Below are positions 1 to 64,000 of a DNA stretch of 64,000 nucleotides, piece by piece (the stretch's first letter is position 1; each line of letters starts with the position of its first letter). Under the pieces are notes generated by a model. It worked only from the letters and a program-made list of their open reading frames with translations. It searched no databases and was not told the origin of the DNA. This DNA comes from Octopus vulgaris (Eukaryota): positions 79,546,001-79,610,000 of the forward strand of contig OX597830.1 in NCBI GenBank assembly GCA_951406725.2, given 5' to 3'. Position numbers and translations under genes: made by a program.

Positions 1-2780
1 ATCACTGGCTGTCCCGTAGCAGCCCCTAATGCATCCTCCACGGTGACGTCAGTATTCTGGACATATCCTCCAACCACATCCAGCCATAATGAGGCTTCTC
101 CTAGTCTACAGCTTCAGGATCGAATGGGAGTAAAACCCAGGTAGGAGGATATATCAGGAGATGGAGGAAACATTCGTATCAGTGAATTCGATGGATAGCT
201 GTGAGGTGGGAAGCTGGGGGGCTGATGCATGCGTACACGCAGTTCTTTGTTGGAAACATGATGGTACCATTTGATGTTCTCAAATATTCTGCTATCGACG
301 TCACCAATCTTCTTTGCCAGGGTCTTTGGCGAGGGCCGATGCGTTGTAGATAGAGAATTTCGTCTTGAGGAAGATAGAATAATGGTGTCAAAGGGGCTTC
401 CATAGGGAGTACATGACCCCAGTGACCAAACCACATCTGCGATTGATCTCCATTGTTGGGCTCAGATAGATGAAGGAGTTGACAAACTTCACGACGTCAG
501 GGTCAATAGGGAAGAAGAGGGTCTGAGCTATCAACTACATGCATCAGCATGGTCTCCGCCCATCTCACCTGATAGCCAAGCTTTGCTGATTCTCTGCATA
601 TGGTCAGTGCGTCCCTTAGCTCGTCAATCGAGTTGCTGAATAGGGTGGTGTCGTTCTCATACTCCAGGTCGGTATGATGGTAGTTTCAGAAGGTCACACC
701 AGAAACTCACTCACCAAATAATCGATGACATAGATGATGAGGTCGAGACCGGCCACGCAGCCCTGTCTCTTGCTCTTGAGGAGGAACCAGTCAGAATCAT
801 TCCCGTTCACCTAAACCCAGCTTTCGGTACTGCTATAGAGCTACTAGAACAGGATAGTGATCATGGGAGACACACCGTCGAGCTCGAGAATTTTCCAGAA
901 TGATGCATGGTCGACCGTGTCCAAAGCCACCTTAAGGTCGATAAAGGCGATGTAGAGGTGGAGATCTCTTTGAACTACGAGACGAAGTGCAAAAGTATGG
1001 TCTGCAGAAGATCAACACGGTATGAATCTGGCTTATTGTGAATGGTGTATGCTTCTAATGACAAGAAGAGATCCAGATGAAGGGCTTACTGGGGATGGAA
1101 AGGAGAGTGGTGCCACCGTGGTAGCTGCAGACGAGTTTGTTGCCTTCCGCTTTCTGACGCAGAGGATGATACTCTGAGTTCAGTCATTTAGGAGCTGCTC
1201 GGATACCCATAGATGGTCGATGATGTATCTGAGCCATTGAGTCATGTTTTCTCCATCCGGCTTGAACATCTCCGCGGCCACAGTGCAGATTCCTGGGTGT
1301 TTGAGGTTTTCGATCTTCTTCAGGGTGACACTGACTTCATCAGAGTTAACAGGATCGAGTCTACAAGTGTCGTTGGTTGGGGCTGTGTGTGCAGTGATGG
1401 TTAGACTGGGATCGATTTAAACAGATACGTGACAGAGAAAGCCGAAGTTCTCCTTCCAGTGTTCGAAGCAGGTGGTTTCCACGATGTCTACATTTCATTG
1501 GTATCCCTCGCTGAGGTGGTCTTTAAGTAGAGACTGGTACAGTCTCTGCGGAGCATATTGAATATCAGACTGATCTTGTTATTCTTTGCTGCTACATCCA
1601 GGTGCTCGGCTTCTCCCGCTCAGAACTTCTCCCAGTTTTCTGAATGGAGTCGTCGCATATCCAGTTGGGCTGGTTGTTTTCATTTGTGTTACTGCATAGG
1701 TGAGCCTCACTGCAGCAGTTACTTGTGTACGACCTCCACAGTAGGATCAAGGGTCGCTTGAGAAGAGGTAATGAGTTTACCAGGACATCACGTTCTAACT
1801 TTTGACACTTGATTTGAAAATTTCTCAGTTGGTAGTCTCATTTTTGGACACGGAAGTGAAGTGATTGTTGTTAAATCACGCAACTGTTGAGGCAATGTTG
1901 AGATTACAGACACAAAATGAATCAGGCCATTGCTGGTACTTAGAGACAGAGTCAGCTCGCAACTTCAACGTGAGTGTCGCCACCAGCAATCGATAGTAGA
2001 TATTGCCGAGTTGATCTCCTCTATAGAGCCGGCAGCTAGTGAGAAATGACCTCTAGCAGCGGAGATGATGATGTAGTTGATCGCCCTCTGTGTTTAACAG
2101 TCCGGACTGTACAAAGTCCTGTGATGATCAAGTCTGCTGGAGGAAAATGTGTCTGCAATATAGAAATTGTTGTTGCGGCATTGGAGCAGGAGGCAATTAC
2201 CAATAGTTTAAGTCTGGAATAAGTTTGTCGAAGGGAACCTGGCAGAAGAGATGGCAGCACTGATGTCCGTCAGGGGGTGGGGTGATATCGTGGTGGGGAC
2301 TGGTCCTAAAACTTTTGGAGTTGGTTGCAGTAGTCGCCCTTGACTGTCTTCTCTGCGAAGTCTGTGGGGTATAGGCAATGATGAAAACAGGTGGACAGCA
2401 AACGATCATTCACCGGGTTCCATCCTATGAGTAATTGCAGATGTACTTGGGCACGACTAATGCCACACCACAGAGACCTGTTCTGTCGTCGGGGCCTCTC
2501 TAGAAGAAACTCCTGGAATAGCAGAATGGCTTCTCCTGGACGAATGAGCAACAAGACATTCCATTTAGTAGCACGTCTTTTGTAGCGTAAGTTGATTACT
2601 CATTGGTCGGTGACATGCATGTGTCTGTTCCGATGTTGGACAGTCTGATTTCTTCAGACGGATGATGGTCCTGCTATCTTGGCGATGTGCCGACACACTG
2701 TGGGACACAGTTAGTCTGGAACCTTTCCAGAAGTCCTGTCTCCTGCATGAAGTAGCCATACCAGGAGCGAAGCATCAAAC
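1..2780 (-). mobile_element. Degenerate RTE-like LINE (endonuclease + RT)
   Basis: GC-richer block. The minus strand near 900-1030 reads SSADHTFALR...HLYIAFIDLKVALDTVDHASFWKIL (RT motifs). Many stops and frameshifts. Confidence 0.75.
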
Positions 2781-3409
2781 GGTTAGATTCTCTTGGATCT
2801 AAACTACATATAAGCTACTCTGGCACCATATGGCCAGACCTTAGAATTAGTCATGAATATAAAATTTAGAATTAGCCATTTCTTGATGCAATTATTTTCT
2901 ACAAAATTTTCTGTAATCTCTGTTCTTTTTGTAATACTTATTCCAATAGTTCTGCCACAACAGAATAAAATTCTAATATCAATGAGGTATATCTTTGAGA
3001 ATAATTATAATTCAGTTAAGATCGACATAATTCATTACATCATTACAATAAAATAGACTATTGTCCAAGTGGTAGATACAAGAATCAATAATTACATAGA
3101 CACAAAACATAAGTACATGCATGCGTGTGAACATACGTACATACATGAATACAAAGAGAATCTGGATAAACTGAGATTTTCCGAAAGAGCATTTTGACTG
3201 GCTGATTCGTAGATTGCAAGTTCAATCTGTGAGTGGAACAGTAAAAATATGCAAGACTTTTCTCAAGTTCCAAATGTGAATTTGTCTGTGTTAACTACAT
3301 CCCGAAGATGGAGCCTGGTATCTTTGTTGGAAACCGGCTCCTTTCTCAATAGAAAAATTATAATAATTCATAATAATGCGTGTATATATATATATATATA
3401 TACATACAT

Positions 3410-3565
3410 ATGTACGACAGGCTTCTTTCAAAGCTCCTTTCAGGCCTTGCTTGGCCCGAGGCCATAGCAGAAGATACTTGACCAAGGTGCCTCGCAATGG
3501 GACTGAACTCGGAACCATGTGGTTGATAAGCAAGCTACTTATTACACAGTAATTCCTGCGCCTAT
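3410..3565 (-). mobile_element. tRNA-derived SINE, partial
   Basis: Head GGCGCAGG...GGTTCCGAGTTCAGTCCC (B-box-like). Same family as the copies at 12563 and 15715. Confidence 0.8.
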
Positions 3566-3639
3566 ATATTTATATATATGTATATATATATGTGTGTGTG
3601 TGTATTTAGTAACAGAAAGGGTGGAATTTCAATTATCCT

Positions 3640-4800
3640 CACGTGGTAAGCTGTAATATATATAAGAAATTAAAGAAGGAAAATGCACACACTTTACATA
3701 GTTTTAGTTTTTTTAAAATATATTTTATGTTGTTTGTCGACTGGTTTCGTTTTAGCTAATCATGACATTAAAATTATTTTAATTACGTATTTTCTTAAGA
3801 AAATTGTCTTTCTCTATGTGTGTGTAGTTTATGAATGAATGATTCAACAAGCATAAAATTCTAAGGGGAGGTAATTGGTGATCGTTATCATTGTGGACAG
3901 GGAAGATAACTGTTCATTTTTCAGTGCCGGGGGAGGGAAATATATACACAAAATTTCAAAAGCTAGAGTAGTGGGGAGAAATATGTACAGTGATGGGAAT
4001 GCAATCGTGAGTCAAAATATGTATAGAGAACAAAGCTGGTTATGCGTGCATATTTAGATGTTCTGTATTTTTCGTTGAATAATTTTTCTTTATTTGTATA
4101 GAAATTGTATCGTTGCGCTGGAAGAAGGGAAAAACTGTGAAATCTGGTTTGATGTTACCTGCACATCTCTCCATTCCTCTTAAAGGAATCTGTCTGTATT
4201 ACGGGAATCGGATCTGTTCTTTATGTAGAGTGGCTTCTCCATCTCAATGTCATACTCGTTCTATATAGTTATGTCCACAATCCGAGCAGGTTATTACATA
4301 AATTAGATTCTCAGAGGCATAAGTAAAATTGATTTAAATTGTGACCCTCTCTCCTTGTTTGGAAAGGAAATTCGAGCCTTCAAGTAGATTGGAGTATGTT
4401 GCACAGTTTGGGCGTTTATATTTTTAACCATTGGTTTCGTAGTTGTTGTGTAAAGCTTTGCAATTGTTAGAAGTCACTTTAGCGATTTGTGTTGCTTTTT
4501 GCATTTCATGAATTTATGTGTTTTCAGGATTTATATATATATAAGGCGGACAAAACACAAACCCTTCGAGTAGATGGCCCTGCTTGATCTGTAGAAAAGG
4601 CGTAGGTAGAAAATCTATAAGATGTACCTGTTGTAAGCTATAGACACATAAGAGGTACAGCAATATCAAAGGAGAGTTACATGGGAAGATAGTTTCTGTG
4701 TGTGTTTATTGCACAAGTGCAATAAACAACGAAAATGCACAGAAAACAGATTCCATCACATGCCAGGGTAAAAATCTTGAAGTAGTTGATAGCTTCTGTT
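3640..4800 (-). mobile_element. Degenerate Penelope-like element (GIY-YIG end plus pseudo-LTR)
   Basis: The minus strand near 4255-4420 reads KRPNCATYSNLLEG...NFTYASENLIYVITCSDCGHNYIE, the Penelope Cys-rich/GIY-YIG signature. A decayed hammerhead motif lies at 3735-3767. Confidence 0.8.
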
Positions 4801-4884
4801 ACCTATGTGATATGTGACCAAGACAGTAGTAGGGGTGGATGCTCTGTGAGTGTATCTGCTAGAATAAGAATATTCTGGAGAAAG

Positions 4885-4966
<82 letters not shown>

Positions 4967-5399
4967 CAGAATTTATTTGGGATTTGAAAATGCATCTAAA
5001 TCTCAAATTGTGTGGGTGTTTCAAAATTTTGTAATACATTTATTCAAATATCAAGCTGGTTCAACAACGTTTTGCATATCAGTGGTAAAAATAAATAAAT
5101 AATACAAGGTTTGGGTAAGTTTATATGTACAAAGCAAAGTTCGGAAAAACTTGTTTAAACGATCAAATTTTCGGATGTTCACACAAATTCCAATGAGTTT
5201 CACAGAGCCAGAATGTAATATAAGTCTAAATTTTCGCTGAAGATCATAAGAAATATCCATGATTGAAAGTTTAGTCATACCGAGGTTTTATAAAAATGAC
5301 TAAATTGTTAATCATGTATATTTGTTTTGACCTTCATTAAATATTTACACTGTGCTACTATTGCAAGACTTGTGCTTCTATAATTTGCACTAATTACAC

Positions 5400-5960
5400 T
5401 GTATGGAATTTCTAACAGCACCTCTGTACATGGTCTGTATGGCTATCAACTGCCAGTTTCCTCTGTGACCACCAGATCAGAGAGAGTAAGGATCTCTGTC
5501 AAAGGTTTTCTACAGGTCATTGAACACAATTTTAGCCAGATACTTCTCTTGCACTTATCTCACCCAAACAGGGCATTTTTAATACTTGTCTATAGAAAGC
5601 AACCAAACCAAACTATATCTCATCTAGTCTAACTTTTCTTCTAATAACTTGATCATTCGTTGTTTCCATAACTTTTGTACCATTGTCCAGCAGTTTGATA
5701 CTTTTGTATATTTATCTTTTTCTAGCATCTGCTTTACCATTGCAACAGCTGGCTGTTATGCTGTAATGTCATTCACTGGGAATCTCACCTTCATCTATAA
5801 TCTGATTCACTATAGAAGTAACAAAGCCATATCCCATACAGCCAAGTATTTTAAACATTATAGCAATCGTTCCAAACGGTTCATGGAGATTCCCATGCAT
5901 TTATATTCTTCAGTGCTGCCAACTAGAAAGACTAGATCTTCTGTTGAGTCAATATTGAGA
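5400..5960 (-). mobile_element. Old RTE LINE RT fragment
   Basis: FNDL*KTFDRDPYSLIWW resembles FIGMEKAFDRVPLSLIWW in the ORF at 19406-20398. Confidence 0.6.
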
Positions 5961-6257
5961 AGACCTTTTTTTCACTACAATCACCACATACAATAACCTT
6001 TAATGATAGCTCTTTTATGCTTCTTTCTTTTCTGAATCACTAAGTGTATGTGTATTACTAATAATTCATACACACCAATACGAAATATAAAAACCAACTG
6101 TACAAAAAAGAAAAGGGTATGTAAAAACATTCACAAAAAGCATTTAAAACGTTGCTGCTATACAAATACATTGCCGAAATCATGAACTGATTATTCAATA
6201 AAATTTCTACAGACAAGTATTATCAATAAAAATATTTAAAAGCATTAAAACAATTAC

Positions 6258-6342
6258 CTTTGCAATTTTCTGATCATGTTCTACAAACTTTACCTCACCA
6301 AATGCATCACAGGGATTTGATGCCTCTTCGTCTCTAAGGTTT
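6258..6342 (-). CDS. TRPM: TRPM-like exon H (second N-terminal MHR1/2 unit)
   Basis: tctttgatag|A...AAG|gtaatt, 85 nt, phase 2 to 0. Encodes NLRDEEASNPCDAFGEVKFVEHDQKIAK (TRPM PTDAFGxIxF...K motif). No further exon was found; the gene probably continues left of the window. Confidence 0.85.
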
Positions 6343-6977
6343 CTATCAAAGACAAACAAAAGCCAAATGAACAATTGGAGTAAATTTGTGATGGGGAAGG
6401 TAGAAAAAGGAAAATGACAAAATCAAGAGATAAAGAACAACTCCAATGAAAAATACAAATATTCACAGATATAGAGATATAAATCTATACACAGAAATGG
6501 ATACTTATCTTTCAATTTAGTTGAATAAAACAATGATTAATTTTAAATAAACTTAAAAGGAAAAGCAAAGAAACATTTTGCCATCAGAAGTAAATGGAGA
6601 AAAATGAGGCTCACTGGGGAATAGTGATTCCACATCTGGGATGATGCTGCCCTTACACATACAGGTCTCATAAGACCACATCAAGAAAGAATAAAAGGTG
6701 ACTCATCTGACTGGCATGAAGTCACTTACCAATACACACTAAATTCTGACCTATAGTTGTGCTGTGTCCTCTCTTTGCCTTTTTTACCACTACACAATAG
6801 CCTCTGCTCCACAGAACTGGTTGCTCTCTTTCCACCCTATCCAGGTACCACTGATACACACATCTTGTCCATTAGACTTGATCCCCACACTAACAATATA
6901 AAAATTGAATTAAGTAGGTGTGAAAAGAAACTGCATGAGATGTCCGGTGGTGTGTCTCCTTTTATCACTCTCTCTCC

Positions 6978-7015
<38 letters not shown>

Positions 7016-7767
7016 TTGTTCCCCTCTTGCCCAAGGAAAGAAAATGTTGATCTTATTGGATTTATCCCCCTTGCTTACTATACAACTAAATTCATATGAA
7101 AGGCAATATTGGGTATGTGTATTTGTCACAGTTAACTGTATCAGATATTATTACTAATGTAGTTCCTCAATATATAAACAGTATTATCATTATTGATAGT
7201 ATATACTCATTACAAATAAACAAATCAGAAAAATCTATTAAAATTTATGTTTTAATTTCAAAAATATTTTTATTTTGAAAATTAGCATTCATTTTCTATG
7301 AAATTTGAAAATGTATGATTATAATTTTTATAGTTATGTAACATTACCTGATATTACCTGGATTAGCAAAATATATGTATTCTCAGCATTAGCCAACATA
7401 GTAATTCATAAAAACTGTTCTTAATTAATAATAATTATGTGGTGACAAGCTCCGATGAAGGCTATGCTTTGCTGAGGAAATCTAATTAGACTAAAATATG
7501 TAAACAACAAGATCATTAGCGGGTCAGAAAAAATACCATGTGGTATTAGCTTCAAGTATTTATATTGAGTTCAAGTTTTACATTGCTCAACCTTTCATTT
7601 TGTCTTTCTGGAGTTGGGGAGTCATTAAAATAAAGTACCAAAACAGGTCAGTGACTGTTGCCTGCAAATGCAAAGGTCACATCAAATTAGTATCAGACAC
7701 TGAGCGAAAGAATTTTTTTCTTAAATATTATCAATTATTTAAAATTTCTTCAAAATTTAAAAAACAA

Positions 7768-7975
7768 TGGCAGTACAGTTATGAGCTGGCAGAATTGTTA
7801 AAACATATTACTTTTGATACTTAACATTCTGAGTTCAATTTTTGATGAGGCCATCTTTGTCTTTTGTCCTCTTGGAGTTTGATAAAATAAAGTAGCAGTC
7901 AAGTGCTGGTGCTCATGGTATTAATTTAACCATTCCCCGAAAAATTGCTGGTCTTGTGCTTAAATTAGAAACTAT
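7768..7975 (+). mobile_element. SINE, diverged copy
   Basis: GAGCTGGCAGAATTGTTA...TTCTGAGTTCAATT...GATAAAATAAAGTAGCAGTC, homologous to the copies at 8580 and 9297. Confidence 0.65.
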
Positions 7976-8579
7976 TTTCCATCCAGATAAGAGTTAGTAG
8001 ATAATTTCTCTCACATCTCTATCAATAGTGTATACATGATGTGATGGCTATTATGACTTTCCCATGATGCAATTGTTTTAGATTCAACATTCAACTTCAG
8101 ATCAAGTCATTTGACAAACAAGTACAACATTAAAATTAATGGATGTATTCATCAGTGAATATTTACACATGCATACACATATGTGCATGCACACACTTTC
8201 ATGCACACACACACCTGTGTACGGAGTTGGTCAACATGCTGTTGGCGTTTACAGATTTCTCCAATATCCCAATTCATCCAATAAAAGTCTTTGTGAACAA
8301 TGATTGATTTTCTTTTTAAAGGCATCAATCCACAGCCATAATTAACCCCTAAAGGGGAATTTTCCAGAATCAACACCTAAAGGTAAATTTTCCCCGTAAT
8401 TTTTCCTTTCACTTTTTAACTTTGCTTAACTGTCCCTTTTTAAGTATTATCTCCCACTGGAATTAAAGATTATTTCTTTTTTTATCCAACTCCTTCCCTC
8501 ATATTCCATCCACCACATACAAGTGCACATACATATTCACACTGCTTGAATCTTATACTTACCCTCTCACACATATATA

Positions 8580-8790
8580 TTCCGTTTCTTTATTACCCAC
8601 AGGGGGCTACACACAGAGGAGACAAACAAGGACAGACAAACGGATTAAGTCGATTACATCGACCCCAGTGCGTAACTGGTACTTAATTTATCGACCCCGA
8701 AAGGATGAAAGGCAAAGTCAACCTCGGCGGAATTTGAACTCAGAACGTAACGGCAGATGAAATACAGCTACGCATTTCCTGCCCGGCACA
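8580..8790 (-). mobile_element. SINE (cephalopod tRNA-derived family)
   Basis: GTTCTGAGTTCAAATTCCGCCGAGGTTGACTTTGCCTTTCATCCTTTCGGGGTCGATAAATTAAGTACCAG core, shared with the copies at 9297 and 15808. Confidence 0.85.
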
Positions 8791-9296
8791 CATCTCTCCA
8801 CACACACCTGTTGCTATTTACTCTTTCCTTATTTCTTTTTCACCTGAGTTCCACATGAACATCAACCACCCATCTCCACTCTCCTCTGCTAGAAATCCCA
8901 TACCTACTAACACTTCTTGTATCCAATATCATGATGACCATCTATAATAAGACATAGACAATCCTCATCTCCTTCCCTTAATTTTCTCTTTACCTCTCCC
9001 CCCACTCTCTCTCTGTTGTCTTCCATTTCCGCATGGCTTAATATACTGACTTTGTTTTATATTTCTCATATTTTTGCTTCTTTGAATTCCTTTTGCTGAG
9101 AAACACAAAGATCTCATTTTCCCGTATATTGTATTTCATGCATTAATTGCTGCTTACCCCTCAGTATCTTCGGAAGCAGAGGAAACTGGAATCTATTGAA
9201 TTATTAAATAACAATAAAACGACATTTTGAACTTCATCCCAAACCTCCAAAAAGTATGTATTTGATGTAACCTTTGAGACTTACTCCTATTTAATA

Positions 9297-9512
9297 TTCT
9301 TTTCTACTCTAGGCACAGGGCCCAAAATTTTTGGTAGGGGGACAGTCGATTAGAACGACCCTAGTATGCAACTGGTACTTAATTAATCGACCCTGAAAGG
9401 ATGAAAGGCAAAGTCGACCTTGGTGGAATTTGAACTCAGAACGTAAAAACAGACGAAATACTGCTAAGCATTTCACCCAGCACAGCAATGTTTCTGCCAG
9501 CTCGCCGCCTTA
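9297..9512 (-). mobile_element. SINE (same family as 8580)
   Basis: Head GGCGGCGAGCTGGCAGAAAC, same core, tail GTGCCTAGAGTAGAAAAGAAT. Confidence 0.85.
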
Positions 9513-9721
9513 ACTCATATTTAATACTAAATATGAAAATATAAATATAGTGAATATAACCATAAATGTATGATGAGATGGCTATCATTCATCATCCGTG
9601 ATGAAGTCATTTTACGTTCAACACAAACTTTGGTGAAGTCTCTTGCCAGAAAGTAGAATTCCAAAATGAGTAAATCTTACTCTCTTTGTGTGTGTGTGTG
9701 TCTCTCTCTCTTTCTGTATCC

Positions 9722-9755
<34 letters not shown>

Positions 9756-10315
9756 GTATGCATGAGTATAATTTGAAGTATCATTAGCAGACACTATGGA
9801 TTTCCCACTGAGTTGATTTACAGCAATCTGATCCTTACAAAACAGAGAAAGAAATCGATATCATAAACTCTAACTTCTTTCACCAATAAAAGAAATGAGT
9901 CTGATTGTTAAAATTATTAATACTAGAGCTGTCTTAAAAGTATTAAGTATACAGAAATGATGAATTCTCATTTTGCCAACCAAATTTATTTTGAGCCTTC
10001 TGTTGACTTTTTTCCGCTATTGATAAATAACACCAGTGATCTAATGGTGTAAGAGTTTTTGAAGTGTAGCAACTTAGTATATTTGCAATATATTATGTGA
10101 AAAGACTTATGTATAAATCAACAATCAATTAATTTTAAGTTATCTTCATTGCTTGTTGTTTTGGGGTTACTGACATCCTCAGAAGTTTTTGTCAACTAGT
10201 TACTTGGATAATCTCGGTTGACCAAAGTTTTTCAACTCACTATGTAGTATAACTGAAATCCTTCTACTCATGTACTTATATTCTATCAGAATTATGAGCT
10301 TATTGCTTGAATTAC

Positions 10316-10353
10316 CTCAATTTTATGTTTTCCGGAATCCATTTCTTTACATC
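10316..10353 (-). CDS. TRPM: TRPM-like exon G (start of a second TRPM N-terminus)
   Basis: Strong T-rich acceptor ttttattttcag|GAT and donor AG|gtaatt, 38 nt, phase 0 to 2. Encodes DVKKWIPENIKLR, matching the WIPENIK motif I recall near the N-terminus of vertebrate TRPM2. Confidence 0.8.
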
Positions 10354-11894
10354 CTGAAAATAAAAAAAAATTTTAATTTGAATGTTTGAAGGAATGATGG
10401 AGTTCCAACATCTGACATTAATTCTATAACAGAGAATCTCAAAATTTACAACAAATTATAGAGAAGACATATAAACAGTACAAGACACGAGTAAAGCCAA
10501 GATTATCAGGTGGAGATAATCTCATCACTATTAATACAGATACACATGATTTCAGTTTGTCTTATTTACAATTTTTTGCATGGTACACTGGTTTTGACAT
10601 TGGACTGTAATGAATGAAATTTTCTGGATAGAAACAGTGCCACATCATGATAACAGAATTTTGCTTAACCAGTTTAATCATTTGTGTAAAACTTATAAGC
10701 CATGTCAGACTTACAAAGATATAATTATAAACTATTGAAAAGGTTGCAGGACGCAGTGAAAATTTTAGAAAAATAAAGAAGGAAATGAGTGGAAATTTTA
10801 CCGGTGAGTTTGTCAGATTATAAGGCACTAAAAGAGAATGACTCTCCCCAGACACAAGAGAATAACTCTAATATATCTTTAAAAAATGACTAAAATGAAT
10901 GGGAAAATGAATACAAAGAACAGTTAAATAGTTCTGTTTATTTGGTATTTTGTAGTCCCCCCCGCCCCCTTGAAAGCATATTGCACTTCCAACCTGGGTA
11001 ACTTTTTAACTTGAATTCACTAAACATTCTACATTTCCAAGTGCTAAGTTTTGGAAATGGAACAAATATTCCGTAAGGTTTCTGATTATTCATCTCTACA
11101 AGAACATAATTTTCATTCCATACGATACGTTCATGATAGAATAGAACTTAAAGGAATATGGCACTGTCAAAGCCAACAAAGTCATCGAATGTTAACCTTG
11201 CTCTGTCTTTGATGCATTTTATACGTTGACAGATCTGACTGAGATAATGGAGGTATACAGAGAAGAGTAATATTAATGATGAGTCACTGGAAGAAATGTT
11301 CAACAGTGACATGAGAATGCAGGGTTTAACAAATAAAATTATGGAAGATCAACGGAATTGTGATATACAATAGAATAGACCTATGCAACAATGTGTCAGC
11401 ACAGAAGGACAGATGTCTAACTGATAATGATGATATTTAATATTTATCATATTCATTGTTTTATATGAAGTACGTGACAACAATTTTATAGGAAGAGAAA
11501 TACAAATTTATGATAACTTCTTAATTCCCTTCAAGCAGAAATTGAAACAAGGAATTGAAACTGGGAATTGAAACCAGGACAGTGTCTCAGTTCACTGGAT
11601 GTTTATCTTCCAATGTAAGAGGCTAAGGAATGTCCAACTATAACTACATTCTTCAAAGACTTTCTTCCTTTGTTTATGAAGTCAGTACCATCCAACTTTC
11701 ATATTATATTCTGATTATTTTCCTCTTTTTCCCCCTCTAAATAGAAACCATGCTAAAGTAGACATTGGAGCTCAACGCAGACCTCCAGATGTTTGGATCC
11801 TATTGGATTGTCCAACCTACGTTAGCAAGGAAGATGGCTGTTAAATGATGAAACATAATTGTGTGTATGTGTGTACATATATATACATATATAT

Positions 11895-12049
11895 ATTCTA
11901 GCAAAAACTGTCCGATGAACGGCAACGGGAAACTCAGAGTAACAGGTTATGTTGAATTTTCTGCTGCTTTAAATAAAGCATATTACTCTACCACTGGTTT
12001 TTGAGTACTCTTTTTTCCACCTTGTTTCACATTTATGTGTTTACTCCGG

Positions 12050-12050
<1 letters not shown>
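11895..12050 (+). mobile_element. Solo Penelope-type pseudo-LTR with minimal hammerhead-like motif
   Basis: ctgt-CCGATGA-acggcaacgg-GAAA-ctcagagt-A-acag at 11908-11945, followed by AATAAA. Flanked by TA microsatellite. Confidence 0.55.
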
Positions 12051-12085
<35 letters not shown>

Positions 12086-12419
12086 TAGGGAGAGACAGAC
12101 AGACAGACAGAGATAAATGCACACGGATGTATACAGCAGCATCTTACACATACTGACAAATAAGTATGCACACACACATACACAAGGTGCATAAATTTCC
12201 CACTTGCTATTCCTGCCTAAAGTGATCCTTCGACTATCTCCAGTAAAAAAATTTTACAAACAAGCAATAATTATTTTACAAGCATTCAAATTATTAAAAC
12301 GATATTTAAAATACATTTTTATTTAAAACATTTTACTCTTCATCCTCTCAAGAAGAAAAAAAATTTTAAATTTATTAATTGTTCACAACATGAAGTGATA
12401 AAAAAAGATATTATCTTAC

Positions 12420-12514
12420 TTCCCGGGGAGCTTCTCCTTTAAATATTAGACGTTTTAGAACATCAGGTTTGTTCCATTCCAATCCGAGCCTCATATTTTC
12501 TATGTTTTTCTTTG
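12420..12514 (-). CDS. TRPM: TRPM-like channel exon F (start of MHR3)
   Basis: ttacag|CA...GAA|gtaag, 95 nt, phase 1 to 0. Encodes AKKNIENMRLGLEWNKPDVLKRLIFKGEAPRE (resembles TRPM QLxLALxWNRxDIA..IF). Confidence 0.88.
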
Positions 12515-12562
12515 CTGTAATATAGATTTTACATGAAACAGTCTGTTGATATTAAAATATTC

Positions 12563-12968
12563 TTGTGGCTGTGTGGTAAGTAGCTTGTTTACCAACCACA
12601 TGATTCCGGGTTCAGTCCCACTGCGTGGCACCTTGGGCAAGTGTCTTCTACTATAGCCTCGGGCCGACCAAAGCCTTGTGAGTGGATTTGGTTGACGGAA
12701 ACTGAAAGAAGCCCGTCGTATATATGTATATATATATATATATGCGTGCGTGTGTTTGTGTGTCTGTGTTTGTCCCCCTAGCATTGCTTGACAACCGATG
12801 CTGGTGTGTTTATGTCCCCGTTACTTAGCGGTTCGGCAAAAGAGACAGATAGAATAAGTACAAGGCTTACAAAAGAATAAGTCCCGGGGTCGAGTTGCTC
12901 GATTAAAGGTGGTGCTCCAGCATGACCGCAGTCAAATGACTGAAACAAGTAAAAGAGTCAAGAGAGTA
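12563..12968 (+). mobile_element. Near full-length tRNA-derived SINE with LINE-like 3' tail
   Basis: A/B-box-like head (TGGCTGTGTGGTAAG; GGGTTCAGTCCC) and an internal TA/TG tract. The tail GGTGGTGCTCCAGCATGACCGCAGTCAAATGACTGAAAC resembles the LINE 3' UTR at 28905-28975. Confidence 0.88.
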
Positions 12969-13390
12969 AATCAAAATAGTTAATAGCATTAACATGACTC
13001 ATATGATACCTTGTAATTCCTACACTCTACTTTTATTATTGTTCATATTATTTCCCAAAACAGTGAGCTTGCCAGTCGTTAGTGTAACGGGGAAAATGCT
13101 TAGCAGTATTTCTTCTAGCATTATATTCTGATGTTCAGTGTTCATCATGAAATGACAAGGTTATGACAGGAATATATGAAGAATATCTATGTTGTTATTA
13201 AATAGAAATAAATATGGAATCACCATATTATATCACCCTACTGACTTAAAATGGAAGCACAAATCAGATAAAGTAGTCCAAGATGAAATTGTAGATGTCT
13301 TGGAAAAAAAGATAGGGTGGTCACAATTAAAAGACCGTGACCATTGGTCTGCACAATTACGCCTAACATGTTGCCAAATGATAGTAGTTA

Positions 13391-13392
13391 CT

Positions 13393-13438
<46 letters not shown>

Positions 13439-13462
13439 GAGGAGGAGGAGGAGGAGGAGGAG
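13391..13462. repeat. (GTA)n-(GGA)n compound microsatellite
   Basis: Read directly from the sequence. Confidence 0.95.
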
Positions 13463-13719
13463 TAATATTTGGATTTGAAGTTTAATGCTTAAATTTTATG
13501 TAATTATGTGTAATAACTTAGTGTGACAAACTTATTCCAGATATTTCAGTCCTCAATATTTATCATAGAAAGGGCAAAAACAGTACAAAATGTCTTTCAA
13601 TTCTCTACTTCTGTCAGACCCCACAATCCTTAAATTTTATTCTTTAAGGTTGATCCAAAACTTAATAACGTTAATGGAAGAATTTGATCATTATATTCAT
13701 CGTTGTTAATCATGAATGT

Positions 13720-14400
13720 TTTTAAAAGACATAGCTATTTGCCTATCACCGAGCAATTTCTAAAGAGGCATTAAAGCTAGACAAAAGATGAGTGTTTATA
13801 GGGTCACTTTGGAAAGTGCCACATGAAATTCTTACATTCCTAGCATTGAAAGATTCTTTGTCACTATTCAAAGTCAGTGTTGTTTTCCATAATCTCATAC
13901 CATAAGACGTTTTGCAGAGTAGGTGCTATTTTATAACTTCCCAAATATTTCCAATCCAGCTTTGTGGTAGACTATCAAAGACTTATTTATCATACTATTG
14001 ATAAGTTCTTGTGTTGTTTGTGACAATCTTCCAAAATCATCTTATTGATGAGTTGCTGATCTTTACAACTATAGAACCCATGTTTACAATCTTTTGTTCA
14101 TTAAGGAAGATACCACTTCTATTAAAAAACTACAGGTATAGTCAGTTAAGACAGATGTTAGTATTTTATACATTGTTGTTAAGCAGGTTATGGGTCTATG
14201 ATTTTTTGGTTCATTTGCTTCTTCATTTTTCTGAAGTAGAAATGTAACACCATTAACGAGCCAAGAGGGAATCGTACTTTCAGAAAAACTTTGTTGTAAA
14301 GTTTCTTTAGCTTCTCATGACTCTCCGGGAAGGCAACATTTGATCTTTGCTGCCAATATGAAACTTTCAGTCACTGTTTTCAGTCCTGAGCTTCTCAGCT
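13720..14400 (-). mobile_element. R4/Dong-like non-LTR RT fragment
   Basis: HGFYSCKDQQLINKMILEDCHKQHKNLSI...DSLPQSWI, matching the R4-type GCKDQLLI..MILE..NLS motif. Degenerate. Confidence 0.7.
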
Positions 14401-14489
14401 ACTGATGGGTTGTTGCTTGGTCTACATCAGCATTTCGGCTTCAATGTATATACTGTCCATGCAGAGGCTTCTGGCTCCACTGCACTTCA

Positions 14490-14555
<66 letters not shown>

Positions 14556-15700
14556 CATTATTATTATTATTATTATTATTATCATTATTATTATTATTAT
14601 TATCTCTTTATTACAGGTTTTGTTGGAACACCTGGAGTCTTGCATGCGTATTGGGTTTACTACCTGCTCTTTACAGTTATCTAATACTGTCCTGATTATT
14701 CTGGCCGTGCCAAGGAGGAAATCCTTTTGTAACAGTTCTACTGGGAACTCTATTCCGATTTCCTTTATATTCCTCTTGATGCCTTCTCATACTGTTCCCA
14801 AGGATCTAACAATAATTGGCACTGTCTTCACCTTCTTCATTTTCCATAGCCTGGCTATTTGATACTTAAAATGATTGCATCTATCTTTTCATCTTCTTTC
14901 TTGATTGTTCGTGGGTCAACGGGGCAAGCAACATCATTTATATAACATATGTGGTGCACCTTGTCCTCCACCACTAGGTCCAGTCTGTTATGCTCTAGCA
15001 TTTGATACATTTGGATTGGGAAATCCAGAAGATTTTGCTAGTCTCCAATTCCGCCAATCTCTGTGGTTTGTACTCATGCTGCGTTTTGACTCTCTCTAGC
15101 CCTCACTTTTCACACAGTTTCTAGTGGAGCACTTTCACTACTTGATCGTGTGGTCACAACTTATAGAGATTTTGGTCAAGTCTATGGCACTCGTTCATGA
15201 TATGGGCAGTAATTTCATCCACTCTATTGCACCAGTTCTTTGTAAGTACATTTCCAGTCCAACTGCTTTTATTTTGTAGTTCTCTATCTGTGTCAAGACA
15301 CCATCTTCTGAGAGGGGTAGATATATTCTGTTTTTGTCTGCTGTGGGGTGGTGACTTCTGTATGCTGTTAATAGGGTCTTTTTATCTAAGGTTTTCAATT
15401 CACAGTTCTTCAAGTATGATCAGTATAGCTAGCATGTTTGTTTCTATCATATTAGTTTCAGCATTGACTTCAGTGTTTAAATATAAGTCTAACTATTCTT
15501 TAATATTCTCTACTAATTTACTCTTTCATTTTTGTGATGTATTCTATTTCCACTGTTCCTAGATGTGTGGGCGATTGAGATCTAATTTTCTGATTTCTAT
15601 GTCTATGTTGAGCGCAATATTTTCAGTATTGATTAATCTGGCTCTTCTCAATGTCTCTGTCTCTTTGAAACATTTGTCCAGCCACCCAATATCCATACTG
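14490..15700 (-). mobile_element. R4/Dong-like non-LTR 3' portion with (TAA)n tail
   Basis: HIMNECHRLDQNLYKL*PHDQVVKVLH (the HI..EC..YxxRHD zinc/REL region). Ends in a (TAA)n tract at 14492-14602. Confidence 0.7.
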
Positions 15701-15711
15701 AAACAATTTTA

Positions 15712-15997
15712 GAAGACACTTGCTCAAGGTGCCATGCAGTGGAACTGAACCTGGAAGCATGTGGTTGGGAAGCAAGCTTCTTACCACAGCCATGCCTGCG
15801 CCTATATATTCTTTTTTACTCTAGGCAAAAGGCCCGAAACTTTGGAGAGGGGGCTAGTGGATTAGATTGATCCCAGTATGCAACTGATACTTAATTTATC
15901 GACTCCCAAAAGGATGAACTCAGAATGTAAAGACAGACCAAATCCCACAAAGCATTTCACCCAGTATGCTAACGTTCCTGCCAGTTTGCTGCCTTCT
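15712..15997 (-). mobile_element. Two adjacent SINE fragments
   Basis: 15712-15804 matches the head of the 12563 family. 15808-15997 matches the 9297 family. Confidence 0.8.
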
Positions 15998-16582
15998 TGT
16001 GCCGATATATTAAATGGCAATTTCGTCAAGACAAGAACTATTTCCAACTAACTATTTCTATGGCTAAGGTTAGATTGAGTGCCTCAAATCTGGAAAATAT
16101 TCATCGTGATAACAATTGCAGAAGCATACTGTTTTTACTATTTGTATCTATTTTCAGTAATATAGAAAAGGGGAACCTGTGAGTTAAATGTCTTCACCAG
16201 AGACAAAGTACAATGCTAATAACAACATACAATTCACTGAGACACCAGAAGCTTCTCTAGAAAATCCATTGATACAGCCATCGATTCTCTTATTGATGAA
16301 GCTTAATTAAGCTTCAGGTACAGGATTAACCTCCCAAAACTTACAAGAAAATATACAAATAATAGTATAAGTCATCAATAATATCGTTATTCTTTCTCTG
16401 CATATTTCATCCTAATTTAGATTTTTTAGATTTTTTACTAAAAATAGCTCTCAACTTTTTTACAAGTGTAATAATTAGTCTAATTAGCAATAATTAATCT
16501 AAATTACAATTACGTCTAATAAAAGTCAAACTGATTGGAAAATATAAAAAAACTGAAAATTTAATTTTAAACTATTTCTTAC

Positions 16583-16767
16583 CCTTGAATACAGCTTTGA
16601 ACATTGTTAGATCAAATTCTTTCTCTGAATCTTTATCATAAACAGTCAGCAAGTTTGGTCGTTTTAGGGACATCAACACATAGTCAACCAAGTTATCTAT
16701 CCCTTTTCCTTTCAATTCCTTTTCAAATTCTTTAATAATTTGCTCTCTGATATCAGTTTTCAGATTC
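16583..16767 (-). CDS. TRPM: TRPM-like channel exon E
   Basis: ctaag|G...AAGG|gtaag, 185 nt, phase 2 to 1, open. Encodes RNLKTDIREQIIKEFEKELKGKGIDNLVDYVLMSLKRPNLLTVYDKDSEKEFDLTMFKAVFK (resembles TRPM LLTVF...DLAIL.ALLK). Confidence 0.88.
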
Positions 16768-18074
16768 CTTAGAATTGATGGAGAAAGAAGAGTTATTTCA
16801 GAAATTAATATGTAAATCTTTTAATAGTGATTAAAAGAAAGTTAGCTATAAAGAATAACATAAGGTCTATACTGATGTCACAAAGAAGATAAGTTAGGCT
16901 ACCTTGGAGCCCTAATCAGAATTATGTTAATCAGGCTACACTATTAGTGATAACAAATGATGGGACAAATCTTAATTTAAGGAGGAAAGGCACCACCCAT
17001 AATTTTTACAGAACAACTAAGATTAATGAGGAAAAGACATGGATAAAACAGAACTCATGGGTTGCTGCTAATCAATTTTTGGATCTTGTAAATAATTAAC
17101 CTGGTAGACATAGATTGGGGAGGCCTGACAAGAAATGGGGTTGTTTCTAGAGATGTTGCTCATAGTAACTCTGGCATATATGCTAGTAGACCTCCTTTTG
17201 AGAACCCCTTACATGTCAGCCTGTAGCAAACAGTGATGCTATGAATTGAAAAGACTGTAAATCAAGACATGGCCGGTTCTGAATGCTCACAACGTTGTGG
17301 ACTGTTAAAGGCAGTGAAGGACCAAATGCTCCTGTTGAACCACCACCAGGTACTTCAGTGTTAAAAGATGGAATGAATTAAGTTTACAGCCGGAGCCAGT
17401 GTGCCCAGAACTGGTTAAACCCATACTAGATTTATTCATAATTACCATTTCTATTAATGTGTTTTCATGTTGTTTCATGATACCTACTGCTTGATCTGAT
17501 CTTTTAAATTGGATGGAAAACGAAATAGACAAAACCAAACATCTCTAGGCATGTCCTGAATTGGACCCATTATCCTTCCCCAGCAAATATGGAGCCTTGT
17601 GTCAAAATAACAAATCAATATTATGATTATTATCAGTGTCATGTCATACAGCCAAAAGTTTGAGTCTTTAGTTAAAGAAATCTGATGAGTCATCAGTTTT
17701 CAGTCAAAGCTTTAAATATCTACAACGCTATTAATATCAGCTCTAAAATCAAACTATCAACTATAGTAATAGCAGAGTTGCAAGCCAAGGAGGGAGCAGA
17801 TTACCTTGCCACTCAAAACTGCTAAAAATATAAGTTAAATCCATTTCAAATCATACCCTTTCAGCAAAAAGGAAGACTGACACAGTGGAATAATAAAGTC
17901 TTCTAATAAATATGTAAATACAGGAAAATAAAGACTGGATTACATACGTTCATAGACCTGTTCTATCAGGGCTAATAGGGGATAAACAACAACATATTTA
18001 ATAACATCAACAGTAATGACAACAACAAAAGCAAAAAAAAATAAATTATTGTTTTATCGAAATGAAGAACAAAC

Positions 18075-18163
18075 CTGTCATTTATGTCTTCATCTTCTTC
18101 ATTTGAATTTTCGAGTTTTGTTTGGTAAGCATCTGCCAAAATATCTGCTGCTCGACCAGTATC
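18075..18163 (-). CDS. TRPM: TRPM-like channel exon D
   Basis: ttatcag|GAT...AG|gtttg, 89 nt, phase 0 to 2. Encodes DTGRAADILADAYQTKLENSNEEDEDIND (TRPM GSGRAADILA motif). Confidence 0.92.
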
Positions 18164-18311
18164 CTGATAATTAAAAGAAAAACTTTAATGAATTCATTAA
18201 AGTTAAATCTTCAGATATAAAGTAATCTAAGAATGAACAAATATTAAAAAAATCTTTTAAAATGCACACATACAATCAAATAAAGATGTTTTGTTGTTTG
18301 TAAAGGTACTA

Positions 18312-20940
18312 CATCATCGTCGTCGTCATCATCATTTAATGTCCACTTTCCATGCTGGCATGGGGTGGACAGTTTAACTGAGGGCTGATGAGTCAGAAGG
18401 CTGCATTAAGCTCCAATCTGATCTGGCAAAGTTTCTACAGCTGTATGCCCTTCCTAATGCCAGCCACCCCAAGAATGTAGTGGGTGCTTTAATGTGCCAC
18501 TGGCACGGGGGCCAGTCAGGTGGTACTGGCATCAACCACGCTCAAATGGCACTTTTTATGTGCTACCTGCACAGGAGCCAGTCAGGTGACTCTGCCAATG
18601 ACCACTCTGAAATCGTGCTTTTTACATGCCACCAGCACAGGAGCCAGTCAGGTGGCACTGGCAACGACCAAGCTTGAATGGTGCTTTTAACATTCCACTG
18701 GCACAGGTCCCAGTCAGGTGGTACTGTCATCAGCCATGACATCGATTTCACTTGCTTCAACAGGTCTTTGCAAGCAGAGATTATTGCCCAATGATTGAAG
18801 GGTACTCTTAAATGGGCTGGTTATGCAGCACTGGCATAGGCTACAGTTATAGTCTCATTTGGCTAGCCGGGTCTTCTCAAGCACAGCATATCTCCAAAGG
18901 TCTCAGTCACTTGTCATGCCTAGGAGAGGCCCAATGTTCAAAGGTCATGCTTCACCACCTCATCTCAGGTCTTCCTGGGTCTACCTCTTCCACAGGTTCC
19001 CTCAAATGTTAGGATGTGGCATTGCTCACACAGCTGTCCTCATCCATTCACAATACATGACCATACCAGTGCAGTCATCTCTCTTGCACACCACATCTGA
19101 TGCTTCTTATGTCCAACTTTTCTCTCAGGGCACTTACACTGTTGTGTATGAATACTGATATTACACATCCAGCAGAGCATACTAGCTTCATTCCTTGTAA
19201 GCTTACGGATGTCCTCAGTAGTCACAACCCATCTTTCACAGCCATGTAGCATGGCTGTTGACACACATGTGTCATACAGTCTACCTTTTACTCTGAGTGA
19301 GAGGCCCTTTGCCACCAGCAAAGGTAAGAGCTCTCTGAACTTTGCCCAGGCTATTCTTATTCTAGAAGTTACACTTTCACTTGGTCACCTAGGTAATGAA
19401 AGCTATCAACTACTTGTAGTTTTTTGCCCCTGGAATTTGATGGAAGATGTTCTCTGCACATTTTCAGTGTTTATTGCTCCTGAGCATTCGCCACACATAT
19501 AAACTATCTTCGCAGTTAGCTTTCCTTTGATATTGCTGTACCTCTTATGTATCCATAGCTGACACTGGGCACATCTTATCGAGTTTCTACCTATGCCTTC
19601 TCTACAGATCGAGCAGAGCCATCCACCTGAAGGGATTTGTGGTTTGTCTGCCTTACTACTTATTAAGACTTTGGTTTTTGCTAGGTTGACTCTAAGGCCC
19701 TTCGATTGTAGTCCTTGCATCCACACCTGAAACTTCTCCTCTAGTTCTGATAATGACTCAGCAATTAGAGCAAGGTCATCAGCATAGAGGAGCTCCCAGG
19801 GGCATCCTGTCTTGAATTCCTCTGTTGTTGCTTGGAGGACTATGATGAATAAGAGGGGGCTGTGGACTGATCCTTGGTGGACCCTTACCCAGAATTCTTC
19901 ACTGTACTCATTGCCAACCCTCATCTTACAGACAGCATCCCTGTACATGGCTTGTACAGCTCTCACTAACCATTCATCTGTACCTAGATTCCACATTGAC
20001 CACCAGATAAGGGATAGGGGAACCCTGTCAAAGGCTTTCTCCATGCCAATGAAAGCCAGGTACAGAGGTTTACCTTTGGTTAAGTATTTCTCCTGCTGCT
20101 GTCTTGCTAGAAATATAGCATCGGCGGTGTTTTTCCCTGGCACAAACCCAAACTGCACCTCATCTAAACTAACTCTCTCCCTAATTAGTTGGCCTATGTC
20201 CCTCTTTGTAACTTTAATTACCTGATCCAACAACTTGATACCTCTGTAATTATTTGTAGCTAATGCATCACCTTTACCTTTGTAACAGTTGGCTATGGTA
20301 CTGCTACACCAGTCATTGGGTATGACTCCTTCGTGTATCACCAGATTGTCTATATGGGTGACTAGACTATAGCCGACATTACCAGATATTTTAAGCATCT
20401 CTGCAGTGATTCCTGATGGGCCGGGGCTTTCCCTGTTTTCATACCCTTAATTACTTCATCTACCAAGGTACTGTCAATTCGGATAGCGGGTCCCTCTGAT
20501 GGGTTGACATTTGGCAGACTCTCTTTATCTCATTCATTCTCTTCATTTAGCAATCTTTCATAATGGCATCTCCAAGTCTCTCTTTTTGCAGCCTCATTAA
20601 ATGCAAGTGAACCATCATCTATGCGGATACATTTCTCTCCTATGACATCATGATTCTCTCTCACACACTGTCTTGCAGCACAAACCACCTCAAGTCTTTG
20701 GTCCTCACAACACAGGACATTGCCAAATTTTTTCTTATCTGCTACCCTTCCGGCTAAATAAACCTATCTCCTAGCTGACAGTCTGATACAATTCCCTGCT
20801 ACCACCAGTCCTTCCATGCCTGTTTCTTTTCTCTTATGGCCTTGTCAACTACGTTGTTCCACCACCATGTTACCTTGGGTTGAGAGGGAACTTTGCACCA
20901 TCCACAGATCTGGTCACAGATCTCACCAGGTTGTCCCAAG
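18312..20940 (-). mobile_element. RTE-clade LINE, 5'-truncated, with tandem-repeat 3' UTR and (ATG)n tail
   Basis: ORF 19406-20398 encodes RT (NYRGIKLL, QFGFVPG, KAFDRVP, VHQGS, YADDL). The 3' UTR has ~60-bp imperfect repeats (18480-18740). Tail at 18312-18335. Confidence 0.92.
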
Positions 20941-21182
20941 GAATTTTTGATGTGAACTTATCTTTAACACATCCAGGGAAGATATACAGTGGCATTATCA
21001 GAACTATATTGTGGAGATAATAGTTAAGTGGATAGAGTGTTGTTCTTGTATGAGACTGAACCAAATTGTTCTGCTACTAATTCCTTAGAGCTGAGTTGTG
21101 ACCATATAAAATAAAGATATTGACAAAGAAATACAATAATTGTCAATGGTGGGTTTGAACTCATAATCCATGAATGTTATAC

Positions 21183-21580
21183 ACTTTACCATCTCCTCTC
21201 TCACTCTGTTTACACACACGTGTTATCATTGCACACATACACACATACACACATGCAGACCTTCTCGCACGCACATATCCACACTTACACACACATACCT
21301 CCTCTTGCACTCTCCTGTCTTTGAAAGAACTTTTCTTCACCCATTTCCTTCCGGTCATTCAAAATGTGACCACGTGTGTACCGTTGGCGATTTTTTTCCT
21401 CTGTCTTCCCTTCTCTGGATCTTTCCTTCTCCTATGTTTTCGACGAAGAGCTCCACTCGAAACGTTAAACCCTCCTTCTTCCCTTCCTTCCTGAGCGTCC
21501 AATAATACTATATTTGTTCCACATCCTCGCGTTGTTGTGTTTTCTCTTTGTGTTTTCATGTTTGGGTTAACTATATATAC
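21183..21580 (+). mobile_element. Penelope-type pseudo-LTR-like repeat with degenerate hammerhead motif
   Basis: gttt-TCGACGAA-gag ctcca ctc-GAAACGTT-aaac at 21436-21470 (palindromic AACGTT stem III). Ends in TA/CA microsatellite. Confidence 0.55.
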
Positions 21581-21666
21581 ACACACACACACAAACACAT
21601 GCATAGATACATAGACATATAAATATACACACACCAATATATATGTATAAATATACGTATATACAA

Positions 21667-21709
<43 letters not shown>

Positions 21710-22874
21710 AAACTATTTATCTATCCATGATTTTTTTCTCTTTATTAATTTCAATAATGAGAGAAGATTCCCCAGTTAACATCAAACGTCAATCTAAATA
21801 AGCTGTTGTAAACTCCTCCTGTGTTGCTCTTACCTTCATTGCAATCTATAAAGTATCATGAGTTTGTGGTTGTTTTACTTGTTGGTATTGTTGTTGTATA
21901 GTTATAGTATGTATGTAGTTAGTGAAATGACTGGATGTGATCTGTAGATATACCATATTCTTCCTATCTGAGGACTGTAATGTGCAATCTGATGTGCAGA
22001 GCTTTGTAATATGGGTTGCAGTGTATCAGTTTGGATAGATTGCATATCTTCCATCATTTCATTTCTGGGACGTCTTGCAGTGTGACAATCACTGTGCTTC
22101 TGTACTTGTCTCTATCGATTTGTATCTCAGCACAGAGTTTGAGACTAAAGAGGCTAATAACGTGTTTGGGAGTTTTAGTTTCACTGAACATGTAACAGCA
22201 AGGATTGTGTGGTGTTTCATCTTGCTGTAACAAACTCTGCCTACATGCTTTGAAGTGGATATTTCATTTCAAACATTTTAGCTTTATAGTATATGTTGTT
22301 GTTGTTGTTTAGATCAACATCAGCCATGATCAAGCTGACTTGTGATTAGAGAGAATTAAAGCGATGTTCATTTTGCTTTAGCATATTGACATCTACAATG
22401 TCTCATGTGTGCGTACATTTTTAAGAAAGTGTGTCCGTGCATTTTCAAGAAAGTCAGGTGCTGGTCAGAGAGATTTAGCTGCTATTTCTAGCAGTCTCAT
22501 CTAATAACTAACTTGCTTATTCACATGGACTGTGGAAATGGTTTATACAAAATTCGAAAGAATATGAAGTGTACTATTTTGTGATCGTTGTAGATTGTTG
22601 AAATTGATTGTTCAGAGATTAGGGGTCTAGACAGGACTGGTATGATGCAGGATGGATCTTTGGTTTGGTCAAATATGGGGCCAGTCACTATTTATAACTT
22701 TTTCCAATTTAACTCTCGCCTTCTTTTAGGATATGTTGTGAATGTAGTGAAGGTATTTTTGGTAGTTTTTAGGAGGAAGGACAAGTTCTCTGTGTTATTA
22801 TAAAAAGAGAGTTCCCTGATTACCTCATGTCCTTCAACATATTGGAACCACAGTGTTTATGAGAACATTTTCCA

Positions 22875-25180
22875 TCATCATTTAACATCCATTTTCCATG
22901 TGTGCACAAGTTGGATGGTTTGACAGGAACTGGCCAGCTTAAAAGCTCCATGTCTGTTTTGGCATGGTTTCTATGACTGGATGCCATTCCTAATGCCAAT
23001 CACTTTACAGAGTGAACTGGGTGCTTTTATGCAGCACCAAAACAAGTACATTTACCTGGAATTAGTACCCATGAACCTGCAGGATTGTGAATACTCAGCT
23101 GAAGAGTAATGCAGGGAACAAGTACGACCTCAGTTTTACTTAGCTTGTCAAATTTTCTCAAGCACACCAAAGTACCTGGAGTACCAATCCTCTGTCATCC
23201 CCACTGTGACTATCAACATCCATAGCTCCTTTTTCATGACTTTGTCGCACATCTTCATGGGCCTAGCTCTTCCATACGTTCCCTCCACAATTAGAGATCA
23301 GCACCTCGCCATGCAACTCTTCACTCATACACATTAAATGACTGTACCAGCACAGACTTATCTCTTGCATACTACGTTCCATGCATCATACACCCAGCTT
23401 TTCTCTCAAATCACTTACAATCTGTTGCATATACATATTAACATTACCCATCCAACCTCTAATCTATCCCTGTCTTCTGCCTTGCCCACCAGGTGTGGGG
23501 AACCTTGTCAAAGATCTTCTTTATGTCAGCAAAAACCAGATATTTTTGGCAAAGTACTTCTGCAATTGCACACCAGGAGGAAAGCATTGGTGGTGCTTCT
23601 ACCTAGTGCAAATCCAAACTGCATCTCATCTACACTAACTCTCTTCCTTATTAATTGACCTACTACTCTTTCTGCAACTTTCATCACCTGGCCCAACAAT
23701 TTGGTGCATCTGTAATTATTTTTGTCTAAAGCATCACCTTTGCCTTTGTACCTGTTGACTATAACACTGCTACACCAACTATTGCATTTGGCTCCCTCTT
23801 GCTTGGTTTATCTATATAAGAGACAAGGACATATCCCACTCCACCAGATATGTGAAGCGTCTTAGCAGTCATTCCTAATGAGCCAGAGGATTTCCCTGTC
23901 TTTGTAACTTTAATTGCTTTACCTACCAAATTACTGTCAATTCAGATAGCCGTCCCCTCTGTTAGATCAGCATTAGGTGAGCTTCTCTTCTTCCATGCAT
24001 TCTCTACATTTAGCAAACTTTCATAAAAGTGTTTCCAAGTTTCCTTCCTTGCAGAATCACTAACTACATGTGAACCATCATCCATGTGAATACACTTCTC
24101 TCCTACCACATCATAATGATCTCTGATATAGCCTTGTGTTCCGAAATATCGCAAGCCTCTGATCTTCATGATACAGAACATTTGCATACTTTCCCCTCTC
24201 TGCTTGTCCCCAGTCTAAATATACCTTTGTTTTAGCCTTTTTCCATGCTACCTGATATGATTCTCTGGTACTGTAATTCTTTCAGTCATTCCAGGCTTGT
24301 TTCTTCACATTCATATCCTTATCTACAACATCATTCCAGCACCACATCATCCTAGGTCTGATTGGAACTTTACACCAGCCACAGATTTGAGTTGTGGTAC
24401 TCAGTAAGCTGTCCTGCAGTAACTCCTACTCACCCACGTTGTTACAAGTTTGTAATTTCTCCTCCCTCTCCTTAAATTTCTCAATTTGGGTGTCTCTAAA
24501 AGCTTCCAAATCCTTCTTTTCTAGATTGGTCTGCTTCCTGGAATCTCTCTAGCCTGAAGTATAAAATCACTAAAGACTAATCTATGCTGAGGTGGTCACA
24601 TTCTTCACCAGGTAAGGCCATTGCATTTACGACCAACCATATATCTTGCTTACAATTGAGAATGTAATAAATCTGGCTAGCATGATCACCTAGTTGATAA
24701 GTTATCAGGTGTTTGGCTGGCTTTCTGAAGTCGGTGTTGCAGATCATTAGGTTAGTTACATTGTAGAACTCCAGTAGCCTTGTTCCCTCCTTGTTTTGAG
24801 AACCAATTCCATGGCCCTCATGTATACCATGGAAGATACCTGGGTGTTGCCCAACATGTCCATTGAAAGCATCAGCCAACAAAGATGAGGTTATTGTCAT
24901 TTGTCTTTGAGGTAGCTAGCAGAAGAATATCATAAAACGGTCCTTTTGTTCATTGGTAGACCTGCCTGGGGAACATAGTTAGAGATATTGCTCTACTTCT
25001 CTGCAAAACTAGTCTAAGCTTAAATTCTCTATTGCAAATTGTGACTGCCTCAATCACCTTACCATCCCATTTGTCTGTTAGAAGTAATCCCATGCTACCT
25101 ACCTCATCCCTGTTACTTTTCCAGATGATTTTAAATCTGTTTCTTACCCATGAGGAATTTGTCTGAAGCACCCCTCCACA
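22875..25180 (-). mobile_element. RTE-clade LINE, degenerate and internally deleted
   Basis: Endonuclease remnants (DAFNGHVG, GTRLLEF, ICNTDFRK), RT-proximal sequence homologous to the 18312-20940 copy, and the same 3' tail. Confidence 0.85.
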
Positions 25181-26398
25181 ATCTTGCCAGACCTACATAA
25201 GGTGTGGAAAGGGACATGACATGGAACTTGGAAAGGAGGGATGACATTCAACATTTGAAAAGAAGGTTTCATTGAGCGTTTACCAGCAGACATGTATCAG
25301 TTCCACTCGCATTAATATATTATCATTCATTCATGTTCAAATGACTGTCTCTACTGGAAGTAAGTGTAGTACAAGCATTGTCATTATAAGCACCATTAAT
25401 ACAAACATAAATGGGTAAATAATGAAATTTAAGAAAACAGCTAATTGGTTAATTCATTACAAGTAGAAAGAAAAGAAAAAGGTAGTTTCTTAATTGACTA
25501 AAAAGTAACAAGGTCTCATTTCAGTACATGCATAAATGTGGATGAGACAACTGGTGGAGGCAGAGGCATGAGGTGTTTCTGTTACTAAGGAGAGATTTCT
25601 GTAATATGTTGTGGTGGAGGCAGGAATAGTTTGGCACATCGTGTACAAGGAAGGCCAGAAAGACTGCACTTTTCTGAGCCATAAGGAAACAAAGGAAGAA
25701 CAGAGAAATCAGAGAAGAAAGATTGTAAATAGTGGTAGGCCTACAATTATGTTAATTCGAGACCAGGAAGAGTTACAGGTAGTACACAGAAGATGAATTA
25801 GGTGGTGCAAAAAATGAAAGTGATGGGTCAAAGGCCAAGGAGCACATCTAATGAACAACAAAATTATGAGAAATGAAATCTAATTACAGGTGGGTTAGTG
25901 TTTTGTAAGGTAGAAATGCAAAGAGATGAATGATGTATAACTAAGGTGAAGAAGAAGCAACACTTTGCTGGTCATTTCATTACACATGGAAATTAACGAG
26001 TGGTGTAATTTCAAGGACCATTAATGTACGAGGGGGTTCATATAAAGTAGCAACCAGAAGGAAAACAGAAGAGGTTGACCACTGGCAATGGCAAATAAAT
26101 TACTATTTTTGGTTGAAAGACAGATTTTTAAAAGAATATTTGTTATAAAATACTCTGAATTAAGTACATATAAAGTCATTCATCCAATAGAGACAGTCAT
26201 AAGATTTAAGCAGTTGACCAGGAAACCAAAAACCGGAAAATCATTAAATAAAATATTTATGGAAAATTCTGCACCAACAAAATACTCATATAGTCCTTCC
26301 TTTTACTTTTCTTAACCACAAGCTTCTTCAGATATGTAAACATTATGAACTGAATAAACTCTCAGTAACCTTATTTACATAATAGTCTATTTACTGAC

Positions 26399-26508
26399 CT
26401 TTACTATTACAACTGGGATGTTGCGTGATATTGAATCATGCACTGACTTCAGAGTTCCAGGTCCACCTCCAACCATTACTGCAACAGCTGGAATCTTGAC
26501 TTCTGTCT
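26399..26508 (-). CDS. TRPM: TRPM-like channel exon C
   Basis: ttttag|AG...AAG|gtcag, 110 nt, phase 1 to 0. Encodes ETEVKIPAVAVMVGGGPGTLKSVHDSISRNIPVVIVK (TRPM IPxV..GGPGT..PVV motif). Confidence 0.93.
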
Positions 26509-26984
26509 CTAAAATTACAGCAGAAAATATAAATTGATTAAGAAAAAATATATATCTAATTAAATTATGAAATATGCCTGATTAAGGTAAAACATATCTA
26601 GTTAGTGTATAAAACATATACATGATTAAATTTTTAAATATACCTGGATAAAGTAGAAGGTATAACCAGATCTTGGTGTAATGCATACCTGGTTAAAGTA
26701 CAAAACATACCTGAATGAGGTAAAAATATATAAATGATTTAAGTAAAATGTATATCTTTTTAATTATATCTTAATAATAAAATATAACTGCTTCTAAAAT
26801 ACATCTCACATTAAGTATAACCGCATTTAGGTCTAAATTGTATAAAATATGACTTGACTAGAATATAAAGTTTAGTATATGTTCAGGTTTTAGAAAACAT
26901 AAATCAATGCCATGATGATGAAGATGATGATGATGATGATGATGATGATCATCATCATCATCATCATCGTCATCGTCTATACCA

Positions 26985-27310
26985 ACATTATTTAATGTCC
27001 TTCTTCCATTGTGGTACGGGTTGGATGGTTTGATAAGAACTAGTAAGCCAGAAGACCATACCAGACTCTACCATTTGCTTTGGCATGGTTTCTACAGCCA
27101 GATGTTCTTCTTAACACCAACCACTTTACAGAGTTTACTGGGTGCTTTTTATGTGGCACCAGCACTAGAGAGGTGACCAAGTAACTTGCAAAACAAGAAA
27201 CTGCAACTGAGTGGGGGGAGTAGTAGTGAGGGAGGTAACTTTGTGCCAGCTGATGAGAAGTTAGAGTATGAATAAGGGGACAGAAACAGATATGTTGCAG
27301 TAGAAGAGAT
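26985..27310 (-). mobile_element. RTE 3' tail fragment
   Basis: TTTGGCATGGTTTCTACAGC...AACCACTTTACAGAG shared with the tails at 18335 and 22880. Adjacent to a (GAT)n(CAT)n tract. Confidence 0.7.
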
Positions 27311-27756
27311 ACATGGCTACTCCAGGTGGAACCAGAGGGAGAGAGAAGAGGGTGAAGAAGATGTATTGGGGCATTTCATCAAATTACAGGGAGGTGTATA
27401 TATAGGAATTGGTACAGAGGATTGGATAGGGTGAGTGGGTAGGTAAGTTTATGAAAGGTGAGTAGGAGATGGAGGGGAGAAAAATGCAGTGAATGTGAGT
27501 GGAGGGAGGGGGATAGGAAGATATGTTTTGGGGGAGAGATTCAGAGACATGGATTGTGTGCAGGGGTATAGAAATAAACAACATGCCGTTAGGACATCGA
27601 TTTTACATAGATAGACAGATCTCCTGAAGCCCAAATGATCAATTAACCCAGATCTTTGTCATATCCTCTGTGAAACTCACAATCTGAAGGTCATTTTACA
27701 TACTTTTTCCCACATATTTATAGGTCTTCCTCCTCCTCAAGTTCCATCCACCTTTA

Positions 27757-27818
<62 letters not shown>

Positions 27819-27862
27819 GTGTGTAATGTGTGTGTATATATATATATATATATAAATATATA

Positions 27863-27896
<34 letters not shown>

Positions 27897-27899
<3 letters not shown>

Positions 27900-28533
27900 G
27901 CACGTAAAATACGCCAATCTGACCGTACGACAGGCACCCATGCCAACCACCTTGCTTGCGAAGACATGTTGGGGCAAGCGAAATCGAAATCGAATTGAAC
28001 CAGCCAGGATCCCTGGTCTGGTGGTACGTAAAAAGCACTATCCGACTCGTGGCCGATGCCAGCGCCGCCTCCACTGGCTTCCGTGCCGGTGGCACGTAAA
28101 ATACACCAATCTGACCGTACGACAGGCACCCATGCCAACCCCTTTGCTTGCGAAGACATGTTGGGGCAAGGCAAAGGAAATCGAATTGAACCAGCCAGGA
28201 TCCCTGGTCTGGTGGTACGTAAAAGGCACTATCCGACTCGTGGCCGATGCCAGCGCCGCCTCGTCTGGCTTCCGTGCCGGTGGCACATAAAATACACCAA
28301 TCCGACCGTGGCCGTTGCCAGCCTCGCCTGGCACCTGTGCAGGTGGCACGTAAAAGGCACCCACTACACTCACGGAGTGGTTGGCGTTAGGAAGGGCATC
28401 CAGCTGTAGAAACACTACCAGATAAGACTGGAGCCTGGTGCAGCCTTCTGGCTTCCCAGATCCCCGATCAAACCGTCCAACCCATGCTAGCATGGAGAAC
28501 GGACGTTAAACGATGATGATGATGATGATGATA
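27897..28533 (+). mobile_element. RTE 3' UTR fragment with ~193-bp tandem duplication, in (TA)n
   Basis: 27897-28088 is repeated at 28089-28278. Ends CCAACCCATGCTAGCATGGAGAACGGACGTTAAAC(GAT)n. Confidence 0.85.
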
Positions 28534-28556
28534 ATGTGGATATATATATATATATA

Positions 28557-28732
<176 letters not shown>

Positions 28733-28824
28733 TATATAATGTGTGTATATATATATATCAGTCCAACCGATGCTAGCATGGAAAGCGGACGTTAAATGAT
28801 GATGATGATGATGATATATATATA

Positions 28825-28898
<74 letters not shown>

Positions 28899-28996
28899 AT
28901 ATATGATTGATTGATTGATTGATTGATTCTAGTTTCAGCTTATGAGCTGTGGCCATGCTGGGGCACCGCCATTTGGTGTTGCTACTTGGTTTTACT

Positions 28997-31900
28997 TCAC
29001 GAAAGCTTTTTAGCAACAGCCATTTGGTGCATGAGAGAGTTCGATGCAGCTGCCCTCATCTGCACCTCCTGCCGTGAAGTTGGTTCATCTGGGACACCTG
29101 ACAGGAAGAGATTCAGTTTCATTTTAAAGACATCTGCATCCACCCCATGCAGGTCTCTCAGGTTCTTCGGGAGGATATTGAAGAGCTGTGGGCCTCGGAA
29201 GCCCAGGCTATCACAGAATCTTGTCCTACATCTTGATGGTAAGTCTGGAGTCCTAGGCACCACGCAGTGGCGCCCATATCTGGCATTTGCGTAACTCTCG
29301 ATGCCAAAGTTTAGGACACGTCCCTCCAGGATCTTCCAGATGTATATTATGGCATATCTTTCCCGCCTACGCTCCAGGGAATATAGTTTTAATCTCTTGA
29401 GTCTTTTCCAGTAGCTTACATTCTGCATAGAGGCTATCTTCTTCGTGTAGCTACGTTGGATCGCCTCGAGCTCTGTGATCAACTTGACACTTGATGGTGA
29501 CCATAACTGAGAGCAGTAGTCAAAGTGGCTTAGGACAAGTGTCCTCCAGAGGACCATCATGGTTTCTTGTTCTCTTGTTCTAAAGGTTCTGAGGATCCAT
29601 CCGGCCAGGCGTCTACATTTCATTGCCAATTTAGCAACATGTACACGAAAGGTCGCGTCATCACTCATGTAAATACCTAGGTCACGCACTGATTGTGCCT
29701 CTGGGATTGCTATTCCTCCGGGTCCAGTGTATTCATTGGGTATTGCATTTAGTTTTGCATGCTGATAGTGTAAAGCTTGAAACTTTTCAGCATTGAACTG
29801 CATGCTATTCTTTTCAGCCCACTTGTATATTTTGTCCAGCTCACATTGCAGGTGTTTAGTGTCCTCGGGGTTCTGTATTGCCTGTGAAACTTTTGTATCA
29901 TCTGCATAACTTGTGATCGTGGCTCTCTGCGTGGCTGAGGGCATGTCTGAGAGGGCCATTATGAACAGTAGTGGTCCCAGAACAGTGCCCTGCGGAACAC
30001 CGCTCACTATTTGCGTGTTAATGGAAGTGGCCCCATTGGCTACTACCACCTGACTTCTATCTTTCAGAAAGTCATGAAGCCATTCTCCCAGTTTTCCAAC
30101 TATGTTGAGATCACACAGTATGTGACATATCATTCCATGATCGACTTTATCAAAGGCCTTTGCAAAGTCGAGATATATCACTTCCACATTTGAGTGGTTG
30201 AGCAGCCGTTTCAGCACCCAGTCATAGTGTTGTAGGAGCTGAGTTAAACAGCTTCTCCCTGGTCGGAAACCATGTTGGGTGTCGGGAAGCAAGTCATTCT
30301 CTTCAAGGAAGGTGATCAGCTTCCTTCTGACTATTCGTTCCATGAACTTGCTGATGTGTGAGGTCAGAGAGATAGGTCTGTAGTTCTTGGCCTCTGCTCT
30401 GCTACCTCCTTTATGAATGGGGCATATTTTACCTTCCTTCAGTTTTCTTGGAAGTTTGCCAGCTGCAAGGAAGCTCTGAAAGAGGAACTGCAGTGGTCTT
30501 GCTAGGACTCTCTTACATGCTTTTAGGAGGATTGCCGGGAATCCATCGGGGCCAGTAGCTGAGTCTGTTTTCATTTCATCTATAGCCTTGATTACATCGT
30601 TCTCCTTTATATCGATGTAATCTATCGTCGCCGCCTCTGATTCTATATCTGCAGTGGTAAAAAAGTCAGTTGGATTGGTGATTTGGAGATGCCCAAGGGG
30701 TGGAGTGAAAACACTCTTGAATTGCTCATTCAGTATTTCACTTACCCTCATTGGTTTTCCTGTAAGTGTGCCATCCTTTTCAAGGAGTGGGCCTATTCTA
30801 CAGTGCACCGTAGCTGTTTCTTTGGCATACCTGTAGAAAGCTCTGGGGTTAGATTTTATGTTGTCTATAGCCCAGGCTTCTTTGTCTGCTCTTTCTTTTT
30901 CATGGGAGAGTTGCAGACATTTTTCGATTTGCAACAGTTTTATTTTTAGGCGGGACTTTTCACTGCTTTCAATCTGTTTGTTTAGGCGATTTGAATTTTT
31001 TGTACGCCGTCTCATTAAAATTTTCCTCTCTCTGGGGATTTTGTTCTTGTGTACAGTGGCCTTTCTCTCTGGGACACATTTGTAGCATATGGCTTGCATT
31101 ACAGACATGAATTGTTGAAGTTTTACGTCGATGTCTGGCAAGGAGAGACATTTAGGCCAGTTTTGTTTGAGGATCTCTTTCTCAATTTGTTTCCAGTTTG
31201 CCTTATGGTAGTTCAAGCTGGAAAGATTCTGAGGGTTTCTTGTAGGCTGCATGTCCGTGCTCTCTTTTGGCTCGTACATGGTCAGCTCTATCATGTTGTG
31301 ATCCGAGAGTAGTGTCGGTGTCACTTTCACATTATGGATGAGATCCATGTCATTTGTGAAGCAGAGATCCAGTGTGTTACCTGTCCTGGTTGGTTGGAGT
31401 ATTACCTGCTCCATGTACAGGGTGTTGATGAGGTTCAGGAGGGACCTCGCCTGTCCTCGTTCACATCTTGTCATTCCTGGGAGAGAAAGGCCCTCGGGCC
31501 ATCTGACATTGGGCAGATTGAAGTCTCTCATAAGAAGTACACTTATGTGTTGTTCTAATGTGGTTAGAACTTCTTCTATTTTTATAAGGCAGTCTTCAAA
31601 CTTGCCCACATGGCTTGGGGCATCTAGAGGGCGATATGTAGCACACACAACTACATCAAGTTGCCTAATATGAACAATTAGTGTGTCACACACCGAGTTT
31701 GAGTATGACAAGAGGACCTGGGGTGTGAGGTCCTCACGGATGTACATAGCAACACCTTCATGACTCCTTTCTCTTCTGTCGGTCCGTAGTACAGCATACT
31801 GTGGTATGTGTAACTCCGCATCTGCTATGTCCGGTTTCAGGTGCGTTTCCGTAAGTGCTATGCATAAGGCTTGATTGCATGCAACAAAGTCTCTCAGGAA

Positions 31901-32101
31901 CGGGATCTTTGTCCTGTTACTGAGTGTTTGCAGCCCTCTGATGTTCAGTAGGAGCATCGAGGTGAGGTGTACGTTGTTGCCGGCGGTGTCCATCCTGGGT
32001 CTGTTTGCTGTGGTGGTCTTGTATATAGTGGTTAATCCCACCTGCGGGCTTGGGTTTGATGAAGCCAGGTCAGCTGCTGTACAATCTTTTGTGCCATGCA
32101 C
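28997..32101 (-). CDS. LINE ORF2: AP-endonuclease + reverse transcriptase
   Basis: LLNIRGL, LTETHL, DFNLP, LDLCF, SDH (APE); [43 protein letters not shown] (RT). The true start codon is uncertain. Confidence 0.95.
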   Translation of the reverse strand: MHGTKDCTAADLASSNPSPQVGLTTIYKTTTANRPRMDTAGNNVHLTSMLLLNIRGLQTLSNRTKIPFLRDFVACNQALCIALTETHLKPDIADAELHIPQYAVLRTDRRERSHEGVAMYIREDLTPQVLLSYSNSVCDTLIVHIRQLDVVVCATYRPLDAPSHVGKFEDCLIKIEEVLTTLEQHISVLLMRDFNLPNVRWPEGLSLPGMTRCERGQARSLLNLINTLYMEQVILQPTRTGNTLDLCFTNDMDLIHNVKVTPTLLSDHNMIELTMYEPKESTDMQPTRNPQNLSSLNYHKANWKQIEKEILKQNWPKCLSLPDIDVKLQQFMSVMQAICYKCVPERKATVHKNKIPRERKILMRRRTKNSNRLNKQIESSEKSRLKIKLLQIEKCLQLSHEKERADKEAWAIDNIKSNPRAFYRYAKETATVHCRIGPLLEKDGTLTGKPMRVSEILNEQFKSVFTPPLGHLQITNPTDFFTTADIESEAATIDYIDIKENDVIKAIDEMKTDSATGPDGFPAILLKACKRVLARPLQFLFQSFLAAGKLPRKLKEGKICPIHKGGSRAEAKNYRPISLTSHISKFMERIVRRKLITFLEENDLLPDTQHGFRPGRSCLTQLLQHYDWVLKRLLNHSNVEVIYLDFAKAFDKVDHGMICHILCDLNIVGKLGEWLHDFLKDRSQVVVANGATSINTQIVSGVPQGTVLGPLLFIMALSDMPSATQRATITSYADDTKVSQAIQNPEDTKHLQCELDKIYKWAEKNSMQFNAEKFQALHYQHAKLNAIPNEYTGPGGIAIPEAQSVRDLGIYMSDDATFRVHVAKLAMKCRRLAGWILRTFRTREQETMMVLWRTLVLSHFDYCSQLWSPSSVKLITELEAIQRSYTKKIASMQNVSYWKRLKRLKLYSLERRRERYAIIYIWKILEGRVLNFGIESYANARYGRHCVVPRTPDLPSRCRTRFCDSLGFRGPQLFNILPKNLRDLHGVDADVFKMKLNLFLSGVPDEPTSRQEVQMRAAASNSLMHQMAVAKKLS

Positions 32102-32849
32102 AAAAAAGATTGTTGCTCAGCAGCTGCCCTTTCGACAACATCATGTTGGCGGTTTGTGGCACGCACAACATCTGCGTACCTCCGCTTTGGGGCAGGTGGT
32201 GCGTGGTCCATCCCTTTTCCTTGTGTTGATGGTTTGTCCATCTGCCTCGTGTCTCTGTGGCAGGGTCCCCGATGTGCAAAGCGGCAGCCTGCACCTTCCT
32301 TTCCATGCCAGCAGGAACCTCTCAGGTAGAACCTACACACCCGTGTGCGCTGTTTGCTTCCATCTTTTGCGGTTCCACTTCTATTCCTGGTTGTTTCACC
32401 CTTTGGTCCTGCTTGAGCTTTTCCTTTAGCTGTTCCAGTCCTTCTTTTAGTTCTTCTTCCTCCCTCTACCTCTTCACCGGGTTCTCCGTCTCCATGGCCC
32501 TTGCTGCCGGTTGGAGAACTCGCACCTGGGTTCACTTCCCGGGCAGGTTTCTCACTCAAAACCTCCTCCCGGGCGTCCACCAGGTGGGGTGACTTCTTTC
32601 ATCGTCTCCATTCTTGCCATCTTTGTCCCGCTCGTTCTCAAAGATGGCATCAAGTGCACCAATGTGCGACCGTATAAGCGCATATGAGCGCACGAATTCC
32701 CGTCTCTTTCGCTCCATCTGAGCCGCTGTCCTCTTGTAGCCGTTGTTCTTCAACGCAGCCGCAATCACCTCGCTAGGGCTATCGCCGTCGGCGCATTTCC
32801 AGGCTCGTTCGAATAACTCTAGTTCGTCAGGTATCCAGGCTCTGGACAT
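32032..32849 (-). CDS. LINE ORF1 (Myb/SANT-like N-terminus + CCCH zinc finger), split by one frameshift
   Basis: 32556-32849 encodes MSRAWIPDELELF...IAAALKNNGYKRTAAQMERK. 32032-32580 contains CRFYLRGSCWHGKEGAGCRFAH. The frames switch near the G4 run at 32586-32589. Confidence 0.75.
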
Positions 32850-32910
32850 GCTGGATAATCTGTCTATTTGTTTATCTATCTAAATATGTTCGAGAGAAGA
32901 CAAGAAGATA

Positions 32911-33828
32911 TTAAGGCTAATTAGAAGATAGAGTATTTGAAAATATATTAACAATATTAAAGTTTGTGGGTAAAAACGTTATTTAATCTTGAGGCTTATT
33001 AGAAGATAGAGTATCTGAAAATATAGTAACAATATTAAAGTGTGGGTAAAAGCGTTATTTAATCTGAAGGCTAATTAGAAGATAGAGTATTTGAAAATAT
33101 ATTAACAATATTAAAGTGTGGATAAAAACGTTATTTAATCTTAAGGCTAATTAGAAGATAGAGTATCTGAAAATATATCAATAATATTAAAGTGTGGGTA
33201 AAAACGTTATTTAATCTTAAGGCTAATTAGAAGATAGAGTATCTGAAAATATATCAATAATATTAAAGTGTGGGTAAAAACGTTATTTAATCTTAGAAGA
33301 TAGAGTATCTGAAAAAAATATTAACAATATTAGAGTGTGGGTAAAAACGTTATTTAATCTTAAGGCTAATTAGCAGATAGAGTATCTGAAAAATATATCA
33401 ATAATATTAAAGTGTGGGTAAAAACGTTATTTAATCTTAGAAGATAGAGTATCTGAAAAAATATTAACAATATTAGTGTGTGGGTAAAAACGTTATTTAA
33501 TCTTAAGGCTAATTAGAGGATAGAGTATCTGAAAATATATTAACAATATTAGAGTGTGGGTAAAAACGTTATTTAATCTTAGAAGATAGAGTATCTGAAA
33601 AAATATTAACAATATTAGAGTGTGGGTAAAAACGTTATTTAATCTTAAGGCTAATTAGAGGATAGAGTATCTGAAAATATATTAACAATATTAGAGTGTG
33701 GGTAAAAACGTTATTTAATCTTAAGGCTAATTAGAGGATAGAGTATCTGAAAATATATTAACAATATTAGAGTGTGGGTAAAAAACGTTATTTAATCTTA
33801 AGGCTAATTAGAGGATAGAGTATCTGAA
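32911..33828. repeat. Minisatellite, ~12 units of ~76/66 bp, inside the LINE 5' UTR
   Basis: Unit ttaaggctaattagaagatagagtatctgaaaatatattaacaatattaaagtgtgggtaaaaacgttatttaatc. Some units lack the first 10 bp. Confidence 0.95.
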
Positions 33829-34268
33829 AGAGGAGAGATGTAAACAGAAATGGCGTTCGTAACTTTAAAAGGAGATGTAGGCTTAAGTTAGGGGGATAAA
33901 ATAGGATAATAAACAAAATATGAAATAGAAGATGAATGTGATACTTAATCCAACGATGTGGTCTGGATTTTTTGAGTTTTACGGAATTATTTTCCAGGAG
34001 ATGTTTCTTTTTCCTTCTTGTAGGAGATAAGTTACTTCAGTGAGTTTTTCCACCATGTGCGTTTTCGGCGAAATGAAAAATTATTACTGTATTTGGCTTC
34101 AGGCAAAATATATTACGTTTTTGATTAATATATTTGTAACCGAAGTGTTGTAGTGGACTTTATGAGTTGAATTTGGACTTTCAGTAGATTATTTCACCGA
34201 TTTATGCACACTTTCTGCCTTTTTTAAACAGAGCAAAGGCGATACACGACTTTCCCTGCCGGAACCGG

Positions 34269-39368
<5,100 letters not shown>

Positions 39369-39398
39369 ATATATATATATACATATATATATACATAC

Positions 39399-39489
<91 letters not shown>

Positions 39490-39491
<2 letters not shown>

Positions 39492-40841
39492 TTTTATTTT
39501 GTTTTTTTTATTTTATCTAGTTTCAGCTCATAAGCTGTGGATATGCTGGGGCACCGCCATTTGATGTTGCTACATGATTTTACTTCACGAATGCTTTTTA
39601 GCAACTGCCATTTGGTGCATGAGAGAGTTCGATGCAGCTGCACCTCCTGCCGTGAAGTTGGTTCATCTGGGACACCTGATAGGAAGAGATCCAGTCCTAC
39701 TTTAAAGACGTCTGCATCCACCCCATGCAGGTCCCTCAGGTTCTTCGGGAGGATATTGAAGAGCTGAGGGCCTCTGAAACCCAGGCTATCACAGTATCTT
39801 GTCCTACATCTTGATGGCATATTTAGAGTCCTTGGCACCACGTTGTGGTGCCCAGTTCTGGCATTTGTGTAACTCTCAATGCCAAAGTTTGGGACAAGTC
39901 CTTCCAGGATCTTCCAGATGTATATTATGGCATATCTTTCTCGCCTACGCTCCAAGGAATAGAGTTTTAATCTCTTGAGTCTTTCCCAGTAGCTTATATT
40001 CTGCACAGAGGCTATCTTCTTCGTGTAGCTACGTTGGATCGCCTCAAGTTCTGTGATCAACTTGACACTGGATGGTGACCATAGCTGAGGGCAATAGTCA
40101 AAGTGGCTTAGGACAAGTGTCCTCCAGAGGACCATCATGGATTCTTGCTCTCTTGTTTTAAAGGTTCTAAGAATCCATCCGGCCAGCCGTCTACATTTCA
40201 TTGCCAATTTAGCAACATGTACACGAAAGGTTGCGTCATCACTCATGTAAATACCCAGGTCACGCACTGATTATGCCTCTGGGATTGCAATCCCTCCAGG
40301 TCCAGTGTATTCATTGGGTATTGCATTTAGTTTTGCATGTTGATAGCATAAAGCTTGAAACTTTTCGGCATTGAACTGCATGCTATTCTTTTCAGCCCAC
40401 TTGTATATTTTGTCCAGCTCACATTGCAGGTGATTAGTATCTTCAGGGTTCTGTATTGCCTGTGAAACTTTTGTATCATCTGCATAACTTGTGATCGTGG
40501 CTCTCTGCGTGGCTGAGGGCATGTCTGAGAGGGCCATTATGAACAGTAGTGGTCCCAAAACAGTGCCCTGCGGAAAACCGCACACTATTTGCGTGTTAAT
40601 GGAAGTGGCCCCATTGGCTACTACCACCTGACTTCTATTCTTCAGAAAGTCATGAAGCCATTCTCCCAATTTTCGTACTGTGCCAAGATCACGCAGTTTG
40701 TGACATATCATTCCATGATCGACTTTATCAAAGGCCTTTGCAAAGTCGAGATATATCACTTCCACATATGAGTGGTTGAGCAGTCGTTTCAGCGCCCAGT
40801 AATAGTGTTGTAGGAGCTGAGTTAAGCAGCTTCTTCCTGGT
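39490..40841 (-). mobile_element. 5'-truncated LINE copy
   Basis: Runs from [10 protein letters not shown] through YADDT to the 3' UTR. Stop at 40271-40273. A-rich tail. Confidence 0.93.
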
Positions 40842-40855
40842 ATATATGTATATGT

Positions 40856-40887
<32 letters not shown>

Positions 40888-40973
40888 GTAGGTCCTGGGT
40901 TGATTCGGGGTTAACCACAGTAAGTAAGGTACTCAATACATAGCAGAGTAAAATTAATTTATTATATAGAAGG

Positions 40974-41024
40974 AGCTTCTACAGGACTAGTACTGTTTCA
41001 TTCAAGAGAAATCTTCAGGAAGCT
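40974..41024 (-). ncRNA. Type I hammerhead ribozyme motif
   Basis: Exact reverse complement of 44677-44727. Confidence 0.7.
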
Positions 41025-41429
41025 ATTTAACAAGAATTGTATTAGCATTTATACATTTAGGCAGGTTTAAAGGAGTGGTGGTGGGGGACTTTTTGGGGGT
41101 AGGCATAGCGCAAAATATCATACTTGGGGGAGTGGTCAAGGAGTCAGTGGTAAGTTAGATGAAAGAATAGATAAATAAAAAAATAAAAAAATAAAATAAA
41201 AAAATAAAAAAATAAAAAAATAAAAAATAAAAAAATAAAATAAAAAAATAAAAAAATAAAAAATATAAAAAATATATATAAAAAAATATATATATAAAAT
41301 ATATATATAAAAAAATATATATATAAAAAAAGGGGGGATAGAGTTATAGGTAAATAAGGAGATTCTCACTTATACCTATACACACATGTATACGTATCTA
41401 CACACACATACATACATACACATATATAT

Positions 41430-41478
<49 letters not shown>

Positions 41479-42361
41479 CATATGTACACACATACATACA
41501 TATCTACATACACACATACATACACCCGCCCACATATACAAATTTATACACATGCACATGCCTATACCTGTCTACACATACACGCACGTATATATGCATA
41601 CACTCACTCCCATGCATGCACGCATACACACATGTATATATATATATATATATACCCACGACCACACATACATATATACACATAAAAATATATATTCATA
41701 CGCACATACACACATCATGCACACACAACACACCTAGTTCCCTATATACACATATTTACACCTATATATACATACACCCACATACACCTATGTACACATA
41801 TATATATATGAACATATACACGCATACATATATATACATGTGTGCACATACATACATACACAGATATATACATACACATACACATACACATGTGTACCTA
41901 TACATACCTACACATACACACATACATACATACAAATATACATATACATATATATATATACAATCCAATACAGGCCCATTCCCTAATTTTAATTTTATTA
42001 TCTTCATTTATTACTTTTGTTATCTTTGATCGCTAGGGCTAAGAATCCTGGCAATGGCTGCATGTCCATTTGTCTGTCTACTAGAAGGCAAGTACTCATT
42101 CCCGCACGCACACTCATTAGCACGTACATTCACCCATTCGTACACTCATACACATACACGTACGCACGCGTTATATTCATACATACAAACAAACATCTAC
42201 ATACGTTCACGTATATACACATACGTACTCGTACCTACAGATTCGTGTCTACACTTTAGGAGGCTAGTCTATACATATACACCAATAAATATACATATAT
42301 ATATATATACCCGCATATACATACACACACACACATATATACTCCTACATACAGATACATA

Positions 42362-42415
<54 letters not shown>

Positions 42416-43298
42416 CATACACATACACACATACATATACACACACATACATACACATATATATACATACACAAACATATATACACACATATATATATAC
42501 ATACACACATACACACATACATACGTATACATACATACATACATCCATACATCCATACTTACATGCATTTATACGCATACACGCACATACACATATACAT
42601 GCGTACCCATACACGTGCACACACGCACGCGCATCCATATATATACACACACACACATATATATACACGTGTGCAAGCATACATACATACTCATACGCGC
42701 ACACATACTTACAAATACATATATGCACACACTTACACACATATATATACATACACATATACATGCATACATACATATATGCATACATACACACACGCAC
42801 TCATATAATGAGTGCGTGTGTGTATGTATGCATATATGTATGTATGCATGTATATGTGTATGTATATATATGTGTGTAAGTGTGTGCATATATGTATTTG
42901 TAAGTATGTGTGCGCGTATGAGTATGTATGTATGCTTGCACACGTGTATATATATGTGTGTGTGTATATATATGGATGCGCGTGCGTGTGTGCACGTGTA
43001 TGGGTACGCATGTATATGCGTATGTGCGTGTATGCGTATACGTGTATGTATGTATGTGTGTGCGTAGATTTGTATATGTATGTGTGAGTGTGTATATATA
43101 TATATATATATACATATATATAGATGGGTGTGTGTATGCGTATAAATGCATGTAAGTATGGATGTATGGATGTATGTATGTATGTATAAGTATGTATGTG
43201 TGTATGTGTGTATGTATATATATATGTGTGTATATATGTTTGTGTATGTATATATATGTGTATGTATGTGTGTGTATATGTATGTGTGTATGTGTATG

Positions 43299-43350
<52 letters not shown>

Positions 43351-44230
43351 TATGTATCTGTATGTAGGAGTATATATGTGTGTGTGTGTATGTATATGCG
43401 GGTATATATATATATATGTATATTTATTGGTGTATATGTATAGACTAGCCTCCTAAAGTGTAGACACGAATCTGTAGGTACGAGTACGTATGTGTATATA
43501 CGTGAACGTATGTAGATGTTTGTTTGTATGTATGAATATAACGCGTGCGTACGTGTATGTGTATGAGTGTACGAATGGGTGAATGTACGTGCTAATGAGT
43601 GTGCGTGCGGGAATGAGTACTTGCCTTCTAGTAGACAGACAAATGGACATGCAGCCATTGCCAGGATTCTTAGCCCTAGCGATCAAAGATAACAAATGTA
43701 ATAAATGAAGATAATAAAATTAAAATTAGGGAATGGGCCTGTATTGGATTGTATATATATATATGTATATGTATATTTGTATGTATGTATGTGTGTATGT
43801 GTAGGTATGTATAGGTACACATGTGTATGTGTATGTGTATGTATATATCTGTGTATGTATGTATGTGCACACATGTATATATATGTATGCGTGTATATGT
43901 TCATATATATATATGTGTACATAGGTGTATGTGGGTGTATGTATATATAGGTGTAAATATGTGTATATAGGGAACTAGGTGTGTTGTGTGTGCATGAGTG
44001 TATGTGCGTATGAATATATATTTTTATGTGTATATATGTATGTGTGGTCGTGGGTATATATATATATATATATACATGTGTGTATGCGTGCATGCATGGG
44101 AGTGAGTGTATGCATATATACGTGCGTGTATGTGTAGACAGGTATAGGCATGTGCATGTGTATAAATTTGTATATGTGGGCGGGTGTATGTATGTGTGTA
44201 TGTAGATATGTATGTATGTGTGTACATATG

Positions 44231-44281
<51 letters not shown>

Positions 44282-44676
44282 ATATATATGTGTATGTATG
44301 TATGTGTGTGTAGATACGTATACATGTGTGTATAGGTATAAGTGAGAATCTCCTTATTTACCTATAACTCTATCCCCCCTTTTTTTATATATATATTTTT
44401 TATATATATATTTTTTTATATATATTTTTTATATTTTTTTATTTTTTTATTTTTTTTTTTATTTTTTTATTTTTTATTTTTTATTTTTTTATTTTTTTAT
44501 TTTATTTTATTTTTTTATTTTTTTATTTACCTATTCTTTCATCTAACTTACCACTGACTCCTTGACCACTCCCCCAAGTATGATATTTTGCGCTATGCCT
44601 ACCCCCAAAAAGTCCCCCACCACCACTCCTTTAAACCTGCCTAAATGTATAAATGCTAATACAATTCTTGTTAAAT

Positions 44677-44727
44677 AGCTTCCTGAAGATTTCTCTTGAA
44701 TGAAACAGTACTAGTCCTGTAGAAGCT
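44677..44727 (+). ncRNA. Type I hammerhead ribozyme motif
   Basis: AGCTTC-CTGAAGA-T TTC TCTT GAA T-GAAA-CAG TACTAGTC CTG-TA-GAAGCT. Stem I is 6 bp, the CUGANGA/GAAA/UH core is intact, stem III is ACAG/CTGT, and cleavage is predicted after GUA at 44721. Stem II is closed by a U-U mismatch. Confidence 0.7.
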
Positions 44728-44738
44728 CCTTCTATATA

Positions 44739-44878
<140 letters not shown>

Positions 44879-45017
44879 TAATAAAATAAATATAAGAGAG
44901 TGGTCACTATATGGCTCACTCCAGCACTAGTTAATCCAAAAGGTTTCGACCACTAGGCCACTTGGTGTTGAATAGATATACTATTAAATTAGTATCTACT
45001 TCTCTCACCCTTATTAA

Positions 45018-45096
<79 letters not shown>

Positions 45097-47870
45097 CTTT
45101 GATACTTTGATACTTTGATAGGTTTCAGCCATTATTGGCCCAGGCCATGTCTAACTTAATAGCACCACCTGGTGAAGTCTTTCAAGTCAGAATTTGGGCA
45201 CTATGGCCCACTCAAGTAGAGAGTTATTGTTTACAGAGACATATCCGGGTGTAGGGGGTTTATCCGGGATTTCTTGAAGGAATCTGTCCAAAGACTTCTT
45301 GAACCCTATAGGGTCAGTTTCTGTTTTAATGTGTTTTGGTGTAATGTTAAAGAGAGCGGGGCCAATTGAGGTGAAATAATTGTGCCGTATTGTTGTTATG
45401 AGATGAGAGTGCGATTTTTGTTTTGGGCGGATGGCACGGGGCCCAAGCCTTGGATGTACCTTAAAGGTGATGCCAACATCATTTGGGCAATGCTGATGGA
45501 ATATTTTCCACATCATGCAGATGATGTAGCGCTCACGACGACGTTGGAGAGAATAGAGTTTTAGCTTTTCTAGTCGACCCCAATAGTCGAGGCCTGTCAT
45601 GCCATCTATCTTTTTTGTGATTGCCCTTTGAGGTGCTTCGACTTTTTGATACCTTGTATTGTGTGGGGAGACCACAGTGGACAACAGTATTCAAGGTGGG
45701 GTCGGGCAAAAGTGGAGAAGAGAAGGATAATGGTGTGGATATCTCTCGACTGGAAAGTTCTGAGAATCCAGGAACACATTCTGCGGGCCATGTCAACTTT
45801 GGTGTTTATATGAGTGGCCCAGCTTACGTTGTTGTCCACAATTACTCCCAAGTCTCTGATGTTGTTGGACGCCGCGAGAGTTTCACCTGAAGGAAGGGAG
45901 TATGGGAGTTTCAGGGCATCCTCTTTTCCAAAGTGGATTAGCTCAAATTTATCCTCGTTCAGCAGCATATTGTTTTTTTCTGCCCATTGGATAACAGCCA
46001 GTAGATCTGACTGAAGGCATGTCCGGTCACTCGCCTCATTTATGACCTTCTGTAGCTTGGAGTCATCTGCAAAGATTTTTATGTTGCTGTGCTTGATGAT
46101 GTCATTAATGTCATTAATGTAAATGATGAAAAGAAGTGGGCCCAGCACAGTGCCTTGCGGAACGCCACTACTGACTTTGGCTGGGCTTGATTTTACCCCT
46201 TCAACTACAACATGTTGAGATCTGTCTGTCAGGAAACACTTAATCCATTTCAGTAACTTTCCAGAGACACCAATGTTGGATAGTTTTTTCAATAGGATCT
46301 TGTGATCGACCCTGTCGAAGGCCTTACTGAAATCAAGGTAGATGACATCGGTGTTGGAGCCCTCTCCCAAAGCTCTCAAAATGTCCTCAAAGTGATGCAG
46401 GAGCTGCGTTAGGCAGTCCCTTCCATTACGGAACCCATGTTGGTTGGAGATCAGCCGTCTGTTGCTTTCCAGAAATTGGGTTATTTGAGATCTCACCACC
46501 CTCTCAAATACCTTGATGATATGAGAGGTGAGTGAGATCGGACGGTAATTCACTGCAAGGGACTTGTTTCCCTCTTTGAAAACTGGGACAACAGACTGGG
46601 ACAGAAGGTTTTTTGGAATATAGCCAGCATCCAGTGAGTTTCTCCACAGATTAGCAAGGGGAGATGCAAGTTGGTGTCGACACACCTTCAGGACACAAGC
46701 AGGGAACCTATCGGGGCCTACTGCTGAATTGTGTTTTATTTCGTTTATCGCCGCTAAGACATCAGGGGCACTAAACGTTATGTCCGATATAGTGTGTTGG
46801 GGGTTGACATCACTGATACAGCCCAGATCGGCCATATCAGGATTGCTGAAAACAGAGCAGTATTGTTTCTGCAGTATCTCGGCCATGGATTTGGCATTAT
46901 CTTGGAGAGTGCCAGTTTCGTCAATTAGAGGGCCTACAGTGGAGACAGTGACCCTGCGTTTCCTCGCAAATGAAAAGAACACTTTGGGGTTGAGTTTGAT
47001 TTTTTCAATGGCCCACTTCTCCTCAGCTGATCTTTGGTTATTGATGAGGGACTTCATGCATTGTTGGAGGTTATATTTTTTGGATTCAAGCAGTGCGATA
47101 GCCGTCGAATGTGTGTGTTGCTGTTGGCAGTACTTTAGTTTGTTAATTTTTTTGTTTGTTCTTTTTATTTTTCTGATAATGGTTTTTCTGTTTTGGGGGA
47201 TTCTGCACTTTTTGTTCACAGGTCTTGGTGGGGAGTGTTTTGCACATATGTCTGTGACGGTGTCTACAAAGATCTGCCAAGATGTTTTATGGTTGGTGGA
47301 GATGTGTGTATGTGTAAAGGACCAGTCAACATTTGATAGCTCGTTCCTGATTGCATCCCAGTTGGCTTTATGGAGATCCATGTTGTCAAATGGGTGGGCT
47401 GGAGGAAGGTCACTAGGATTAGCTTTCGGCTGGTGGAATTTCATGTTACAGAGAACCATGTCATGGTCTGAAAGAAGGGTTTTTTCCACTGTAACGTTAT
47501 GTATAGTGTTAGTGTGGTTACTAAACACTAGGTCCAAAATGTTCTGATGTCTTGTTGGTGCAAGGACAAGTTGGGACAAGAAAAACTCATTCGTAAAGTC
47601 GAAAAGTGACTCTGCTGCTTCTTTGTCAGCGGTTGAGGCGGGAGTGCTTGGTTTCAAACAGTTTGTAGTCCAGTCAACACAGGGTAGATTGAAGTCTCCC
47701 ATCATGAGTGTGTTGCTAGAATGGCACTGTTGAATAAAGCACTTAATGCTGTTGAGGCATTCTTTAAAGCACAGTATGGGTGTTTTGGGGCGACCTATAG
47801 AGCCCAATTACTGTCAGATCATTGGCTTTGTTGTGCACGGTGACTGATTCACAGTAGCCGTTGGAGAATA
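45097..47870 (-). mobile_element. 5'-truncated LINE, third (more distant) CR1/L2-group family
   Basis: ORF 45606-47807 ([25 protein letters not shown]) continues after a frameshift as 45187-45684. Tail (TATCAAAG)n. Confidence 0.93.
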
Positions 47871-47930
47871 TACTAATATACTATATATACTATACTAATA
47901 TACTATATATATATATATATATATATGTAC

Positions 47931-48032
<102 letters not shown>

Positions 48033-48077
48033 GTATGTATATATATATATATGTATGTATATATATATATATGTATG

Positions 48078-48218
<141 letters not shown>

Positions 48219-48256
48219 GTATACATATATATATATATATGTATATATATATATGT

Positions 48257-48302
<46 letters not shown>

Positions 48303-48402
48303 ATATGTATACATATATATATATATGTATACATATATATTTATACATATATATATATATATGTATACATATATATATATATGTATACATATATATATAT
48401 AT

Positions 48403-48718
48403 CGCACTCTCATCTCATAACAACAATACGGCACAATTATTTCACCTCAATTGGCCCCGCTCTCTTTAACATTACACCAAAACACATTAAAATAGAAACT
48501 GACCCTATAGGGTTCAAGAAGTCTTTGGACAGATTACTTCAAGAAATCCCGGATAAACCCCCTACACCCGGATATGTCTCTGTAAACAATAACTCACTAC
48601 TTGAGTGGGCCATAGTGCCCAAATTCTGACTTGAAAGACTTCACCAGGTGGTGCTATTAAGTTAGACATGGCCTGGGCCAATAATGGCCGAAACCTATCA
48701 AAGTATCAAAGTATCAAA

Positions 48719-48720
<2 letters not shown>
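48403..48720 (+). mobile_element. Short 3' fragment of the 45097 LINE family
   Basis: Inverted, near-identical copy of ~45097-45415 with the same tail. Confidence 0.92.
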
Positions 48721-48768
<48 letters not shown>

Positions 48769-48775
48769 GTATACA

Positions 48776-48818
<43 letters not shown>

Positions 48819-48925
48819 GTATACATATATATATATATGTATACATATATATATATATGCATACATATATATATATATATGTATACATATATATATATAT
48901 ATGCATACATATATATATGCATACA

Positions 48926-50402
48926 TGTATCATCTGCATAACTTGTGATCATGGCTCTCTGCGTGGCTGAGGGCATGTCTGAGAGGGCCATTATGAACAG
49001 TAGTGGTCCCAGAACAGTGCCCTGCGGAACACCGCTCACTATTTGCGTGTTAATGGAAGTGGCCCCATTGGCTGCTACCACCTGACTTCTATCTTTCAGA
49101 AAGTCATGAAGCCATTCTCCTAGTTTTCCAACTATGTTGAGATCACGCAGTTTGTGACATATCATTCCATGATCGACTTTATCAAAGGCCTTTGCAAAGT
49201 CGAGATATATCACTTCCACATTTGAGTGGTTGAGCAGCCGATTCAGCACCCAGTCATAGTGTTGTAGGAGCTGAGTTAAACAGCTTCTTTCTGGTCGGAA
49301 ACCATGTTGGGTGTCGGGCAGCAAGTCATTCTCTTCAAGGAAGGTGATCAGCTTCCTTCTGCCTATTCGTTCCATGACCTTGCTGATGTGCGAAGTCAGA
49401 GAGATAGGTCTGTAGTTCTTGGCTTCCGCTCTGCTACCTCCTTTATGAATGGGGCATATTTTACCTTCCTTCAGTTTTCTTGGAAGTTTGCCAGCTGCAA
49501 GGAAGCTCTGAAAGAGGAACTGCAGTGGTCTTGCTAGGACTCTCTTACATGCTTTTAGGAGGATTGCCGGAAATCCATCGGGGCCAGTAGCTGAGTCTGT
49601 TTTCATTTCATCTATAGCCTTGATTACATCGTCTTCCTTTATATCGATGTAATCTATCGTCGCCGCCTCTGATTTTATATCTGCAGTGGTAAAAAAGTCA
49701 GTTGGATTGGTGATTTGGAGATGCCCAAGGGGTGGAGTGAAAACACTCTTGAATTGCTCATTCAGTATTTCACTTACCCTCATTGGTTTTCCTGTAAGTG
49801 TGCCATCCTTTTCAAGGAGTGGCCCTATTCTACAGTGCACCGTAGCTGTTTCTTTGGCATACCTGTAGAAAGCTCTGGGGTTAGATTTTATGTTGTCTAT
49901 AGCCCAGGCTTCTTTGTCTGCTCTTTCTTTTTCATGGGAGAGTTGCAGAGATTTTTCGATTTGCAACAGTTTTATTTTTAGGCGGGACTTTTCACTGCTT
50001 TCAATCTGTTTGTTTAGGCGATTTGAAAATTTTGTACGCCGTCTCATGAAAATTTTCCTCTCTCTGTGGATTTTGTTCTTGTGTACAGTGGCCTTTCTCT
50101 CTGGGACACATTTGTAGCATATGGCTTGCATTACAGACATGAATTGTTGAAGTTTCACGTCGATGTCTGGCGAGGAGAGACATTTAGGCCAGTTTTGTTT
50201 GAGGATCTCTTTCTCAATTTGTTTCCAGTTTGCCTTATGGTAGTTCAAGCTGGAAAGATTCTGAGGGTTTCTTGTAGGCTGCATGTCCGTGCTCTCTTTT
50301 GGCCCGTACATGGTCAGCTCTATCATGTTGTGATCCGAGAGTAGTGTCGGTGTCACTTTCACATTATGGATGAGATCCATGTCATTTGTGAAGCAGAGAT
50401 CC
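48926..50402 (-). mobile_element. Internal LINE fragment truncated at both ends
   Basis: Runs from DLCFTND to YADDT, then directly into TA-rich repeat. No 3' UTR. Confidence 0.92.
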
Positions 50403-50423
50403 ATATATACTTATACATATATA

Positions 50424-51870
<1,447 letters not shown>

Positions 51871-51940
51871 ATATATATGTATATATATATATCCAACCCA
51901 TGCTATATTAAACGATATATGATGATATGATATATATATA

Positions 51941-51983
<43 letters not shown>

Positions 51984-52009
51984 TATGTATGTATATATAT
52001 AAATATATG

Positions 52010-52064
<55 letters not shown>

Positions 52065-52248
52065 GACACACATGTTAATTAATTCAGTTTGTCTCATAAT
52101 CAACAACTAACCCATCTCTTAAGAAAACATTACTATACAAATTTAATACTCTTTCACTAATACAAGATATGTATACGTAGACGTTAAATCCATCTGCCAA
52201 ATATTACAAACAATAGAGAGACTTAATTGTTATAAATTTAGAATTGTA

Positions 52249-52640
52249 CATCATCATCATCATCATCATTTAACGTCCGCTTTCCATGCTAGCATGGGCT
52301 GGATGATTTGACTGAGGTCTGGTGAACCAGATGGCTGCACCAGGCTCCAATCTTGATCTGGCAGAATTTCTACTGCTTGATGCCCTTCCTAACGCTAACT
52401 ACTCCGAGAGTGTAGTGGGTGCTTTTACGTGTCACCGGCACAGGGGCCAGTCAGGCGGTACTGGCAATGACCTCGCTCGAATCTTTTTACACATGCCACC
52501 GGCACAGGTGCCAGTAAGGTGATGCTGGTAACGATCACACTCGAATGGTGCCTTTTACGTGCCACCAGCATGGAAGACAGTTAGCCGCTCTGGCAATGAT
52601 CACGCTCGGATGGTGCTCTTAGCACCCTATTAACATGGGG
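52249..52640 (-). mobile_element. RTE 3' tail fragment
   Basis: (CAT)n followed by TTTAACGTCCGCTTTCCATGCTAGCATGGG and ~60-bp repeats, as at 18335-18740. Confidence 0.85.
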
Positions 52641-55600
52641 CACATATGTTAAAACAGAAAAGCTAGAAATGCTTAATTTACAGGTGATACCATTCTTCAC
52701 TGCTTCTTAAACTGTCACACACAGGTGTTAGCAACACAGATGTTTTATATAAATTCAACATAACCTCTATAATCTTGTTTATTTTAACAGTATAATAAAA
52801 ATGACATAATGTTCATAACAAAGAAACATTCTCCAACCACTTACCCCCTCTAGTCTTAAACTGCATACAACTAAATCCTTAAGGTCACCACACATTCTAA
52901 GCTTCTAAATTACTGAGCATCTCTCCTGGCAATCTCAAATCTATAATATATCAAACAAGTGTGTCAAGGTGTTGTCTTCCTTTTTTGAACCAGATCATAC
53001 TTCAGCGCTGTACAACTTTCTACAAAGTTCTTCATTGAGAAACCTTCAATTGATACAGTCTCCACAACAGGAAAGGGACTGCACTTAAACATCAGAAAAA
53101 ACCTATATTACACAGAAATGAACACCAAGCATCTGGCTGGTCAAGATTTCTGTCTGCAAAAGCTCTGTCTCCTGACTCTTATACATTTGCTGATAATACA
53201 CTGGTCATTATTCCTCTCATTAACAATTCTTTGTGTTCCCACTCATTTCCAAACTAACCACTTTTCCAAATACTTCCTCCTCAAGATGTTAATCTCTCAA
53301 AATCATATTCACACACATTACTCTTGTAACACTTATTCAAACTGGCATTAACTTGTAGCTGATCAACCTGAACATTAGCCACATCTATCTTAAGCAATCA
53401 ACAAATGTCATTAATTAATTGCTTCATCATTATAGAAAGCATATAAAAATACAACAAATATATATTTATCATATGCTTGAGAAGTTATTGTTTCTATCAT
53501 TTACTTCTCTTTCTTTCATATATAACTATTGCCTGATCTCTGCTGCCAACACAACGCTCCCATTTACTATTCTGCTTCTTCCTTCATCTCATTAAACGCT
53601 TTTCTACTTTCGTCATTTTCCTTCTTTTTCTTTCTCATTCTTTCATTTCCCCTGCCAATCTAATATTATCAATACCTTTTTCACTTCTCTCTTACCTTTA
53701 CTTTATCTCTCTTCTTCTAAAACCTATATAGAAAGGTAACAATTTAGTTTAAGACTCACTTAATGTAGAGCTTCTGCTGAATACGTTGCTATGTGCATCA
53801 ACCCCTAATACTGACATATCATCAGATGATTGAAATTTATTTATGAAACTGAAATTAGGCAAATTTGAAATTATGGAAATTGATCAAATGTAATCTTTCA
53901 GTTTATAATTAATTTTCTTATTGTGTTTCTCTCACTAATGATGGGTGGTCATGGAAATTCACCAAAGACTCTTTATCAATAGAATATTCTAGATGTGACT
54001 GTTTTCATTGACTACCAAGCAAAGTTAATGAATTGAAAATGAATAGAGAGTGGAAATATGTAAAGTTCCACCTTTGTAATATCAATTTGTTGAAATACTT
54101 CTCTTGGTAGTGATTAATGAAATAGTACCAGGTGTGCTTGATTGGTGTCTGATTGGATAACTTTCAATGAGAAGGAATTTGAAGCCAAATTATTAGAATG
54201 TTTATGGTTTTATAAAAGCTGCATGAAGGAAACAGTACAAAAGTTATTTGACCAGTAAAGCTTCTGGAAACAAAAATATAATATTGACATATTAACAGCA
54301 GAGATCAATGACTCCAAACTCACTGCTGACCAAAGGGCAGTGATTTCTGCTAGTTTTGACAAGGTTCATTTGCAAGGATCTGAAACGTGCTTCCTGGAAG
54401 TTAATGGCAGATCTTTAAAGGCATTCTTGTTTCAGTCTGTTGCTCAGTATATTAGCAAGAAGAATTTGTTCTGTGGAACCTAACTTGCTAGGGAGTGACC
54501 AATGCATTATGGTTTCAGGACCATCCTCTACAGAGCATGTAGAATCAGATGGACAGTATCAGATGAGGGAAATGGTAGATAGCCACTAACTCATTTATAC
54601 TTCTGAATGACACCATCATAGACAGTCCATTTTGACATTGCCTACTTCTACCTGTTCAAACACTATTGAAATATGATATTGTTGTTGTCTACATCTACTT
54701 GTTTTGTCACTGAGGTATTGAAAGGGTTGGCTATGTTCTATCCGGGTCCCCTTCTTTGATTTATCATTATGAATGGCCCTACAAGATTGCACTCAGAGTT
54801 ACTGGACCACACAAACCCTCCACCACAGTATGCAATGACTATCAACATAATGCTTCAGCAATCACAGCTGGTTTTTTCCTTCTGTTGTTGTTTCCACACT
54901 GCTTCCTGGGAGCTATACAGCAAATTCTGTTTTCAAACCCTTTTTATACTTGATGCACCTGGGTGACACATTGCCATGAATTTCAAAATTTAGAGATGTA
55001 CTTTAGTGATATCAAATGATTGCCATGGATTAATGTTTAATGAAAAACAAGTGAATTCTGGAGGCTCTGAGTAAATCAATGAAGGATAACATGACAATAT
55101 ATCTCGAAAAAGGTAGAGTAGCCTTGTTGTTATCAAGTGGCTTCCATCAGACCCAACCAGTGATCCCAAAAAGGAAGAAGAATTAATGAAATCTATGCCT
55201 GCCTTAATTTGGTATCACTTTAAAACAAAATTAAAATCTTTAAAGTGCTTAGAAACATGAGAGCTAATCTTTCGGGAGATCAACTGTCTCATCTAATGAG
55301 AAACTGTAATAAAAATAAAACAAAATAGTAAACCCAAAATTTAAAAAGGAAAATCATTGTTATCTGAAAAACAAGAAAAAGTTAGAGGGAAAACACTGAG
55401 ATTAAAAAAACATTTCTGACTGGAGGGAATAAGAACAGGCAAATGATGAGAAGTAGCAAATAGATGAATCACTCAATTAGCCACATTAAGAGAAGGGACA
55501 AGAAGGGAAAGTTAGGGAGTTAGGGAGAAAAATGACAATGGGAGAAAAGAGATAAGGAAGTCATATCACAATGATAAAAGTGAGGTTGGAGTTTAGCTAC

Positions 55601-56091
55601 CAAAACAGGACCAATAACTTCAGAAACATGCTTTAAAGTCAATGAAGGAGAGGATGAATAGCAACTGGGACACCAGCCCAAATGTGACGATAGCATCCTA
55701 CACAAAGTTTAACACAATATGTACAACAATGAGGAATACATTTGGAGAAAACATAATGATAGGAACAATAAAGAGAACAAAACTTCATAGAGAAAATCCA
55801 GACATGTTCCAAACTCATTGTGACTTTATTAGCAAAGTAGTGACACCACTGAACCGGTCAACATTGGAAAAAAAGAATCATTCAGTAAATGTTGATTGGA
55901 TATCATAGAAAAATAGAATTGCTTAAGTCTTAAATATTAAAAATAATTTAACTAAAACCTATAAAAGATCGGTTCCATATTAAAGGGAGACATTTGATAT
56001 GATGTATGTGTCAATTTAACAAGGAATTCTCAATAATATTTCATCTCTGTTCTGTATGATATGTTTAGATTTCTCAGTAATAACAACTTAC

Positions 56092-56266
56092 CTGGGATTT
56101 TCTCTTGTGAAATAGTATGTTCTAACTTTTTTCTGAATTCAATTATTTCTCCAAAATTGTCTTTGGTACCATCATCAACAAGGATAAAATGTGAATGATT
56201 AGGATCCAATGCATACATTTCTTCTTTAGAATTAGTTTGTATGGAATAGTCTGCAGGCCACGATCC
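56092..56266 (-). CDS. TRPM: TRPM-like channel exon B (SLOG domain)
   Basis: tttctag|GGA...CCAG|gtaag, 175 nt, phase 0 to 1. Encodes GSWPADYSIQTNSKEEMYALDPNHSHFILVDDGTKDNFGEIIEFRKKLEHTISQEKIP, including the diagnostic LDxNHSHFILVDDG motif. Confidence 0.95.
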
Positions 56267-57009
56267 CTAGAAATCAAATCAATATTTTAATTGTTATACA
56301 TATTATAAAAACCATTGTCACATAAAAATATGTGTTTTTTTGTTCTGATACAGAAAAATATACAGCTAATAGAAATTGGGGGAGTAACAAAGAGCAGGGA
56401 AAAGTGGGAAAAAGAGAAAGAGAGAGATAGCTTTGGAAATAGGGAGAGAAAGTATCAGAATATGGATTGTGTTATACTGAATGTGTTAGGGAGATTTTAA
56501 TGTTTACAGACATAAAAAAAGAACACTAATGAATTGGTATACAGATGCATAATGACACTCCATACACTCACATACACATAAACAACACACATAGACAGGC
56601 GAATACTGAAGCATAAAACAACAACAAACAAAATAACACACACCAGCTAAAACCGAGGAGGGAGACGAACCAATTGAAGAAATAACAAAAGTAGAAGAAC
56701 TAAACATCACGCAGTCGATAAATATAGACCAGCGTAAACGTCTCCCCTGGCTACAGGAAAATAAAAATCTCTATGAAAGGAAGTCGATTTTCACTTGAAA
56801 AATGAAATTGCGAGTGGAGAGGGAAGTTCTGTCCTTGAGTGAGTGTATTTGAAAGGTGGGTGAAAGTTGCAAAAATGGCAAGAGTGGATGGCACCTCTCT
56901 CAGTGTAGACCTGTAAGTCGAAGTGGGCACTTGCTCTTGGTGTTCGGGGAAATTTCGGACAGTGTGGTTCCTCGATTATGCCTATAAGTTCTCCTGTAAC
57001 AGGAGGGCA

Positions 57010-57950
57010 CCCACAAGCATTTAAGAAACAAAATGAAAAAAGAGTACACAACTGGAAAATGAAACCGTTGCATGGGCAATACCTCAGAGAAATCGAAGGA
57101 AAAGACAAGATCAATACTTACAGATGGTTAAGAAAAAGTGATCTGAAAGGATGCAGTGAGGCATTTATATGTAGCACCTAGGAACAAGCTCTGAGAACTA
57201 ATTACACCAAATTCCGAACCGCCTCTTTTTAGGATGTGTGCAAGCGAAAACGAAACAATCTCACATATTGTGAGTGAGTGTAGCAAGCTGTCTCAAAAGC
57301 ACTACAAAAGGAGGCATGATAATGTGGCTAAGTTTGTCTCCTGGACGCTGTGAAAAGTGCGACCTGAACTGAATACGGAAATGATACGAACATGAACCAG
57401 AAGTAGTCACTGAGAACAAGGAACATAAGATACTGTGAGATTTTACGATCCAATGTGATTCCTTGATCATGGCTCGGAGACCAGATATTGTTGTGGTAGA
57501 TAAAGGGAAAAAGGAAACCAAGATTATAGATATTGCAATACCCGGAGATGCACGCATAAGTGACAAAGAACTAGAAAAGATTGAAAAGTACAGACTTCTA
57601 AAAGACGAAATTGCGAGAATATAGACTACGAGGAGAGTGTCTGTCATTCCAGTAGTTTTAAGGGCACTCCGAGCACTAACAACCAAGTTCGAGAAATATG
57701 TCAAAGAAATCGGAATTGACATGAGAGCAGAGCAAGGCCAAAAAACTGATCTACTGGGGACAGGTAGGATTTTGAGATTGGTGCTTGTATATTGAAAGTT
57801 TCCTACAATAATTAACAACCAAGTATCATATAATGTGCAGAAAGAGATTTTGTGAGATCTCTGACTGCAGGCTGCTGTCTTTTCTCATAGAATCTACCAG
57901 AACAAACGAGACTGAACGTTCTGAGAAGTAAAGCAATGATAATAATAATC
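57010..57950 (+). mobile_element. R4/Dong-like non-LTR 3' end (restriction-like endonuclease)
   Basis: WKMKPLHGQY, ETISHIVSECSKLSQKHYKRRHDNVAK, RRPDIVVVDK..IIDIAIPGD..EKIEKY. Ends in (TAA)n. Confidence 0.9.
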
Positions 57951-57979
57951 TGAATAACAGAGAGTTCCGCACTCAAATA

Positions 57980-58827
57980 CAGAGAATTCCGCGTTGAATA
58001 TCAGAAATTGTCACCATTTTATTTTTTTTTTTTTGCTTTCGCTTATGTGCATTGTTCGTTTTTGATTTTGTCGACTACACACTATAGTAGGGTCAGTTGG
58101 GCACAGTCTGTGAGTAAAGCAGCACCATGACGCAATTCACTATGCCAAACATTTGGAAATGACAAACTGTATTGCTTGGCATTCGCGCTGGAAGCTCCAA
58201 TACGAATATTTCAGATTGTTTGGGTGTCAATCTGAGGACAGTGCAATTTGATATGTACCGAGTGAGAGGAAAATCAAACATCCCCTCAACATCATAGTGT
58301 TTGGTGTAATCACTAGTGATGGCGACATTATGCCTCCATTCATCTTCCCACATGGCTCCAGACTCAGTAGAGAACCCTACGTAAAGTGCTTGGAGGACGT
58401 AGTGCTGCCCTAGGTCAAGAGGGTGGCTGCTGGAAGATCTCATGTCTGGCAACAGGACTCTGCACCATACCACACAAGCTGTAGAACCCAGTCATGGATA
58501 TCAGACAATTTCCGCAACCACATCACACTTAACATCTCGTTACCTAACTCCCCAGACAGCAACCCGCTTCATTATTATGTGCGGGGTGCAGTTGAGTAAG
58601 AGACCAATGAAACTTCTTGTGACACCAAAAATGAACTGAAAGCAAGGAGTATGGCAGTATTCACCAACGTAAACAAAACGACTGGCCCGAAGAATTGCAG
58701 TGAGTGGTTCATCTATATAATAAATTTACTCTTTAGTATTTCAAGATATTTTAATGAAAGTTTGTTAAAATATCTGTTAAAACGAGATGCGAGTGTTGTT
58801 TTCATTTGTGCGCAATTTAGAGGCCCC

Positions 58828-58832
<5 letters not shown>
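57980..58832 (+). mobile_element. Degenerate Tc1/mariner-superfamily (maT-like) DNA transposon
   Basis: VFGVITSDGDIMPPFIF, VWQQDSAPYH, PNSPDSNPL. The right end GAGGCCCCCTG is followed by TA. The left TIR is unclear. Confidence 0.8.
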
Positions 58833-58870
<38 letters not shown>

Positions 58871-60409
58871 CATACATACATACATACATACATACATACA
58901 TACATACATACACAAATTTAGAATCCATACTGCAGCGTGACAGCGGCAGTACTTTGTTCACTAGGTTAACGATTTCAATTCTAGTCGTATGCACTATTCT
59001 CTAAAATAGAAAATGTATTAAGATTTGTAACACTGGTCTCAGTGTAGTCGTATCATTGCATAATGATACTATAGAATGTCTTTGATTTCATTACACTGTT
59101 AAGATTATTTAAATCTTTAAACCTTTCAATAACTTTAAAATAGTTTTATGATATTGTCACTAGACAAAAGCGAAGAACGTTAAACCAGTGATTTCTCATG
59201 AACAAGTGCGTATAGCTTTTTCTACGAAGTTTTTACTTTCTGACGTAAGGACAAAAATAAAAGAAAGTAACTCCTAAAGATGAAGAGATAACGATTCTAT
59301 AAGAAAGAAAATTGTTTTCCCTAAGAGAACTTTACACAAATCCGAGAAATCATTGCTTCAGTAAAACATAATGCAAAGAAATTATGTATTTTCACAATCT
59401 TTAGTTTTAAAATAACCATGGATATGGCTGCTCAATTATATTGACTTTCTGCGGATCTTACACTACTCATTTGCTATAAGGTGATTTAATCCAAATCTCA
59501 CACAACCTCAGGGTATCTTTTTCTCTATGTTGTGATAGTCACGTTTTGTATTTTCGTTATTATTATATTTTTAGCTTGGGGAAAGGGAAAAAAGTGAAGT
59601 ATTCAGGATATTTGCAGAATTTTTTAAACAACTGGTGGTGGAAACAGAGTAAAAACCTATAACCCATGTGTTGTCTTTAACCATTACTTCGATTCACGTA
59701 AATAATTCAACTGGATATCAGAGTCAGCAAAGCACGAAAGACTCCCAGAACCAGGCTCTTGGCAAGAGATCTCTGCTATATAACCACATCAAATCTTAAT
59801 CTCTGTCAAATAGTTACACTGCACAAAGGAAGAAACAATAAGTTTAATATAGAATGACTTGTTGAGTTATATCCATTGCAAACAAACTCTAACCAAAACC
59901 AGAAACTGGATCAAAATGTCAAGCAAGAAATCAAGATGATTGATAATCTTTGAGAAGTGATGGAATATTGCCAAATTGATATATTTTTTCTTGATAAGCA
60001 AAAAAAAAAAAAAAAAAAAACTGAGGCAATGTAGAACATAGTATTTTCCCCAGAAACAATGAAACAGAACTCATTCTCTATGATCAGGTAGTCAAATATC
60101 TCATTCACTCGGCCATTTACTTTTTCGTTTCAAATAAAATAGAAAAAAATAATACACACACGAAAGTCAAGAACCCTTGAAAATATTACTTCTCTTATCA
60201 CAAAATTAGCAATGTATCATAAATGGAAATCATATGGACTTTTCTTCATGTCTTGATGTAATTTAAAAATTAAATGTTACCATTTTATAATTAATATTGA
60301 ACTTTCAAACACCAACAGTAAATTGATATAAATCAATACTTAATGTTGATATGGAGAAAGGATTATATAAGAGGTTAAAAAAAGGAAAATAACTGAAACA
60401 GAAATTTAC

Positions 60410-60571
60410 CTTCTTATTCACTAGGGATTTTTTCTTCAGTACACAGTTCCATGGTGCAATACCAAGAGTTGTCACTTCATTCATGGCAACACTTTATTTT
60501 CCTTATTATGCATAACTTCCCAATATATTTCGCAACTCCAGTATGTAAGCCTTCAGTTATGATCCAAGCAT
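60410..60571 (-). CDS. TRPM: TRPM-like channel exon A (MHR1/2 SLOG domain), frame-disrupted as assembled
   Basis: AG acceptor at 60573-60572 and GT donor at 60409-60408. It reads AWIITEGLHTGVAKYIG at the start and EVTTLGIAPWNCVLKKKSLVNKK at the end (TRPM AWIxTxG..GV and GIAPW motifs). The two halves are in different frames; adding one base to each of two homopolymers restores a single frame. Confidence 0.85.
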
Positions 60572-61479
60572 CTGCAAAACAAGAGATCAAGAATTATATT
60601 CAAATATTGATTTCTTATTCTAAAACTACTGTAGATTTTTGCACAAAATACCTTCTGGTATTTAGTTATATTCCTTCACATTCTGACTTCACACAAAATG
60701 GTTGAATTTCCTTTGTCCATGTAAACTTGATGAAATAGGCACCAGTCATTAACTGGAGGTGATTTAAATATTGATACGTTTCTCATTATAGAAACAAAGA
60801 TATGATGAACTAAATGAAACTCAATTATTAATTTTTCAATGAATCCTTGACAAGACATATAAATCAAAAATACAACCCAAGTAGAATTTGAACTCATAAC
60901 AGAAAGAACCAAAGCCTAAATACAACAATATACTTCATTCAGCCTTTTTCAGCTATAATCATCAGCACCCTGCATTTTTTATTCCATATTGCTAACTTGA
61001 AATGTGTTTTGTTAGAGAGCAAGAGTAAAGTCTTAGATGGAAGTGTGACTTGGTTTCACTTATTGGCTCAAGTCTAGTAATGCTCTGAAATAGAACATGA
61101 CTGTCACTCTTTCCATTTCACAATTCCTCGAGTAACCTTTACATGGTCACTGGACCTTCAGAAAATAGCAATTATATCTCCTCCCTCTCTCCCTACTGTC
61201 TTTGAAAAGGAGAGAACACATTGAAGAAAAAAGTCTGAAAAACCCTTTATAAGTTGGGATGGTCATTGCTGGAATGATTTGCAACATATGTTTGTTCATT
61301 TAAGCTTTGTCAGTACACCCGCCTGTGTTAGAGAGGAGAGGTGGCCCTGAGGAGGAAGGACTCAGACAAGGAGGGTGTAGTCAATAAATTTAGATATTCA
61401 CAGAGAGATTGATGCAAGATACAGATAGTGTATCAGGAATACTCAAACCTGTGTAGTTCTTGAGGGATCTATCTATAAC

Positions 61480-61928
61480 AACGTTTGCCTCATACATCGT
61501 TCCACAGATGGAACGACTCAACACGGCTATTCATGAGAAAAGACCGAATCGGCAGCATGGAGTTCTTCTGCTGCACGACAACACCCGCCCTCATATCGCC
61601 AATATGACCAAGGAAGTCATTCAAACGCATGGCTGGGAAGTACTGCCACACCCGCCATACTCTCCTGATTTGGTACCAACAGATTTCCACGTCTTTTGGA
61701 GTTTCGTTCAATAGTGATGCAGAAATGAGAGCTTGGTTGGATCAATGTTTCGAGTCGAAATCGGGTGATTTCTACCAAGGAGGTATTGAAAATCTTGTTG
61801 AAAGTTGGTAAGAAGTTGCAAATAACAAGGGTGAATACATTATTGATTAATTAGTTGTAATTTTTTATTAAACCTTTTAAAAAATTTAAATTTTAAAAAA
61901 TGGCGGGAACTTACTTGCCAACCCAATA
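61480..61928 (+). mobile_element. Mariner transposon 3' fragment
   Basis: LLLHDNTRPH and VLPHPPYSPDLVPTDFHVF. The right TIR-like GCGGGAACTTACTTGCCAACCCAA is followed by TA. Confidence 0.9.
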
Positions 61929-61929
61929 T

Positions 61930-62570
61930 AAACAACAAAGTGATTGAAATGAAAACTGGCAAAGGATTCAAACAAAGAGACACTATATCACTCAAATTAT
62001 TCACATCTGTATTAGAAAAGGTTTTTCAAAACTTATATTGGTCAGAAATTGAATATAAATGGTTATATGCTAAATCATTTCAAATTCACTGATGATATTG
62101 TATTCGTTTCCAGAAGCATTAAAGTAACAACAGAAATGCTGAGAAATCCTCAGAAGAAAGCAAAAAACGTGGACTCAGAATTAATATTAGTAAAACGAAG
62201 ATCATCTCTAACCATCTAATCACAGCTGAAGTGTAGTAATAGATGATGAAATAGTAAGACATGTGAATCAATAAACTTATGTTGGACAAATACTGATAAA
62301 CATTTTTAAATATTGAACAATTGGGATGAGCGTCCTTTGGTAAATTGAATCACATCGTGAGTAGTAACGTGTCCATGTGTGTAAAAAAAGATCTTCAACT
62401 AGTGTGTGCTACTGGGCTAACCACAAGAACATTGGAAATAAATTTATATCAACACAAAGACCCATGGAAAGGAGAATGCTGAAGGCTAACAATATGGATA
62501 AGTGAACAAACAATAGGATAAGAGCTACAACAGGATTAACGGGTATCATCTGGAAAATAAAAACTCTGAA
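61930..62570 (+). mobile_element. Degenerate RTE LINE RT fragment
   Basis: KGFKQRDTISLKLFTSVLEKVF...LNHFKFTDDIV...GLRINISKTK. Confidence 0.75.
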
Positions 62571-63099
62571 ACGCCTGTTGTACTCTTTCGCTCCAACTTT
62601 CTCTCACTCTTTCTTCCTGTTTCTTGTCCCCGACTTCCTACGCAACCGCTGAGCCTGGATGCACATTCATCCATCCGTCGATGCTCTCGGTGTCGGGAGT
62701 TGACCTGCTTTTTCTTCTGCGGGTCTTACGAATAGCAAAGGACTACGTTTCGGACTTCTCCCACTACAGGACGAAGACCGCTTCGCTCAACAAACAAACA
62801 AAGAAACAGCAGCAGCACAAGCGGCAGAAACAACAATAATAGTAACTATATCAACAACAACAACATCAGCAGCATGAACAAGATTGATAATAACAACAGT
62901 AACATAAACAACCACATTGAAAACAACAGCAATAACAAAAAGACCAATACATCTGCCAATGGCAACTGTGTAAAAAAACAACAGCAACAACAATAACATA
63001 AGGTCTCACAACAACGCTTTATCTTTTTTGGGAGCAGTAATCTAGTGGACCGTCCATTCGGTTGAAGATTTGAAAAATAAAGCACAGCAATAACAAAGT

Positions 63100-63700
63100 G
63101 ACATTTCGCAACCAGTGAGGATGAAAAAGAAAACCTACCGAGCGACAAAGAATTGTCTGCCAATATGTTTCTCGCAAAGAGAGGAAACTTAAATTTCCTA
63201 CTCCAGAGAGACCGAAAGACGCCTGCAAGAACTGTGCCTCCACCCCCAATACTACACATATGCAACAGTATGCACTACGGGACGTTAGCTGTTATATGTA
63301 GCACTGAGCAAGAAGCCAGAAAAATGGTTACTATAGCCTGCACGTTCCAAGCTTTTGTGATGATTCCTGTTACATGAATAAATGGTTGACTCGTATTCGA
63401 GTCAAGAACCGATTCACCGTGATCCGGCGAGAGATTTAGGAGGAGCATGGGGAGATGGTGAAGGTGAAGTGCACCTTACAACTCAATAGATATGGAAATC
63501 TGATGCAATTCCAGATATTAGTTTCTTCATAGGAAATAAATCTTACTCATGATTTTTCTGTGCCGGGAAATGCGAACAGATGCCCGTTTATATAGAAGCG
63601 AAAGAAATGAAGTGTTCTAGGTGTGTGTATACGAACCACCTCAAAGCCTTTTGCCCCGTAGAGGAATAAGCACGAATATCTCCGCTGTTATTACCAACTC
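63100..63700 (+). mobile_element. Degenerate gag-like ORF1 (Tx1/L1-type) with CCHC zinc knuckle
   Basis: 63613-63654 encodes CSRCVYTNHLKAFC (CX2CX4HX4C). The upstream frames are interrupted. The clade assignment is tentative. Confidence 0.55.
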
Positions 63701-64000
63701 TTCAAGGTATGAACAAAGCTATTATCTCACATATGACTCCTTCGTCCTACTAAGTCCTCTTAAAAGCAAAGACTTCATTGACATCGCACCAAAAAGTCTT
63801 TGTCGTAGATAAGAGAAAAAAAAACTGAATCTGAAGCAAACGGAGACCAGTCCAAATTGAAGGCCCTAAGACATGACTGTAAACAACAAAATCCGTCACA
63901 ACACTGATTAAAAAACAAATCAACGCCAACATCAACACCTTCATCACAAGGAAACCAATTTTTAAAACACGTTCACAACCGCAAAAAAAACACGAAAACA

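Follow-up and report, generated by a model that had tools for sequence, protein, structure and literature searches.

A candidate octopus TRPM-beta channel with tandem MHR1/2 modules ahead of one pore

Introduction

Each subunit of a TRPM channel is described as having one MHR1/2 ligand clamp, and a single MHR1/2-3-4 set has been described in all TRPM members (PMC13143021). In a stretch of 64,000 nucleotides from Octopus vulgaris (contig OX597830.1, positions 79,546,001 to 79,610,000; hereafter the window), a chain of TRPM exons appears to start again after reaching early MHR3. Does one protein carry tandem modules, or does a pore-less unit lie directly upstream of a second TRPM gene, the two options left by an initial annotation of the sequence? 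With a probability of roughly 0.6, we read the locus as an octopus TRPM-beta in which four tandem MHR1/2 (SLOG) modules, likely five in the full form, are likely spliced to one calcium-gated pore, the extra modules being a predicted sensor array. Four or five diverged clamps, if true, would make the domain stackable as a modular sensor.

Gene model

The window covers the central part of a gene of 73 exons and 444 kb, which lies on the minus strand within a gap-free 464-kb stretch. Acceptors read AG in 73/73 cases and donors GT in 72/72, and the phases match through to the pore; a 28-nt candidate exon at 79304335, which competes with a homologous exon for the same phase, was left out. The spliced model of 2,469 aa comprises four MHR1/2 modules, a linker, MHR3/4, S1–S6 and the TRP helix. 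The acidic linker (150 aa, built from micro-exons) precedes the last module. MHR3 and MHR4 (exons 56–61, profile match aa 1414–1996) are complete only after that module, and a coiled coil is followed by the stop at aa 2469; NUDT9-H is absent. The full chain was not found in protein databases, where the gene is present only in pieces. A search of proteins of 2,096–5,000 aa gave one match among 5,536 candidates, which is unrelated, and this counts as weak evidence. The features are as follows (window coordinates unless prefixed C17).

C17:79692950-79611806, minus strand: exons 1–11, outside the window
60410..60571, minus strand: exon 12, SLOG core of module 1 (AWIITEGLHTG...), with two 1-nt deletions near 60518 and 60490
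56092..56266, minus strand: exon 13, module-1-type (GSWPA...LDPNHSHFILVDDG), the last exon ahead of the module 1/2 fusion point
26509..56091, minus strand: 29.6-kb intron with the module 1/module 2 fusion point and many LINE-like ORFs
26399..26508, minus strand: exon 14, module-2-type (TEVKIPAVAVMVGGGPGT)
18075..18163, minus strand: exon 15 (DTGRAAD), phosphate-binding Arg kept
16583..16767, minus strand: exon 16, helical end of MHR2; spliced joint to exon 15 in contigs
12420..12514, minus strand: exon 17, end of module with the first helices of MHR3; ends LGLEWNKPDVLKRLIFKGEAPRE; phase-0 GTAAG donor; spliced joint in contigs
10354..12419, minus strand: intron joining two modules, 2,066 nt, GT-AG
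10316..10353, minus strand: exon 18, 38-nt module-start micro-exon (DVKKWIPENIKL-R / DVKKWIPENIKLR), phase 0 to 2
6258..6342, minus strand: exon 19, start of module 3 (NLRDEEASNPCDAFGEVKF..AK, PCDAFGEVKF), joined to exon 18 in phase 2
C17:79545555-79248495, minus strand: exons 20–73, outside the window

The junction between modules

The minus-strand junction 12420/10353 was confirmed as a GT-AG intron. The phase-0 GTAAG donor, the phase-0 exon 2.07 kb on and the phase-2 splice beyond it are all as first described, and the search for MHR4 or pore exons between 12420 and 10353 again found none in the gap. Transcripts across this interval had been proposed as a check, and the joint (10352/12419, skip 2066, CT..AC) is present in Logan contigs of three of four runs (X3, X10 and X2, from three studies), the RNA status of all four being a guess only. 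The flanking joints 6342/10316 and 16766/18074 are likewise present in contigs of X3, X10 and X2. Contigs of run X1 cover the intron and lack the exon joint, and no conclusion was drawn from that run. The contigs mismatch the window at several letters and may therefore derive from sister copies or alleles.

Gene models in public databases cross the junction as well, in O. vulgaris, O. sinensis and O. bimaculoides. Its exon–intron–exon unit occurs in seven copies on chromosome C17 at 95–100% identity, and because it recurs in this way the junction is not a local misjoin. A split into two genes at 12420/10353 was rejected on the spliced joint. Here, one protein with tandem MHR/SLOG modules is the option that stood, while a pore-less unit upstream of a second gene proved wrong at this position.

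Number, fold and origin of the modules

Counting SLOG domains on the full spliced protein, as had been suggested, with a profile built from 10 single-module TRPMs gives four N-terminal modules, then MHR4 and the pore. The full form likely has five, as indicated by sister copies and O. bimaculoides, with modules 1 and 2 fused in this copy. The two modules of the initial annotation were thus an undercount, and the exons upstream of the junction that it took for an ordinary TRPM module are a module-1/module-2 chimera. Five modules are retained in both O. bimaculoides and O. vulgaris, and module order is identical in three Octopus species. Module number varies through chimeras (M1/2, M3/4, M1/5). 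The intron 10354..12419 is 75–79% like those preceding the start exons of modules 1 and 4 and a linker micro-exon, and unequal crossing-over between look-alike introns would change module number.

Two to four LSDAT_euk stretches (Pfam) were found in 9 of 20 database matches, all nine from Octopus, and the pore is absent from eight of these nine protein models. AlphaFold, in the structural check that had also been advised, predicts two MHR1/2 units for a pair of consecutive modules, and the best PDB matches are all TRPM. In a module tree of 28 rows, built without an alpha/beta reference set and leaving out P0039, P0040, P0046 and the first module of P0045 (missed by the splitting pattern), 17/17 module rows form one clade (support 100/100) and group by position across species. 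The chain is nested among octopus paralogs, with the P0013/P0015 types nearest (99/99).

It is highly improbable that the tandem modules are misjoined paralogs. Parts of the C17 cluster are misoriented, the cluster is fragmented, and some of the seven copies may be uncollapsed haplotypes; however, the module order shared by three species, the junction spliced in contigs, a pairwise identity between modules of only 48–66% and the absence of gaps in this copy all argue otherwise. An assembly artefact is largely refuted by the splice joints and the cross-species tree. Past module 4, the copy at 68.9–69.05 Mb has no further exon and no gap within 30 kb.

From the last linker to the pore

The two-gene question now sits at the module 4/module 5 linker, downstream of 12420/10353. 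The S1–S6 and TRP helix exons are present and in phase, and we infer the connection between module 4 and the pore from splice phases and from two public models that cross the linker. These are O. bimaculoides XP_052830018-20 and O. vulgaris CAI9735657.1, both of which cross the join after EPEIDQLFTK. The apparent stop after this motif falls inside a phase-2 donor homologous to eight other phase 0-to-2 micro-exon donors, and the EPEIDQLFTK exon is paired with the next (FTNIT) exon in 5/5 linker copies. Where sister copies are interrupted, this occurs at 100-N scaffold gaps (seven found). Neither reads nor contigs were found that span the linker or connect module 1 with the pore. We consider a single transcript from module 1 to the pore quite likely.

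Under the alternative of two products, which we judge distinctly unlikely, a soluble pore-less chain of three to four SLOG modules would end at EPEIDQLFTKM, and a one-module channel of its own would follow directly after it. Such a soluble protein would serve to buffer or present ligands or to bind TRPM tetramers; produced by intronic polyadenylation, it could also occur alongside the long form. O. sinensis XP_036366207.1 does end in EPEIDQLFTKM, most multi-module models lack the pore, the genome has seven chain starts versus five matching pore exons, and AATAAA-like words lie past the stop, in an AT-rich intron. Yet the stop coincides with the conserved donor, five of the pore-less models (P0001, P0003, P0006, P0007, P0021) end in intron sequence just beyond a donor, and the join is crossed in two species. 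The channel half would also have no start codon before mid-module 5, barring an unseen exon, as the stretch from the join (aa 1333) up to aa 1447, which is already within module 5, contains no Met. Among 492 candidates, a search for short database proteins crossing the linker found one match; this O. sinensis model ends within the linker and is uninformative. An initial reading of a pore-less chain from Pfam domains was downgraded after the splice-phase analysis.

Integrity of this copy

Four 1-nt deletions are present in this copy, including two in exon 12 and one in exon 59, and they are probably assembly errors. Single-base losses in short runs are typical of unpolished long-read consensus in repeats. 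The family could instead be genuine and the window's own copy a recent pseudogene, which seems rather unlikely to us. There are four frameshifts to account for, the exon 12 pair is absent from 6/6 sister copies, and the contigs disagree with the window at several places. Against this, all four losses lie in short G or C runs, the 73 exons contain no nonsense change or broken splice site, and a 1-nt loss private to one sister copy lies in the equivalent of exon 12. One linker copy carries an extra A in its FTNIT exon.

Ligand pocket, pore and proposed mechanism

The ADP-ribose N-site of nvTRPM2 is formed by T143, T179, Y264, R271, T307 and R329 (PMC7201885, PMC6759353). The equivalents are I, L, S, R, T, Q in module 5 and I, L, F, R, T, R in the module 1/2 chimera. 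The two residues most important for ADP-ribose binding are lost from the pore-proximal module 5, and equivalents of Y264 and R329 are missing from modules 3 and 4 as well, so that the Tyr/Arg pair is lost in modules 3–5. The TRPM2-like ADP-ribose sensing first proposed is only partly borne out, because most modules have lost the key contacts. The S2–S3 Ca2+ site (E, Q, N, D) and the TRP-helix Glu have described roles (PMC5976436); aligned to human TRPM2 via a close homologue, the motifs EEIHQ, WNIID and INEF are kept. The selectivity filter reads YAE, with Ala in place of Gly, which could impair conduction.

The last module would occupy the normal TRPM position, so the pore would open with cytosolic Ca2+ and not via the standard proximal ADP-ribose site. 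The extra modules, which diversify fast, would serve as a tethered array of sensors whose ligands differ from ADP-ribose. At slightly below even odds, the distal modules, on the acidic and probably flexible linker, have cytosolic ligands or partners, nucleotide-like or otherwise, and tune the channel through them. More tentatively, this would be a giant TRPM, each subunit ~2,500–2,850 aa long and each tetramer holding up to 20 SLOG pockets. Unequal crossing-over would resize its array and positive selection would diversify it, giving a receptor-like family in which one Ca2+-gated pore responds to a varying set of signals in the cytosol, from nucleotides, danger or pathogens; annotation would hide the gene by cutting it into pieces. 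The array offers ready constructs for asking what MHR1/2 clefts bind in non-ADP-ribose-gated TRPMs.

Divergence and selection

A rough NG86 estimate gives dN/dS of 0.79–1.08 in six module pairs. For the same exons, dN/dS is 0.66–1.19 in multi-module genes versus 0.37–0.59 in single-module paralogs, and between-species identity is 77–81% for orthologous modules versus 93% for two single-module paralogs. Values near 1 are equally compatible with relaxed and diversifying selection. The long channel may accordingly be real and its extra modules tolerated passengers, or plain scaffold, from a duplication-prone region under relaxed selection; the dN/dS, the lost pocket residues and the variable module number fit this account, which we regard as rather unlikely. 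The modules of this copy contain no stop codons, although 5% of single changes would create one and, by an arithmetic estimate, ~8 stops per module are expected at the observed divergence; moreover, five modules are maintained in two species. This shows that the reading frame is required, as it would also be if passenger modules preceded an essential pore.

Comparison with other TRPMs

The channel half XP_052830018 is filed as TRPM-beta (Table S1 of PMC13143021). With TRPM-beta/TRPM2-type channels (human, zebrafish and Nematostella TRPM2), the modelled chain shares MHR1/2, MHR3, MHR4, S1–S6, the TRP helix, the coiled coil and the Ca2+-site motifs EExxQ and WNxxD, and human TRPM2 is its best PDB sequence match. 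It differs in having four to five MHR1/2 modules where they have one, an added acidic micro-exon linker, neither NUDT9-H nor the N-terminal Cys-rich segment, a proximal module without the ADP-ribose Tyr and Arg, and the filter YAE rather than YGE/FGQ. The single-module octopus TRPM-beta paralogs (C17 42.9, 43.0 and 44.3 Mb; P0013, P0015 and P0018 types) are nearest in the tree and use the same exon types, but have one module, evolve slower and keep GPGT, GSGR and YGE.

In other lineages, several stretches occur in 12 non-octopus proteins among the best 150 of 2,172 matches; nine of the 12 were scanned with Pfam and five of those read. Among those scanned, the only clean tandem is XP_072049890-92 (P0045/P0177), from what we take to be the brittle star Amphiura filiformis, with two adjacent SLOG modules before one MHR3/4 and pore. 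Of its two modules, the one placed in the tree sits on a long branch away from the octopus clade, and so the tandem is probably an independent duplication. Of the rest, P0035 carries a flag as unverified and is scrambled, P0036 and P0037 have the look of gene fusions, P0128 has no pore and is a near-identical duplicate, and the domains of four others are split or partial. An analogy, and no more, can be drawn with bacterial SLOG sensors (Thoeris ThsA, for example), in which the fold is a nucleotide-signal receptor coupled to an effector.

A stacked-module TRPM architecture was not found described in the literature searched, the scope of which did not take in the LSDAT-defining study (Burroughs 2015). 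We take the gene to be a variant of TRPM-beta, set apart by its repeated MHR1/2 architecture. In a survey from 2026, O. vulgaris and O. sinensis each have one beta-TRPM. The view of cephalopods as TRPM-poor is corrected by 28 SLOG exon matches and eight pore exons on one chromosome (C17).

Gene anatomy and protein model

The 464 kb read around the window (G000:C17:79546001-79610000 of the 2.8-Gb genome) are free of N, and exons mapped there using homologous proteins make up a gene of 73 coding exons across 444 kb, with AG at 73/73 acceptors and GT at 72/72 donors. The predicted product has 2,469 aa, counted from the first ATG found; an additional exon further 5' is possible. Exon phases are consistent along the whole gene, save at four positions.

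Single-base deletions in the gene (minus strand)
Window 60518, 1-nt deletion
Window 60490, 1-nt deletion
G000:C17 79522476, 1-nt deletion
G000:C17 79311639, 1-nt deletion

Each deletion removes one base from a G or C run. Neither of those in exon 12 occurs in any of the six sister copies, one of which has a private 1-nt loss of its own, and the window copy carries no nonsense codons. We consider assembly error distinctly likelier than pseudogenisation.

A profile of 10 TRPMs with one module each hits the spliced model at aa 135-500, 519-897, 893-1261 and 1414-1823, giving four N-terminal modules; the fourth match extends into MHR3 and is followed by MHR4 and the membrane part. The repeat unit comprises MHR1/2 and the first helices of MHR3. 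An AlphaFold model of the two-module sister protein P0006 (47-row alignment; mean pLDDT 73.7, residues 1-112 disordered) contains two alpha/beta units with identical element order, and every match listed by Foldseek was a TRPM structure. We put the probability of tandem modules at about 95%.

Both the N-terminal extension (G000:C17:79692950-79641212) and the linker between M4 and M5 (79406813-79369214) are made of duplicated micro-exon pairs, and the donors of the linker micro-exons match that of the module-start exon. Minus-strand introns of the window contain extended open reading frames that carry endonuclease and reverse-transcriptase-like motifs (29000-32116, of ~1,040 codons; 45609-47807; 48701-50410; 19409-20446), which we take to be LINE-type.

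The junction between modules

The exons and phases from which the initial annotation had proposed a restarting TRPM chain are present in the window sequence. The 2,066-nt intron between the modules (12420/10353, plus-strand ends CT..AC) is skipped in contigs of three of four runs, from three studies. Neighbouring joints are present in the same runs, and in run X3 all three joints are equal in depth within one 620-nt contig. Because the RNA nature of the runs is guessed and a few letters differ from the window, these contigs show splicing of this joint at the family level, not of the window copy. A pattern search of public protein models returned seven that match the junction, and CAI9735658.1, the model of the window locus, also reads across it.

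Probable continuity with the pore

Following M4, ten micro-exons of alternating phase (0-to-2, 2-to-0) encode a linker of 150 aa, 37 of them acidic. One O. sinensis model ends here at EPEIDQLFTKM; its Met-stop is an AT/GTAATG donor like those of other phase 0-to-2 micro-exons. The exon after EPEIDQLFTK carries the frame on, and the pair is found in all five copies of the linker, one of which carries an additional base. Public models of O. bimaculoides and O. vulgaris, whose underlying evidence is not visible, cross this join. The channel half has its first Met only at aa 1447, and 100-N gaps (seven found) interrupt sister copies seemingly lacking a pore or a chain; in the copy at 68.9-69.05 Mb, neither the next exon nor a gap was found within 30 kb past module 4. 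Against a single chain, no read spans the linker, a database search of 2,096-5,000-aa proteins returned no full-length protein, the pore is missing in 8/9 multi-module models, and the genome holds seven chain starts vs five pore exons. One chain from modules to pore is nevertheless probable.

Module number and copy history

In O. bimaculoides, M1-M4 are in XP_052830016, and M5 and the start of the membrane part are in the adjacent models XP_052830018-21, which start inside M4. We estimate the five-module full form at about 2,830 aa. In a tree of 28 rows (P0039, P0040, P0046 and the first module of P0045 left out), modules of like position cluster together whatever the species, and all 17 module rows share a single clade (100/100), which falls among the octopus paralogs with one module. 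The first module of the window fuses the N-half of M1 to the C-half of M2, as in 4/7 copies on this chromosome; M1 and M2 are separate in the other three. O. sinensis models include M3/4 and M1/5 chimeras. Since introns from different modules retain 75-79% similarity, these fusions likely arose by unequal crossing-over between introns.

The one-module O. sinensis channel P0023 (XP_036366250-54), whose module is an M1/M5 chimera, may be either a deletion derivative or a product of long-range exon skipping. The TRPM cluster on C17 (42.9-44.6, 56.8-57.0, 67.4-69.1 and 79.2-79.7 Mb) gives 28 SLOG exon matches and eight pore exons, with scaffold gaps and contigs of mixed orientation at 67-69 Mb. 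An exon copy at 67.41 Mb (L001) is identical in codons to window 56033-56266, which points to a very recent duplication or to uncollapsed haplotypes among the copies.

Ligand cleft, pore and evolution of the modules

In TRPM2, the MHR1/2 cleft holds ADP-ribose through Y295, R302, R358 and the beta5-alpha3 loop (PMC6759353), and Y264A and R329A in Nematostella TRPM2 raise the EC50 by >1,000-fold (PMC7201885). In the window copy, Ser and Gln occupy the Y264/R329 positions of M5, which alone is followed by full MHR3/4; M3 has Ser and Lys there, and M4 Pro and Gly; the loop TGGAKN is replaced by IGGRED, IGERQD or IGERKD. The aromatic residue and Arg are kept in this copy only in the M1/2 chimera, and also in O. 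bimaculoides M1. Ca2+-site motifs and the lower gate are retained (roles from PMC5976436), and the NUDT9-H domain of TRPM2 is absent. These features predict a Ca2+-dependent pore that ADP-ribose would not open through its usual site. The selectivity filter reads YAE (L047:5076-5250; G000:C17:79271250-79271076), as in sister copies at 44.47 and 67.58 Mb and O. sinensis P0023, whereas solved invertebrate and protist TRPM2 and the single-module octopus paralogs have YGE.

Suspended on a long acidic linker, the distal modules would act as tethered binding units and not as rigid gating arms; that the extra modules serve as sensors is tentative, at slightly less than even odds. The modules change fast, as indicated by their dN/dS (0.79-1.08; ~330 codons, six pairs) and by between-species identities of 77-81% vs 93% for paralogs with one module. 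Over three exons that both kinds share, dN/dS was 0.66-1.19 for the repeated modules vs 0.37-0.59 in single-module paralogs. Six recent copies of one exon, compared in pairs, differ mostly by non-synonymous changes, with non-independent pairs and small counts. We prefer diversifying selection on a sensor array, though the extra modules may be passengers under relaxed selection.

Relation to described TRPMs

The architecture is real, lineage-specific and new within the known TRPM family. A literature search, short of most subscription papers, found no published description of tandem MHR1/2 in TRPM. The accessible part of PMC13143021 gives all members one melastatin region and places XP_052830018 among the ordinary TRPM-beta channels; that of PMC13402157 and its supplement does not mention SLOG, MHR or tandem, nor list LOC106871768. 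Accessible parts of PMC12919962, PMC12980990 and a choanoflagellate preprint contain nothing on tandem MHR1/2, and those of two bioRxiv preprints consider octopus TRP-poor. NCBI and UniRef list partial multi-SLOG proteins, labelled 'uncharacterised' or 'TRPM SLOG domain-containing'; the repeats are thus already on record, though, as far as we found, apparently undescribed. One non-octopus TRPM model, P0045/P0177 (XP_072049890-92), combines two neighbouring SLOG modules with a single pore, an architecture of possibly independent origin.
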